Below, piece by piece: positions 1 to 64,000 of a DNA stretch of 64,000 nt. The stretch lies in assembly GCA_963575745.1 (NCBI GenBank), contig CAUYUJ010000325.1, forward strand, positions 310,001-374,000, given 5' to 3'. The first letter of the stretch is position 1. Each line of letters begins with the position of its first letter. The notes beneath the pieces were generated by a model that was not told the DNA's origin, searched no databases, and saw only the letters and a program-made list of their open reading frames with translations. This DNA is from Prorocentrum cordatum (lineage: Eukaryota). The translations under genes were made by a program, and so were the position numbers.

Positions 1-384
1 CGACGACGACGCAAAGCGACGGCACCAGGCCCATCGGTGTCCACCACAACCCGACGCAAAACGACATACAATGTCACGTCCACATTGTGGGCCACTCTCA
101 AATGGACCAGCGTCAAACTCAGAGATAGCGTCTCGGGCGGAGCCACTGCAGTCGGAGTCGGCCTCGGGGGTGTCCTTAAATGGGCCAGCGGCAAGCTAGG
201 GGCTATTGCCACGGGTGGAGTCGTGTGTGGTCTTCTACTCGTCGGTGCCAAACTTCTTGCCCAGGGAGCTGTCGGACACGTAGGAGCCCGCATCTGTGCG
301 CGGGCCCTGGACTCATCCACTGCCCAGTGGTGCCTCCGCTGATGCCAACCGAGCAGGAGGCCGAGGGACGAGGCCACATACAAA

Positions 385-1572
385 ATGCCGTGCACGCTCG
401 CCGACGAACACGACGACCAGCATGTGCACGCACTCCGACATCCGCTGCTACAGGAACACTACGCCGCAGCAGTTGCCGCCGCAGCCGCCGACGTCACCAC
501 CGCCACCACCGCCGCCATCGTCGAAGTCACTGCCGCCGTATCGCGAGCCTCGTCTGTCACACCAAGATCGACCAGCCCGACTCCACGAGACGGCTCCAAG
601 AGCGGCGCGACATTCGGCAACCTACCGACTAACGAGGATGCCACAGCACACGGCAGCGACACCGAGGCAAGGGAAACGCGTGAACGCACCCATAATAGCC
701 CGTGGTCTATCTTCCGACACGCTGACGCTCGTGGTTCCTCCCCCGACGCGGACACCCAACCACCACGACGGCGAGCACGCTATGCATCACCCGACAGGCC
801 CCAGGCGCCTTCAGGCCCTGGTACGCCTTACACTGCCCTCAAGCCACCGACACGCAACTTACGCAACACCATTCAGCGCGACCCAGCGGTCCCCGAGCCG
901 CCGAAGAGCATACTTAACGCCCTGTATCAAAACGGCTTTGCGCTAGGGAACAGTGGCGTGTCTACAGAGGACATCAAAGACGCTCTACGACTCCACGACC
1001 ACCCTCGATTCACTCATGATCCAACACTCCAAGCGCTGGGGCCGTGGACGGACATCATGCAGAGGCCACCGAACCGCCTCACTTGGGTGCTCGAAGACTC
1101 GGGCGGAAACCCGGGCGAGACAATCTTCCCATACCTCACGTGGGACCTCCGCCAACCCACCACCGACGCGCCCACTGTCTTCTGGCATGGGACCCGCGGC
1201 GACCTTGCGGCCCGTCTTGCTGCCAGTGGAGGGCACCTCTTGCCAGGCCCCCGCCGTGAAGCGAAGGGCCGAACTGGCACCAACGTTGGCCGCACGTACG
1301 CGAGCGTGCACCCTTCGCTTGCCGCGTGGTACGCAATGCCGCCCCACCCGCCTTACAGTCTTGAAGACGACGCCCTCGCGTGGGGACCCATCGCACTCTG
1401 GATGTGCGAGGCCACCCAACCACCGCGCGGGGAAAACAGGCACAACTACGTGAAAGGGGAGGCCCACGGAGCGCGCCTCATTTACCCTCGGGTCCTGAGC
1501 CTCCTCATCCGCATGGACTGGTGTGCCCCCACAGAAGCTGCTTCCAGGTGCCGTGCCCTTCCACACGCCTAA
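385..1572 (+). CDS. ORF1 segment with PARP-like ADP-ribosyltransferase catalytic domain (~1170-1520)
   Basis: Motifs VFWHGT (His 1186), GRTYAS (Tyr 1297), LAAWYAMP, LWMCEA and NYV...LIYP match the order of H-G-T / Y-x-S / A-x-x-Y-A / E-Y-V / I-Y-P elements in ARTD/PARP domains. Same frame as ORFs 37-342, 1576-2409 and 2587-3672. Confidence 0.6.
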   Translation: MPCTLADEHDDQHVHALRHPLLQEHYAAAVAAAAADVTTATTAAIVEVTAAVSRASSVTPRSTSPTPRDGSKSGATFGNLPTNEDATAHGSDTEARETRERTHNSPWSIFRHADARGSSPDADTQPPRRRARYASPDRPQAPSGPGTPYTALKPPTRNLRNTIQRDPAVPEPPKSILNALYQNGFALGNSGVSTEDIKDALRLHDHPRFTHDPTLQALGPWTDIMQRPPNRLTWVLEDSGGNPGETIFPYLTWDLRQPTTDAPTVFWHGTRGDLAARLAASGGHLLPGPRREAKGRTGTNVGRTYASVHPSLAAWYAMPPHPPYSLEDDALAWGPIALWMCEATQPPRGENRHNYVKGEAHGARLIYPRVLSLLIRMDWCAPTEAASRCRALPHA

Positions 1573-2405
1573 GGCATGGGCGACTGCGCGCACGCCCTCC
1601 ACATCGCTGGCTACGATCATCCAGATCTCCGTGAGGCGGCTGAAGCTCACGACCAGGAAGCTAGCACCAGGCGCAGATCAACCATCGCGGCAGCATGGCC
1701 ACCACCGCAGGCGCTCTACTCCCCAGAAGCGGCGCGAGCATGGGCCAAACAGCACGACGACACGGAAGCAGCCACCAGGGACGACCCTAACCACAAAAAA
1801 AAAACCAAAACCAAAATAAACCAACCAAAAAAACCAATAAAACATAAAAAAAAAACAACCAAAAACCAAGAAAACAACCAAAAAAACAAAAGAAGAAAAA
1901 CAAAACCAAGAAAGAAACAAAGCAAAACCAAACAAAAAAAACAACATAGAAAAAAACAACCAAAAAAAACCCATACAAAACAAACCACCAACAGAACACC
2001 AAACCAAAAAAAAAACAACCAGCCCCGCCAACGCGTCTCGCTTCACATACTCCAGCTGGACCCGAAACCACTCATCGACCTGGTGTACACTGGCTTGCAA
2101 GCTGTCCCCGTGCGGGGGCACCCTGACGCACGCGGGTCGCGCCCCAGCGGCTCCAGCCCTGGGGCCGCGGCGGGCCCACCACGCACGTACAAGTCAGGCA
2201 CAGCCTTAGCGCACAGTCCAGACCGCTCATCGACGTCATCTGGAGTCGACGAACGCCGTACGCCTTCCCTCATCAGCGCGGCCGCCGCCCTCGCCCGAGG
2301 CCGTGCCCGTCCACGACGATCTGCCTCTCGCTCGTCACGACAGAGTGACGGGAACTCCCCCTCAGACAACAGCGGCATCGAGACGTGGGTAAAAAAAAAA
2401 AGAGG

Positions 2406-2456
<51 letters not shown>

Positions 2457-2586
2457 ATAAAACAAGAGAAAAAGGAAAAGAAAAAATAAAACAAAAAAAA
2501 AAAAAGAAAAATAAAAAAAAGAAAGAAGAAAGAAAAGACAAAAAAATATAAAAAAAAATAAAAAAGTAGAAAAACAAAGCCACATT

Positions 2587-3560
2587 GTGACGGAGGAGGA
2601 GCCGACTGCCTACCACGTCCTCGCCTACCACGTTCGTGATGTGCGGTCCCGTGTCAATGCCCCTGGCATCGAGGTCTGGCTCGACCCTGGTGATCACCAC
2701 GATGGTGCCTACTTACCGTGGGGGACGACAGTCATGGGCCACCGCGTTATTGACCCTGCGGTGGATGGGCGTGACGGCTGGGTCATCCTCCACCACGACC
2801 ACGGCGACACCACTACTAAGCTCTGGGCACCGACCCAAGTCCACGTCAAAGCGGACGACTCCTGGCGCACCGTCATGGTACCAGCGGACATGGGGCCCCA
2901 GTGGATCAGGTGCCATGCCGAGGACGCACGCCTCCCCGCCGAGGTTGTCCGCACTACAGGCCAATCCTGGTTTGCTGACGTCTGGCCCTTGTGGGATCGC
3001 CCGAGACCCCACCCAGACGACCCAGGCACAAATGAGCATGCGCTCCCGCCTTTACCAGGACGCTGGTCTTGCCTACAGTGTCGATTCCAATGCTGTCAGT
3101 ACTGTGCGGCTCGCCGCAACACGCAGCTCGGCACCTCGGGCCAACCAACGTGCCCAGACTGCGGCCGCAGCGGACTGCGTACACTCATGGACTGGTCCAC
3201 GGACTACTCGTGCAACAGTTGGACGTGTGCATACAGCACCAACAACAGGGACTCCGACACATGCTGCCTGTCCAGCAGGTGCCCCCACCCCCCCAGGCCA
3301 CACAACCTGCTCGACGTCCGTGCCACAGGGATGCCGCCGCACATCCTTGCCCGCCAATTCGGCAACGCGCCAGCCCTCCACGACCTCAAGGAACCCCCCC
3401 GAGCGCCTTCAGGCCCCGGGGGGGAACCTCCACAACCAGGGCAAGCAGGCTACCAGGGTCAATGGTACTCCCACCGCAGCCGCGGCGCGTCCCCAGGCAG
3501 GGACTGCCTGACGGCACAAGGCGGCCACCTGGATTCACAGGAACGGGGATGCCCGAAGAA
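2587..3560 (+). CDS. ORF1 segment with Cys-rich zinc-finger-like region
   Basis: WSCLQCRFQCCQYC...TCPDCG...YSCNSWTC...CCLSSRCPHP at ~3064-3290. Protein-like sequence continues in the 3069-6755 frame after ~3550, implying a frameshift. Confidence 0.5.
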
Positions 3561-5843
3561 CCTTCCCCCGACCAACCGCTTTGGAGGGAAGGCTACGTGC
3601 TCTTCAGTCCCCACCAGGCCCTCAAGGAGGAATTCACCTTCAACAAGACGGTCCGCCGACCCTACTCCCTAGCCATTACCAACATGTACAGGGATCGTGT
3701 CACGGTCAGGACCGTCTGCGAGTCGATCGCCGAGCGCATCCACACTACCCGCACCCGCTGGCGAGATGTGGTACTGTACTGGGACGCCGAGGGTGGTCCT
3801 GGGCCTCAAGCCCTCGACTACGACATGCGACTCTGCGACGCCATGGTGAGCCGTGCCACGACCGAAGCCGAGCTAAACCACGACCGCAGCAACCGTGGTA
3901 GTTTCTGCCTCTATGGACCAGCGCACCAGCGAGCCGTCAACATCACGGCGATCTCAGAGCCGCAGAACATCGACTACATGGAGCATGTGCGGCGATACTC
4001 ACCCGTAGGGGGGACCTACCCTGACCACGCCTTCGAGCACGTCTATCGGGGCTGGCAGCGGCCCGACGTGCCCACCATCCTCCCCGACACCCGTCCCCTC
4101 TCGAGAGCCGACTGGCAGCGTCACCAACAGCACCAGCAGCGCATCCAGCAGCGGGACCAACGTGACGCAGGACAGCACGGCACGCCACGCTACCGCTCCC
4201 CCGCGCGAGTCCCGACAGGCGGTAACACGGCCTACGACGGGGTTGCCGCCTACTACCGTGGCCCCATAGGCGCCAGGCCCGCGGCTGCTGGAGCAGCCGC
4301 CTCCAGCTACGGCCACGCCCCCCACGCCAGGGTACACCCAGCGGTCATCGGCTACCCGCGTGCACCCGTGCAGGCCCTAAGGGCCACCTCGCCAGTGCCA
4401 GGGTCCACGCGCGCCTGGGGCCTTTACTCAGGCCGACATGATGGCACCTCCAGCAACCAGCCCGCAGTGATAACCCCTGCGGCTTCAGCCCAGGGGGCTG
4501 CAACAAACCGTGGCAGGGCTGGGCGCCCCGAAGGATGGCGTGATGCGAACGTGCGCGCTTGGCAACCTCGCCAGCACACGCCCCCGCCAAACGTAGCTGC
4601 AGCACTGCGCCCTGCCCAGGCAAAACCTGCCCCACCTGAGCGGGAGAGGCAGCCGCTTACCCCGCTCGTCCTCACGCACATCCAGGCGCATCACAGCGCC
4701 TCCCCGCGGCACAGCGAGGGAAGCGCCCACCACGTCAGCCCCCGCCCCGACGCGGTCGACCCCGACCAGGCCACAGCCACGGCGGAAGGCGGCACAAGCG
4801 CCTCTCGCCAGCCCAGCCCATCACCCTGCGCGGCGCCGATCCGATCCCCGAGCAGGGCGGATTCCGAGCGCGCTAATGCCCAGGCGACCTCGCCACGCGA
4901 CCGCCACACGGGCGGGCGCGTCCCGCGCAGCAGGACCTGCAGCCGCCACAGTTCACGCAAGGCCCCAGGGAGCTCCACGAGCTCGCCGCCTCGCGAGACT
5001 CAGGCCGATGGCCGAGCCCCCGAAGTGGTGCCACGCTTCGGAGCCAGCGTCATCGATCCTGGCCAGGTCGACCTCGAGCCGACGCCGTCCACGGACCACG
5101 AGCCGCCGCTGCCCACCCGCGTGATCGTCCCCATCGACGAGGCGCCAACCTTCGACCCGTTCAAGAACAAGTACCGTGTCAAGAACCTTGTGGCGGGTTT
5201 CGGCGGGGGCTCACCGCTCTCACCTCAGAGTCGGGGCGGAGCCCCCGCCACCTCGGCTGCTACCGCGGCAGCGGCGGCCCCGCGGGGAATCAGCCCTGTC
5301 CGCAACGTGGGCCTCACGGCAGCGGGCATGGACGAGGCCCAGCGCCAGGCCTCCGACCGTGCTGCTGGAGCTGTTCCACCAGATGCTGCTCATCAAGATA
5401 CTGACGGGGCGGGCGCGCCACCGCAGGAGGGACCAGCGGTGTCGCGTGCGCAGTACATGCGCGTGCGTTGTGCCGCCGCCGCGCCTGGCCGCCGCCGCTG
5501 GTTCGCTTTTGTTTTTGTGTTCGGCAGGACGGATCGAGGAGTCGCCTCCCTCTCCCTCTGCTGCCGTATCACCTCTCCTCCCCTCGTCCCCTACGGTACT
5601 GGAGTGAGGAGGAATTTTCGTGACATTTTTACTGACATTTATGAACCCCCCCTGGCGCAGTGCCGACCGTGTCCCGCCTATATTTCTGGCCTGACGGCGG
5701 CTTCAGCCCCGGTCAAGCTAATCCATAGGAACGCCATGAGCTCCTACTGTGGCCAAGCCTCCTACCTGGGCGAGGGTCAAGCTGACCTTCACCGTGCGGG
5801 GCGTGCAGACCCCAGTTCCACCGATGGAGACGGGCCAGGTCGC

Positions 5844-6665
5844 TCCATACACCTCGTCAGCCTTAACATCACCAGTCTCTCTGCGAATTGGCCAACCATC
5901 ACCGCCCTTGGTGTCGACCACAACGCCGCAGTCATAGCACTGCAGGAGACCCGACATGCCAAGCCGACTAGACAAGCCATCGCTACCAGCGCCGCCAATC
6001 CACTCCACGGAGGATACCACGCCAGTCTTGGACCTGACCTAGATCTGGCGCGAGCCCAGCGCAGAGCTGCCCACGGCGGCACAGACCACACCGTTGTGGG
6101 CAGCACTGGCGCCTCGGGAGGGGTCGCCATCCTCTCTAAGGATGCCATTGTCGACTCCACTGTCGACGACAATGCGCCCTGTATCGCCGCCCTCAAGGCC
6201 AAGAAAAGATGGCACGAGGTCTTTCTCCCGCTCTGCACTCAACACCGCCGCAGGCGGCGACGAAACAACCACGGGCCCGCGGGGATCTACATAGCGAGCC
6301 TCTACGGGATTGCTGGAGGAGACAGCACAGCTCTTTTTCGGCTCGCTGACTGCGCCGCCGCTAGGGTCGGCTCAGCCCCCTACTTCATCTGCATGGACGC
6401 CAATACGAACATCGACGACAATCCACACCTTCTGCACATGTTGCAGCACGGATGGTTCAACGTTGCTGAGGGCACACCAGACCACACCATGCACACTTAC
6501 GGCAATATCCCTGACTGGGACCGCGTCACCAAGTGCCCCCGCACTTCGCGCATCGATTATATCATTGCCAACCAAGCGGCGCGATCCCTTGTCACCGACT
6601 TCTGCTACCTTCGCGCTTGCCTGCGAAGTCTCACGTTGGCCTGCAGGTCACGCTTGACCTCAGTC
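5844..6665 (+). CDS. Apurinic/apyrimidinic-type (EEP) endonuclease domain of the LINE, frameshifted near 6615
   Basis: SIHLVSLNITSL, VIALQETRH, GGVAILSK, IASLYG, ICMDAN, SRIDYIIAN, then KSHVGLQV in the next frame (ORF 6533-9226). Confidence 0.9.
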
Positions 6666-7768
6666 GCCTCGACCATACGGCCCGACGTCTTCTTGCCCCC
6701 ACGCCCTACCCGCCCGACGATGGAGCTCATGAGGGTCACGAGCTGCAGGCACTAGGGACCCTCATCGCTGGGCGATATCAGGACCGCATGGAGCAGGCCG
6801 ACACACGAGACGACGTGGAGCGCATGTTCGCCCTGGCTAACGAGGCCAGTCATGAGTACCATCTCACCCGTCTGCGCGACCTGCCACCTCCACCGCCCGA
6901 CCACCCAAAAAAGAAGCCCCCCACCATGCACGGGCTCACGCCCACGTTCGAAGATCGACCAGTTGCCCCCCGCGCCTTCCCCACCTACGGAGCTTCCACG
7001 ATACACATGAACCGACTGCGCAAGCTCCATCGGCAACTCTGCGAGCTCCGTTTCATCGGACAGCACCATCATTTGGATTGCCGTGCTATCCCGCCGTACC
7101 TCGCGCAGCGCATCGACTGCACGTGGGCCGCGGCCCGCCTCTTATGCCACAAGCTGCGCCCCACGGTTCTCCTAGACTTCCCCGAGGCCTGGTCCCCCGA
7201 CGAGCCAGTGCCGCACGGAGAGCACCTTGACGTTTTGATCCAACACCTCGACTTGGAGCTGGCGCGACGTGCGAACCGTGCCAAAGCTGAACGCATCAAG
7301 ATATGGGCTGAGGGCGTCCGCGAGCCAAGCGGGCGAAAGGCGGCCATATACGCACGGGCTGCTGACAGCTCGCCCACGGCGTATCTCCGCACGCCTACCA
7401 CTCCTGACGATACGCAACTCCACTGCGACACCAACGCCTTTAAACCTGACGAAGCTTGCACGGACGACAGCGACGCTGACACCGAAGCTGGCGGCTTCAG
7501 CCCCAGCGACGGTAGTTCGCCCGACACGGACAGCGACGAAGACCACACTCGTGAACCACCACCTGCGCAAGTCCCCGACATCCTCCCTGCCAACGCCATT
7601 GTTGCTAACACCAAGGACATGCTGAAGCTCATGGTCGACACCTGGGAGCCCATCTTGGGCAGGTACCGTGCACGTGCGGGACATGACGCCGAAGCCATGC
7701 CGACGTGGGCCGACTTCTACGACGAGTACCGACAGGAGCTGCCTACGCCATCACCAGCTACCCCTTTC

Positions 7769-8700
7769 CACCTTACCGACGACCAACTCATCCACTTCAT
7801 TCGCACCCGTTCACCGCGCCGCGCGGGGGGACTGGACGGCTGGACTACTAAGGAGGCTAAGGAGCTACCCGACGACATTCTTCGCCTCTTCGCCAGCGTC
7901 CTACGCGCTATGCAACGCACTGGCACCATCCCAGAACCCCTCCTCCACGTGCCAAACCCGTGCCTCCGAAAAGGCCGAGGCGAACTCCCAACGGACCAAC
8001 GACTTCTCTCGGTGCTTTCCGTTTGGATGTATGCGTGGGAAGCGCCAGCTTACCGCAGCCTCACGGACTGGCGGAAAGGATGGACCCACGCCACGAGTTT
8101 TGGCGCTGTTCCCAAAGCTACCATTGGGGACGTCAGCACTTCTCTTGCCCTGCGCATCGAACACGCCAGGGCCTTACTCCTTCCCTTAGCTGGAGCTGCC
8201 CTGGACCGACAGAAGTGTTTCGACTACCTCATCACGGACATATGCCTTAACCTTGCGCTTCACGCGGGGTGTCCCCAAGACATCGTTACTGTCCGCAGAA
8301 ACTTCTACAGTCGCCACAAACGCTACATCCGCATGAACGGTGCGTACTCTAAGGAACTGGCCAGGACAAACGGTCACCTCCAGGGAAGCTCTTGGTCCCT
8401 GGACGACATTAAGCTGCTCATGTGTGTTGGACCAAGAGACAGCATCGATACGTTCCGCGATCACTCAGCACTACCTTTGTTGACGACAGCAACTCCACTA
8501 CCCACACCGCGCCCGAGTTGCAGAAATCTCTTGATGAAACCGCCAAGTTTGATCGATTTTCTGGTCAACGCATTCATCCTGGAAAAGTGGCGGGGTGGGC
8601 GCTCACTGACGAGCTTCACACCGCCGTTACCCAGCTCACTTTGGCGGAACGGCCCTTACGCGTGGTCGACTCCTTTAAGCTCGTCGGGAGTTACATCAAC
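7769..8700 (+). CDS. Reverse transcriptase domain of the LINE, frameshifted near 8425
   Basis: RAGGLDGW, LRKG...DQRLLSV, ALDRQKCFD and GHLQGSSWS in ORF 6533-9226. Catalytic FVDD at 8476 and FKLVG in ORF 8422-11157. Confidence 0.92.
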
Positions 8701-11157
8701 GCCGAGGCAGCGCCGGCTCCAGCCGCGCTTAACCTCACGGCCACCGCTGACGCCCGTGTTCGCAGGGCGACTAGTCGCCTGCCGCGCATTGGCAAGCTCC
8801 CATCACCGATGCTTATTAAGGCGCGGCACGCCCGCTCCCTTGCTGCCAGCGTCTGTACCACGGGCACCGACATTCAAGCCCCATCAGGCCCCGTCAAAAC
8901 TGCCTACAACCATGCCCTTAAGGCGGCTATCCGCCCCAAGGGAAACAGGTGGGTCGAGTTTTGGACTCTCATGGCCGTGTGCGTCCCAGGACACGCCCTG
9001 GAGATTGACGCCATTATGCAGCGTGAAGTCTTCCTGTGTCTGCGGCGACAGGTCAACCGCGACGCTACTCTCTGCGGTCTCGTCAGGGATCTCCAACACC
9101 ATGTCCAGACCCTTTTCGGGGGAGGACCTGTTGGACGACTTGTCCAGACGCTTCAGCAGCTCCGTTGGACCTGGCCCACATTTGGCATCATGTACGACGA
9201 CTGGGGCTGTCAGATCAGTTGGCTGAACCTTCCCCAAAACGCCTTCCTTCACATGCTGCGAGCCTCACAACGCAGAGCCTTTCTGAGAAAAATCAAGCCA
9301 CGGCGTCATGACCTTGGACACCTGGCTTCTGTCAGACAGGGCCTCGACCTTTTCGCCAGCACGTGGCTCGCCCGAACGAAAGGAGCAGCCAAATGCAACG
9401 CATGGCAGCTGGCGCTCCTCCTTAACTACCTGTCGGGCGGGGACCACACCCAACAGCGACGATCCCGATCAAACACGTCCGCTGACCCCAGCCCCATCTG
9501 CCGATACTGCGACGAGGAAGAGGAAACTCAGGAGCACACTGTTCGCGACTGCAAGTGCTGGGCCCGAGAAAGAGTCCCTCTTACCACCCTCATCAGTGAC
9601 GAGCAGTGGGCCCGTCTTCCACCGCACACAAGACACTGCGGGCTCTTCGATGAAGACCCAGCCCTCCTCGACCTGCAGGCCGACCTCGCGAGGGACCCGC
9701 TACCTCAGCCCATACCGCGGCCCCCACCTGAGGGAGATCCTGCGGCTTCAGCCCAGGACTCCTACACCACCTACCTTGACCATGACACTGGTTGGACATG
9801 GGTCTACGCTGCCACGGACGGTGCATGCACCAACCAAGCCATCCCATTGCTTGCAAGAGCGGGCTACGGCGTCTACTACGGCATCGACCACCGCATGAAC
9901 TACAGTGCACGCGTTCACGGCATCACGCAGAACGCACAGCTTGCGGAGACCCTCGCCATTGTCCACCTCACGGCATGTGCCGAACGGCCCGTACACGTCT
10001 TCGTGGACAACCAGGCGGTGGTTGACGGTCTCCAAAGGATCATCGACGGACACTCACCACCGCAGGGCACGCACGTGGAGCTCTGGGAAAAGGTCCACCG
10101 ATGTGTCATGGCCAAGCCAAACATGTTCCGCGTCGAGAAAGTCGCTAGCCACCAGGGCGACATGGGCATCGACCTCGGGCTCATCGGGCCCATCGCGGAG
10201 GAGTTCAATCGTCAGGCTGACGCCCTCGCCACAGCGGCGGCACGTACTCATAACCTTCCAGACGACATTGTCGAAGCTGCCAAATCACGACATCGCCAAG
10301 CGACCGTGCTTCATGGAGTCGCTGTCGCCATCTACGAGCGTAGACACCGTACACTCCCCCTCCCACACCGCAGGGCTGGGTTCACAGCTGCGGAACTAAA
10401 CAAAATGGAACCAAATCCCCTGCTGTCTGACCAGGCACCACCCGCGGCTGGACCAGACATCCCACAAAACCCCGACGAGCTCTGGGCCGAGGCCCAACGG
10501 GTGTTATTCGACGAACAGGAGGACGACCCGTTCGGCTTTGGTGGGGGCCTGGACTTCCTGGGCGACGGGCCAGCCAGCGCCAACCCTGCCCCGTCGGGTA
10601 CCCGCACGGCGCCCCCGACTCCGCCATTGAGAGCGGCAGCGCACCCACATGACAACGCCGTTCTTTTTCAAGACGCTGACGAGCAGGACGATGACCTGTT
10701 CAGCTTCGGTGGGGGATCGGACGCTTTGGACGACGGACCAGCCAGCGAAAACCCCGCCCCGTCGGGAAACCTCTCGACCCCTACTGCGACTCCGTCCCCA
10801 AGAGCGATAACGCCCACATACGATGATATCGGCCACCGCCAAGACGCCGACCATGACCTGGGTGACCCCCGAGGACTGAGTGGCATTGAGGACGCACCGC
10901 CGATACCACACGCTGCCGACCATGCCGCCCTACCGAGACGCCAACCTTCTACGCGACCGACCTCAGCGGCCTTGCACGGCATCACGACTGGTCCCACCGC
11001 GCAAACCACTCCGCCTCCCCACCGCCGGCAGCCCGCGGGGGCGGCTTCAGCCCCCCCGCAGGGTACTAAACCAGACAGGCCCTCGTGCCCCATCCACGCT
11101 TCCATCGTTGCTGAGCGAGAGGAAGCGGCTCCCCGACCTCTCGGGGCGTGGCCCTAG
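8422..11157 (+). CDS. LINE C-terminal region: CCHC zinc finger (~9493-9570), RNase H (~9800-10245) and acidic repetitive tail
   Basis: CRYCDEEEETQEHTVRDC; ATDGAC, AQLAETLA, VFVDNQAVVDG, KVASH and NRQADALA give the D-E-D-H-D RNase H pattern. Confidence 0.9.
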   Translation: MCWTKRQHRYVPRSLSTTFVDDSNSTTHTAPELQKSLDETAKFDRFSGQRIHPGKVAGWALTDELHTAVTQLTLAERPLRVVDSFKLVGSYINAEAAPAPAALNLTATADARVRRATSRLPRIGKLPSPMLIKARHARSLAASVCTTGTDIQAPSGPVKTAYNHALKAAIRPKGNRWVEFWTLMAVCVPGHALEIDAIMQREVFLCLRRQVNRDATLCGLVRDLQHHVQTLFGGGPVGRLVQTLQQLRWTWPTFGIMYDDWGCQISWLNLPQNAFLHMLRASQRRAFLRKIKPRRHDLGHLASVRQGLDLFASTWLARTKGAAKCNAWQLALLLNYLSGGDHTQQRRSRSNTSADPSPICRYCDEEEETQEHTVRDCKCWARERVPLTTLISDEQWARLPPHTRHCGLFDEDPALLDLQADLARDPLPQPIPRPPPEGDPAASAQDSYTTYLDHDTGWTWVYAATDGACTNQAIPLLARAGYGVYYGIDHRMNYSARVHGITQNAQLAETLAIVHLTACAERPVHVFVDNQAVVDGLQRIIDGHSPPQGTHVELWEKVHRCVMAKPNMFRVEKVASHQGDMGIDLGLIGPIAEEFNRQADALATAAARTHNLPDDIVEAAKSRHRQATVLHGVAVAIYERRHRTLPLPHRRAGFTAAELNKMEPNPLLSDQAPPAAGPDIPQNPDELWAEAQRVLFDEQEDDPFGFGGGLDFLGDGPASANPAPSGTRTAPPTPPLRAAAHPHDNAVLFQDADEQDDDLFSFGGGSDALDDGPASENPAPSGNLSTPTATPSPRAITPTYDDIGHRQDADHDLGDPRGLSGIEDAPPIPHAADHAALPRRQPSTRPTSAALHGITTGPTAQTTPPPHRRQPAGAASAPPQGTKPDRPSCPIHASIVAEREEAAPRPLGAWP

Positions 11158-11564
11158 CGGCTCCAGCCCTGGGGTCGCGTCGGCCCCTCCAGTCACCCTT
11201 CAAGGGTGACGGACGTCAGCGTACAGGGTCCCGCACTACGCTAGTCCACCATTTGGACAGGCGCACCGAGGACCTCGCCTCTGTCTCGAGGCCCTCGGCT
11301 GCTGGCACTGAGCAGCCACCCCTCACCGACCGCGAAACCGAGCTGTCACAGGCTATGGCTGCCCTCCAGCAGAGGTGCTTAGCTCTCGCCGCGGACCTCG
11401 CCGCCGCCCAAGCTCGTCAAGGCCCTCTACTCCAGCGCCTCCACAGTGCTGGGCGAGCCTTCGCCGAGCTGCTCACGGCCTCGCCCGATGGTGCCGTGCC
11501 GTCACTCAACATCCAAGCTATGTTGTCATCGTTCCGCGGCGCTCCACCCGGTGCCCCGCGCTAA
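11148..11564 (+). CDS. Short ORF with predicted coiled coil in the LINE 3' region
   Basis: LSQAMAALQQRCLALAADLAAAQARQGPLLQRL has heptad-like periodicity; no recognisable family. Confidence 0.3.
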   Translation: MALAAPALGSRRPLQSPFKGDGRQRTGSRTTLVHHLDRRTEDLASVSRPSAAGTEQPPLTDRETELSQAMAALQQRCLALAADLAAAQARQGPLLQRLHSAGRAFAELLTASPDGAVPSLNIQAMLSSFRGAPPGAPR

Positions 11565-11930
11565 TCTCCTCCTTTCTGCCTGCCCGTGTGTACGCGTGGC
11601 TCCGCGTCCACGGTGTCAGGGCGTGGGGGCGGGGGGTGCCCCGTCACTGCGCGCCGCTTAGCGGCCAAGCGCCCAACTGGCGGTCTGCCAAGCCGCCTAG
11701 CCACGTGCCAGCACGTCGCCTTTCTTGTTGGGGCCTTTTTCCTCACGCGGTCTGACAGGTGAGATCATCATCGTCTGTCCGCCGTCTGTAGCGTCTGTCG
11801 CACTGCGCCGGGGGAGGGGGTTTTGTTGCCCGCCCTCGTATCTAAAGGCTGCACCGCCGCAAATAGTGTTTGCGAGTTGCCGCACCGCAGTGCGCCTCGC
11901 GGACGGACCCTGGTCCGCCTACTTGTCCGA

Positions 11931-12054
11931 TCTCTCTCTTTTTTGTTTCTCTCTCTCTCTCTCTCTCTCTATGTCTCTATTTCTCTCTTTCTTTCTTTAT
12001 TTCTTTATGTCTCTCTCTCTCTCTCTCTCCCTCTCTCTTTCTCTCTCTCTCTTC

Positions 12055-12105
<51 letters not shown>

Positions 12106-12159
12106 CCTCTCTCTCCTCTCCTCCCCTCTCTCTCCCTCTCTCCTCTCTCTCCCTCTCTT

Positions 12160-12200
<41 letters not shown>

Positions 12201-12230
12201 ATGTCTCTCTCTCTCTCTCTCTGTATCTTT
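11931..12230. repeat. Imperfect (CT)n microsatellite
   Basis: Seen directly. Confidence 0.95.
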
Positions 12231-12479
12231 CTGATCCCGCTCACCCCCCCCCCTCGCTCCCTCCCCTCCAGTGGGCGAGGTATAGGGTCAGGCGGTATAA
12301 GCGAGAGCCAGCACGTCGAGCACACGAATTATCCCCCCCCCTCCCCCCCCCCCCCCCTGCAGAATGCACCCTTCCCCCCTTCTGAAGGGGGCGGGCGGGC
12401 GAAGGGGGGGGGCGAGCTCGGGGGCTGGGCAGGGGCGGCGGGGGAGGTGGCTATGGGGCGAAAGACGACGATTGTTGCG

Positions 12480-14405
12480 ACGCTTGACCTTACGCTCATG
12501 TGGCAGAACAAATGGAACTTGGGCGTGAACGCGATGCCCGCATTCTCGGCGTGCACGCAGAAACGAACAGCATTGTCCAGGAGCTCCTGGTAGTAGTCTG
12601 CCTCGAGCACGAGGGGCGCGTGCCTGCACACGTCGAGCCACGCCTGCAAAGACTTGCAGGCTGTCAACAAGTCGCTGCTCCCATGGATGCGATCGCCCCA
12701 CTTCTTTAGCTGATGAACTGCAAAATCAAGGAGGAGTGCCGTCTCTGCGGCCTTCGTTGCCATGATCGCACCTGGGTGCGGCATCCACGAGAGGGAAGCC
12801 TTCGCCTGTTTACCACAGGCGTTGAAACCAATCATTTTCAATGTCAGACGGCCCAGCCTCCGATCGTGCGGGACGCCCTCGTCATCAAACCACTTGAACA
12901 TTTCGCTCTCCAGGCGCCGAATGCAATGTGCCACTGAAAGCTCGAACCTGCCATGGAATGACCACACATTCGCCTGAAGGATGCGAGATAATGCGCACGA
13001 CGTCGCCCTCATCACAGGACCGCAGCACAAAGTATGAAGTGTATCTATCGCGAGGTTCTCATGAGGAGAAGTTCCCAAATATCTATCAAATAATGGGCAT
13101 CGGTGGTTAGCCCAGTAGGTGCACCGCCCATGCTGGTCAAAGTGTTTCCTCCAGAAGACACACTTGAATGGCGTTTTGAGGCTGTCAAACTGTCGGATGT
13201 CGTGAACGTCGCCACCAGGCTCCAACCGGTCACCCGCCAAGAGCCCGAACTCGGGTAGAGCAGTGATCAGGCACCTGCCCTTGCCAATCTCATCTGGGTG
13301 GTATTTCAGCAAGCGCACAATTTCAGATCGCTGGCGATTGTCGAGGACGTTGACATGGCGCTCACACGCAAGGCAGCTCTGCTCGTAGTCGGCCGCGGCC
13401 CTGTCCTCGTAGGTCACCCCGCTGGCATCCAACATGCCAGGCATGACAAAGTGGAGGCAGCTGGATGGCGCTGGACAGCACGGGCACGGATTGTGGAACG
13501 TCTGCCAATTGCTCGATCCAAAGGTTTTGGCAAATTCAGACCAATCTCCTTTGGCATACACCATTGTCGCAGTAAACCCCAACGCCCGCGAGGCGTCCTT
13601 CTCGTCATCCCACGCCGAGCCGTCAGGCTTTGCTGCAGGGGAGAAGCCGTCCTTGAGAGCACGCAACTGCCACGCCACAGCGCGGAGGACGGTGTATATG
13701 GAACACCACCCGCCGCAGCCGCAGGTACACATGTCCCCAGTACGCACCACCGCTACCAAGTGACGCTTATTCGACAACAGGTTGGTGATGGATATACCCA
13801 ATATGGAGTCTGGTCTCGACTGCATTGCCGTGAACCGAACGCCATCGCAGTAAAATGCAATCGGGAGGGGATAGTTCTTGCCAGATGCCAGTGCTTCCTG
13901 GACGTTAGGACTGCTGAGGTATGATCGGTTTGCTAGATGAGACGCGCGGTCCACCGACCCATTCTCAAGGTTCTCCCTCATCCACGGGTTCTGATCAAAT
14001 TCATCGGCTAATGAATTGCATGTTAATGCAATGGGAATGGTGTGGTACGTTCGCTCTGCCCGACCCTGCACGCGCGCGGGCATCTCCACATCAACAAAAG
14101 TGAAAGTCTGCGGGGGGGACTGGATCAAGTCGAGCTTTGCACTGGCCTGATTGAAGGTCAGGCGCCATTTTGTATAAATCCCAGTCAGCTCCCTCAACAC
14201 CCGCGGCATCAAGATAATAACACAACTCGCAGAGATCACGCGCGGACATAACCTTGCACGCCCCATGCATCCCGAGAAGTTTCTTGAAAATGGAAGACCC
14301 AGCAGCATGACGAGCAGCAGAGCTGCGGTCTGCAGCGTCGCCGCCATCGCCGCTTGGCTGGTGGCGAGCCCTGCGCCGCCGCTTCGTTGCTGGTTCTGGC
14401 CGCAT
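12480..14405 (-). pseudogene. CACTA/Mirage/Chapaev (CMC)- or Plavaka-like DDE transposase, frameshifted near 14115, C-terminus missing or spliced elsewhere
   Basis: PIAFYCDGV (D1), CTCGCGGWC, YAKGDWSE (D2) followed by CPCC, AIDTLHTLCCG and FTPKFHLFCHM follow the CMC motif order. The N-terminus reads better in frame 14091-14405 (SARDLCELCYYLDAAG), switching at a G7 run. Confidence 0.7.
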
Positions 14406-16064
14406 ACTTGCGATGCAAAGCTATGGCGTACGGATCCGAGACGAACGATGACGCGCACTGCGCATAGGTCAGGGGGGTGGGGCTGGGGGCGGCTGGGCCC
14501 GATGCGGGGCGAGGATAGGTGAACGAGTCGGGAGAGACGGGCGGGGTAGAGTGCAGAAGGGGTAAGAGGGGAGAGGGGCAGAGACTTGGCGGAGAGGAAG
14601 ATGGCATGGGGAGGGCGCCCGCCCAGGCGCTCGACATCCGCGCGAAGGAGAAGCTGGTCTCACCCCAGAGAAGTGCTTGAAGGCCGCCAATGGGGCCCGC
14701 GGTTTGGGGAGAGGCTCGGAGGTTTGAGCGCCAGTGGGCGCGATGAGACCCAGGACCAAACCGAGCAGCTCTCGGGGGCGTGCGAGCGAGCAAAGCTGGG
14801 CGCCTTACTTATTTAATGACCCATCCCCTCAGACATTCTTCCCATTATGCGAGCCATGTGCACTGTCCGAGGGGATATCTAGCACCCGCGCTGGAAAGAC
14901 CAGAACGACGATTGCGAACAACTGATAGTCATCCCTCGCTGGTCGGCGGATGCCGTGAGCCACGCGCACGCCACGTCATCAATTTGCGTGCTGACTACTC
15001 TACTCAGAACCCTGCAACTCGCTCTAAATATCATGATGATGATGGCATGCGAGGTGATCGCCCACCCCCTCCTCTTCTCAACGGTCGTCGTCGTGATCCT
15101 GGCCGTCCGCTCGTCCTTGTCCTTCTCCTCCTCCTCCCTCCTCCTTCCTTATATTCCTCCTTATCCTTCTCCTTCTCCCCCTTCCCCCCCCCCTTCCCTC
15201 CCCTGGGGGGGCCCTCTTGGAAAACCACCTCCCCAACGCCCCCGAAGAACATGGGGAGGCGGCAATACTCCCAACGCAGTGCTTGCATCGAGCGATCGGC
15301 GCCCGAGGGCATGCTATGATCGCAGGTCTTCCAACATGTGTAGCTTCTCGTTGGCAACAACGACCAACGCTGAATTCGGGGTCCACACCGCGACGCCATT
15401 TCTGAGAAAGCAGCACACGCGAATAGTCGATCACCTCGGGACGAGCTCGCCTAAGCACACCTGTCTTGCACCTGTCTTGTACTGGATTGCAAAGGGATGT
15501 TGCATACGTGAACTGCCCTGTTTAGACCTCTTGCGTTGCCGCATGTCGTTTGCCCTCGCACTATCGAGCGCGCAGACAGGCACAGAGCACGAAAAACGGG
15601 GTGCGATCAGCTGTCGCGGCGCAAACCCCAGCACCGCGCCGTCGCACCCCGATCGGGCGAAGTCCCGAAATCAAGATCGGCAACGCATGCGCCGCAGACA
15701 CGCTCTCCATGTTCCCTGGGGGGCTCCTGGAAGTTTATACGCAGTTTAGCCGGTAGTTTATTCGCGGCCCTGGGGGCAGGAAACCATGTGATTTCACAGG
15801 GAAGCGTTACGTTTATACGGGTAGTTTACATGGGCAGTTTAGCCGGTAGTTTATACGGTAGTTTGGCGTGCCAAGTGTCTGCCGACACCCCTGCGACAGC
15901 ATTGCAACTTCATGGGGGGCTGATCCGCCCCTCATGCAGGCCTAGGCCCATGCCCAAGACCTCACCCCAACATTAAATTATCGATTGCACGCTCTGCGAT
16001 CGAGGCCCTCATGCACTCGAGCGCTGCTATGGAAGGTATTAGGTGCAACCCTCAGAAATTGTGT

Positions 16065-19000
16065 TCACCGACTCCCATGGGAGCTCGAGGCCTTCCTGGC
16101 CTTCTTAAGGTTCGCCTTCTCAGGGAGAGAGACCAGGCGCACGCGGCTGTTGTGCTGAGCAATCAGCAGGCGGCACTCGTGGTCGAGCGCCTCGACAGGC
16201 TCCTTCAGAGCGAACACGGCGCGACCCAGGACCGCCTGCACTTTCTCATCTCCGAGCGTAGACTTCAGGTTCGCGAACTGGCCAGCGAGGCAGGGGGCGA
16301 GGTCGCGGTCCTGCTTCAGGATCTCGTGAACCTCGATCGGGGCGCTCATCTCTCTCATCCTAGTCTGTCCTGGCCCCCTCGTGTCCCCTCCAATCCTCCT
16401 CTTGCCCTCGTCTCCTTCTCCTCCTTCTCGCCTCCCCTCGCCGCCCTGCTCCTCCTCCTCCCCATCCCATCCTTCCACCTCCTCCTCCTCCTCCGCCCCC
16501 TCCTTCCCCCTCCCAGCTCCCCCCGAGCCCTTGCCTGCGTCGCTCCCCGCCCCCTCGAGATCCTCGAGCCCCCCATGCCCTCCCTCCTCCCAGTCACCTG
16601 CCCCCCCTTCACTCCCCCCATCCTCCTTGCCGCGCCCCCCCCGCCCCCTCCAAGGCGGAGGGGGCGGGGGGGGCGGCAGTTGGTGGTCCGAGGAGCGGAG
16701 GCGGAGGAGGAAAGTGAAGGAGGATAGCGGGCGCCTTGCTGTCCGCGCTGCGCAACGGGCCCATCATGACGTCGTTGTCGGCCCAGCACCAATCGGGGTC
16801 GGACTTCACCATCCTGAGGATGGTGTTGCACTCGCTGGTGGCCTTCTGGTAGGAGGTCTTCAGCTCCTTGAACTTCCTCCCGTTGTCATCGGGCTTCCTC
16901 GAGATGACGCGTGCTGGGATGCCGCCATCACCATCCCCGCCGCCTCGGCCCTTGACAGCACTTCTGGGCGTCGGAGTTGCAGCGCCCTCGCCCCGCGGCC
17001 GCGTCGGGGTCGCCGTCGGGGTCGCCGTCGGGGTCGCCGTCGGGGTCGGCGTCGCGGGAATCAAGCTAGGCGTCGGGGGCGACGCGGCAGGCTGACCTCC
17101 CGCGCGCGAGGGCGTCGCGGCTGGCGCGGACTGCGCCGCGGCGTCGCCCTCCGCGGAAGCATGTGCAGTCGGCTGCTCGGCCCAGTCCTCCCACGCCCTC
17201 CAGGAGCGCTTGAACTCGTCGCGGACGCTGTGCTGGACGTGCAGATATTTGAGGACCTCACCCATCTCGTCCCACGAGCACCAGATGCCCCCCATGATCA
17301 CGCAGTTCGTCGCGTAACGAACGGCAATTTTCATGCCGCTCGAACCTCCGCCCTCGAGCCATGCCAGGCGGCCCAGGGACACGTATGTCCCATTCCTGAT
17401 TTCAGACTTCGAATGCTTCTCATCCTTAGAGCGGCCCCTGGCCACCTGGTGTTTGTCGTACTTGCCCTTTGCCCAAGCAGCGCGGAAGTCGGCCTTCTGG
17501 AGGTACCCCTCCTTCGCACGGTATTCTGCCGCCAAGGCAGCGTCAGCTCTCAAGGCCCTAGCCCAGCGCCCCGCAATGCTGTTGCCTGAAGTGCAGGCGG
17601 TCCCGAACTTGAAATCGTGCGCCTTCATGCCCTCCCAGAAGACGTCTTCCTCCGCCAAGGCCTTCTGCTTTGCATCCATCGAGAGCTCCTGGTCAGCCTG
17701 ATGCAGCGCTTTCATCTTCCTAACGAGATCGCTGTGGTACAGCTGCGAGATCGACACCTCGGCTTTCTGCGCGGCGTCCTCGAGGACGAACTTCTCGGGA
17801 GCGCAGCTTGCCAAAACCTTCGCAGCATCGTTGACGCGATCCATCTGCTGGACCACTTGTTGCCTCAGAGTCTCCTTGTCAGTCGCTGGCGCCATGGGGG
17901 CATCGGGGGCAGGCTGCGGGGGCTGCGCCGGCTGCGGCTGAGGCTGCGCGGGCGGCTGAGCTGGCGGGTAAGCCGCCGCTGAGCCTGCCGCCCAAGGGGA
18001 TTCGGTCTCCCGCGCGGGCGCGGAGGCCTGCGGCGTGGAGCCACTGCTCTCTCCCGCTGCAAGGGGCTCCGCGCGCGGCAAAGACGCCGACCGCACGCTC
18101 GTGGCCGCTGGTGTCATCGGCGACGGCTGAGGCACGTCGCCATGGTCGACCGAGTCGGGGTAAGGCACCTCGTGAAGCTCATCCAGCCTATCTTTAGCTT
18201 GCTGCTCCTTTTCCCTCTCAGACATGGCGAACTCGAACGTCGGCAACTCTGGCACACATGGCGTCTCCGAATATTCAGAGTCCGTGTCCACATCATGTTG
18301 GTTACACCCACTCAGCCTGCGGTCGTCGCTCGCGGTAGTTGAGGCGACTTCCCACCGCTGGTTCCGCATTGCCTCGTACTCATCAAGTTCAGCTTCCAGC
18401 ATGAGCGCCTCAGCCTTCTCCTTCTCCTCCTGCTCATAGGCCAATTTCTTTGCCATGACGCGCTTGCGCTCGTTGAATATCATGGTGGCCTGGCGCTTCG
18501 CCTCGTCCTCATCGATGATGGCTTGGGCTTCGTCATCTGGGCTGATGCCGCCACCACGCTGGCGCTTGCGCGCCTTGCAGTCGATCACCCTGTGGAGTTT
18601 CTTCTTCTGCCCCTCCCTCTTGGCAGCTTCATCCGCGACCTCCTCGGCTGGATCGCCTGCTGCGCCTGCGCCCAAGGGGGGCTCGGGGGCATCTGCTGCC
18701 GCCGCTGGCGCCTCCCCAGCCCGCGCCGCCTCCGCGGCCTCGGCTGCCACCTGGAGCCTGGCCTGCTGAAGCGCCTCGGCCTTGGCCTGCTGAATCGCCT
18801 CGGCCTTGGCCTGCTGCGCCGCCTCGAGCGCATCGGCCTTGGCCTTCTGCAGCGCCTCGTCTCTGGCCTGCTCCAGCGCCTGAGCCCTGATCTGCTCGAT
18901 CTCGGCTTGGGCCTCCTGAAGCGCCTCGGCCTTGGCCTGCTCGATCGCATCCTCTACGGCCTTGGCTGCCGCCTCGCGCCTGGCCTCATGGAGCGCATCG

Positions 19001-19398
19001 GCCTGTGCCTCCTGCAGCGCCGCGGCCTTGGCCTGCTCGAACGCCGCGGCCCTGGCCTCAGCCTTGGCCTGCTCGATCCTGGCCACATCGGCCTTGGCCT
19101 CCTCCCCTTCAACCTGCTGCGCCTCGAGGGCCAGCAGCTCTGGCTGCGCAGCCAAGCGGGCGCGCTTGCTGCGCGGCGCGATCCAGCCCGACGGCGACGC
19201 GCAGCCAGGCGCCGCCGGCTCCACTGGGCGCATCGCCGCTGCCTCCTCCGCCGCGTCGCCAGCCAGCTGGGCAGCCGTCGGCGTGTGGTCGACGCCCTCG
19301 GGCTCGCCAGGCGGGATGCCTGCCTCTGCCATCAGCGCCTCGGCCTGCTCTCCGAAAGTATCCACAATCTCCTGAGCGGCTCGAGGAACGCGTTTCAT
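16065..19398 (-). CDS. Two-exon hypothetical protein with Ala/Glu/Gln-rich coiled-coil repeats, probably transposon-associated
   Basis: Long ORF from ATG 19398 with EQAKAEALQ-type repeats (~18740-19100) and a globular part ~17200-17650. A phase-0 intron 16734-16332 (AAG|GC...GAG|GTT) joins ADSK to VHEILKQDRD; stop at 16065. Confidence 0.65.
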
Positions 19399-19522
19399 TT
19401 GCGCGCCCTGGTGCAATTTCGGCAACGGCACCAGAGCGCGCAACTGAAATCCAGAAATCTGCGCCCCCCCCCCCCAGAAAACCGCTCACGGCCAACGTGA
19501 GCGGTTCTCTGGAGGGAGATCG

Positions 19523-19965
19523 AGAGGGGGAGGAGGAGGAGGAGGAGAAGAAGGAGGAGGAAAAGGAGGAGAAGGAGAAGGAGGAGGAGGAGGAGGAGAA
19601 GGATAAGGAGAAGGAGAGGGAGAGGGAGGAGGAGAGGGAGAGGAGGATAATGATAAGGAGGAGGAGGGGAAGAAGGAGAAGGAGGAGGAGGAGGAGAAGG
19701 AGAAGGAGGAGAAGGAGGAGGAGGTGGCGGAGAGGAGAAGGAGAAGAAGGAGGAGGAAGACGAGGAGAAGGAGAAGAAGGAGAAGAAGGAGAAGGCAGGA
19801 GGGGAAAGAAGAGGAGGAGAAGGAGGAGAAGGAGGAGGAGAAAGAGAAGAAAGAGGGGAGGAGGAGAAGGAGGAGGAGGAGGGGGAAGAGGAGGAGGCGG
19901 AGGAGGAGAGGGAGAGGAGGAGGAGGAGGAGGAGAAGGAGAGGAGGAGGAGGAGGAGGGGGGAGC
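19523..19965. repeat. (GGA/GAA)n purine-rich tract
   Basis: Seen directly. Confidence 0.95.
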
Positions 19966-21334
19966 AGCGGCGGCAGCAGCATATGAGCACCGACATGGAG
20001 ATACATCGAGGCAGAGGGTAGCAATGGAGCAACAGCATCAGCGGCAGCTGGCATCGACAGGAATGGCGAGGACCCCAAAGAGAGCTCCTGGCGGTGCCAG
20101 GTGACCAGCGCGCTGACGTCCATGCCCTTGAACTCGGACGCTGTGTCGGGCAAGGTATCCTGCAGGCGTCACCCCCCTCCCCCACCTCGCTCATCCTCTT
20201 TCCAACCCGTCCCCATCGAGGGATCGCATCCCTTCTCTAATCCCCCCTCGACTCCGACGTCCCCAGGAAACCCGCAGGGCGGTTTGAGAAAGCCTTGCGC
20301 TCCTCGCTGAATCCAGGGCGCTCGCCGACGAACCAAGATCCCTGGGCAAGTGGCTGCGCGACTCCAGGCGGCGCTGTCTCAGCCTCTCGGTCCAGCGATT
20401 GACGCATGATTGGACGTTCGCACGGCCGACGGGTCGTCGACGCGCTGAGAGCCCAAGCGTTAGAAGGCACGAGGGAGGGGGGTCGGAGAGACATGCCTCA
20501 GCAGTCTGCCCTTGCCCCCCCCCTCGCGCGCTTCGTCGCATGGGTTCATCAGCGCGTGTCGGCGACCATCGGCTTGCGCCCTGACTTCGCCCCTCATCTG
20601 ACACCAACCCCAGCCCCCACGTGACGACTAGGCTCGGGGCCCCCTTTCCCAAGACACCAAGTGCTCGGGGCCCGACGATCGACGACGTTGGACGGCCGCG
20701 CCTCTGTTGGGCTCGGAACCTCCACGACATCCGACATCGCCTCCGACATCTGAGAATGTAATTGCTGAACTCGTGGGGTGGGGCGCCGCGGGCTTGGGTC
20801 TTCAAACAGCTGAGGTCGGCGGCCGTCGATCATGCCCCCCCCCTCCCCCCTGTGGATGCCCCCGCCCCCGCACCACATGTGGATCCCAGGGCCTGCATGC
20901 GCCCTCCCCCCATCTTGTCCATGGGGTATCCTCGAGCGGGGGGGCGGGTGGGATCAATGAATGACATCTCCTTGTCATGCCGAGCTGGCTGACCTATGTG
21001 GGATGGAGGGTGGGGTGGGTCACTCAGGGCAGGATCGATTTTCGACAGACGGCATCTCGCCGCTCGAATCCGCAAGAGCAGCGACGGACTCGGGCTAACG
21101 CGGCCTCTAGTCGATCATTCGCGAGCGCTTGTGCACCCGTCGACCATGCAACGAATCAAAATGATGAAAGCGCATCCTCCTCCTATCTCTTCCTCCCCGC
21201 CTCGACCGCCCCCTGATGCCCCCCCCCTACCTCGTCCTTCTCAACCTCCCCCTCCTCCCCCCCCTCCCCCCCCCCTCGGGATCCCCCCTCCTCGAAGGGT
21301 CGGGGTCTCAAGCTATAGCGGCGCCCGCTCGGAC

Positions 21335-24300
21335 TCAGAAGAGCCCACCCCCCATGTGCAGGTCGTCGCTGTCGATGTCGCTCCGGCGGCCACGGCCGCC
21401 CTCGTCGCCGAGCAGATCGTCGCCCAGCCCGCCTGGCGCCTCGAGCAGGAGAAGGGGAAGGGCAGGAGCACAAGGAAAGGGGATTAGGAGGAGAAGAACG
21501 GAGGAGGAGCGGAGCCTGGATCGCCTCCGCAAGCCCACCGCTGGCGGCTGAAGGTGAAGGCTCTGCAGCGCGAGGCGCTGCCGCCTCGCTGTCTGCTGGG
21601 GCTGCCGCCGCCGCCTCGACCTCTTCCTCCTCAGCAGCCGCCGCGGCATCTGCCACAGCTGCCGCCGCGCCCTCTGCGAGCTCCGCCTCGCCCCCTGCTG
21701 CCTCCTGCTGCGCAGCGGGCCGCCTCTTCGGCGCCGCCGCCGCGGGCCGCTTCTTTGCCGGCGGGCTGGGCTCGTCGTCGGAACTGCTGGCACTGTCGTC
21801 GAGCTTCGCGTCGTGCTCTGGTGGGTCGGCGCTGCCGCCCTCGTCTCCCTCGGGCTCCTCGCCCCCATCCTCATCGGGCGGCTCCTCGGCTGCTGCAGGA
21901 TTGGCCCCTTCCTGCTTGGCGTTCGCCTTGGCTTTCGGCTTAGCTGCTGGCGCGGCCGCCGCGGGCCGCTTCATCTTGGCCGCTGCGCCTCCGATCGAGC
22001 TCGCGCCTCCACTCGAGCTCTGAGCCTTCAGGTACTCTAGCTTGCGTTCCTCTAATTTCTTCTTGTCCCAGTTCTGGAGCGCGTACCCCTTGCCGAGCTC
22101 TACAATGAAAGCGCGCGGGTTGTCCAAGTCGCTCGTGATCAGCAGCTGCGCGACCATCTTCCACCTGGGGCTCCCCTGGGGCTTGCACCAGATGCCGCAC
22201 TCCTCAGCTTGCTTCCGCTTCCAGACCGACGCTCGAACGGCGTCGCCTGTCTCGCAGTGGGTCCCAGACCAAAGGACACCGTTTGTCGCGCCAGCAGGTT
22301 TGCCCTTCTGCACGTCCGCGAGCTGTTGGTTGCTCACGCCTGGCACGCTCCATGTGCTCCCATCCTCCCACTTGCATATGACCTCCTCGCCCGCGCGCTG
22401 CAAGTCGGGCACCGGTGCCAGGGGGCACTCTGCCTTGGCCTTCCTGTCGCTGGCGTCGATGCGGTAGCCGACCTACTGAGGGGCGGGGCCGCGCCGGGGG
22501 GAGTGGTTCCCAAAACAGTACTAGCTTCCCCTCCCCCCCTCGATCGGGGCTCAATGACGACGGGGGCAGTGGGGGGGGGGCGTGCGATCTATGCCACTTG
22601 GCCCCGCATGGGGGCCAGCTGGGCAGCCCCGAGGGGGCCGAGGGTCGAGGGGCGATGCTTCACCGATGCATTCTTAAGTTTGTTTTACGCCGAATCCTTG
22701 CCCTGTCATCCTGATCCTTCCCCTCCCCTGTCCTTCTCCTCTTCTCCTCTTCTCCTCCTGTCCTTCTCCTTCCCTCCTCTTCTCCTCCATCTCCCTCCCC
22801 GCCGATGCCAACTGTTTGGGGGCCGCGCCTTAATTATTCTCACTTTCGTGGGCAGGCCTGCTGCACTGCATTCCAAGTGTATGTGCGCGCGATTGCCTTC
22901 AGGTTCCCCTCGTGGAGGGAGGAAGCGGAGGTTGGGGAAGGAAGGCCTCTCGAGTCGGACTCGTGCTCGAGTCGATGGCCCCCTTCCCCTGCCCCCCCCT
23001 GCCCCCCCCCCGATGGGGTCTCGAAGATGCAGCGACGCTGCGGCGGGGGCGGGCGGGGGGGGGCTAAAAGGAGGGGGGGGAGAGAGGAGAAAGAGAGGAG
23101 CGCAGGGCGCGAGAAGGAAAGGAGGAGAGGTGGATGGGAAGGAGAGGAGGATCGAACAGGACGAAAGGAGGAAGGAGGGGGCGAGGAGGTTCCCCTGTTA
23201 CCCCCACGCGTCCTTCTCCGCGATCGTCTTGAACCACTCTGGCTGCTGCCCGCGAGTCCTAGGGGCGCGCAGAATTCACGGACGGACGAGCGGGGAAGGA
23301 GGTTGGGCTTAAGATGGCTTGGAGAAGCAAGGCCAGGGGGAGAGCGCGGGATCGATGCTAACGCCATGCGTCTCTCTTCCCGCTCTCTCCCCCATGCCCC
23401 GCCCCCCATCGCCTCTCAGCCTGCCCCCCTCCCCAATCGCTCGTCCGCGTGCGATTGAGAGTGGGGATGTAAGTGAGGGTGAGAGCATGCGAGAATGAGT
23501 GCGAGAGCAGGAGTGCGAGTGATAGCGAGACTGAAATTCCTGATGATAATGGCATCGGGATCAGAATGGGAGTGCGAGCGAGAGCGAAAGCGAGTAGGAG
23601 TGAGATTGAGAGCGAGCGGGGGCAAGCTGTGAGAGTTACAAGGGCGAGAGCAAAAATTTGGAGGGCAGAGCGGGGATCAGAGAGTTGAGGGCGATGAGTG
23701 AGAGCGGCAGTGAGAGCGGGAGTCAGGGAGGTGAGAGTGAATTCAACGGCCGACGTCCTGAAGCGACTGGCCGCCTGCGCCACGTGTCTGAGCATGGCGC
23801 GCAACATGGCGCTGTTCTTTTTGGCCCACCTCTTGGTCTGGCCATCGGGGATGTTGAGCTCCTCGCGGTCACGGCGAGAGGAGCTTCAGGGATAAGAGCT
23901 TGGATGAGACATTGGGGAGGTGGGATAGGAACAGGAGGAGAAGGAGAAGAAGGAGGAGGGAGAGGAGGAGAGAGGTGAGAAGAAGCAGAAGATGAGGGAA
24001 GCCAAGGAGGATGAGGAGGTAGAGGAGGAGGAGGAGAAGAAGGAGGAGGAGGATCGATGAGGAGGTGGGAGGTAGTGGAGCACGGGGATGCAGGATCCTC
24101 CTCCTCCTCGTCCCTCCTCCACCCTCCCTCCTCCATCGCCTCCCTCCCTAGATCACTCCCTCCCTACCCCCCTTCCTCTCTCTCTCCGCCTTCTCCTTCT
24201 TCTCCTCCTCCCCCTCCTCCTCCTCCTCCTTCTCCTCCTCAGCCTCCGCTTCCTCTGCTCCTCCTTCCCCTGTCCTCTGCGATCATCATGAAGGCTTCGA

Positions 24301-24683
24301 TCGCCATCGTCTTTGTGATGGCCTCCGCCGGTGCGATGGCCTGCCTGATCTCGGACAGCATGGCGGCCTGGGCTGCTCTCCTCACTCCTCGCCCTCCTCG
24401 CTCTCAGCCATTCCCCTGTTTGTCCTCCTCATTTACCTCTTCCCCTCATCCGTCTCGTCCTGGGTCCCAGGATCCAGGATACAGGCCGACCCCCGCCCAC
24501 TCAGGAATTTTCGGGGGCTGGCCCGAGGCGGGCCTTCTCCATCAGCCGAGGTGGCTGGATGATAGCCTCCGAGACGTCGTCGACGTCATTGACCTCATAT
24601 GCGAGGTCGCTGTCTACCATGTGGAGACGCAGCACGCGCGCCACGTCCTCCATGGAGTTGGCGCGCTTCCGTTTGGGGGCCAT
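21335..24683 (-). CDS. About seven-exon hypothetical protein with basic MAPKRKR start and KRPAA repeats
   Basis: Frame-compatible exons read by eye: 24683-24534, 24367-24275, 23861-23758, 23258-23213, ~22950-22858, 22472-~21517 and ~21440-21335. Donors are GC or GA after AG; acceptors are mostly AG|G. Introns are filled with simple repeats. Confidence 0.6.
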
Positions 24684-24974
24684 GCGTGCATGCGCGCGAG
24701 CTCGCCCTAGGGGCCCGCGCGCGGGGGGGCCCGCAGGCGGGCGAGGGGCCCGCGCGCGGCCCCCAGCCGCCAGAACCCGAACGATTGCGGCGGGCGACGA
24801 CGTCCCCGACTCGGCCCTGGATATCCCCAACCCCGATCGGCCACCGCAGGCCCCTCGAGGGCCATCGGGCGCGGGCCAATCTATAGGCCTCGAGCGCCCT
24901 CCTCCGCGCGCGCGCCAGAATTTCAAGGCGAGGCCGGCATGTTAGCAGGCCACGTGCTCAACTTGAGAGACACA

Positions 24975-24979
24975 CATAT

Positions 24980-25011
<32 letters not shown>

Positions 25012-25166
25012 GTATATATATATGCATATAGATATGTATGTACGTATGTATGTATGTATATATATATATATTGTGTATATGTATATGTATATACAAATAT
25101 TTATGTATGTATATGTGTATATATACATATACATATATGTATATAAATATGTATATATATACATAT
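24975..25166. repeat. (TA)n/(TATG)n microsatellite
   Basis: Seen directly. Confidence 0.95.
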
Positions 25167-25379
25167 GTCGTTGATCGCCGCACATCTGCGTTCAAACAAC
25201 TGAGAAACTAGGCGAAACGATACCTTACCAAGGTCACCTCTTAGACTAAGAAGCATATCTTAAAGTAAGAAGCGTGTGGCAACATGAGCGATAACTCTTG
25301 TAGCAAGAATTATTCAACCTCTGGGCTTGGCGATCGGCCACCGCGCATTCGCCTTCGCGCAACCATGCTACCCTGGCTG

Positions 25380-26900
25380 CGCGCCTCCAAACGAAATGCC
25401 TCAGCGCAATCCGCATCTGGGCGCGCGGACTGGGCCGCCAACTTTGCGAAAAGCGGGCCGCCCACGTCAGCCGAGACTTTGCGCGCTCGCGGGCCGCGGC
25501 CCCGCAGCCGCGCCGACGCCGCGCCGCCGCGGGCAAGCAAGCGGCCCCGCGCATCGACGCGGCGCGCGCGCCTCGCGCTCGCGCGCGATAGAGCCGGGCG
25601 AGCGCGCGCGCGCGCCCATTCGACGGCGGCGCAAGTCGGGCGCCAAGGCCGCGCCCGCGCCGCCAGGACATGTATTCTTTGCAACAGATTGCGCGAAGAG
25701 CAACTTCGGCTGGTCAGCTTCCGCCGCGGGCGCCGCCGCGCATCCCTGGAGCGATTGACAGAACGCCGGCGGCGGCGGCTTCGGCGCCTGGACGCGCGGG
25801 CCACGGGCCATCTCAACCAGGCGCGCGACGGAGAGCCGCGGCGCTCCCACGGACTGCACCCAGCCTGCCCCCCCAGACGGGTCGGGCGGCGTTGGCAGTC
25901 CACCGCTGCGCCCCAGCTGCGCCTGCCACAACGCGCGAGGGGGGGAGGCGCGAGCCCTCGCGCCCGCGGCGCCCCCGCCCTTGCGCTGCCCCGCTCGGGC
26001 GGCGCCGGCGCGCGAGGCGCGCCCGGCGCCGCGCGCCGGCGCCTCGGCGGCGGCGGCGACGCCGGCATGCGGCGGGGCCGTTGCGGCCGCGCCGACATAG
26101 GGCGACGCAATGGAAGCGGCGTCGCCGCGCGCCCCCGCGCGCGCCCTCAACGCCTCAATGGCACTGCCGCCGTTGCTTGCTTCGAAGTGCGTCGACGCCG
26201 ACGCGCGCGCGCGCGGCGGCGCGCGACGCCGCCCGCCGCTCTCGACCGGCGAGCGGGTGCAAGACAAGATCGCGAAAGACATTGCAACGCCCGAGCTGAG
26301 CAAGGCCTCGCACGAGACGCCCCGGCCTCGACAGGATGCGCTCGCGTTTTCCGCGGGCGCGCCCGCTGCGGGACAACGCGGCGCTATGCCTTCTCGCGAC
26401 GCCGATGCGCCGCGCCGCGTGGGCGAGCAAAGAGCGCCCGCGCCTTTGTGACGGGCTTCGCACGAGTGGCCCTCGCCGCGCAAGGCTTCATTCAAGCTTT
26501 TCGGAAGGCATGCCGCGCGGTCGCGGAACAGTGCGCCGCCATTCCTTCGCGCGACGCCAGCGCGGCGCGCCGCGCGGGCAAGCAAAATAATAATCGCGCC
26601 TTCTTGACAGGGCGAGGCGGCGCCTTGACCCGGCGGTCTTGGCCGCCATTGCCCTTATCGCCCTCGCCCTTGCCGCGCCCCTTGCCTTTTGCGCGGCTCC
26701 GGCTGCGGTCGCGGTTCCGATCGCCCTTCGAGCCCTTCGAGCCGCCCTTGGCCTCGCGCTCACAAGCACGGCGCCGCGCGCCCGTGCGAAGTGACGACTT
26801 GGCGCCTTTCGGCGCGAGGACTCCCAGAATTCAACTTCGCGCGACGCGTAGTCTTCGCCCCCAAGCATCTGATTCGGGACACAGCGCTCTATATGTGTAC
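25380..26900 (-). mobile_element. Truncated fragment of an intron-rich YR-type retrotransposon (end of gag, start of pol)
   Basis: The basic tail KGGSKGSKGDRNRDRSRSRAKGKGRGK resembles the gag end at ~62000. DVGGPLFAKLAAQSARPDADCAEAFR (~25390-25470) resembles the pre-RT motif at ~61050-61180. Short (GC)n-rich intron-like inserts end in GCGCGAG|G or GCGAAG|G. Confidence 0.5.
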
Positions 26901-27025
26901 AACTCACTGTGGTCTTCACCGTCTTCTACATTCATATGTAGGAGCTCGTGGTGGCCCGTATTGGGCGGTAAACGCCCAGGATAAAAAAAGCGTCTGGGGG
27001 GACCTAGGGGTAGTAGTGATAATAT

Positions 27026-28120
<1,095 letters not shown>

Positions 28121-28136
28121 ATGGTAGTGGCACTCG

Positions 28137-30440
<2,304 letters not shown>

Positions 30441-31389
30441 AATACCACTATGTGTACGACTCATTGTAATAGAAGTGGTCGTAGCCAGGTTTATCAAGGC
30501 GACAAAATGAGCGGACGAATAGCGGGATGAACAGCGGTTGAAAGATGGAGCAATTGGTGTCGAAGACCAGCGAGACATGGCGACGCCGTACCAGCGAAAC
30601 ATGATGCCCCCCACCCACGAAAACAATGGATGCGAGGGAAAATATGAAAACCGAAGTTTTTTGAAAAGAGGGGCGTAGGTGAGAACAGCGCGTCTAGCAG
30701 CGGGCGCGGTGCGCGGTACCCGCTGTAAACGGCAGCGAAGAAAACGAAATCAATGGCACAGGCAAGGAAAGGGGTTAGCCTTTTTGCGTCGCAGCGGCAG
30801 AGGCAATCCGCGCGCGCGCGCCTTGGCGAGTCCAGGGAACGGAATCGCGAATTACACATGCCGCATGCACGATGGGGGGGGGAGGCGAAGGAGGCGGCCG
30901 CGGGAGGGGGGCCGGTCGCGGGGGACAGTCACGCAGCAGGGCTGCGGCGAGCGAGCGGAGGCGGCCAGTCAGATGGGCAGCCCGTGGCAGCCGTTGCAGG
31001 GAGGCATCGCGATGCACCCAGCGGTGGGCCAGAAACCACAATGGGAGGGGGGGCAGCGGGCGGCCAAAAAAACCGGGGCACACGGCGGGAGGATGCAGCA
31101 ACGCGAGGGCCGGGGGCGGGCCAGGGGCGCGGAGCGACCGGAGTAGCAGCAGCTGCGATGGCGGCCCCAGGCGGAGAGCAGCGGGCCAGCAAATGGCGTG
31201 GCCGCTGAGCGGCCGGAGGCAAACTGCGGTGCCGGGGTTTGGGGGATGGGGTGGGGATGCAGGACAAGGACACGCACCGCTCGAGGAGGAGGACGAGGAA
31301 TGAAGAGGATGCCGCCTCCTCCGCGGCCGGCAACGCCCAGGTCCGACCAGCGCCGGCCAGGGTGCCGCTGGAGAGCCAGACCTGCATCC

Positions 31390-31553
31390 GTCTTCCTCGT
31401 CGTCCATCTCATCCTCCTCCATTTCCTCGTTTTCCTCGTCGTCCATCTCCTCTTTTTCCTCGTCCTCCTCCTCCTCCTCCTCGAAGCCGCCGCCGCCGTC
31501 GCCGTCGCCGTCGTCGCCGCCGTCGCCATCGTCGACAACGCCGTCGTCGTCGC

Positions 31554-31584
<31 letters not shown>

Positions 31585-33320
31585 GGTACCGCCGTCGTCG
31601 TCGTCGTCGTCGCAGTCGTCGTCGCCGTCGTGGTCGCCATCGTCGCCGTCGACGCCGTTGTCGTCGTCGCTGCCGCCGCCGTCGCCGTCGCCGTCGTCGC
31701 CGTCGTCGTCGCCGCCGCCGCTGTCACCGTCGCCGTCGTCGCCGTCGTCCTCGTCGTCCTCGTCGCGACCTCCGTCGCCGTCGCCTCGTCCTCGCCGTCG
31801 TCGACGCCGGCGTCGCCGTCGTTGCTGCCATCGTCGTCGTCGCCATCAGCGCCATCATCGTCGTCGTCCTCACCGTCGTCGTCGCCCCCGACATCGCCGC
31901 CGTCGCCGCCGTCGCCGTCGCCGTCGTCGCCGTCGTCGTTGCCGCCGTCGCTGTCGTCGCCGTTGTCGTCGCCGACGTCGTCGTCGGCGTCGGCGTCGCC
32001 GTCGGCGTCGCCGTCGCCATCGTCGTCGTTGTCGTCGTCGCTGTCGTCGTCGGTGTCGGCGCCAGGGTCACTGTTGCCCTCGACGCCGTCGTCGTCGGCG
32101 TCGTCGTCGTCGCCGTCGTCGCACTCGACATCGTTGGCGCCGTCGTCGTCGTCGCCGTCGTCGCCGTCGCCGTCAGCGTCGTCGTCGCCGCCGTCGTCGC
32201 CGTCGCCTCCGCAGCGATCGTTGCCGCCGTTGCCGTCGTCGTCGCCGTCGAAGTCGTCCTTGACGTCGTAATCACAGTCGACGTCGCCGTCGTCGTCGCC
32301 GTCGTCGTCGCCGTCGTTTCCGCCGCCATCGTCGTGACCGCCACCGTCGCAGTCGGCGTCGCCGTTGTCGTCGTCGGTGTCGTCATTGCCGTCGTCGCCG
32401 TCGCCATCGCCGTCCTCGCCACACTCGTCGGCACCGCGATCGTCGCCCTCGTCGTCGTCGTCGGCGTGGCCGCCGTCGTCGTCGCCGTCGCCGTCGTCGC
32501 CGTTGTCGCCGTCGTCGTCTTTGACGTCGCCGCCGCCGTAACCATCGCCATCGCCGTCGACGGAGTCGCCGTCGTCGGCGTCGCCGTCGTCGTCACCGTT
32601 GTCGTCGCCGTCGTCGTCGCCGTCGCCGTCGTCGCTGTTGTCGCCATCGTCGTCGTCTTTGACGTCGCCACCGCCGTAACCATCGCCGGCGCCGTCGTCG
32701 ACGTCGCCGTCGTCGGCGTCGTCGTCGTCACCGTCGCCATCGTCGCCGTGGCGTTGCAGTCGTCGTCGCTATTGTCGCCGTCGTCGACGTTGTCGGCGAA
32801 GCCGCCGACGCCTCCGCCGTCGTCGCCGTCGCCATCGCAATCGTCGTCATCGCCATCGTCATCGTCGTCGCCGTCGACGTCGCCGCCGCAGTCGTCGCCG
32901 TTGTCGTCGTTGCCGCAATCGCCGTCGCCGTCGCCGTCGTTTTCCTCGCCGTCAGCGACGTCCGCGTCGCCTTCGGCGCCGCCGCAGTCGACATCGCCAT
33001 CGTCGTTATCGCCATCGTCGTCGCCGTCGTCGTCGTCGCCGTCGTCGCCGTCGACGTGGCCGTCGCCGTCGCCGTCGCCGTCGTCGCCGTCGTCGTTGTC
33101 GCCGTTGCCGTCGTCGCCGTTGTCGCCGTCGCCGTCGGGCCGCCGTCGTCGTCGTCGTCGTCGTTGCCGTCGTCGTCGTCATCGTTGTCGTTGTCAGAGT
33201 CGACACTGCCGTCGCCCTCGTCACCGTCGTCGTCGTCACCGTCGCCGTCGCCATCGTCGCCGCTGCAGCCGCCGATGTCGCCGTCGCCGTCGTCGTCGCC
33301 ACGCAGCCGCCGTCGCTGCA

Positions 33321-33351
<31 letters not shown>

Positions 33352-34952
33352 CCCTTGTCGTCACCGTTGCCGTCGCCGTCGCCGTCGCCGTCGTCGACGT
33401 CATCGTAAGCATCAGCGCCGTCGACGTCGTCGCCGTCGGCGTCGCCGTCGTCATCGCCGCCGCCGCCGTCGTCGGCGCCGTCGTCGCACGCGTCGTCGTC
33501 GTCGTCGTCGACGTCGTCGTTTTCTGCGACATTGTTGTCGCCGTCGTCGTCGTAGTCGGCGTCGCCACCCCCAACGTCGCAGTTCCCATCGTCGGTGTCA
33601 TCGTGGCCGTTGTTGAAATCGCCGTCGTCGTCGTCGTCGTCGTCGTCGTCCTCGCCGTCGTCGATTCCGTCGCCGTTGTCGTTGCCGCCGTCGCCGTCGC
33701 CGTCTCAGTTGTCGCCATCGTCGACTTTGTCTTGGCCGCCACCGTCGTCGCCGTTGCCGTCGTCGTCGCCGCCGTTGTCGCCGTCGTCGTCGTCACCGTC
33801 GTCACCGCCTTTACCGCCGCCGCCGTCGCCGTCGCCACCGTGGTCGTCGTTGTCGCCGTCGTCGTCGCCGCCGTCGTCGTCGCCGTCGCACTCGCCGTCG
33901 TCGGCGTCGCCGTCGTCGTCGCCGTCATCACGGTCGCCGGCGCCGTTGTCGTCGTCGCCGTCGTCGCCGTTGTCGTCGCCGTCGCCGTCGCCGTCGTCGC
34001 CAGCGTCGCCGTAGCTGTCGTCGTCGTCGTCGCCGTCGTCGTCGGCGTCGCCGTTGTCGTCGCCGTCGTCGTCGCCGTGGTCGCAGTCGACGCCGTCGCC
34101 GTCGTCGCTGCCGCCGCCGCCGTTGCCGTCGTCGCCGTCGCCGTCGACGTCGTCGTCGTCGACGCCGTCGTCGCTTTCGTCGCCGCCGCCGCTGTCACCG
34201 TCGCCGTCAGCGCCGTTATTGTCGCCGTCGTCCACGTCGTCGTCCTCGTCGCCACATCCGTCGCCGTCGTTGCCGCAGCCATCGTCGTCGCCATCGGCGC
34301 CATCGTCGTCACCGTCGTCGTCGTAGCCGTCGTCGTCATCGCCTTTGCTGTCTCCGTCGCCGTCGCCGTCGCCATCGATACCATCGTCGTCGCCATCGTC
34401 GCCGTCGTCGCCGTCGCCGCCGCCGCCGTCGTCGTCGCCTCCGTCGCGAGCCTGGCCGCCGTCGACGCCGTCGCCGTCGAAATCGTCGTCGTCGCCGTGA
34501 CCGTCGTCGTCGTCGTCGGTGTCGCCACCGTCGTCTACGCCGTCGACGTCGTCGTCGTTGCCGCCGTCGTCGTCGTGGTCGACGTCGCCACCGCCGTCAT
34601 CATCGCCGTCGCCGTCGTCGCCGTCGCCGTCGTCGCCGTCGCCGTCGTCGCCGTCGCCGTCGTCGTCGCGGCGTCAGCGCCGTCGCCGTCGTCGGCGTCG
34701 TCGTCGTCGTCATCGTCGCCGTCGTCGTCGTCGTCGTCGGCGTCGCCGTCGTCGCCGTCGCAATCGCCGTCGTCGTCGTCGTGGCCATCGTTGTCGTCGC
34801 CGTCGCAGTCGTCGTCGTCACCGTCGTCGTCGTCGTCGTCGTTGCCGTCGCCGTCGTCGTCGTCGGCGTCGCCGTCGTCGCCGTTGCAGTCGCCGTCGTC
34901 GTCGTCCTGGCAATCGTTGTCGTCGCCGTCGTTGTCGTCGCCGACGTCGTCG

Positions 34953-34986
<34 letters not shown>

Positions 34987-35851
34987 ATCGTCGCCGTCGC
35001 CGTCGTCGCCGTCGTCGTCGACGTCGTCGTCGCCGTCGTCGTCGTCGTCGCCGTCGTCGTGGTTGTCGTCACCGCCGTCGTCGGCGTCGGCGTCCACGCC
35101 GCCGCCACTGTCGCCCTCGACGACGTCATCGTTTGCGTCGTTGTCGTCGTCGCCGCAGCCGTGGCCGTCGCGGTCGCGGTCGCCGTCGTCGTCACCGTCG
35201 GCGTCGCCGTCGTCGTCGTCGTCGTCGTCATCGGTGGCGCCGTTGTCGCCGTCGTCGTCGCCGTCGTCGTCGTCGTCTTCGCCGCATCCGCCGCGGGCCG
35301 ACGCCGTCGCCGCCGTCGCAATACTTGCCGCCGTCGACGTCGTCTTCACCGTCGAAGTCGTCGTCAAAGGAGTCGTCGTCGTCGCAACCGTCGTCGTAGT
35401 CGTCGACGTCGTCGTCGTCGCCGTCGTTTCCGCCGCCATCGTTGTCGGCGCCACCGCCGTGGCCGTCGGGGTCGCCGTCGTCGTCGCCGACGTCGTCGCC
35501 GTCGTCGCTGTCGCCGTCGCCGTCTTCGCAATGCCGTCGCCGACGCCGCCGTCGCCCTCGACGCCGGCGCCGGCGTCGTCGCCGTCGCAGGCGTCGCTGT
35601 TGTCGACGTCTCCGCTGCCATCACCATCGCCGTCGCCGTCGTCGCCGTCGTCGTCGCCGGCGTCGCCGTCGTCGCCGCCGCTGTCGCAATCGGTGTCGCC
35701 ATCGTCGTCGTCATCGCCACGCCGCCGCCGTCGCCGTCGTCGCCGTCGTCAGCGTCTGCGTCGCCGTCGTCGTCGCCGTGGTCGACGACGTTGTCGGCGG
35801 CGCCGCCACCGCCGCCGCCGTCGTCATCGTCGCCATCGTCGTCGTCGCCAT

Positions 35852-35888
<37 letters not shown>

Positions 35889-37935
35889 AAAGCCGTTGCC
35901 GTCGTCGTCGTCGTCGCCGTCGTCGTCGCCGTCGCTGTCGCCATCGTCGTCGTTGTCGGCACCGCAGCCGCAGTTGCCACCGCCGTCGCTGTCGCCGTCG
36001 TCGCCATCGTCGTCGTCGTCGTTGTCGGCGTCGAAGTCGTCGCCGCCGTCGTCGCCGCCGTCGTCGCTGCCGCCTTTGCCAGCATCGTCGCCGTCGCCGT
36101 CGTCGTCGCCACCGACGGCAACGCCGCCGCCGCCGTCAGCGTCGTTGGCGTCGTGCCCGTGGTCGTTGAAGTCGTCGGCGTCGGCGTCGCCGTCGCTGTC
36201 GACGTCGTCGCCGTGGTCGTCGTCGCCGTCGTCGTCGCCGTCGTCGCCGTCGTCGTCGCCGTCGCCGTCGCCGTTGTCGGTGTCGCCGCCGCCGTCGTTT
36301 CTGTCGCAGTCACAGTCGTCGAAGCCGCCGCCGCCGTCACCGTCGCCGTCGTCACCGCCGCCGTCGTCGGCGTCGTTGTCAGCGCTGCTGGCGTCGAGGA
36401 CGTCGTCGTCATCGGTGTCGCTGGCGCCGTCGATGCCGTCGTCGTCGTCGGCGTCGTGGGCGTCGTCGTCGTCGCCGTCGTCACCGTCGTCGTCGTCGTC
36501 GTCGCCACCGTCGTCGTCGCAGTCGACGCAGTCGCCGTCACCAACGTCGTTGGCGTCGCCGCCACCGCCGTCGCCCTCGCCGACGTCGTCGTCGTCACCG
36601 TCGTCGTCGGCGGCGCCGTCGTCATCGCCGTCGTCGTCGCCGTCGTCGCCGTCGACGCCGGCCTCGTCGTCGCAGCCGCCGTCGTCGTCGCCGTCGCCGT
36701 CGCCGTCGTCGGCGTCGCCGCCGCCGCCGTCGTTTCTGCCGCCGTCGCCGTCGTCGAAGCCGCCGTCGCCGTCACCGTCGCCGTCGTCACCGCCGCCGTC
36801 GTCGGCGTCGCCGTCAACGTCGCCGTCAGCGTCGATGGCGTTGAAGACGTCGTCGTCATCGGTGTCGCTGGCGCCGTCGATGCCGTCATCGTCGTCGGCG
36901 TCGTGGGCGTCGTCGTCGTCGCTGTCGTCACCGTCGTCGTCGTCGTCGTCGTCGCCACCGTCGTCGTCGCAGTCGTCGCAGTCGCCGTCGCCAACGTCGT
37001 TGGCGTCGCCGCCACCGCCGTCGCCCTCGCCGACGACGTCGTCGTCGCCGTCGTCGTCGTCGGCGTCGCCGTCGTCATCGCCGTCGTCGTCGCCGTCGTC
37101 GCCGTCGACGCCGGCCTCGTCGTCGCAGCCGCCGTCGTCGTCGCCGTCGCCGCCGCCGTCGTCGGCGTCGCCGCCGCCGCCGTCGTTTCTGCCGCCGTCG
37201 CCGTCGTCGAAGCCGCCGCCGCCGTCACCGTCGCCGTCGTCACCGCCGCCGTCGTCGTCGGCGTCGCCGTCAACGTCGCCGTCAGCATCGATGGCGTTGA
37301 AGACGTCGTCGTCATCGGCGCCACCGCCGCCGTCGATGCCGTCATCGTCGTCGTCGCCGCCGTCGTCGTCGTCGTCGTCGCCGCCGTCATCGTCGTCGCC
37401 ATTGCCGCCACCGCCGCCGCACCATCGCAGTCGTCGTCGACGCCGTCGTGGTCGCCGTCGTCCCCCCTGAGGTCGCCGTCGCCGTCGGCGTCGCCATCGT
37501 TGTTGCTGCAATCGTCGTCGGCGTCGCCGTCGACGTCGTTGGCGTCAAAGACGTCGTCGTCATCGTCGTCCCCGCCGCCGTCATCGGCGTCGACGTCCCC
37601 GTCGTCGCCGTCGTCGTCGTCGTCGCCGTGGTCATCCTCGCCATCGCCGCCACCGCCGCCACCGCCGCAGTCGCCGTCGCTTTCGTCGCCGTCGTGGTCG
37701 CAAACGTCGCCGTCGAAGTCGCCGCCGTGGACGGCCTCGCCGCCGTTGTTGCCGCCGTCGTCGTCGACGTCGCCGTCGGCGTCGCCGTCAAGGTCGCCGG
37801 CGTCGTCGGCATCGCCGGCGTAGCCGTTGTCGCCGTCGCCGTTGCCATCGTTGTGGCCACCGCCGCCGCCGTCAACGTCGTCGCCGCCGCCATCGGCGTC
37901 CCCGCCGCCGTCGTCGCCGTCGTCGTCGTCGGCGC

Positions 37936-37968
<33 letters not shown>

Positions 37969-38103
37969 CGCAGTCGCTGTCACCGTCGCCGTCGCCGTCG
38001 TCGTCGCCGTCGTTGCCGTCAGCGTCGTCCGTGTCGCCGTCGCCTTCGCCGTCGTCGCCGTCGTCGGCGTCTGCGTCGCCGTCGTCGCCGCCACCGTCGC
38101 CGA

Positions 38104-38137
<34 letters not shown>

Positions 38138-38170
38138 TGCGCCGTCACCGTCGTCGCCGTCGTGGCCGCA

Positions 38171-38247
<77 letters not shown>

Positions 38248-38403
38248 TGCCGTCGTCGTCGCCGTCGGCATCGCCGGCGTAGCCAGTGTCGCCGTCGCCG
38301 TTGCCATCGTCATCGCCACCGCCGCCGCCGTGAACGTCGTCGCCGCCGCCATCGGCCTCCCCGCCGCCGTCGTCGCCGTCGTCGTCGTCGTCGCCGTCGT
38401 CGA

Positions 38404-38435
<32 letters not shown>

Positions 38436-38985
38436 CCGCAATCGCCGTCACCGTCGCCGTCGCCGTCGTCGCCGCCGTCGTCGCCGTCAGCGTCGCCCGC
38501 GTCGCCGCCGGCCTCGCCGCCGTCGCCATCGCCATCGTCGTCATCGCCGTCGCCACCGCCGCCGCCACCGCCGCCGCCGTCGTCGTCGCCGCCGTCGTCG
38601 TCGCCGCCGTCGTCGCCGTCGTGGCCGCTGTCGTCGTCGTCGTCGTCGTTGCCGTCGTCGTCGTCGGCTTCTGCGGCGGCGCCGTCGCCGTCGCGGTCGT
38701 CGTCACCGTCGCCGTCGCCGTCGTCGTCGCCACGCCGCCGTCGTCGCCGTCGTCGATGTCGTCATCGCCACGGGGCCACGCCGCCGCCGTCGCCGACGTC
38801 GCCGTCGTCGCCGTCGTCGCCGTCATCGCCGTCGTCGCCGCCGTCGCCGTCACCGTCGTCGTCGTCGCCGTCATTGGCGTCGTCGTATTTGTCGTCGTCG
38901 TCGGCGTCAGCGCCGCCGCCGTCGTCACCGTCCTCGCCGTCGCCGTGGATATCGTCGCCGCCGCCGCCGTCGTCGTCGCCGCCGT

Positions 38986-39024
<39 letters not shown>

Positions 39025-39203
39025 TGCCGTCGCCGTCGTCGTCGTCCTCGCCGTCGCCGTCGTCGCCGTCGCAATTGCCGTCGTCGTCGTCCTCGTCGTG
39101 GCCGTCCTTGTCGTCGTCGTCAAAACCGTCGTTTTTACCGTCGTCGTCGTCGCCGTCGCCATCGTCGTTGCCGTCGTCGCCGTCACCGTCGCCGTCGTCG
39201 CCA

Positions 39204-39234
<31 letters not shown>

Positions 39235-39272
39235 CGTCGTCGTCGTCCTCGTCGCCGCCGCCGTCGTCGTCC
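31390..39272. repeat. ~7.9-kb degenerate (GTC/GCC)n array with higher-order internal duplications
   Basis: Seen directly. The landmark GCCGTCGTTTCTG recurs at ~36291, ~36726 and ~37179. Confidence 0.95.
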
Positions 39273-39977
39273 ATGTGCAAATCTTCGCCAAGCCTGCAGC
39301 TGGCGCGCTGCTGGCCGCTGCGCGCCGCCGCCGGCGAGGCCCTTCGGAAACACCGGGGTGTGCAGTGCGTCTCGCGCGCGCGCCTGCCAGTCCGCGTGCG
39401 GCGCGGCGGGGCCCGCGTCCAGCGCGTCGCGGGAGAAGAGGGGGCCAAGGTCCTGGAGGCGGCTGTCGGGGACGCACTGCCCGGCTCAATGCAGACCCGG
39501 GTCAGTCGGGCTCTTCAGGGTCCTGCAAGATCCTGCAGGATCGTCCAAGACCCTGCGCGCAAGCCCATACCATTGCACCCCTGGTTCTGCAAGGTCCTGC
39601 AGTCTCCGGCACTCTGGCTAGCCTCCGGTTGCATTGACCCTCGTCTCTTCCAGGAACGGGTAGGGGACAGTCGGCAATACACGAACGTCAGGTGGGCTAA
39701 CACAGCGCCCTCTCTGCGTCGGTATTTGCAGCACTGTTACACAGCCTGGGCCCCGAACGCTGCGTTTCTGGTACCATGTGCTGTTCATTCTGGGTGGGCC
39801 AATCAATCTATGTGGTGCAATCTACGTTGTGCAATATATGAAATTTATGTTGCACAGCCGATGTTGCGGGATGTATGTTGTGCGCTTTTTGTGGAGCAAT
39901 ACCTCTGGCGCAATCGACGTGGTGCCATATATCGGGTGCGCCATGTGATACGATGTGCAATACAAGTTGTACAATAT

Positions 39978-40013
<36 letters not shown>

Positions 40014-40067
40014 ATAAATATATATACATTGTATATATATATATAAGAGAGAGAGAAAAAACAAAAG

Positions 40068-40116
<49 letters not shown>

Positions 40117-40459
40117 GCCGCTGGATCTCCCCGGGAGGGGAACCCTTCCCCCCCCTTTTCCTCGATCCGTCGTCGGAGAAACCCCCCCCTTCCCCGATCC
40201 GTCGTCGGGGACCCCCCCCCCCCCCTCCCCTCCTTTCCTGGTCCGTCGTCGGGGCCCCCCCTTCCACCCCTTTCAAAAAGGGGGTGGGAGGTCTGGACAT
40301 CCCCCCCCCCCTTTTGGCCGCACCCCCCCACCCCTTCCCCCCTGTCGCCACGCCGCCCCCTGAATCCCAACCCGACCCCCGCCACCCCCAACCCCAGTCC
40401 TCACCCTAACCCAAAACCCAAACCCGAACCCCAACCGTTAACCCCAGACCCAAAGAATA

Positions 40460-41910
40460 CGCACTACTCATTCTTCACTACTGACTCCCCACTACTGACT
40501 ACTCGCTACTCACTACTCACTTCTCCCTACCCCATACTAACTCCTCACGACTCACTACTCACTATCCACTACTCACTACCCACTACTATTCACCACTCCC
40601 TCCTCCCTGCTCACTACTTATTACTCACTCCTCACTACCCACTACTCAATACTCACTACCCACTAATCACTACCCCCACTCACTACTCACTAATCACTAC
40701 CCATTCCCCACTAACCATTATCCACTACGCACTACTCACTACTCATTGCCCGCAACTCACTACTCACTACCCACGACTCGCTACTCACTACTCCTCACTC
40801 TCTACACAGTACTGACTACACAATACCCAGTACTCACTACTCGCTGCTCCCATACTCGCTACGCAATACTCACTACTCACTCACCGCTACTCACTACTCA
40901 CTACTCACTAGTCAGCAATATGACTAATCACTAGTCACTAGTCACCAGTCACTCCCCACTACTCACTACACACTAATCGCTACTCACTACCCACTACTCG
41001 CTACTCCCTTCCTACTACTCACTGATCACTACTCGCTACTCCCTGCTTCCTACTCACTACTGACTACTCGCTCACCGCTACTCACTACTTACTCACTACT
41101 CACTATTCACCATTCCCTACTCACTAGTCACTTGTCTCTCACTAATCACTAGTCACTAGTCACTAGTCACTACCCACTACTCACTACCCACTAATCGCTA
41201 CTCACTACCCACTACTCGCTACCCACTTCCTACTTCTGATTGATCACTACTCACTACTCCCTACTCCCTACGCACTACTCACTACTCCCCACTCGCTACT
41301 CCCTAATCGTCATTCACTACTCACTACCCACTACTCACTACTGACTACTCCCTACTCCCTACTCACTACCTTCTACGCCCTACTCGCTCCTCACTACTCA
41401 CTATTCGCTACTCCCTACTCGCTACTCACTACTCACTACCCACTGCCCACTACCCACTGCTCCCTATTCACCATTACCCACTAATCACTACTCACTAAGC
41501 ACTACGCACTACTCAATTTTCACCTGTCACTACTCACTACTCACTACTCACTACTCGCTCCTCACCACTCACTACTGACTACTCGCTACTCACTACTCAC
41601 TACTCACTACTCACTACGCACTACCACTACTCACTACTCACTAATCACGACTCGCCACCCACCACCCACTACCCACTACTCACTACCCACCTACTCATTA
41701 CCCCCTAATCCCTACTCAGTACTCACTACTCGCTACTGGCTACTCACTACCACTACTCGCTACTCACTACTCACATATCAGTATACACCACTCACTATTC
41801 ACTATTTACTACTCTCCACTCCCTACTCCCTCTTCCCTAGTCGTCACTCACTACCCACTACTCACTACCCAATACTCACTACGCACTCAAACGCTACTCA
41901 CTACTCACTA
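40460..41910. repeat. Degenerate heptamer satellite (CTACTCA)n
   Basis: Seen directly. Confidence 0.9.
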
Positions 41911-43197
41911 CCACCCACTCCCAACTCCGAACTCCCTACACACGTTCTCTGGCGCAGATAGGAGAAGCCAGAGAGACCCCCTCCCCGGCTCCCGTTCCGG
42001 CGCACCCCCCCCCTTTTTCGAGGGGAATGGGGAGGGGGGGGTCGGACCCCCCCCCGCAAGGGAGGGAGGGGGGGAGGGGGTCGAAAATCTCATCCCTCCT
42101 TTGAAGGGGGGGAGGGGGCGGCGTTCTGCGAGCACCCCCCCCCTTTGCAATTACAGGGTGATCCAGTGGCGCGCTTTCTATACATGGTGCAGACTACGTG
42201 GTGCAATTCACACATACTCGCATTGAATTGACAACTCCATTGGTCGCGGAAACAGCCAACCACTTGGACCTTCAAATAACGACTCGTGATGAAAAACCAA
42301 CACTCGGGAAAAATCTGGATTTCTGGGAACCCCGCCTTGGGAAATTCAAAACGTCGGGGGTCTGGGGAACAACCGCCCTCAGACCACAACGAGCACCTCT
42401 ATTCAACGGAAGCCCATTGTGGTAAGCGCACGCGGGGGAGGAGTCGAGCATGGCAGGGTTGCGACTGGTTAGCGCCCAGAACCGTTTGGTGGACGCCGGT
42501 CCCCGACCCCCGCTGTCGTGATTTTTTTCATGACGTGGACCCCCGAAGGTCTTGATTCCTTCCAGGGAACCAGCGTTTCATCCTGGGTCGCTTTGACGGT
42601 CCCAAGGCACGGTACGGACCCCCACAAGGCCGAAACCTGCCAAAAACTTCCCGTCGTTTTTCACGACTCGAAGGGGTCGGGATGTCTCTTCTCGTCACCC
42701 TGCGGTCCGTGAGGGCGCTCAGCAGCTCGTCCACGGTGCACGCGTGGGGCCCGTCCGATGGGGGAGCAAAGAGCTATTGGCACCAACGCCGACGGTGGTG
42801 CACGCGCGGGGCGGGCCCGATGGTGGTAGCACCTCCCTCTCCCGTCCTCCTCCCTCCTCCTCACTCCTCATGCCCCGTCCTCGGTCTTTCGTCCGCCTCC
42901 TCCTCGTACTCCTCCTCCTCCTCCTCCCTCCTCCTCTTCCTCCTCCTTATCCTACCTTTCCCTCCCTCCCTCAATAATTATTCGACTGTCGGGCCCAAAC
43001 AAGCTCGGCACTCGACCAACTGTCAGGGGGTGGCCCAGACGTCATGGAGAGCCGATCCGATCCGGTCCCTCATTCCTCCATTCCTCCGTTCCTTCCTCCC
43101 TCCCTCCCTTTTCCCTTTTCCCTTTTCCCTTTTCCCTTTTCCCTCTCCTCCTCCTCCTCCTCCTCCTCCTCCTCCTCCTCCTCCTCCTCCTCCTCCT

Positions 43198-46100
43198 GGC
43201 GCACACTCCAAGTCCCCGAGTCCGCACATGACGCGGGGGGACGGCGCGCGTGAAACTACCCTGCACCCAGCCCCTTGCCAAGCTCGTCTGGCCAGGTCTT
43301 CAGACCTGGGGGGAGGCGGCAATCCATGAGTTTGGACAGCACCTTCTTGCCCCAGTCTGTTGGGCGGCGGCAGGTGCCTTGCAACCCTGCGCTTACCTTC
43401 GCACTGCTGTAGGCCCCACACTTGCGACACCACCAGGGTTCACGAGTACAAGACACATCGCGGCTCTGATGGATCTGGTGCGGCCGACCTGGGCAATGCG
43501 AGGCAAGCCACTCCAGCGTCCCACACTATTTGGTGGGGCGCCCGCGGCAAACAATACACAATTTATACCCCCCTTCTCGATCACGCTGTGTGTGGTCTCC
43601 TGCAGTGTTTGCACAACGTTCGATTGACGCTGGGCCCTGGACACTCGACTGCGGGCCACACGATCAGCTCTAGAGGTGGCCGAGTATAGGGAGGGGGTCT
43701 GGATAGCCATTTGCAGAACGACTTCTGTCAGGCACCTCTGCACGCGGACAGCTTTATTGTCTATGTCGGTTGCCTGCTGGATGATATGCTGTGGGAGCCT
43801 GGCCATGCGCGCCCCTTCAGTGGCACACTCATCCGCGGCCTCGTTGGCGGTATGATCTTCCCGGGTAGTGTGGACCCCCACGTCCCCTTCTTCGAGGGGG
43901 GACTTTACCTTTTTAAATTGGCACGGCCCTGGATGGCCTTCATAGGCCTCCCAGAAATCGAGCCACGCAGCCGAATTAGCCTCGTGGTTCCATTGGGGTC
44001 CATGACGAATCCCATCAATCACGTTCTGGCAGTCGAGCACAAAATGACATTCACCAATAGTGCGTTGCAAAGCTACGGTGATACCGACCAGCTCCGCTAA
44101 GGGAACCGTCTGGATCCGTACTGGGAGGGTGCCGTACGCTCTGCCTACCACGCGGCCTCCCTGGACAATGGCGCAACCCCATCCGCAACGATGGAGGCGC
44201 TTATCGTCAGTACAATCCCCCCCACTCCCGTCCGACCCGACCCGATCATCAGCACCTAACGGCACGCGCCCTCTTGCATCGAATGCTCCTTCAAAATTGG
44301 CTTGGCCCTCCGGTCACGACTCGACCAAGTCGTGGACCCATAAAACAGGAGCCAAACCGCGGAGCCAAAAACATGGGAACTCGGCATGTTTCTCACGGGC
44401 TTCCAGGGCAAGGGAGACGTCCTCAGGAGAGAGAGGGGGGTTGCAGGCGCAGCTCCACATCTTGTGAAAAAAATCCTCCTCCTCCTCCTGCCCACACTGC
44501 CGGCAACGCCTCTCCTCAGACGCGACGGGCGCCTGGGGAACGCGCGTCGTGGCGGGCCATAGGGCGCCTGTGGCCACCATCTCGAGGACGGCTGCCAAAC
44601 TGGCCTCCCATTTAGACCTCAACCTCGCGAGGTGGCGGCGGAGAGGAATGAGGTCATACCCGAATTCTAAACCTGCCCCACAGGAATGCTGAGACGCATG
44701 CTGCTCCCACACCTTCTGCTCCAGCGCCCCCCTCCACCTCCGCCAAAACGCACTGCCTCCATCCCTGGGGGCTGCCCCTAGCGGGCTCAGGGTAGAAGGG
44801 GGTGCGCTGGTCGGTGGAAAGCTCCGGGGCAAAAAAATACACCTGTTCTGCATCGTCGAGCCACTTGTACGGGGTCACAGGATCCCAGCCAAGTTGGAGT
44901 AGCATCGCCATCAAGGCCTCCGTGGGGCCCTTCACTTTACACCATGGAGACTTAGCATTCGCTATGGCGCGCCGGCAGCATGCTCAGGCACTGGAAAGAC
45001 ACGGTGTGGTCCAGCCTACTTGCGGCGCCACTTCCAACCAAGACTTGACCAAGTCGAATCGGCCAAACACTAATGGATCATCTAGCTGGGTAAACCCTAG
45101 ACGGAGCGCTACCGTGGCGCATCCTCCATGACGTCGCACGCCGCTCATGGAGGCGATCTGGCTTCTGATATTCAGAAGGGTGGCGGGGGCAGCTCCCTGC
45201 CCTGCCAGGCCCCACGAGGTCATGGGGTGTATAACCAGTGCGGGCTAAGCGTTTCGCCGTGCGGTCGGCTTTGATTAAACCCTTTATGCGACGAGCACGA
45301 ACAGAGGCTTTCTTCAGCCGGCCCTGGACCATGACGGCGCTACGCCTCTTACTCGAAAAACTCGATTCCTAAGTCGCGAAAGGCAGTGACACATTTCCGG
45401 TTGATGCCACAACCGGCCTGGACATTGCCAGCAATCTGCTGAACGAGCTTGGGTTTGGCAGCTAACAAAACTGTTCTACCTGAAATCCTCAGTTCTTGTC
45501 CTTGCGTGCGGCGGAATAGGTGGATCAGAGTTTCGGAGTACTGTCTGACTACATCCCGCGCGTTCCCCAATACCTGCAAAGCTGTGTCATCCACCCAGGT
45601 CTGAACCTCCAGTGGACGAAGACCTCGGTGCGGTTCCTGCATCAGCCCTCGCGGAAGATAGCGGGCATGTGTCCCGCGAAACATATCGTGCAGATACGCT
45701 CGACTCCACGCTACACTCTGAACGCAGCCTGCCAATATCGAAGTCGATATCTGGATAAAATCGGAAGCTGCACCTTGCACTGTAATGACACGGTCATCCA
45801 TATGCATTGACATCCCCAATTACATAATAGGTAATGGGTAGCCTGAGGCACTGGCACGGCCGTAATAGAAGATGAAGAAAGGCTTTAACGTGTCGTAGAA
45901 CTTCTCGCAGTCTATCATGGCCTGTGCCCAGTCGAAGCCTATGTACCGACCAATTTCCACTTTGAGGGCCCGCAGGAGCCCGGCTCGCAACGCATTGAAA
46001 TTACGCACAGCACAATCCCAAAAGCCCGCCTTCGCAGCCTCCCAGGATACCACGGGCTCTTTCCGAAGCCTCCCCCACACGCGATAGAGGGTCTGCGTGC

Positions 46101-46455
46101 GAGCAATTGGCCGTTCCCCCCTCGTGGAGGCGGGTTGGGGTGGAGACCAATCTCATTTACAAGCATGGGGGCTGGCCACGCTAGCTCCTCTTCGATGCCA
46201 ATGAGAATCTCCAAAATTTCTTCCAGCGCCCCTGGCGGGAGAGATTTCCAGAGTGAGGGGTGCCACTGGTCCACCCCCATGCCCAGTTGTTTCTTGAAGC
46301 TGCCACAGATAGTGGATAAAGAATCCAGGGTCAGCGGGGGGAGCTCACGTCTCTCAGCCTCCGCTGCCTCTCTGAACTCCTGTCACCACTGTTGCTCCAT
46401 GGGGCGCTCCGGGGATGCCTGCCAGAAACCTTCCCAGTGCCCCTGCTTCCTCTGC
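43198..46455 (-). mobile_element. 5'-truncated, decayed non-LTR retrotransposon (RT, Zn finger, RNase H, C-terminal Cys motif)
   Basis: GMGVDQW, GERPI, IDCEKFYD, SILAGC, TWVDD (~45590), FRDLG, CRQCG...HKMWSC, GSDGSGG, PLAELVG, VLDCQNV, NEAADECA and WWCRKCG are spread over several frames with stops. No APE domain is present. Confidence 0.88.
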
Positions 46456-48304
46456 ATTGCCGCCTACATCCCTCCTTCGAGCTGCCCATCCTCATCCTGC
46501 TCCTGCTGCGCTTCTGCCGGAGGATGCGACGTTTTTCCCTCCTGCTCCTGCTGCGCTTCTGCCATCCTCATGCTGCTCCACATCGAATGCGACGTTTTTC
46601 CCTCCTCCCTCCTCCTCCACCTCCTCCTCCTCCTCCTCCTCCTCCTCCTCCTCCTCCTCCTCCTCCTCCTCCTCCTCCTCCTCCTCCTCCTCGTGAGAAC
46701 ATCATGGGAAATCACGACGGTAGCCCCGGACCGCTATGTGATCGATATGTGAGGGACCCAAGGGCCCTAACACCCGGCGGACCCGCCCGAAGCAAAAGAA
46801 ATGTAGCGCCCAGGTCTCGGGGGAGGGCCAGTCACAGACTTCCGACGCCGGGATTTCTGTACAACATGAGAAAAACAGGGATACATAATGAGTAGTCCAC
46901 GCACCTTCGAGGATTCATCACATTGCTCCATGGATTCCCCTCCACTTCTCATACTGTCCCACATTTCCACGGAACCTACGTTTGTGTCTGTGCCTGTTTG
47001 TTTCGTCTGGGGGGAGGTGGGGTGCGTCGAGGTGTTCGATGGGGCGTGGCGCCGCAAGGTGGTGGCGGGTGCGACGTGACTCCCCGCATGTGGACCGCCC
47101 GTTCGTTTGATCGTGGGCCCTCTCCTGTCTGGGTTTGGACGGTGTTTTTCGTTTCTCCCGCGGCCCTTTTCACTTATCTTTCTTCCCCCCGCCAGCGAGG
47201 ACCATCATAGACCTTACCAGTGAGGACCGCCGTAATGCCTCACATCCTCCGCAGCTTCCATCAGAACGGCTGCGGGAGCAACTCCCCACGATCCTAGCAC
47301 GGAAGACGGACGTCGAGGACCACGACTTGGGCGACGACAACGACCACGACTGGGACTACCAGTAAGAGTGTTCGTAGCTGCACGAGTGCGGGGGCGCAAA
47401 TACGTGGAACGTGTGCTGCCTTTCAAAAGGCTGCCCCAAGGGATAAGAGCGATGTGTTCGACGGGGGCGTGATGCCGCGAGCTGGCGGCGGGTGCGGCGT
47501 GACTCCCCGCCTGTGGACCTGGACCGCCCGCTCCTCATGATAGTGGATTATCTCGTGCCTGGGTTTGCGTCGGGGCTGCGGGGGGGAAATCCTCACGTAC
47601 CTGGCACCGCACGTGCCGTGCCAGGGGTGGCGGCCCGTTTTCCCACCCCACCGTCGTAAGTGCATGCGAAATCCCTGGTGACGGGACGGGGTGGGTACGA
47701 ATGGGCACCGCAGCCGGCTCAAAACCAAAACAGGCATCGTAACATCGTTCTCTTATCAATGACTCCATTCCATGCGTAGCATGCTCTCCCCTAGTGGACC
47801 GCGCGCGGGACTCAGTCCCCTGCGGGTCGACTAGCGCCGCCATCACAGGCAACCAAATGGGCCATCATAGGGACCTCGCACCTAGGACGAAGCCACCAAC
47901 AGGGGCTCGTTTTGGAAAGACGGATCATCACAAGCCTTCGCGTGCAATGCCTTACGAAGGGCCGCCATGAGGCCTCACACCCTCCGCAACTTCCATCATG
48001 GGTGTTCTGGGGCGAATTCCAACGAATCTGACAACGACGACTTCAGCGACGACGACGACGACGACCACGACTCTGACTAGAACCTGTTTTGTCCTCACAT
48101 GTTTAGTGGGGTTCTGGTTTTCTTCCCTGCCGCATCGCACCCGCGTCTCCTCCCACACACGCCTCCATCTTCCCTTCCTCCTCTTCCCCTCCCTCCCCTG
48201 CCTCGCCTCGTCCGCGCGCAACACACGCACGGCACGTACATGAGACAGGCGTTCTACAGACAGCCGCACGCATGCACACACGCAACACACATGCGCTCAA
48301 GATT

Positions 48305-49262
48305 CGCAGGGCGTGGCAGGCGTGGCAGGCGCACTGCATCATACACCCAAGACGTATGCGCACGGTCGCCCAGGGCATCGCTGACGTGGCATAGCTCCGA
48401 CGCCACAGGGGGTGCGCTGGGGGTGGGGGCGCTATGCGCTGCAGGCTTGCATTGCGTGGCAGGCGTGGCATTTCCTCGACGCCACAGGGGGTGCTCTGGG
48501 GGTGGGGGCGCTATGCGTTGCATGCTCGCAGGGCGGGGCATTTCCTCGACGCCACAGGGGGTGCGCTGGGGGTGGGGGCGCTATACGCTGAAGGCTCGCA
48601 TTGCGCGGAAGGCGTGGCATTTCCTCGACGCCACATCGGGATGCGCTGGGGGTGGGGGCGCTATGCGCTGCAGGCTCGCAGGGCGTGGCAGGTGTGGCAT
48701 TTCCTGGACGCCACAGGGGATGCGCTGGGGGTGGGGGCGCTATGCGTTGCTGGCTCGCAGGGCGTGGCAGGCGTGGCATTTCCTCGACGCCACAGGGGGT
48801 GCGCTGGGGGTGGGGGCGCTATGCGTTGCAGGCTCGCCTTGCGTGGCAGGCGTGGTATTTCCTCGACGCCACAGGGGATGCGCTGGGGGTGGGGCCGCTA
48901 TGCGTTGCAGGCTCGAATTGCGTGGCAGGCGTGGCATTTCCTCGACGCCACATGGGGTGTGCTGGGGGTGGGGGCGCTATGAGTTGCAGGCTCGCAGTGC
49001 GTGGCAGGCGTGGCAGTTCCTCGACGCCACACGGAGTGCGCTGGGGGCGGGGGCGCCATGCACAGCAGGCTCGCAGGGCGTGGCAGGTGTGGCATTTCCT
49101 GGACGCCACAGGGGGTGTGCTGGGGGTGGGGGCGCTATGCGCTGTAGGCTCGCAGAGCGTGGCAAGCGTGGTACTTCCTCGACGCCACAGGGGGGGGGCA
49201 TTTCCTCGACGCCACACGGGGTGCACTGGGGGTGGGGGTGCTATGCGCTGCAGGCTCGCAGG
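48305..49262. repeat. ~79-bp GC-rich minisatellite, about 11 copies
   Basis: The unit containing GCGTGGCATTTCCTCGACGCCACAGGGGGTGCGCTGGGGGTGGGGGCGCTATGCG recurs about every 79 bp. Confidence 0.93.
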
Positions 49263-49505
49263 GAACGCGAATTGGGCGATTGAGGCCACGCTCCTGGCAG
49301 TCGGTCGAAGTGTCCCGGCGTATGTGGCACAGCGTGACAGGCGTGGCACTTTCAAATTCCACTCCGTAGCCCCAGGAGCTCTCGACCTCTTCCCGGGTGC
49401 CTGGCTCGTGCTCCCAAGGCGCGACTGGCGTGGCATTTCCATGACTCTTGAAAGCTGCGCATGGGGCAGGTGTTTGCGCGGGCGAGAACTCATGTTTCAT
49501 CCAGA

Positions 49506-49527
49506 ACCGTAAACACCTTGGCTCAAG
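49506..49527 (+). other. Relic dinoflagellate spliced-leader sequence
   Basis: ACCGTAAACACCTTGGCTCAAG versus DinoSL DCCGTAGCCATTTTGGCTCAAG: 18 of 22 identical, with the last 10 nt perfect. Confidence 0.65.
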
Positions 49528-49899
49528 CCGGCTCGTCGCGCCTGCGCTCTCACGCAGTCGCGCCTGTAATCTTATTTCGGGGCAGCAACCGCCCTACCTG
49601 CTTGCGGCAGCCGTGCTCCCCAAAGTCGCCGTGGACGCGCTGCCACCTCCGTGGGTTTTGGCGGAACTTTTTCTACGAAGATCGCGTTCCGTGTCCTGCG
49701 TGACCGAAGTGCCTGTTGCCGCCCTGGAAACAGGCCCTCGGTGACCTCCACTCCTCTTGACCGGCGTCGCCAACGATATCGGCGGGGCAACGGCCACCAG
49801 CGTCATTACCGCATGTTTCACTTCAGCTGTCATCACTCCAGACATAATATACGTTTGTGGGATGCCCTGGTAGCGTAGCTGCACATTTTCCGGGATTGC

Positions 49900-50240
49900 G
49901 GCCGTCACCGCCCCCGCCCGCCAACCCCGAATAACGTCACGTTCCGCGCCAGCGGCGTCCGAGAATACACCACAGCGTTCGCGTGCACCACAGCGCCTGC
50001 ACACCACACCGCGCACGTACGTGCAACACAGTGCCAGTGTGCACCACAGTGCCTGCATGCACCACAGCGCTTGTGTTCACCACAGCGTCTGCGTACACCA
50101 CAGCACCCGTGCGCAACATCGCGCCTGTATACACCACAATACTTGCGTGCACCACAGCGCCTGTGCACATCACAACCAATGTGTACACCACAGCACCCGC
50201 GTGCAACGCAGCGCTGGTGTACACCACAACGCTTGCGTGC
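49900..50240 (+). repeat. Dispersed repeat with ~20-bp CACCACAGC-containing units; inverted copy at 54105-54450
   Basis: The reverse complement of ~50020-50175 aligns by eye to ~54120-54272, and ~49900-49965 aligns to ~54390-54447. Confidence 0.85.
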
Positions 50241-51604
50241 ACAGGACAGGTAGAAGGTGCATGTTGGTGCGGATCTGCTGCGGACAGCTGAGCGCCACGC
50301 AAAGGAAGGATTGAACATACAATGCGATGTTCTTCCCTCCTTCCAACCCCTCCTCCTCCTCCTCCTCCTCCTCCTCCTCCTCTTCGTCCTCTTTTTCCTC
50401 CTCGCCTCCTCCCCGTCCCCCTCCTCTTCCTCCTCCTCCTCCTCGTCCTCCTCCTCCTCGTCTTCTTCGTCCTCCTCGCTCATCCTCCTCCTCCTCCTCT
50501 TCCTCCTCCTCCCCTTCCTCCCCCTCCTCCTCCTCCTCCTCATCATGTTCCTATTATTATCCTCTGGCTTCTTCTTCGTATCATTATTATTGTGCCTTCT
50601 CCACAGTATATATATAGATTATCATTGTTAGTAGCATTATTCTTACTGCGATGAATTATACGTACTATTACACATATGCTTCTTCTGGTTATTCAAATGC
50701 GTACTCTGATTATTCGTAATGTTCTTACCAAGATCAGGCTATCATTATTACAATGATTTGTATTACGATTATCAATACTCATCTTGGATGTTATTGATAC
50801 TTATCCTCCTCTTCCTCCTCCTTCACTTGCTCCTCCTCCTCCTGTTCCTCGTTCCTCGTTCTCCTCCTCCTCCTCCTCCTCCTCTCCTCCCTTCCCCCTT
50901 CTCCCTCCCCCTCCACCCCCCCACCACCTCCCCTCCTCCTCCTCCTCCTTGTCCTCCTCCTCTTCATCCTCCTCCTCCTCCTCCTGCTCCTACTCCTGCT
51001 CGTGCTCCTGCTCCTGCTCCTATTCCTGCTCCTCCTCCTCCTCCTCCTCATCCGCGTCCTCCTGTTCTTCATATTTGCATGGCTAGTCGTGTCATTGTCG
51101 GGTGTCTTATTCATCTTAGTATGATTATTCGTATTCTTTGTACGATTATTCGTGTTGCTATTATTGTTAATAGTATATGTCGTCGCCTAAGTTGTATCAG
51201 TATCATCATTCGTATTCGACGTCGCTTGATGTTGGTCATGGGCCTTCTTCTTACGTGTTATTAATAATGGTATGTTGCGTATTATTCTTTGTATTTGTAC
51301 ATCAGCATCCTTCTGATTAGTCATTGTCAGATTCGTATTCGCTTTCATTCCTAATAGTACGGTAAGTATGCTTGTTTGTCTTATATTCCACGTTATTATC
51401 TTTATTCTTGTTCGTATTATCATTATGCGTCGTCTTCCTAACCTTACTATTCGAAGTACTATGGTATCTTTCTTACTTACCTAACAGCGAAGACTGATAG
51501 GTTTCTAGTTGACTCAAAAGAGCTCACAGATCACTCCACAGGGGGGTCCGGGCAGGTGTTGGGGAGTTGCCGGGCGGCAGGGTGCCGGGCTCGTTTTTCA
51601 CCAA

Positions 51605-52100
51605 CAGTCACACACTTCGTGCTCTTCGACTTCCCAGAACTCCATTCCCAGGCCACATTCTGAATACCCGGATGCAACAGTCACACACAAGTGCTCTTCG
51701 AGATCCCAGAACGCCATTCCCGGGCCACATTTGGAATAACCGGATGCAACAGTCACACACTTCGTGCTCTTCGACATCCCAGAACTCCATTCCCGGGCCA
51801 CATTTTGGATGCCCGGAGCCAACTGTAGGCCACTTCGTGCTCTTCGATTTCCCAGAACTCCATTCCCGGGCCACATTTTGGATGCCCGGAGCCAACTGTA
51901 GGCCACTTCGTGCTCTTCGAGTTCCCAGAACTCCATTCCCGGGCCACATTTTGAATGCCCGGAGCCAACTGTAGGCCACTTCGTGCTCTTCGAGTTCCCA
52001 GAACTCCATTCCCGGGCCACATTTTGAATGCCCGTAGCCAACTGTAGGCAACTTCGTGCTCTTCGACTTCCCAGAACTCCCATTCCTGGGCCACATTTTC
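51605..52100. repeat. 73-bp minisatellite, about 7 copies
   Basis: CACTTCGTGCTCTTCGA recurs at 51758, 51831, 51904 and so on. Confidence 0.93.
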
Positions 52101-52114
52101 AGCAGGGGCAAGAG

Positions 52115-52890
52115 CACGACGAGGAGGAGGACGAGCAAGACCAGGAGGACGAGGACGAGCAGGAGCAGGACGAGGAGCAGGAGGAGCAGGAGAAGAAGGA
52201 CGAGCAGGAGGAGGAGGAGGACGAGCAAGAGGAGGAGGACGACCAGGAGGAGGAGGACGACCAGGAAGAGGAGGAGGAGGAGGAGGAGGGGAGGGGGAGG
52301 AGTACCAGGAGGAGGAGGAGGAGGAGGAGGAGGAGGAGGAGGAGGAGGAGGAAGAGGAGGAGGAGGAGGAGGAGGACGAGGACGAGGAGGAGGAGGAGGA
52401 GGGGGGGGGAGAGTACCAGGAGGAGGAGAACGAGGACCACCAGGAGGAGGAGGAGGAGGAGGAGGAGGAGGAGGAGGAGGAGAGAACACCAGGAGGAGGA
52501 GGACGAGCAAGACGAGGAGGACGAGAACGAGGACGACCAGGGAGGAGGAGGAGGAGGAGGAGGAGGAGGAGGGGAGGGGGAGGACTACCAGGAGGAGGAG
52601 GAGGAGGAGGAGGAGGAGGAGGAGGAGGAGGAGGAGGAAGAGGAGGAGGAGGACGAGGAGGAGGACGAGGAGGAGGGGGGGGGGAGAGCACCAGGAGGAG
52701 GAGAACGAGGACCACCAGGAGGAGGAGGAGGAGGAGGAGGAGGAGGAGGAGGAGGAGGAGGAGAGAGCACCAGGAGGAGGAGGACGAGCAAGACGAGGAG
52801 GACGAGAACGAGGACGAGCAGGAGGAAGAGGAGGAGGAGGAGGAGGAGGGAGGAGGAGCAGGAGAAAGAGGAGGAGGAGGAGGAGGAGGC
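52115..52890. repeat. (GGA)n/(GAC)n tract
   Basis: Seen directly. Confidence 0.95.
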
Positions 52891-54104
52891 AGGCTGAGGC
52901 TGAGGCTGTGACTGCGACTGCCGTTGCCGCTGCGACTGTCATCGCGAATGCGACTACGACTGCGAGAGCAGCAGAATTCGACAACTGGATTTTCATCTGA
53001 ATCTTAAGGGGAATGCTTTCAGATATGCTTCTACACATCGCTGTTAGGTTGCTTTGCCGGGATAATGTTTATCACCATATTATGATTTAATCGCTTCGCT
53101 CATTCCGCCGGCCCTCGAGCGCTCTATGGGGCCTCTTTGAAGCCTCTTGGGGGCCTCTTTGGGGCCTCCTAGGGTCCTCTTGGGGGCCTCTTGGGGGTCT
53201 CTTGGGGCTCCTTGGCGGCGTCGTGGGGCCCCCTTGGGCGTCTTGGGGGGCTCTTGGGGGTATCTTGGGGCGGGGTAGTCGAGTGCACCCCCCTCGGAGG
53301 ACACACTCATCGTGAGGGGTGTCGAAAAAAGGCCTTCAAAACCATCTCTGAGTATCTGAGTAGAAATTCCCGGGCTGCGGTCGGGGTACTTTTCGCCGGG
53401 GGACCCTCAGGGGCCGCCCCGCGCGCGCAAACTAGAAGAATTGTTAACCAGTTACCGGAGATCTTAGCACGCCTCTGGCCCGTTGGGCCGGCGAATCAGT
53501 CATAATTCGATTGTTGTTAGCATTATTCGTTCCTATACTATGCTGATTATGTTTCTCCTCCTCCTCCTGCTCCTCCTCCTCCTCTTCCTCCTCCTCCTCT
53601 TCCTCCGCCTCCTCTTCCTCCTCCTTCTCCTCCCCTTCTCCTCCTCCTCCTCCTCCACCTCCTCCACCTCCTCATCCTCCTGTTCCTCTTCCTCCTCCTC
53701 CTCCTCCTCCTTCTCTTCCTCCTCCTCCTCCTCCTCGTCCTCCTCCACCTCCTCCTCCTCCTCCTCCTCACCTTCCTCTCACCCTTCCCCCTGTCGTGCA
53801 GGTCGGCGTACGGCGCACGTGCGCATCTCCCTGTGCACCGCAGATTGGTCGATTGAATCAGTCCACTTGGTTCACGGACGGCCAATTGAGCGGGCGGGCG
53901 CCTTCTGGACGCTGGGAGGAGTTAGGATGATGCGGAAGCACCCGAGGGGACTCGAAGATTCGAGTTCATTTTTCCATAAGAATTCGATTCCAAATCCTAT
54001 AGAAGCAATTGCTCTCTGTGGGTTCAACAGGCGCTCCATTTGGTCAAAAGGATTCCTTCTGAACTTTAAAACAGCATTCGTACTCTGTTGCACACAATGC
54101 TGTA

Positions 54105-54450
54105 GTGCACGCGGGCGCCATGATGTACACAAGCGTTGTGGTGCACGCAGGCACTGTGATGTACACAGGCGCTGTGTTGCGCACGGGTACTGTGGTGTAC
54201 GCAGACGTTGTAGTGTACACAAGCGCTGTGGTGCACGCAGGCACCGTGGTGCACACTGGCATTGTGTTGCACGCGGCTGCTGTGGTTTACATAAGCTGGT
54301 GCACAGGAAAAAGTGTTGTACACAGGCGTTGCGGTGCAGATCGCCCCCTACATGCTGCTGCGACCCGTCCTCTATCATTCCTAAGCATTCTCAGACGCCG
54401 CCGGCGCGAAACGTGACGTCATCGGCCCCCCCTGCCGGTGACGGCAGTCA
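54105..54450 (-). repeat. Inverted copy of the 49900-50240 repeat
   Basis: Manual reverse-complement alignment. Confidence 0.85.
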
Positions 54451-54808
54451 TCGCACCGGAAAGAAAAAAACAGGCTCCTGCGTAGCACCCCGCAATTGCG
54501 GATAAGAGTGAGGGGGCGGGCGCGGGCGACGCGGGCGTCGTCGAGCCGGCGGACCTCGTGGCCCCCACTCCCTGTCGATGGCGGTCTCCTCCTCCTCCTC
54601 CTCCTCCTTCTCCTCCTCCTCCTCCTCCTCCTCGTCCTCGTCCTCGTCCCCATCGTCATCGTCATCGTCATCGTCATCCTCCTCCTCCACCTCGTCCTCC
54701 TCCTCCTCTTCTTCCTCGTCCTCCCTCTCCCCCCCTCGTCCTTTCATCATCGTCTCCCCATTGTCGTCCTCCCCCTCATCGGCCTCCATCACCGTCCTCC
54801 CACTGTCG

Positions 54809-54810
<2 letters not shown>

Positions 54811-54873
<63 letters not shown>

Positions 54874-54880
54874 TATCATT

Positions 54881-54927
<47 letters not shown>

Positions 54928-55017
54928 CATCATCATCACCATCACCATCATCATCATCATCGTCATCATCATCATCATCATCATCATCACCATCATCGTC
55001 ATCATCATCATCATCAT
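54811..55017. repeat. (CAT)n microsatellite
   Basis: Seen directly. Confidence 0.95.
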
Positions 55018-55336
55018 CCCCCTCCTCCCCCTCCTCCCCCTCCTCGTCCTCCTGCTCCTCCTCCTTTCCTTTCTTCACATTATCCTTACATCCTCTCTTC
55101 TTCCGCGTCCTCCTCGTCCCCTGTTTACTCCTCCTGCCTCCCCCTCCTTTCCCAAGATAGCTGCAACGCAATCGTTTTTTCCATGTTATGCTCCCCAACT
55201 TCTCTGATCAAGGCAACTCGCCAGAGCAAAGTTGCTGGACGGGCTGGTGTGGCTGCGCGGGGCTTGAAGAGGTCCTTGCGGGCTCAGACGGCATGCAACA
55301 ATCCTCCGCCGCGCTTGTGCGGCATTGATTTGTTCA

Positions 55337-55706
55337 GTGAACGTGGTTTGGGTCGCGGGTGGGTCGCGGACTCCCCACCTCCACCTATAGGAATGCAAAA
55401 GCAGCCCGCCGCAGGCTCCAAAAAAATTGGTTTGTGCACTGAACGTGGTTTGGGTCGCGGGTGGGCCGCGGGTTCTCCACCAGAAACGAATGCAAAAAAT
55501 GCCCGCCGCAGGCGCCGAAAAATGTGGTTTGTACCCTGAACGTGGTCGCGGGTGGGCCGCGGGCTCTCCACCTGAAACGAATGTAAAACATGCCCGCCGC
55601 AGGCGCCGAAAAATATGGTTTGTACCCTGAACGTGGTTTGGGTCGCGGGTTGGTCGCGAGTTGGTCACGGGGTGGGTCGAGGGCTCTCCACTTGGAAGGA
55701 ATGCAG

Positions 55707-55750
<44 letters not shown>

Positions 55751-56072
55751 CAGGCGCCGAAAATGGGTGTTTTGTACCTTGATACCTTGAACGTGGTTTG
55801 GGTCGAAGGTGGGTCGCGGGTGGGTCGCGGGGTGGGCCGCGGGTGGGTCGCGGCTGGGTCGCGGGTGGGTCGCGGCTGGGTCGCGGGTGGGTCGCGGGGT
55901 GGGCCGCGGGCGGGTCGCAGGGTGGGTCGCAGGGTGGGTCGCGGGGTGGGTCGCGGCTGGGTCGCGGGGTGGGTCGTGGGGTGGGTCGCGGGTGGGTCGC
56001 GGGTGGGTCGCGGGTGGGTCGCGGGTTGGGTCGCGGGTTGGGTCGCGGGTGGGTCGCGGGGCGGGTTGCGGG
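55337..56072. repeat. ~100-bp repeats (TGAACGTGGTTTGGGTCGCGGG...) followed by a (GGGTCGCGGGT)n array
   Basis: Seen directly. Confidence 0.9.
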
Positions 56073-56087
56073 TGGGACGACGACAAC

Positions 56088-56120
<33 letters not shown>

Positions 56121-56121
56121 C

Positions 56122-56250
56122 GAGAAGTCGCGTCGAGGCTGGGCCCGCGCTAACGCAGGGCACAACCGTCGACTGGCGCAGGCCCAGGCCAGGCGGTGGG
56201 GTGAGCGCGAGTCGGCGTCGCGGAGCCGAGCAACCTCGCCGACGCCTCCC
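56122..56250. repeat. Terminal direct repeat B2 (129 bp)
   Basis: Base-for-base identical to 56552-56680. Confidence 0.95.
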
Positions 56251-56551
56251 CCAAGCCTGGCGCTGGGTCAGCCCAGCCTCGACACAACTAGCAGCCACTG
56301 CGACGCCAGTGCGCTCGCGCAGCAGGGTCGGGCGGGTGGGGAAAAACGCATCCCGCCAGCGGGACGGCCACGCGTGAGACAAATCCCATTCACCTGCGAC
56401 GAGAACGCGCTCGCGGGCGCGCAGGGTGGGGATCCGCCTCAGCCGTGAATAGCCGTCCCGCAGCATTAGAGACAAGCAAGAAGATAGCCAATAGGGGCCA
56501 CGACGCTCGCGCGACTTCTCCCCGCGCTCAAATGCTGCCCAGAGCGCCCAT

Positions 56552-56680
56552 GAGAAGTCGCGTCGAGGCTGGGCCCGCGCTAACGCAGGGCACAACCGTC
56601 GACTGGCGCAGGCCCAGGCCAGGCGGTGGGGTGAGCGCGAGTCGGCGTCGCGGAGCCGAGCAACCTCGCCGACGCCTCCC
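56552..56680. repeat. Internal direct repeat B1 (129 bp)
   Basis: Base-for-base identical to 56122-56250. Confidence 0.95.
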
Positions 56681-56748
56681 GATGCATGCTCGGCGGAACG
56701 ACGCCCAAGCGCGCTCTAAGCAGACCGCAGATGCCTGGTCTGCTTGAC

Positions 56749-58810
56749 TCACGGCCTGGGCGGCCCCTGCACCGCTTCCGCGGCGATCGGCGCGTCCTGC
56801 GCGCCACGCGCCGCCGCGGAGCCCCGACCCCGATGCCTGCAGGGCGGCGCCTCGTCGGAATCGGAGTGCGCGATCTCGGCTTCTGCCGCCAGCACCATGG
56901 CTCGCGTCTTTGCGGCCGGGTACCTGTGCGCCGCCAAGCGCCGCGCCCTCGCGACCCAGGCAGCGCGGCCGTGCCCCCTGTCGGAATGGAGTGCCCGAGC
57001 GCGGCCACAGATCTCCAACCCCCTTCGAAGAACAGCGCTGCTGGCCCCCCGGTGCGGAGTGCCTGTGTGCGAGAGACACGAACTGCGCGCGGGCCCTGGG
57101 TAGGCAGGGGACGGCAAGGGGGGCCCATGCCTGGTCGGCCCGGCCGCGCCTGAAGCAATGCGTCCCCCACTCCAATGCCCTATGGAGCCCGAGGTGGGCA
57201 GCGGCGAGCTTGACGCAAGCCAGCCCGTCCACGTAAGAGACGCCCGGCAGGAGCTGCTCGCCGGGCCGGAGCGAATGCCGAATGATGCAGACCGCACACA
57301 ATCGTTTGCCCTGGAGCTGGCATACGCATACCCTCCAGACCTCGCGATGCGGGGAGCCCGGGGCGCGCCCCGCCGCGCGCGCGCGCTCGGCCCGCCGGGT
57401 CGGGAGCCACTCTCCCCTTCCGCTGGCGGAATTGCACCTGCACCTGGTGCTTTCCTTCGTCTACGTGGAGCGAGACGGCACTATGCCCAGGCGCATTCAG
57501 CCCCACTACTTCGGAGCCGAAGCGCAAGCAGAACTGCCAGCATATGACGAAAGCGTCGGCCATATCGCCGCGTCCGATCTGCCAAACGCCAGGCCCGCGG
57601 GCCGGCACGCACGGCAGGCCGCTTAGTTAGAAGAGCGCGCGGCCGCGCCTCGCGCAGCCAGTCCGACATCGCGCGCACGTTTTCGGCCGTGGAGCGCGCG
57701 CGAAATCTTTGCGCACCAGGCGGTTCCGCCTGCCGCCGATATCATGGGCTCGCGGCCGACGCGCGCGGCGGCCGTACCTTTCGGGCACCGAATACCAGGG
57801 CCCGCGTGTCCGCCAAAGACCCTGTGTCTGCGCGGAGCAGATGCAGGACTGAGCGAATGCCCTGCAAATAGTTCGACAGGGTCCCCGGGCGGCGACAGAG
57901 CGCCACCATCATGTCCCGCGCGATGGCGCACGGCGGCCAGGGCGGGACGCCTGCCGCATCGCACGCCTGGCCGTACAACTCCACCGCCGAGGCATACGGG
58001 TATGCCGAGAGCTTCCACGCGTGGAATTCTCGCCACAGCGCGGCCATCTGGATGCGGCGCATGTACTCCAGTCCTGCTCCTGACACCCGCAATTCCTCGG
58101 CGCGCCGACGAGGTGTTCCTGGCACCCGCCGCACGCCGATGTCCTGCCTCGCGCGCACCTCCCGCGGAATGCCGCCTTCGCTTATGAATATCGCGGGCGG
58201 AGCCTGGAGTTTCGTCAGCTGGCGGATTGCCTCTGCCAGCATCGGCGGCGCTGGTACCTCCGCGCCGCGCGCGGTGCACGAGGACGGTGGCGCCGCGCGG
58301 TGGTGCCTGCCGCGCCTGCCTTGCCGCTGAGAGCAACGCGAGGGCTTCTTGAGGCGTCAAACCCCCGCCGGGCCGGCGTTTCGCGCGCAAGCCCGGTGCC
58401 GGTGCCGGGCACTTGGCCGCTTTCTCGAGTAACGTTTCCGCCGCCTTCGCGCCCACGGGTCAGCGGGCGGCGGCCGGCCTTGCTTGCTCCGCCGGATGGG
58501 GCGGAGTGGCGCGCGCGCGCTCGACCTGGGAGAGCGATGCCGCTGCATCGTCCTCCCGGGGCCGCTTTGCCTTTTCGTGGGTCAGCTTACGCGCGTGAGT
58601 AATAAGCGTCACGGTGAAGCACTCTGACCACTCCCGGAGGCGCGGGAACACTTCCCTCGCCTCCTTCGCCGTGAATCCGGACAGGTCGGGGGGATACGCC
58701 GCTCCTTCGGCTGCGAGCATGGATGTCAGACACTGCAGAGCTTCCGCGCCTACCGGATGCGAATCATTTTCGGGCGTCCACCGCGACGCGTGTGACAAGC
58801 ACGCAAGCAT
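56749..58810 (-). CDS. Multi-exon tyrosine recombinase
   Basis: TLSNYLQGIRSVL (SAM-like domain), FCLRFGSE (R), RQRKG (K), WGTHCFRRG (HxxR, ~57160) and GGWRS. Catalytic Tyr (TAC 56922-56920) follows once intron 56994-56924 is removed. Start is approximate. Confidence 0.82.
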
Positions 58811-58903
58811 GGCGCCCGCGGGCCCCCTCTCGCGGCGGGCCTGGTCGTCACGCGCTCGCCGCGCAAGCCTTTGCGCCCCCTACAAATTGCCCTGTGCTAC
58901 TTG

Positions 58904-61821
58904 CTATGCACGCCCGCGCGAATGCCAGGGCGCCGCGCGGGGCCATGGCCACGCCACTCGGGTGAAGCCCTCGCGGTGCATGGCCGCAATCGCGGCCGCC
59001 TTCGTGGCGGGCCGCGTAGGGGCGTCTGCCTCGTTGAGCGCGGATGGCACATACCGCGCGCTCAGGAGGCACCGCGCGGTCGCTGCTGCGAACCAAATAT
59101 CTGCCACGAGCGCGTTATAATCTGCCTGGCGCGAGGCCCCGCGTAGGAGCACCCCGAGCGCGGCCTGGCGCGGTCAGCGGAGCATCGCACGGGCAGCTCG
59201 GCGACCCGCGCCCGGCCGCGCCTTCGAATCGACAAACAACACGATTTCCGCATCGCGCAGCGTCGCGAGCAAATGATGCAAGGCGCAAACGGCCGCGACG
59301 AGTTCCCATGCCGCGACCTTTCGCAACACGGCGGGCTGTCCGCCAGGCTACGCGTGGCCGGGGCGCCCCCGCCTGCGTCTTGCGGTGCTTCGTCCACCGC
59401 TTGATCGACGAAGGCACATCAGCCGCTGCATAGCGCTTACCGCTGGGCCCAATGATGACCCACGCGAGCCTGCGGAGGCGGGGCGGGCCGGGCAATGCGG
59501 GCGCCGTTCCAAACAGGCGCGCGCGTATGTCGCCTGCCGCCGCCCGTCGCGTCGGAATAGACGAGGTAGCGTGGCCGCTCCGGGGTCACCCGCAGGGGCA
59601 CCGCTCGTTCCGGCGCGCTCCGGAGGAAGCGCAGCCACCATTCCAATGCCCCGCGGAGCCGCGACTTCAACCTCCATCCCCGCTGCTGCGCGTGCCAGAA
59701 CAGCGGGGCGAGGTATACCCGGGCACCTGCCGTCGCTCTCGCGCGCGCGCGTCGCTCGCGCGCGGGAGCTTGGGCGTGCCTCTGCCGAACACCGCAGAGG
59801 AGCCCCATCCGAGTCTGCCGGCAAGTTTTGATGCCGCCGCCGGCGACATTCTCCCTGCCTCCAGCACCCACTCGATCTCTTGGATCCATTTGTGGCGCTT
59901 GTCGCCACCGATCGCGAATACTAACGAGAGCTCATCGCCCGATCCGCGCACTTCCGCGTCGACGCCGAGCACAGTGGCCCTCGGCTCGGCAACAACGCGT
60001 TTGCCGGCGTCCAGGCGCCAGCCCAAAAGGTCTTCGACGACCGCCCTCAGGACCTCTGCGGCATCGCGGGGGCCGCCCGCGCCGGGCCCCCTGTCCGCGT
60101 CGGCCCGGAACAGATCGTCCACGAATCGGCCCGAAGCGAGCGAGAACAGCTTGGCAAGGATGGCCTGCCGCGCTCGCGGGGCGCTCGCCGTGCCGCCGCG
60201 GCGCTCGCGCCTCGCGCCGGGAGCGCCGCCCCAACGCGGTCCCAAGCGCATCCGCTGCCCACGGCGCCGAAGGGGCAGCTCAAGAGTTGCAGACAGTAGC
60301 CCTCGCGGGCTCCCTTGGCCCACACCGAATGGGCCAACGGGAGGTCGGCGCCTCGCACGGGCAACGTTTTGTAAGCACCGATGAAATCTTCTTTGCTCAG
60401 CACCGGCGTGCCGGCCGCGGCCGCGACCCGCGCCAGCTCGACCAGAGCATCGAGAGAATCCACCCTGCGCGCGGTCGCGGCGACACGGGAGAGCGGACAG
60501 CGCGCGCGAGGGGCGGGGGGGAGGGGGAAGGGCCCGCCTGCACCTCTCGGCTGCGGCGGCGCAGTCATTAACGCCCGTGGCAGTGAAATCGTCGATCGCG
60601 CGCACCTGGACGCGTTGGCTCCCGGCGCGGCGCCCAGGGGAGGGGACGGTGCATGCCGCGGCGAATGCGCCATTCCTTGCGTATCCATTCTTCCAACTTC
60701 CAGCGCCATCCCTCGTCTACAGGGAATCGCGGGTTTAACACCGCCCCGCGTGGCAGGTCGGACAACCGGACCCACGCTGCCTGGCCCGCGGCCACCTGCA
60801 CGCTCGCGGACGTCGCAGCATGGGCGACTGTCCCCGCTGGCTTGCGCGGCGCGCGCCTCTTCGTATGCTTTATCATGCAAAATCTGGGTGACTTCCGCGT
60901 CGGCCCCCAGATCCCGAGACACGCGCTCGAGGGTGGCGGCGTTCAAAGTGTCCGCTCGGCTGCGCAACTCGGATGGGCATTCGGCTCCCTTGGGGGTCAC
61001 GGGCGCGTTCATGCCCGAGCGCGGCAGGACCCCCACTAGCGGGAAGCCCCGCTCCAAGTCACGCGTCAAATTCTCGTCGGACGCCTCAAGCACGGAGCCG
61101 CGCCCCGCTGTCGCGCGCGCGCGCGCTGCGTCGCTGGTCACCCCAGCAGCTTGCATCATTTCGGCCAAAAGCAACAAGTTCTTGTCAGGCCCAAGGACGG
61201 AGCGCACATGCCATGGTAACTTCGCATAGCGTGCCTCGCCCGACCGCGCTCTCCGCCGGCGCTTCGCGGTAGCGGCGCGCCGGGCGGCGCCTTCCATTCT
61301 GAAGCCGTCACGCGTTTGCGCTCTCGCCAAAATTGCAACGCCGCCTCGCGCCTCTCTTGCAAGAGCGCGTCGCTCGTCTGGCTCGCCGCCACCGCCGCAT
61401 CGCGCTCAGGTCCCGCAAGCGGCGCTATCTCGCGGACTCGCGGCAAGTGTGCCGCCCAGGCGGCGTGGCAAAGAGGGCTCATGCCCGCCCTCTTGTCTTC
61501 GTCGTCGAGCAACGCATCCACGGCGGCTTTGATCTGCGCGCGCGCGCTTCGCGGCTCCGCCCCCGTAGAGTGGCGGGCAAGGGCCTCTTCAAATGCGCAG
61601 CCGGCATCGTGGATTTGCTGGGGGCAAAGGTCGCCGCCCCCGCCTTCGGCGCCGTCGTCGGAATCAACATCCGCGTCCTGCGCTGCGCTCGCCGCGGGCG
61701 GGGCGGTCTCGCGCGCGGCGCACTGGCGGCGCCTCCTGCCCCTCGGGCGACGGCCCGCGCCACACTGCGCCCTCACCGCTGTCGGCAGGGTGCAATGGGG
61801 AGGCCCCGTCGTCTGCATCAC
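58904..61821 (-). CDS. Multi-exon pol: DIRS-type reverse transcriptase plus RNase H
   Basis: DLERGFPLVG, PRFPV, K|VRAIDDF...GVN, KEDFIGAYKTLPV, CPFGAVGS...WDRV, FVDDLF (~60120), VLGV, KLAGRLGW, LEWW, VYSDA (59553), WELVA, LFVDS and NALVADIW lie in different frames that join on removing short introns. Ends are approximate. Confidence 0.88.
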
Positions 61822-61919
61822 TGGCTGGTGCGGCGCCCCCGCGGGGGGGCGCGCGCGCGCGCGCGGAGCGCGCCTCGGGCGGGCGAATAATTAGCATGCA
61901 CAGCGCCGGCGCCCTGGCT

Positions 61920-63712
61920 TCACCACCGCCAGGACTCCTTTCGCTCAGGCTTGTGCCACGAGCTCCCCGCGTCCTTGGGAGCCCCTCCCTTGCCGGCCTT
62001 TCCGCTCCCCTTCTTGCTGAAGGTATCGCGGCGGGGGCTGCGCGAGCGCTGGCGGAGGACAGGGCTCACCGGGGTCCGTGGCTTCGCCGCCTCGCGCGCC
62101 GCGACGCGTGCTCGCGCTCGCGGGGCGCGCGCGCGCGGGCTCGCGCCTGGTCGCGCCGGTCGTTGCCGCCTTTCTTGCCCCCGCCCTTGGCGAACGCCGC
62201 CTGGCGGTCCGACTGCTGGACTCTCTCCTACAGCGCGCAGCGCGATGCACGATGCCAGGGCGGCGGCCACTCAAAAGCGCTGCGCTCCTTGGCGGCGCGC
62301 AGAATGTCCCACGACAACGCAGTGAACGAGGCCGTCGCATCCTCGTCGCCGTGTTCCAGGTCTTTCGCCACTTTCTGGCGGAGAAGCAAATCGTACGTGT
62401 AGGAAACCTGGACGCGGCGCGGGCTCCCGCGCGCGGCTCCCTGGGCATCGGGCCCGCCGCTCCGCGGACGCGCCTTGACGCCCCCGTGCTCCTCGCTCAC
62501 GCGCGCGAGCTGGTACATGTATCCCAATAGCACGACGGGATCAAACACTTTGGACAGGATGCAGCGAAGCCCCCACTCCATTACGTGGGCCTCGCGCCAC
62601 GGGGCGCGCGTGGGCGCGCGCGCTGCGCTGCGTCGCGCGCGACCTGGAAGTGCGCATAACCGAGAAAATCCATTCGGTCCAGGGCCGCACCCGCGCGGTT
62701 CGCCGCGGTGACGGCCGACGCGCGATCGCGCCACGAGCCCGCCCCCGCTGGCACCGAGTCCAGCTTCGGCATTCGCGCCCATTGGGGCTTGCAGTGGTCC
62801 TGCGCGCGGAGCAATCGGCGAAACGGAAGCTTGTCATTGCACGTGCCGCCGAGCAGGGAGCCTGCAGGCTCTCGCCCTCGGCGCTCCCAATGTATGAGCG
62901 GCCATGGGACTGGGCCGTCCGGCCCGCGGCCGCGAATTTGCGCATCGACTCCTCGGTCGGCAATCCCTCACGGGGGAACTTGCCGAGCCAGACCTCGCGC
63001 ACGCGGTCCTGCCGAGGCGCGTATCCCCGAACAATGCCGCCCGCGCATGCGAAAACGCGGCGCGCCTCCATGGCAAACGCCAGCGGCTTCTCCCGCTTTT
63101 CTTCGAGCAATTCCTTGCTGGCCTTCACGTATTCTTCCATTGCCGCCGCAATCCGCGTCGTCTCCTCCGCGGGCTTGGCGGCCGCCTCCGCCGGGGCCGA
63201 TTGCTGACCCTCCTGGCGGCACGCCGTGCGGCGGCCCGCGTCCTCGCGCACCAACGGGGCGGGGGCCTTCCGCCCGAAGGCTTCCATCGCTCGCGACTGT
63301 GTCCGCAGCGCCATATTGATGCGGCACGGCTTAATCGCGAAATCACGCCACTCCGCGGAAGAATCGCCCGCAAACGGCTTCGCGCCTGGCTTCAGGGCCG
63401 CAATCAACACATCGCGCATGGCCGCATCCGAGTAATCAATCGGGCGGACCGCCCCGATCGCTTCGGCCATCAGGCGCGCGACCGTGGTGCACAGCACCAG
63501 CTCGGGAGCTGGCGATGCGCCCCCCTCCGCCGCGTTGGCCGCTGCGACGAAGAGGACCCAATCGGCCTTGCGCGCCGCTGCGAGTGGGCTCATGCCCGCG
63601 GTAGACGCACGGAGACGCGCGCGCGCGCCCTGATGGCATTTTTGTCGGCGCCGAATGCGCCAGCAGGCAGATCGCCAAGCAACTCAACGATGTCTGAGCG
63701 AGCCAGCGCCAT
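61920..63712 (-). CDS. Multi-exon gag-like ORF1
   Basis: Starts at ATG 63712 (MALARSDIVELL). Seven introns traced give a continuous helical protein (...EEHGGVK|VSYTYDLLLRQKVA...) with a basic RS/KG tail, upstream of pol. Confidence 0.7.
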
Positions 63713-63836
63713 GGATGCTGCGCGCGCGTCGGAAAGCGCCGTGCACGTATCCCCCTCGGCGTCCTTATCGCGCGCTGGCGGTTGCACATGACATAACCCG
63801 CAGGCATCCAGCGCAAGAGGGCAGGCAAACGCACGC

Positions 63837-63988
63837 CGCAGGCATACTGCGCACCGGGGCTGACAGGCAGCATCCGCAGGCATACTGCGCACTGGGCCGG
63901 CATACGGCAACCGCAGGCGTACTGCGTACAAGGGCCGGCATACGGCACACACTTGCAGGCATACTGCAACGCACGCAGGCATACTGCG
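63837..63988. repeat. Five spaced copies of the palindrome YGCAG-GCRTA-CTGCR upstream of gag
   Basis: Copies start at 63837, 63875, 63912, 63954 and 63974. Confidence 0.85.
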
Positions 63989-64000
63989 CTATGGGGGGGG

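What the first reader, a model, noticed from the sequence alone, without database searches (positions are those of the whole stretch)
56122..64000. Young tyrosine-recombinase retrotransposon whose three genes are split by many tiny introns
Seen: the gag, RT/RNase H and YR motifs switch frame repeatedly, and the switches I traced are repaired by removing a 53-71-nt GC-rich segment. These segments start with GC, GT or GA (usually after exonic AG) and end in AG|G. Traced on the - strand: 63628-63567, 63065-63009, 62861-62800, 62643-62591, 62473-62408, 62287-62228, 62146-62091 (gag); 61290-61235, 61141-61085, 60856-60796, 60675-60606 (pol); 57130-57063, 56994-56924 (YR). More are visible but were not mapped. 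Removing 60675-60606 rebuilds the K-x-R-x-I-D-D RT motif. Known: copying from spliced RNA removes introns, and intron retention is reported for only some retroelement groups such as Penelope-like elements and some YR elements. Inference: the perfect 129-bp repeats suggest recent movement with the introns in place. The element would then need spliced mRNA for protein but an unspliced RNA as template. Its uniform ~60-nt introns also differ from the mostly longer, repeat-filled introns at 16-25 kb.
Basis: partly seen in the sequence, partly recalled or inferred. Interest (0 to 1): 0.88.

Follow-up and report, generated by a model that had tools for sequence, protein, structure and literature searches.

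The report
Retrotransposon riddled with 25 tiny introns
A mobile element that copies itself through RNA has all three of its genes chopped up by about 25 very short introns that related copies also keep, which is odd because copying from spliced RNA should erase introns.

Summary
On the minus strand, 56122 to beyond 64000, lie three ORFs: gag-like, RT/RNase H and a probable tyrosine recombinase. They are followed by two perfect 129-bp direct repeats.

The 25 segments are 48-73 nt and 79% GC, with donors GC 20, GT 3 and GA 2, and all end in AG. Removing them gives ORFs of 458, 771 and 528 aa; unspliced, each ORF stops early.

The 10 pol introns are the best supported. The spliced protein is colinear with 8 uninterrupted homologues, with no gap at any junction.

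- **Close relative:** a 90%-identical metagenome contig keeps 9 of the 10 introns and lacks exactly one. All true indels lie in introns, and dN/dS on the spliced frame is 0.18.
- **More distant lineages:** a 64%-identical lineage has two recombinase introns at the same sites, with unrelated sequence.
- **Genomic DNA:** contigs from four runs keep the segments; none skips one.

No RNA run was available, so splicing and the unspliced-template model are inferred. The recombinase call is weak (motifs and a language-model lead; no Pfam hit). The 5' end lies off the window.

Verdict: a Ngaro-like element with exceptional intron density, and a new variant of a known kind.

The parts
56122..56250 (-). 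B2, the 3'-terminal copy of the 129-bp direct repeat
   Evidence: 100% identical to 56552-56680
56251..56551 (-). 301-nt spacer between the repeats (candidate A2 of a split direct repeat)
   Evidence: No copy elsewhere in the window. One contig of run X8 joins 56341 to 63908.
56552..56680 (-). B1, the internal copy of the 129-bp repeat
56749..58810 (-). ORF3, a probable tyrosine recombinase: ATG at 58810, stop at 56751-56749, 528 aa after removal of 8 introns
   Evidence: The spliced ORF shows an R...H-x-x-R...W...Y pattern. The Atlas lead points to the YR clan. No Pfam hit.
58904..61818 (-). pol ORF (RT/RNase H): ATG at 61818, stop at 58906-58904, 771 aa after removal of 10 introns
   Evidence: The AF2 model of homologue P0009 matches CaMV, HIV-1 and MMLV RT-RNase H.
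61920..63712 (-). gag-like ORF1: ATG at 63712, stop at 61922-61920, 458 aa after removal of 7 introns
   Evidence: No domain hit; called gag by position only.
63713..64000 (-). 5' leader with a 38-nt tandem repeat (63798-63967); runs off the window
   Evidence: The copy number of the repeat varies among runs (joints).
63567..63628 (-). gag intron 1, 62 nt, GC-AG
63009..63065 (-). gag intron 2, 57 nt, GC-AG, length in frame
   Evidence: consensus and composition only.
62800..62861 (-). gag intron 3, 62 nt, GC-AG
62591..62643 (-). gag intron 4, 53 nt, GT-AG
62408..62473 (-). gag intron 5, 66 nt, GC-AG, length in frame
   Evidence: consensus and composition only.
62228..62287 (-). gag intron 6, 60 nt, GA-AG; holds an in-frame stop
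62091..62146 (-). gag intron 7, 56 nt, GC-AG
61235..61290 (-). pol intron 1, 56 nt, GC-AG
61085..61141 (-). pol intron 2, 57 nt, GT-AG, length in frame
   Evidence: Homologues have no residues here. 2-nt indel relative to L001.
60796..60856 (-). pol intron 3, 61 nt, GC-AG
60606..60675 (-). pol intron 4, 70 nt, GA-AG; removal rebuilds K-V-R-A-I-D-D
   Evidence: 7-nt indel relative to L001.
60465..60537 (-). pol intron 5, 73 nt, GC-AG; absent exactly from L001 and P0001
60165..60217 (-). pol intron 6, 53 nt, GC-AG. The window has CCG before the donor; all three covering runs and L001 have CAG.
59727..59779 (-). pol intron 7, 53 nt, GC-AG
59470..59533 (-). pol intron 8, 64 nt, GC-AG
59318..59372 (-). 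pol intron 9, 55 nt, GC-AG
59165..59221 (-). pol intron 10, 57 nt, GC-AG, length in frame
   Evidence: Homologues have no residues here.
58445..58492 (-). ORF3 intron 1, 48 nt, GC-AG; tentative (removes an in-frame stop)
   Evidence: boundaries not verified.
58258..58315 (-). ORF3 intron 2, 58 nt, GC-AG; donor ambiguous (58306, 58315 or 58324)
   Evidence: Relative P0118 has no insertion here.
58119..58175 (-). ORF3 intron 3, 57 nt, GC-AG, length in frame
   Evidence: P0118 lacks these 19 residues. Model.
57730..57777 (-). ORF3 intron 4, 48 nt, GT-AG
   Evidence: P0117 and P0118 lose homology here.
57579..57648 (-). ORF3 intron 5, 70 nt, GC-AG (the only acceptor followed by A)
57341..57395 (-). 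ORF3 intron 6, 55 nt, GC-AG; donor chosen from several options
   Evidence: P0140 has a 22-aa unrelated insertion exactly here.
57063..57130 (-). ORF3 intron 7, 68 nt, GC-AG, directly after H-C-F-R-R-G-R-A-D-Q
   Evidence: P0140 has an 18-aa unrelated insertion exactly here.
56924..56994 (-). ORF3 intron 8, 71 nt, GC-AG, directly before the candidate catalytic Tyr

Best explanation
This is a nearly complete copy (its 5' end lies off the window) of a Ngaro-like retrotransposon of the DIRS order, in a GC-rich marine eukaryote. It carries a gag-like ORF, an RT/RNase H ORF and a probable tyrosine-recombinase ORF, followed by B1-spacer-B2 direct repeats.

All three ORFs are interrupted by at least 25 short (48-73 nt) GC-rich spliceosomal-type introns with AG|GC, GT or GA donors and AG|G acceptors. 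No protein can be made from unspliced RNA.

Shown:
- The anatomy.
- Removing the segments restores the ORFs and the colinearity with homologues.
- Diverged relatives keep the introns at the same sites while the spliced frame stays under purifying selection.
- Genomic DNA copies keep the introns.

Inferred:
- The host spliceosome removes the segments to make mRNA.
- The RNA that is reverse-transcribed is the unspliced, or mostly unspliced, full-length transcript, as in retroviruses, so the introns survive each replication cycle.
- A host with inefficient splicing would supply both RNA pools.
For: **ORFs.** Spliced ORFs are 458, 771 and 528 aa. The unspliced frames stop after 40, 220 and 116 aa.

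**pol.**
- tblastn of 5 uninterrupted homologues switches frame at the predicted introns.
- The spliced pol aligns with 8 homologues without a gap at any of the 10 junctions.
- The rough chance of such boundaries is 6e-13.

**RT/RNase H identity.** The AF2 model of homologue P0009 (pLDDT 88.4) matches CaMV, HIV-1, MMLV, XMRV and foamy-virus RT-RNase H at E 1e-12 to 1e-10.

**Comparison with L001 (90% identical).**
- Exon mismatches are 146 of 1633 and intron mismatches 80 of 514 (Fisher p 4.8e-5).
- There are 6 indel events in introns and 1 in exons; the exon one is an alignment artefact at the missing intron.
- Differences by codon position are 35, 21 and 90.
- dN/dS is 0.18.
- L001 and P0001 lack exactly the GC-AG segment 60537-60465.

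**More distant lineages.**
- P0140, a 64%-identical lineage, carries unrelated 22-aa and 18-aa in-frame insertions exactly at two ORF3 intron sites.
- P0118 lacks two other ORF3 introns but loses homology at a third.

**Genomic DNA.** Four runs gave 1742, 42, 28 and 83 laid contigs. None skips 48-73 nt. Contigs of X2 and X8 span introns without gaps.

**Splice-site usage.** The donor set GC/GT/GA with AG acceptors matches what is published for Emiliania huxleyi: GC 56%, GT 40%, GA 4%, AG 100%, and 89% of inspected introns with read-through (PMC4028052, section 15 read).
Against: - No RNA run holds the element, so no spliced junction and no unspliced full-length RNA has been seen.
- The gag introns and ORF3 introns 1, 2 and 5 rest on ORF restoration and the consensus only. 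Several donors are ambiguous.
- Neither the YR exons nor the naive relatives hit Pfam. A second Atlas query found nothing.
- A1 of the split direct repeat is not in the window.
- L001, the uninterrupted homologues and the ENA proteins come from unnamed environmental assemblies that could be DNA or transcripts. 'Lineage that lost an intron' and 'partly spliced transcript' therefore cannot be told apart.
- The missing segment is flanked by a 5-nt direct repeat (GCAGG), so slippage could also delete it.
- Minority contigs in run X7 carry 1-nt indels in exons as well as in introns: about 6 of the 12 listed are exonic and 4 intronic.
- The host species was not established.
Confidence: 0.75

Rival explanations
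1. The element spreads as DNA, so the introns never pass through a spliced RNA. The tyrosine recombinase would excise and integrate it like a Crypton, or it would spread by segmental or tandem duplication. The RT/RNase H would then be dispensable or serve another purpose.
For: Introns are ordinary in YR DNA transposons (Crypton-type Glomhopper; passages of PMC13465315). No target-site or cDNA evidence for retrotransposition was obtained here. One contig in X8 joins the 3' repeat region to the 5' leader, which a DNA circle or a tandem array would also give.
Against: The RT/RNase H is under strong purifying selection in its spliced frame (dN/dS 0.18). It is colinear with intact homologues, including the catalytic F-V-D-D box. 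The three-ORF order with 3' direct repeats is that of Ngaro retrotransposons (PMC8547959 passages). The exact absence of one GC-AG intron in a relative is most simply an RNA-level event.
Confidence: 0.1
2. This is a domesticated, vertically inherited host gene cluster derived from a retrotransposon. It acquired introns like any host gene and no longer moves.
For: The exons are under purifying selection and the intron positions are conserved between diverged sequences, as in host genes. No other copy lies in the window.
Against: In run X7, 1742 short contigs lay on the 7.9-kb stretch: 1118 at 99% identity or more, 571 at 95-99% and 53 at 90-95%. Up to 11 contigs carry a variant at one site, which indicates many diverged copies. 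At 63908 at least three different continuations exist. All three ORFs and the identical terminal repeats are kept together. Differences from the X2 contigs are 15 nonsynonymous, 8 synonymous and 5 intronic, which looks like neutral decay of one copy.
Confidence: 0.07
3. This is a decayed element. The segments are random insertions or expansions of GC-rich simple sequence, and the 'spliced' ORFs are an artefact of threading frames through GC-rich DNA, where stop codons are rare.
For: In 70%-GC DNA long open frames and G[CTA]...AG pairs are common: donor-like sites occur at 7.8% of positions and acceptor-like sites at 2.1%. My naive gene finder threaded spurious introns across real stop codons. 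Many segments contain (CG)n runs.
Against: All ten pol segments sit exactly where 8 homologues have no residues. Nine of them are shared at identical sites with a copy that differs at dS 0.26 while dN/dS is 0.18. Two ORF3 sites are shared with a 64%-identical lineage although the inserted sequence is unrelated. The segment lengths fall in the narrow range 48-73 nt.
Confidence: 0.03

Closest known systems
Ngaro retrotransposons (DIRS order), for example those of Cafeteria burkhardae, fungi and fish
   Same: ORF order gag-like, RT/RNase H, YR. No methyltransferase domain. Direct repeats at the 3' end that fit B1-A2-B2. About 6-8 kb and GC-rich (definitions from PMC8547959 and PMC13465315 passages).
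   Different: The Ngaro descriptions I read mention no introns in the element ORFs. In the Cafeteria paper the only 'contain introns' passage concerns the virophage genes. The fungal survey PMC3783388 has no occurrence of 'intron'. Here there are at least 25. A1 was not seen because the window ends. The YR is too diverged for Pfam PF00589.
kangaroo-1 of Volvox carteri (a PAT-like YR retrotransposon)
   Same: A YR retrotransposon of an alga with split direct repeats, listed among retroelements in whose transcripts introns were identified (passage of PMC1636488 citing Duncan et al. 2002).
   Different: The original paper is not held, so the number and place of its introns could not be checked. 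PAT-like elements carry a methyltransferase domain (PMC3266345 passage); none was found here.
Penelope-like elements
   Same: Retroelements that keep introns after retrotransposition. PMC8557442 calls them 'highly unusual among retroelements' for this (passage).
   Different: PLEs have a telomerase-related RT and a GIY-YIG endonuclease, and usually one intron or a few, often in the 5' UTR. Here the enzyme is an RT-RNase H of the LTR-retroelement/retroviral fold, a probable YR is present, and introns lie throughout all coding regions.
Retroviruses and intron-bearing LTR retrotransposons such as Ogre (recalled, not checked here)
   Same: Unspliced full-length RNA serves as the template while spliced RNA serves as mRNA for some products.
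   Different: There gag-pol is translated from the unspliced RNA and only one intron, or a few, is used. Here no ORF is translatable without removing 7-10 introns.
Crypton / Glomhopper YR DNA transposons
   Same: YR-encoding mobile elements whose genes often carry introns (1-20 predicted; PMC13465315).
   Different: They have no RT and move as DNA. Their intron positions are not shared between copies, whereas here they are.

Membership tests
Ngaro-like YR retrotransposon (DIRS order) | pol with reverse transcriptase and RNase H of the LTR-retroelement type | tested here: met
   The spliced pol is colinear with 8 homologues. The AF2 model of homologue P0009 (pLDDT 88.4) matches CaMV, HIV-1 and MMLV RT-RNase H at E 1e-12 to 1e-10. 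Pfam RVT_1 scores on the homologues are only sub-threshold, and RVT_3 passes its cut-off in 1 of 12.
Ngaro-like YR retrotransposon (DIRS order) | Tyrosine recombinase ORF downstream of pol (R, H-x-x-R and catalytic Y) | tested here: inconclusive
   The spliced ORF3 shows R (in C-L-R-F-G-S-E), H-C-F-R-R-G, G-G-W-R-S and a Tyr right after the last intron; the motif meaning is recalled. The Atlas feature search on one exon gives DUF3504, DUF3435, Phage_integrase and NDC10_II clusters at 0.86-0.91. No Pfam hit, no PDB sequence hit, and nothing from a second Atlas exon.
Ngaro-like YR retrotransposon (DIRS order) | Split direct repeats A1-[ORFs]-B1-A2-B2 | tested here: inconclusive
   B1 and B2 are present and identical, separated by 301 nt. 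No A1 copy lies in the window, which ends in the 5' leader. One X8 contig joins 56341 to 63908, as expected if an A copy precedes the leader.
Ngaro-like YR retrotransposon (DIRS order) | No methyltransferase domain between RNase H and the YR | tested here: met
   The pol stop is at 58906-58904 and the ORF3 ATG at 58810. No Pfam hit to Dam-like domains in any ORF piece.
DIRS1-like | Inverted terminal repeats with an internal complementary region, and a methyltransferase domain | tested here: not met
   The 3' end carries direct, not inverted, repeats, and no long inverted repeat involves the terminus. No methyltransferase was found. The 5' end is off the window, so the ITR test is incomplete.
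Penelope-like elements | GIY-YIG endonuclease and a telomerase-like RT without RNase H | tested here: not met
   The fold is RT plus RNase H of retroviral/caulimoviral type. No GIY-YIG hit in the ORF pieces.
Crypton (YR DNA transposon) | YR only, no reverse transcriptase | tested here: not met
   An RT/RNase H ORF is present and under selection.
U2-type spliceosomal introns | G[T/C/A] donor and AG acceptor in a consistent exon context | tested here: met
   Of 25 introns: donors GC 20, GT 3, GA 2; AG precedes the donor in 19; G follows the acceptor in 24.
U2-type spliceosomal introns | Removal restores the frame and the colinearity with homologues; introns evolve faster and take the indels | tested here: met
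U2-type spliceosomal introns | Spliced junctions seen in RNA | not testable with these tools
   No RNA holder was listed among 24 runs. The four runs laid were contigs of DNA or unknown kind.

The most novel reading that the evidence does not exclude
The introns are a working part of the element's life cycle, not passengers. Splicing would separate a translatable mRNA pool from an untranslatable, stop-filled genomic RNA that is reserved for reverse transcription.

The lineage has also changed its intron complement while living as a retroelement. A 56%-identical relative lacks two of the ORF3 introns, and a 90% relative lacks one pol intron.

That would make this family a natural system in which intron gain, intron loss and intron retention can be watched in a sequence that passes through RNA in every generation.
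Probability: 0.3. Interest if true: 0.9.

Novelty: new variant of a known kind. Interest (0 to 1): 0.8.

Why it matters
Reverse transcription of spliced RNA is the textbook reason why retroelements and retrogenes lack introns. Apart from Penelope-like elements, exceptions involve one intron or a few.

Here a retrotransposon cannot make any of its three proteins without removing 7-10 introns each, yet it keeps those introns across diverged lineages. That sharpens the question of how template RNA is kept apart from mRNA. The candidates are kinetic competition with splicing, nuclear reverse transcription, and pervasive intron retention in the host.

The question becomes directly testable in a culturable marine alga with RNA-seq, Iso-Seq and strain resequencing.

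There is also a practical lesson. Such elements look like frameshifted wrecks to standard TE pipelines. An earlier survey set aside the single E. huxleyi DIRS-like candidate for 'too many frameshifts or indels' (PMC3266345 passage), although I did not establish that this window is from that species.

Tried and rejected
- **Pfam on raw ORFs:** 18 raw stop-to-stop ORFs gave only chance-level hits.
- **Own genome:** none is held, so copy number, flanks and A1 could not be examined.
- **RNA evidence:** The look-up of sequencing runs listed no RNA holder.
- **Read laying:** the call showed no intron-sized joint. These runs are contigs of DNA or unknown kind, so this says nothing about splicing.
- **More copies:** scans of genome contigs and viral contigs found no relative. 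The metagenome scan found one locus only.
- **Codon-usage gene finder:** two versions failed. One collapsed onto wrong frames. The other fused the three genes through spurious introns and missed introns whose length is in frame. The final model was curated by hand against homologues.
- **YR identity:** the PDB sequence search with a YR exon gave 0 hits. tblastn against phages gave one chance hit at E=2. Pfam on YR exons and on naive relatives gave 0 hits. The second Atlas exon gave no usable hit.
- **PDB profile search:** the pol alignment gave only marginal HIV-1 RT hits at E about 0.3. The fold search settled this point instead.
- **YR structure:** an alignment meant to fold the YR (A2) was spoiled by out-of-frame naive ORFs, so I did not fold it.
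- **Introner idea:** the introns are not copies of one mobile intron family. They share only short (CG)n matches of 13-29 nt.
- **Earlier findings of this scan:** none by place, sequence or words.
- **Literature:** eight full-text searches found no report of an intron-rich YR retrotransposon. Repbase Reports and most subscription journals are not in that library. Duncan et al. 2002 on kangaroo is not held.

Full report
**Anatomy**

The last 7.9 kb of the window (70% GC) carry one element on the minus strand. Read 5' to 3' it has:
- a leader with a 38-nt tandem repeat (63798-63967) that runs off the window;
- a gag-like ORF, from ATG 63712 to the stop at 61922-61920;
- a pol ORF, from ATG 61818 to the stop at 58906-58904;
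- a third ORF, from ATG 58810 to the stop at 56751-56749;
- two perfectly identical 129-bp direct repeats, 56680-56552 and 56250-56122, separated by 301 nt.

The element abuts an (ACA)n run and an 11-nt satellite. No other copy and no copy of the 301-nt spacer lies in the window. No whole genome is held for the window.

**The observation**

- Removing the seven gag segments gives a 458-aa ORF. The unspliced frame stops after 40 aa.
- I mapped six more segments in pol and six more in ORF3, partly by hand and partly with homologues.
- The resulting ORFs are 771 aa (10 introns) and 528 aa (8 introns). Unspliced, these frames stop after 220 and 116 aa.

The 25 segments share these features:
- They are 48-73 nt long (mean 59.6) and 79% GC, against 68% for the rest (the GC figures are from the 24 segments).
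- Donors are GC in 20, GT in 3 and GA in 2.
- The exon ends in AG before 19 donors, and G follows 24 acceptors.
- They are not copies of one another.

**Are they introns?**

The strongest test is in pol. A phmmer search of 1.84 billion representatives with one exon (128 aa) found 114 relatives, among them uninterrupted proteins of 587-828 aa.
- tblastn of five of them against the element changes frame at the predicted segments.
- The spliced pol aligns with eight of them with no gap at any of the ten junctions, including the two introns whose length is in frame.
- A rough null for finding compliant donor and acceptor pairs at ten required breaks is 6e-13.

The family is RT plus RNase H. An AlphaFold model of homologue P0009 (pLDDT 88.4) matches CaMV, HIV-1, MMLV, XMRV and foamy-virus RT-RNase H at E 1e-12 to 1e-10. 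Pfam itself gives only sub-threshold RVT_1 hits, plus one RVT_3 hit above its cut-off.

**Comparison with relatives**

A metagenome contig, L001 (2159 nt, 90% identical), covers 61323-59088.
- It keeps nine of the ten pol introns at identical positions and lacks exactly 60537-60465. The junction that remains is the one expected from GC-AG splicing. The same junction is seen in the ENA protein P0001.
- Mismatches are 146 of 1633 in exons and 80 of 514 in introns (Fisher p 4.8e-5).
- There are six indel events in introns against one in exons. The exon one is the alignment artefact at the missing intron.
- Exon differences fall 35, 21 and 90 by codon position.
- dS is 0.258, dN 0.046 and dN/dS 0.18.

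The intron-bearing gene has therefore been kept functional, in its spliced frame, over this divergence.

In ORF3 two more distant lineages bear on the introns.
- P0140 (64% identical over the 61-aa query exon, 19 member sequences) reads through two introns in frame. They appear as unrelated 22-aa and 18-aa insertions exactly at 57395/57341 and 57130/57063, between well conserved exons.
- P0118 (56% identical) has no sequence at two other ORF3 introns (58315-58258 and 58175-58119), but loses homology at the intron after G-A-R-K.

One caveat applies to all of this. These records come from unnamed environmental assemblies and may be DNA or transcripts. A missing intron may therefore be a lineage difference or a partly spliced RNA. 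Either reading means that exactly this segment is removable. A 5-nt direct repeat at its ends also allows slippage.

**Genomic DNA**

No RNA holder was listed among 24 runs. I laid four runs of contigs at 90% likeness.
- No joint skips 48-73 nt in any run.
- Contigs of X2 (for example 2281 nt with 11 differences and no gaps) and of X8 span introns intact.
- In X7, 1742 short contigs lay on the stretch: 1118 at 99% or more, 571 at 95-99% and 53 at 90-95%. Up to 11 contigs carry a variant at one site, which points to many diverged copies.
- At 63908 three continuations exist: the window's own, one shared by X2 and X7, and in X8 a join to 56341 inside the 301-nt spacer. The X8 join is what an A1 copy in front of the leader would give.
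- Against a tidy picture, minority X7 contigs have 1-nt indels in exons (about six of the twelve listed) as well as in introns (four).

**Age of this copy**

The repeats are identical and all three spliced ORFs are open.
- The copy differs from the X2 contigs at 28 of 6860 aligned nt. Of these, 15 are nonsynonymous, 8 synonymous and 5 intronic, which looks like neutral change in one copy.
- One of them alters the base two before a donor and replaces a conserved Gln (CCG in the window, CAG elsewhere).

**Classification**

[quoted passage not shown] They do not fit DIRS1-like or PAT-like elements.

The tyrosine recombinase call is weaker.
- The spliced ORF3 shows the R, H-x-x-R, W and Y pattern (its meaning is recalled).
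- One exon draws DUF3504, DUF3435, Phage_integrase and NDC10_II clusters in the Atlas at 0.86-0.91.
- Pfam, PDB, phage tblastn and a second Atlas query gave nothing.
- No RT or YR phylogeny with named references was possible.

**Mechanism**

The donor set GC/GT/GA with AG acceptors is what has been measured for Emiliania huxleyi: 56%, 40% and 4% for the donors and 100% AG. In that species 89% of 535 inspected introns also showed read-through (PMC4028052, passages and section 15). I did not establish the host species.

In such a host, fully spliced mRNA and unspliced full-length RNA would coexist. I infer that the unspliced RNA is the template for reverse transcription, as in retroviruses.

The rivals are DNA-level spread by the recombinase, a domesticated locus and a decayed element. 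They are weighed in their own sections. The selection on RT/RNase H, the many copies in X7 and the homologue colinearity argue against them.

**Novelty**

Intron retention is described as highly unusual among retroelements and typical of Penelope-like elements (PMC8557442 passage). Introns have also been reported in transcripts of kangaroo-1, a YR element of Volvox (PMC1636488 passage; the original paper is not held).

Eight full-text searches found no YR retrotransposon with introns throughout all its genes. A 2011 survey left the one E. huxleyi DIRS-like candidate unplaced for 'too many frameshifts or indels' (PMC3266345 passage).

I rate this a new variant of a known kind, of high interest. 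RNA evidence is the missing piece.

Noticed in passing
window 56999-63649 (28 sites): At 23 of the 28 sites where the window differs from the contigs of run X2, the window has G or C and the other sequence has A or T. Most of these are also seen in X7 and X8. On the element's sense strand they are mostly A-to-G. At 7 of the 9 sites covered by L001, L001 agrees with the other runs, so the window's state is derived. This could be GC-biased gene conversion, editing of an RNA intermediate, or a strain difference; it remains unexplained.
   Followed up: partly
window 63798-63967: The 5' leader carries a 38-nt tandem repeat (4.4 copies). Contigs of run X2 'go back' by 105 and 137 nt here, and X2 and X7 have 38 extra letters between 63953 and 63870, so the repeat number varies between copies or strains.
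   Followed up: partly
window 55799-56121: The 3' end of the element abuts an (ACA)n run (56083-56121) and a 24-copy 11-nt satellite (55799-56076). Further 91-nt repeats lie at 55338-55658. The insertion context is satellite DNA.
   Followed up: no
window 12329-14659 (-) and 16609-19485 (-): Two long uninterrupted stop-to-stop ORFs of 776 aa and 958 aa lie upstream in the window. The first has Cys-rich motifs and could be a transposase or another mobile-element protein. Neither was searched.
   Followed up: no
proteins P0048, P0021 (relatives, not in the window): Relatives of the RT/RNase H occur in a dinoflagellate record (Prorocentrum cordatum, named by NCBI), in other NCBI eukaryote annotations and in many marine metagenome contigs of 3-7 kb. 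The family is widespread in marine protists.
   Followed up: partly
window 26900-28600: Very long low-complexity tracts (runs read as poly-Val, poly-Thr or poly-Arg in different frames) coincide with the 41%-GC dip at 28-30 kb.
   Followed up: no

What the first reader, a model, noticed from the sequence alone, without database searches (positions are those of the whole stretch)
56920..57170. Recombinase catalytic tyrosine is supplied only by splicing
Seen: unspliced, the YR reads GGWRSVAALG-H with no Tyr. Removing a 71-nt GC-AG intron (56994-56924; CTC GG|GC...CAG|G TAC) gives GGWRSVAALG-Y-PAAK. A second intron (57130-57063) is needed to put HCFRRG in frame with GGWRS. Known: YRs need the R-K-HxxR-H/W-Y set. 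Inference: this is strong internal evidence that the introns are real, and splicing could gate integration activity.
Basis: partly seen in the sequence, partly recalled or inferred. Interest (0 to 1): 0.72.

Follow-up and report, generated by a model that had tools for sequence, protein, structure and literature searches.

The report
Intron-split recombinase gene of a retroelement
A mobile element in a GC-rich marine eukaryote carries a Cre-like recombinase gene cut by many short introns, so its catalytic tyrosine comes into frame only after splicing, which is unusual because retroelements normally lose their introns.

Summary
On the minus strand, removing 57130-57063 (68 nt) and 56994-56924 (71 nt), both GC..AG, links the exon with H-x-x-R, the exon with G-G-W-R-S and an exon whose first full codon is Tyr (56922-56920). 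This is the only Tyr codon in any forward frame of 57062-56752.

The introns are very probably real, although no RNA was available. Three points support this:
- A copy about 88% identical (L002) shows no gaps in 6 of 6 exons, gaps in 4 of 5 introns, and differences by codon position of 18/11/52.
- A copy about 61% identical in protein (L001) has GY-AG introns at the same five places, with unalignable sequence and different lengths.
- The spliced product aligns in one piece with uninterrupted homologues, whose invariant Tyr sits exactly there.

A model of one such homologue matches Cre (Z 14.1). Pfam PF00589 does not match.

The gene lies behind RT/RNase H-like exons and before a B1-A2-B2 repeat end, as in Ngaro/PAT-like elements. 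Individual introns are exactly absent in some copies.

Nothing supports "splicing gates integration" beyond the fact that any split gene needs splicing. I rate this a new variant of a known kind. A cited passage says kangaroo-1 transcripts also have introns.

The parts
56749..58810 (-). Tyrosine-recombinase (YR) gene. The start is placed near the ATG at 58810 and the stop is at 56751-56749. At least 8 introns.
   Evidence: The N-terminus aligns with P0015 from 58810. Exons A-F are collinear with uninterrupted homologues. The stop comes from the ORF list.
56752..56923 (-). Last exon (F). Tyr codon TAC at 56922-56920 is its first full codon. An acidic S-D-S-D tail follows.
   Evidence: Versus L002: 95.3% identity, 0 gap columns, differences by codon position 2/1/5.
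56924..56994 (-).
   Evidence: 77.5% identity and a 1-nt indel versus L002. Same position in L001 with 58 nt, GT..AG, and unalignable sequence.
56995..57062 (-). Exon E (68 nt), encoding ...G-G-W-R-S-V-A-A-L-G. The Trp codon is at 57017-57015.
   Evidence: The exon is also 68 nt in L001.
57063..57130 (-).
   Evidence: 61.8% identity and a 10-nt indel versus L002. 54 nt and GT..AG in L001. L004 also has a GT donor at this place.
57131..57340 (-). Exon D, with W-G-T-H-C-F-R-R-G (His 57160-57158, Arg 57151-57149).
57341..57395 (-). Intron C/D: 55 nt, GC..AG.
   Evidence: 66 nt with a GTGAGC donor in L001.
57396..57578 (-). Exon C, with the L-R-F-G-S-E motif (first catalytic Arg) and R-Q-R-K-G (candidate Lys).
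   Evidence: The assignment of Arg and Lys is by motif only.
57579..57648 (-). Intron B/C: 70 nt, GC..AG.
   Evidence: 16-nt indel versus L002. 52 nt in L001. Absent in the P0003 lineage.
57649..57729 (-). Exon B.
57730..57777 (-). Intron A/B: 48 nt, GT..AG, with an in-frame TGA.
   Evidence: 62 nt in L001.
57778..58118 (-). Exon A (N-terminal, core-binding-like domain).
58119..58175 (-). Intron iii: 57 nt, GC..AG (59 nt in L002).
   Evidence: Removing it restores collinearity with P0015.
58258..58306 (-). Intron ii: 49 nt, GC..AG.
58307..58810 (-). 5' part of the YR gene. An in-frame stop at 58462-58460, with indels versus L002 at 58523 (6 nt) and 58481 (2 nt), points to one more intron that I did not resolve.
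58904..60611 (-). RT-like and RNase H-like exons in canonical motif order: R-x-I-D-D near 60600, S-K-E-D-F near 60400, C-P-F-G near 60290, F-V-D-D near 60125, Y-S-D-A-T near 59560, W-E-L near 59300, N-E-A-D near 59030. Stop at 58906-58904.
   Evidence: Sequence read. Synonymous changes dominate versus L002. ESM Atlas leads to RVT_1: 0.89 and 0.93. No Pfam RVT hit.
60465..60537 (-). 73-nt GC..AG intron in the RT gene. It is exactly absent from L002 and from the copy encoding P0004.
56552..56680 (-). Repeat B1 (129 nt).
   Evidence: 100% identical to 56122-56250.
56251..56551 (-). Segment A2 (301 nt) between the two B copies. No A1 copy was found in the window.
56122..56250 (-). Repeat B2 and the 3' end of the element.
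   Evidence: The L003 alignment stops at 56122 and its flank differs from the window's.

Best explanation
The two segments are genuine spliceosomal (GY-AG) introns. They belong to a set of at least 8 short introns (48-71 nt) in the tyrosine-recombinase gene of a mobile element. The element also carries RT-like and RNase H-like exons upstream on the same strand and ends in a B1-A2-B2 split direct repeat, which is the Ngaro/PAT-like layout of the DIRS order.

The catalytic residues are spread over four exons. Arg and the candidate Lys are in exon C, His-x-x-Arg in exon D, Trp in exon E, and the nucleophile Tyr is the first full codon of exon F. Only mRNA spliced at every one of these sites can therefore encode an active recombinase. 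A transcript that keeps intron E/F would give a Tyr-less protein. One that keeps intron D/E would be frameshifted after H-x-x-R.

Shown: the anatomy, conservation of the intron positions, purifying selection on the spliced frame, and the Cre-like fold of the family. Inferred: that splicing happens in vivo, that the enzyme is active, and that the element moves through RNA.
For: (1) Window versus L002 (about 88% nt identity). All 6 modelled exons have 0 gap columns and 90.7-95.3% identity. The 5 introns have 61.8-85.7% identity and 4 of 5 carry indels (1, 16, 0, 10 and 1 gap columns). Differences in the spliced CDS by codon position are 18/11/52, with 51 synonymous and 22 non-synonymous codon changes among 335 codons. 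In the introns the counts are 17/16/19.

(2) None of the 7 indels between 58810 and 56752 falls in a modelled exon. Five lie in modelled introns and two lie in the unresolved 58.5-kb stretch.

(3) L001 is 61.5% identical in spliced protein. It has introns at the same five places (62, 52, 66, 54 and 58 nt; four GT-AG and one GC-AG). Exon lengths are equal in 5 of 6. Intron identity is 48-55%, no better than shuffled sequence (mean 51%).

(4) The spliced window protein, computed from coordinates, aligns in a single HSP with uninterrupted homologues: P0013 44.5% over 301 columns with 7 gaps, and P0011 40.8% with 2 gaps. There is no gap at the D/E and E/F junctions.

(5) 25 of 101 representative hits carry an uninterrupted H-x-x-R...G-G-W...Y. 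The Tyr is at W+8 in 23 and W+9 in 2. H, R, W and Y are invariant in the 24-sequence alignment A3.

(6) AlphaFold model of P0014 (42.7% identical to the spliced window protein): pLDDT 82.7. The best Foldseek hits are Cre (E 3.6e-4). VIA-align gives Z 14.1 to Tre/Cre, 12.8 to lambda Int and 11.1 to XerH. The A3 profile against the PDB gave 16 hits, all Cre, aligned over His289, Arg292 and Trp315 (numbering recalled), but at E 0.6-1.3.

(7) All 8 window introns have G at exon position -1, and 7 of 8 acceptors are followed by G. GC-AG junctions are reported as frequent in GC-rich marine algae: 56% of 241 mapped junctions in Emiliania huxleyi (PMC4028052, passage) and 14-17% in pelagophytes (bioRxiv 10.1101/2024.10.30.620910, passage).

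(8) Exact presence or absence of single introns among copies. The RT intron 60537-60465 is missing from L002 and P0004, and the junction left behind is identical to the predicted spliced junction.
Against: No RNA evidence exists. No listed run is on record as RNA, and all runs laid were contigs.

One contig of run X20 has 22 differences in 406 nt, and the run's RNA status is only a guess. It runs continuously from exon F across the 56924 acceptor for 34 nt into intron E/F. If that run is RNA, that molecule was unspliced there.

Pfam PF00589 matches neither the unspliced pieces nor 10 uninterrupted homologues at E<=1. The profile match to Cre is not significant on its own. The Tyr-bearing helix of the model has only pLDDT 56-64.

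I could not fold the spliced window protein itself, only a homologue. The RT assignment rests on motifs and language-model leads. Pfam gave nothing and the RT model failed at pLDDT 34.7. No A1 repeat was found in the window.
Confidence: 0.85

Rival explanations
1. The copy is a decayed pseudogene. On this reading the 'introns' are chance GC..AG pairs around frameshifting insertions, and the Tyr is in frame only by an arbitrary edit.
For: All frames are open in this 70% GC DNA, so open frames prove nothing. Pfam sees no domain. I chose boundaries partly by looking for GY-AG.
Against: There is third-position bias and a synonymous excess in every exon in the spliced frame, and none in the introns. 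The same five interruptions occur in a lineage only 61% identical in protein, with different lengths and unalignable sequence. The spliced product is collinear in one HSP with uninterrupted homologues. Only 1.1% of random segments have GY..AG ends, against 8 of 8 here.
Confidence: 0.03
2. The introns are real and their removal, E/F in particular, is regulated, so that intron retention switches recombinase activity on and off. Retaining E/F would yield a Tyr-less protein that might still bind DNA.
For: The nucleophile sits alone at the start of the last exon. The read-through frame after exon E stays open for about 100 codons. One contig of a run guessed to be RNA continues into intron E/F.
Against: No transcript data exist. 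Every intron of the gene is equally required. Related lineages lack the E/F intron altogether (P0074, P0053, P0075, P0034), so the arrangement is not essential to the family.
Confidence: 0.12
3. The introns are real, but the element spreads as DNA. Either the recombinase excises and reinserts a circle, as proposed for Cryptons, or the locus is a domesticated host gene cluster. Introns would then be kept simply because no RNA step is involved.
For: Introns at five positions are conserved between lineages 61% identical in protein. Retrotransposition of DIRS-1 removes a sense-strand intron (PMC7192593, passages). Cryptons are YR-encoding DNA transposons that often have introns (PMC13465315, passages).
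Against: The RT-like and RNase H-like exons are under purifying selection: 17 synonymous against 6 non-synonymous changes in the motif C-thumb exon, and 11 against 3 in the last RNase H exon. Single introns are exactly deleted in some copies, which is the expected footprint of reverse transcription of spliced RNA. L003 has a different flank beyond B2, which argues against a fixed host locus.
Confidence: 0.2
4. Translational recoding (programmed frameshifting or bypassing), not splicing, joins the frames.
For: Three frames have to be joined. DIRS-type elements are known for overlapping ORFs (recalled).
Against: 48-73 nt would have to be skipped at 8 places. The skipped stretches evolve without codon structure and with non-3n indels. 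They are bounded by GY..AG. Some are exactly absent in DNA of related copies.
Confidence: 0.01

Closest known systems
Ngaro / PAT-like elements of the DIRS order (tyrosine-recombinase retrotransposons with split direct repeats A1-[ORFs]-B1A2B2)
   Same: The order RT-like, RNase H-like, YR on one strand. Less than 100 nt separates the RNase H stop (58904) from the YR start (about 58810), which leaves no room for a methyltransferase domain. The 3' end is B1 (129 nt), A2 (301 nt), B2 (129 nt, 100% identical to B1). Copies have different flanks. The layout definitions come from passages of PMC8547959 and PMC13465315.
   Different: The ORFs are broken by many short introns: at least 8 in the YR gene and at least one proven in the RT gene. 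Described Ngaro and DIRS elements are treated as intronless, for example the monoexonic SymbioDIRS in an intron-rich host (PMC5890265, passages). The YR does not reach Pfam PF00589, whereas the Cafeteria Ngaro YRs are reported to. A1 was not seen in the window.
kangaroo-1 of Volvox carteri (PAT-like YR retrotransposon)
   Same: A YR retroelement of an alga. A citing passage states that introns have been identified in its transcripts (PMC1636488, passage).
   Different: I could not read the original paper because PMC1462361 is not held. The number and place of its introns, and whether they split the recombinase active site, are therefore unknown to me.
Penelope-like elements
   Same: Retroelements that keep introns through retrotransposition. 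They are described as 'highly unusual among retroelements' for this (PMC8557442, passage).
   Different: They have a different RT clade and a GIY-YIG endonuclease, with no tyrosine recombinase. Their introns are few and often lie in the 5' UTR (same passage).
Cre recombinase of phage P1 and other solved tyrosine recombinases
   Same: A two-domain fold (Z 14.1, 268 residues aligned, rmsd 4.9 A, for a homologue's model) and the order R...H-x-x-R...W...Y with Trp at the second-His position, as in Cre.
   Different: 12-16% identity. The Tyr is at W+8, against W+9 in Cre (recalled numbering W315/Y324). A long N-terminal extension and an acidic S-D-S-S tail are present. It is a eukaryotic, intron-split gene.
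Crypton DNA transposons
   Same: Eukaryotic YR-encoding elements whose genes commonly contain introns (PMC13465315, passages).
   Different: Cryptons have no RT or RNase H and no split direct repeats. Here RT-like exons are co-conserved with the YR gene over 5.1 kb in L002.

Membership tests
Tyrosine recombinase superfamily (Cre / lambda Int type) | Catalytic residues in the order Arg ... (Lys) ... His-x-x-Arg ... His/Trp ... Tyr | tested here: met
   The spliced window protein has L-R-F-G-S-E, R-Q-R-K-G, H-C-F-R-R-G, G-G-W-R-S and Tyr in this order. H, R, W and Y are invariant in 24 homologues. The Arg I and Lys assignments are by motif only.
Tyrosine recombinase superfamily (Cre / lambda Int type) | Nucleophile Tyr 8-9 residues after the His/Trp of box II | tested here: met
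   W+8 in the window, L001, L002 and L003 after splicing. W+8 in 23 and W+9 in 2 of 25 uninterrupted homologues.
Tyrosine recombinase superfamily (Cre / lambda Int type) | Two-domain fold of the solved recombinases | tested here: met
   Tested on homologue P0014, not on the window protein: pLDDT 82.7. Foldseek top hits are Cre, E 3.6e-4, TM 0.56. VIA-align gives Z 14.1 for Cre/Tre, 12.8 for lambda Int, 11.1 for XerH and 9.4 for Flp.
Tyrosine recombinase superfamily (Cre / lambda Int type) | Match to Pfam Phage_integrase PF00589 | tested here: not met
   No hit at E<=1 to E<=10 for the window frames, L001, P0003 and 10 uninterrupted homologues. The profile against the PDB finds only Cre, but at E 0.6-1.3.
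Tyrosine recombinase superfamily (Cre / lambda Int type) | Covalent 3'-phosphotyrosyl DNA cleavage and strand exchange | not testable with these tools
   This needs biochemistry with protein from the spliced cDNA.
Spliceosomal GY-AG introns | GT or GC at the 5' end and AG at the 3' end | tested here: met
   8 of 8 in the window (7 GC, 1 GT). 5 of 5 in L001 (4 GT, 1 GC). The random expectation is 1.1%.
Spliceosomal GY-AG introns | Removal restores one collinear reading frame | tested here: met
   A single HSP with uninterrupted homologues, with 2-7 gaps over about 300 columns and no gap at the D/E and E/F junctions.
Spliceosomal GY-AG introns | Evolves as non-coding DNA while the flanks evolve as coding DNA | tested here: met
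Spliceosomal GY-AG introns | Spliced junctions seen in RNA | tested here: inconclusive
   No run on record as RNA holds the stretch. Contigs of 4 runs showed no joint at the YR introns. Contigs cannot show absence.
Ngaro / PAT-like YR retrotransposons (DIRS order) | Reverse transcriptase and RNase H encoded upstream of the YR | tested here: inconclusive
   RT motifs 1-2, A, B, C and the RNase H D-E-D-D motifs are in canonical order. There is a synonymous excess versus L002. ESM Atlas gives RVT_1 leads of 0.89 and 0.93. Pfam gives only PF00336 at E 0.046. The PDB phmmer search found nothing. The fold model failed.
Ngaro / PAT-like YR retrotransposons (DIRS order) | Split direct repeats A1-[ORFs]-B1-A2-B2 | tested here: inconclusive
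   B1 and B2 (129 nt, 100% identical) flank a 301-nt A2 at the 3' end. No second copy of A2 lies in the window. The 5' end may lie beyond 64000.
Ngaro / PAT-like YR retrotransposons (DIRS order) | Mobile: copies at different sites | tested here: met
   L003 shares the element up to 56122 and then differs from the window. Many sequence variants occur in single runs.
Crypton DNA transposons | YR as the only enzyme, with no RT | tested here: not met
   RT-like and RNase H-like exons are contiguous with the YR gene, co-conserved with it in L002, and under purifying selection.

The most novel reading that the evidence does not exclude
This is a family of tyrosine-recombinase retroelements that has carried a dozen or more spliceosomal introns through its coding regions over long divergence. 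That would force a division of labour. Fully spliced mRNA would make RT, RNase H and recombinase, which would then act in trans on unspliced (or rarely, partly spliced) RNA as the template for new copies. The exact loss of single introns in some copies would be the fossil record of partly spliced templates. Such copies include the RT intron in L002 and P0004, B/C in the P0003 lineage, and E/F in the P0074, P0053, P0075 and P0034 lineages. In a host that splices GC-AG introns routinely, the element would look like a host gene to the splicing machinery.
Probability: 0.35. Interest if true: 0.8.

Novelty: new variant of a known kind. Interest (0 to 1): 0.6.

Why it matters
Retrotransposition normally erases introns. 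DIRS-1 assays rely on this (PMC7192593), and Penelope-like elements are singled out as the unusual exception (PMC8557442). A YR retroelement whose active site is assembled from four exons, and whose relatives differ by exact presence or absence of single introns, offers a natural system for three questions. Which RNA (spliced or unspliced) is copied? Do the element's proteins work in trans? How are introns lost or gained in mobile DNA?

There is also a practical point. Intron-blind TE and gene annotation misses such elements entirely. Pfam saw nothing here, and public predicted proteins of close copies (P0001-P0008) are read-through artefacts.

Tried and rejected
- **RNA evidence.** No RNA holder is listed. 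Laying contigs of X20, X8, X17 and X2 gave no joint at any YR intron. DNA run X2 covers 56677-58957 in one contig with the introns present. Contigs cannot show absence of splicing.
- **Whole genome.** None is held.
- **Earlier findings.** None by place or by words.
- **Phage tblastn.** No match.
- **Viral-contig scans.** Nothing with P0003 or with A3.
- **Pfam.** Nothing useful on unspliced frames, L001, P0003, RT homologues or 10 uninterrupted YR homologues.
- **phmmer against the PDB.** With the L001 read-through the only match was a seed storage protein at E 0.24, taken as chance. With the RT frame there was nothing.
- **Word-based homologue searches.** These gave only close, read-through relatives, and none among longer proteins.
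- **Fragment alignment A2.** Misaligned, and not used as a profile.
- **RT structure model from P0004 with 6 sequences.** pLDDT 34.7, unusable and not searched.
- **Introner-like origin.** The 8 introns share no similarity with each other or with the rest of the window beyond GC-rich 13-32-mers.
- **Literature.** Eight full-text searches found no description of intron-split DIRS/Ngaro coding regions. The exception is one citing sentence on kangaroo-1 transcripts, whose source I could not open.
- **Host lineage.** I did not try to determine it beyond noting composition and splice-site habit.
Full report
**The observation.** The window is 62% GC, rising to about 70% in 56-64 kb. Every frame is open there, so open frames carry no weight.

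- One frame holds W-G-T-H-C-F-R-R-G-R-A-D-Q up to 57131.
- A second frame holds A-L-R-T-G-G-P-A-A-L-F-F-E-G-G-W-R-S-V-A-A-L-G (57062-56995).
- A third frame holds Y-P-A-A-K-T-R... from 56922.
- The stretches between them are 68 nt (57130-57063) and 71 nt (56994-56924). Both begin with GC and end with CAG.

Read through without splicing, the Trp frame has no Tyr in its remaining roughly 100 codons. TAC at 56922-56920 is the only Tyr codon in any of the three forward frames between 57062 and 56752.

**More of the same gene.** A word-based protein search found three predicted proteins, which turned out to be read-through calls on unspliced DNA. One of them, P0003 (66% identical), carries the N-terminal domain, the L-R-F-G-S-E box and the H-x-x-R box in one frame. 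Laid on the window, it showed three further interruptions upstream.

A scan of metagenome contigs returned four related DNA loci:
- L002 (5130 nt) and L003, both about 88% identical to the window over 61735-56512 and 57942-56122.
- L001, a separate lineage.
- L004, a third lineage that ends inside exon E.

From these I modelled six exons A-F and five introns. Alignment with P0015 added two more upstream: 58306-58258 (49, GC-AG) and 58175-58119 (57, GC-AG). It also placed the start near the ATG at 58810. An in-frame stop at 58462-58460, next to two indels versus L002, suggests a ninth intron that I did not resolve.

**Are the introns real? Comparison with L002.**
- All 6 exons have no gap column and 90.7-95.3% identity.
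- The 5 introns have 61.8-85.7% identity, and 4 of 5 carry indels of 1, 16, 10 and 1 nt.
- In the spliced frame, differences fall 18/11/52 on codon positions 1/2/3, with 51 synonymous and 22 non-synonymous codon changes in 335 codons.
- Each exon taken alone shows the third-position excess, including E (2/1/3) and F (2/1/5).
- The introns show 17/16/19.

**Comparison with L001.**
- Introns lie at the same five places, with lengths 62, 52, 66, 54 and 58 nt. Four are GT-AG and one is GC-AG.
- Exon lengths are equal in 5 of 6 (279/279, 81/84, 183/183, 210/210, 68/68, 128/128).
- Intron identity is 48-55%, no better than shuffled sequence (mean 51%, maximum 61%).
- In the window, L002, L003 and L001 alike, the acceptor of the last intron is followed by G then TAC.

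About 1.1% of random same-length segments of this region have GY..AG ends, against 8 of 8 here. All 8 also have G at exon position -1.

**Uninterrupted homologues place the Tyr exactly there.** An exhaustive HMMER search with P0003 gave 101 representatives at E<=0.001. Of these, 25 carry an uninterrupted H-x-x-R-[RK]-G ... G-G-W-[RK] ... Y, with the Tyr at W+8 in 23 and W+9 in 2.

I built the spliced window protein in a script from coordinates. It aligns with these homologues in a single HSP:
- P0013: 44.5% over 301 columns, 7 gaps.
- P0010: 41.8%, 5 gaps.
- P0011: 40.8%, 2 gaps.

A multiple alignment shows no gap at the D/E and E/F junctions. The window Tyr sits under the family Tyr, followed by the shared A-K-x-R ... 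A-A-E ... S-D-S tail. In a 24-sequence alignment, His, Arg, Arg, Gly, Gly-Gly-Trp and Tyr are invariant.

**Is it a tyrosine recombinase?**
- Pfam says nothing. PF00589 matches neither the window frames, nor L001, nor P0003, nor 10 uninterrupted homologues.
- A profile of the 24 homologues against PDB sequences found 16 chains, all Cre, aligned over the His-x-x-Arg and Trp boxes, but at E 0.6-1.3.
- An AlphaFold model of P0014 (42.7% identical to the spliced window protein) reached pLDDT 82.7 and pTM 0.62.
- Foldseek ranks Cre first (E 3.6e-4, TM 0.56), followed by XerH, protelomerase and Tn1549 integrase.
- VIA-align gives Z 14.1 (268 residues, 4.9 A) to Tre/Cre, 12.8 to lambda Int, 11.1 to XerH and 9.4 to Flp.
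- Rows that end at model residues 373-374 end at Cre 314 and lambda Int 333, which is the box-II Trp/His position (residue numbering of Cre and Int recalled).
- The Tyr helix of the model has pLDDT of only 56-64.

The fold and the motif set are therefore met. The Pfam membership test is not met.

**What the gene belongs to.** Upstream on the same strand lie exons with RT motifs 1-2, A, B and C (F-V-D-D) and the RNase H D-E-D-D motifs in canonical order, ending at a stop at 58906-58904.
- Pfam gives only a weak PF00336 hit (E 0.046) on the last RNase H exon.
- Two RT exons give language-model leads to RVT_1 clusters (0.89 and 0.93).
- A fold attempt failed.
- These exons are under purifying selection against L002. 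The motif C-thumb exon has 17 synonymous against 6 non-synonymous changes. The last RNase H exon has 11 against 3. The motif 1-2 exon has 6 against 0.

Downstream of the YR stop lies a 129-nt perfect direct repeat (56680-56552 and 56250-56122) around a 301-nt segment. L003 shares the element up to 56122 and then differs from the window. This is the 3' half of the A1-[ORFs]-B1A2B2 layout described for Ngaro-type elements (passages of PMC8547959 and PMC13465315). I did not find an A1 copy in the window.

**Intron presence and absence among copies.**
- The window has a 73-nt GC..AG segment at 60537-60465 in the RT gene. L002 lacks it exactly. The junction left in L002 equals the predicted spliced junction and reads through as ...A-A-A-E-R-C-R-V-D-S-L-D....
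- P0004 (96% identical to the window here) reads the same uninterrupted peptide.
- P0005 and P0006 begin inside the intron, so their copies have it.
- The P0003 lineage lacks intron B/C.
- P0074 and P0053 keep an interruption after the H-x-x-R box but have no E/F intron. P0075 and P0034 have neither.
- L004 has extra interruptions inside exon D.

Exact deletion of single introns is what reverse transcription of spliced RNA would leave. The direction of change (loss or gain) is inferred, not shown.

**What is against, or missing.** I found no RNA. No run on record as RNA holds the stretch. The four runs laid were contigs and showed no joint at the YR introns.

One contig of X20 is a divergent relative in a run only guessed to be RNA. 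It is continuous from exon F for 34 nt into intron E/F. If it is RNA it was unspliced there.

I could not hand the spliced window protein to the fold tool, so the structural argument rests on a homologue.

**Mechanism.** The host spliceosome must remove at least eight short GY-AG introns to produce recombinase mRNA. GC donors dominate (7 of 8). This fits hosts such as Emiliania huxleyi, where 56% of 241 mapped junctions were GC-AG (PMC4028052, passage), or pelagophytes at 14-17% (bioRxiv 10.1101/2024.10.30.620910, passage). I did not determine the host.

Because copies keep their introns, the template for new copies is presumably unspliced. The proteins would then have to act in trans. That step is inference.

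**Comparison with what is known.** Retroelements are expected to be intronless. DIRS-1 loses a sense intron on retrotransposition (PMC7192593, passages). Symbiodinium DIRS are monoexonic in an intron-rich host (PMC5890265, passages). Penelope-like elements are called highly unusual for retaining introns (PMC8557442, passage).

One citing sentence lists kangaroo-1, a Volvox YR retroelement, among elements with introns in their transcripts (PMC1636488, passage). I could not open the original.

I therefore rate this a new variant of a known kind: an intron-dense Ngaro/PAT-like element whose recombinase active site is assembled by splicing.

Noticed in passing
window 60465-60537 (minus strand); L002: A 73-nt GC..AG intron in the RT-like gene is exactly absent from L002 and from the copy encoding P0004. 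It is present in the copies encoding P0005 and P0006. A 5-nt GCAGG is shared by both ends.
   Followed up: yes
window 58845-58911: One contig of run X20 (RNA status only guessed; divergent relative) skips 67 nt here. On the minus strand the skipped part begins GT and ends GA, and it contains the RT/RNase H stop codon. Two 1-nt indels versus L002 lie in the same stretch. This may be an intron or a deletion between the RNase H and YR genes.
   Followed up: partly
window 3036-11154 (+): Long ORFs with an Exo_endo_phos endonuclease match (E 9.9e-5, below the Pfam cut-off) and an RNase_H match (E 1.5e-7). This looks like a LINE-type retroelement. Its RT was also invisible to Pfam at E<=0.001, so Pfam negatives in this GC-rich DNA seem weak.
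   Followed up: no
window 33617-36166 (+): Borderline OPT oligopeptide transporter match (E 7.6e-6, 25.3 bits against a cut-off of 25.8). It lies inside a 32-40 kb block with about 72% GC and strong AT skew (-0.4 to -0.6).
   Followed up: no
window 43396-44313 (-): Weak RNase_H match (E 3e-4), possibly another retroelement fragment.
   Followed up: no
window 55338-56121: Directly beyond the element's 3' end lie a 91-nt tandem repeat (3.3 copies), a 43-nt poly(A) run, an 11-nt repeat array (24 copies) and an (ACA)n run.
   Followed up: no
L004:1366-1685: The third lineage has additional interruptions inside the region that is a single exon D in the window. The peptides I-W-R-V-C-V-C-S-L-Q-G, R-R-L-C-G-V-C... 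and ...W-G-T-H-C-F lie in three different frames.
   Followed up: partly
window 56260-56763: In DNA run X2 the summed contig depth over the B1-A2 region is about 2.5-3.4 times that of the rest of the element (327-446 against about 132). This is as expected if the terminal repeats, or solo repeats, are more numerous than full elements.
   Followed up: no
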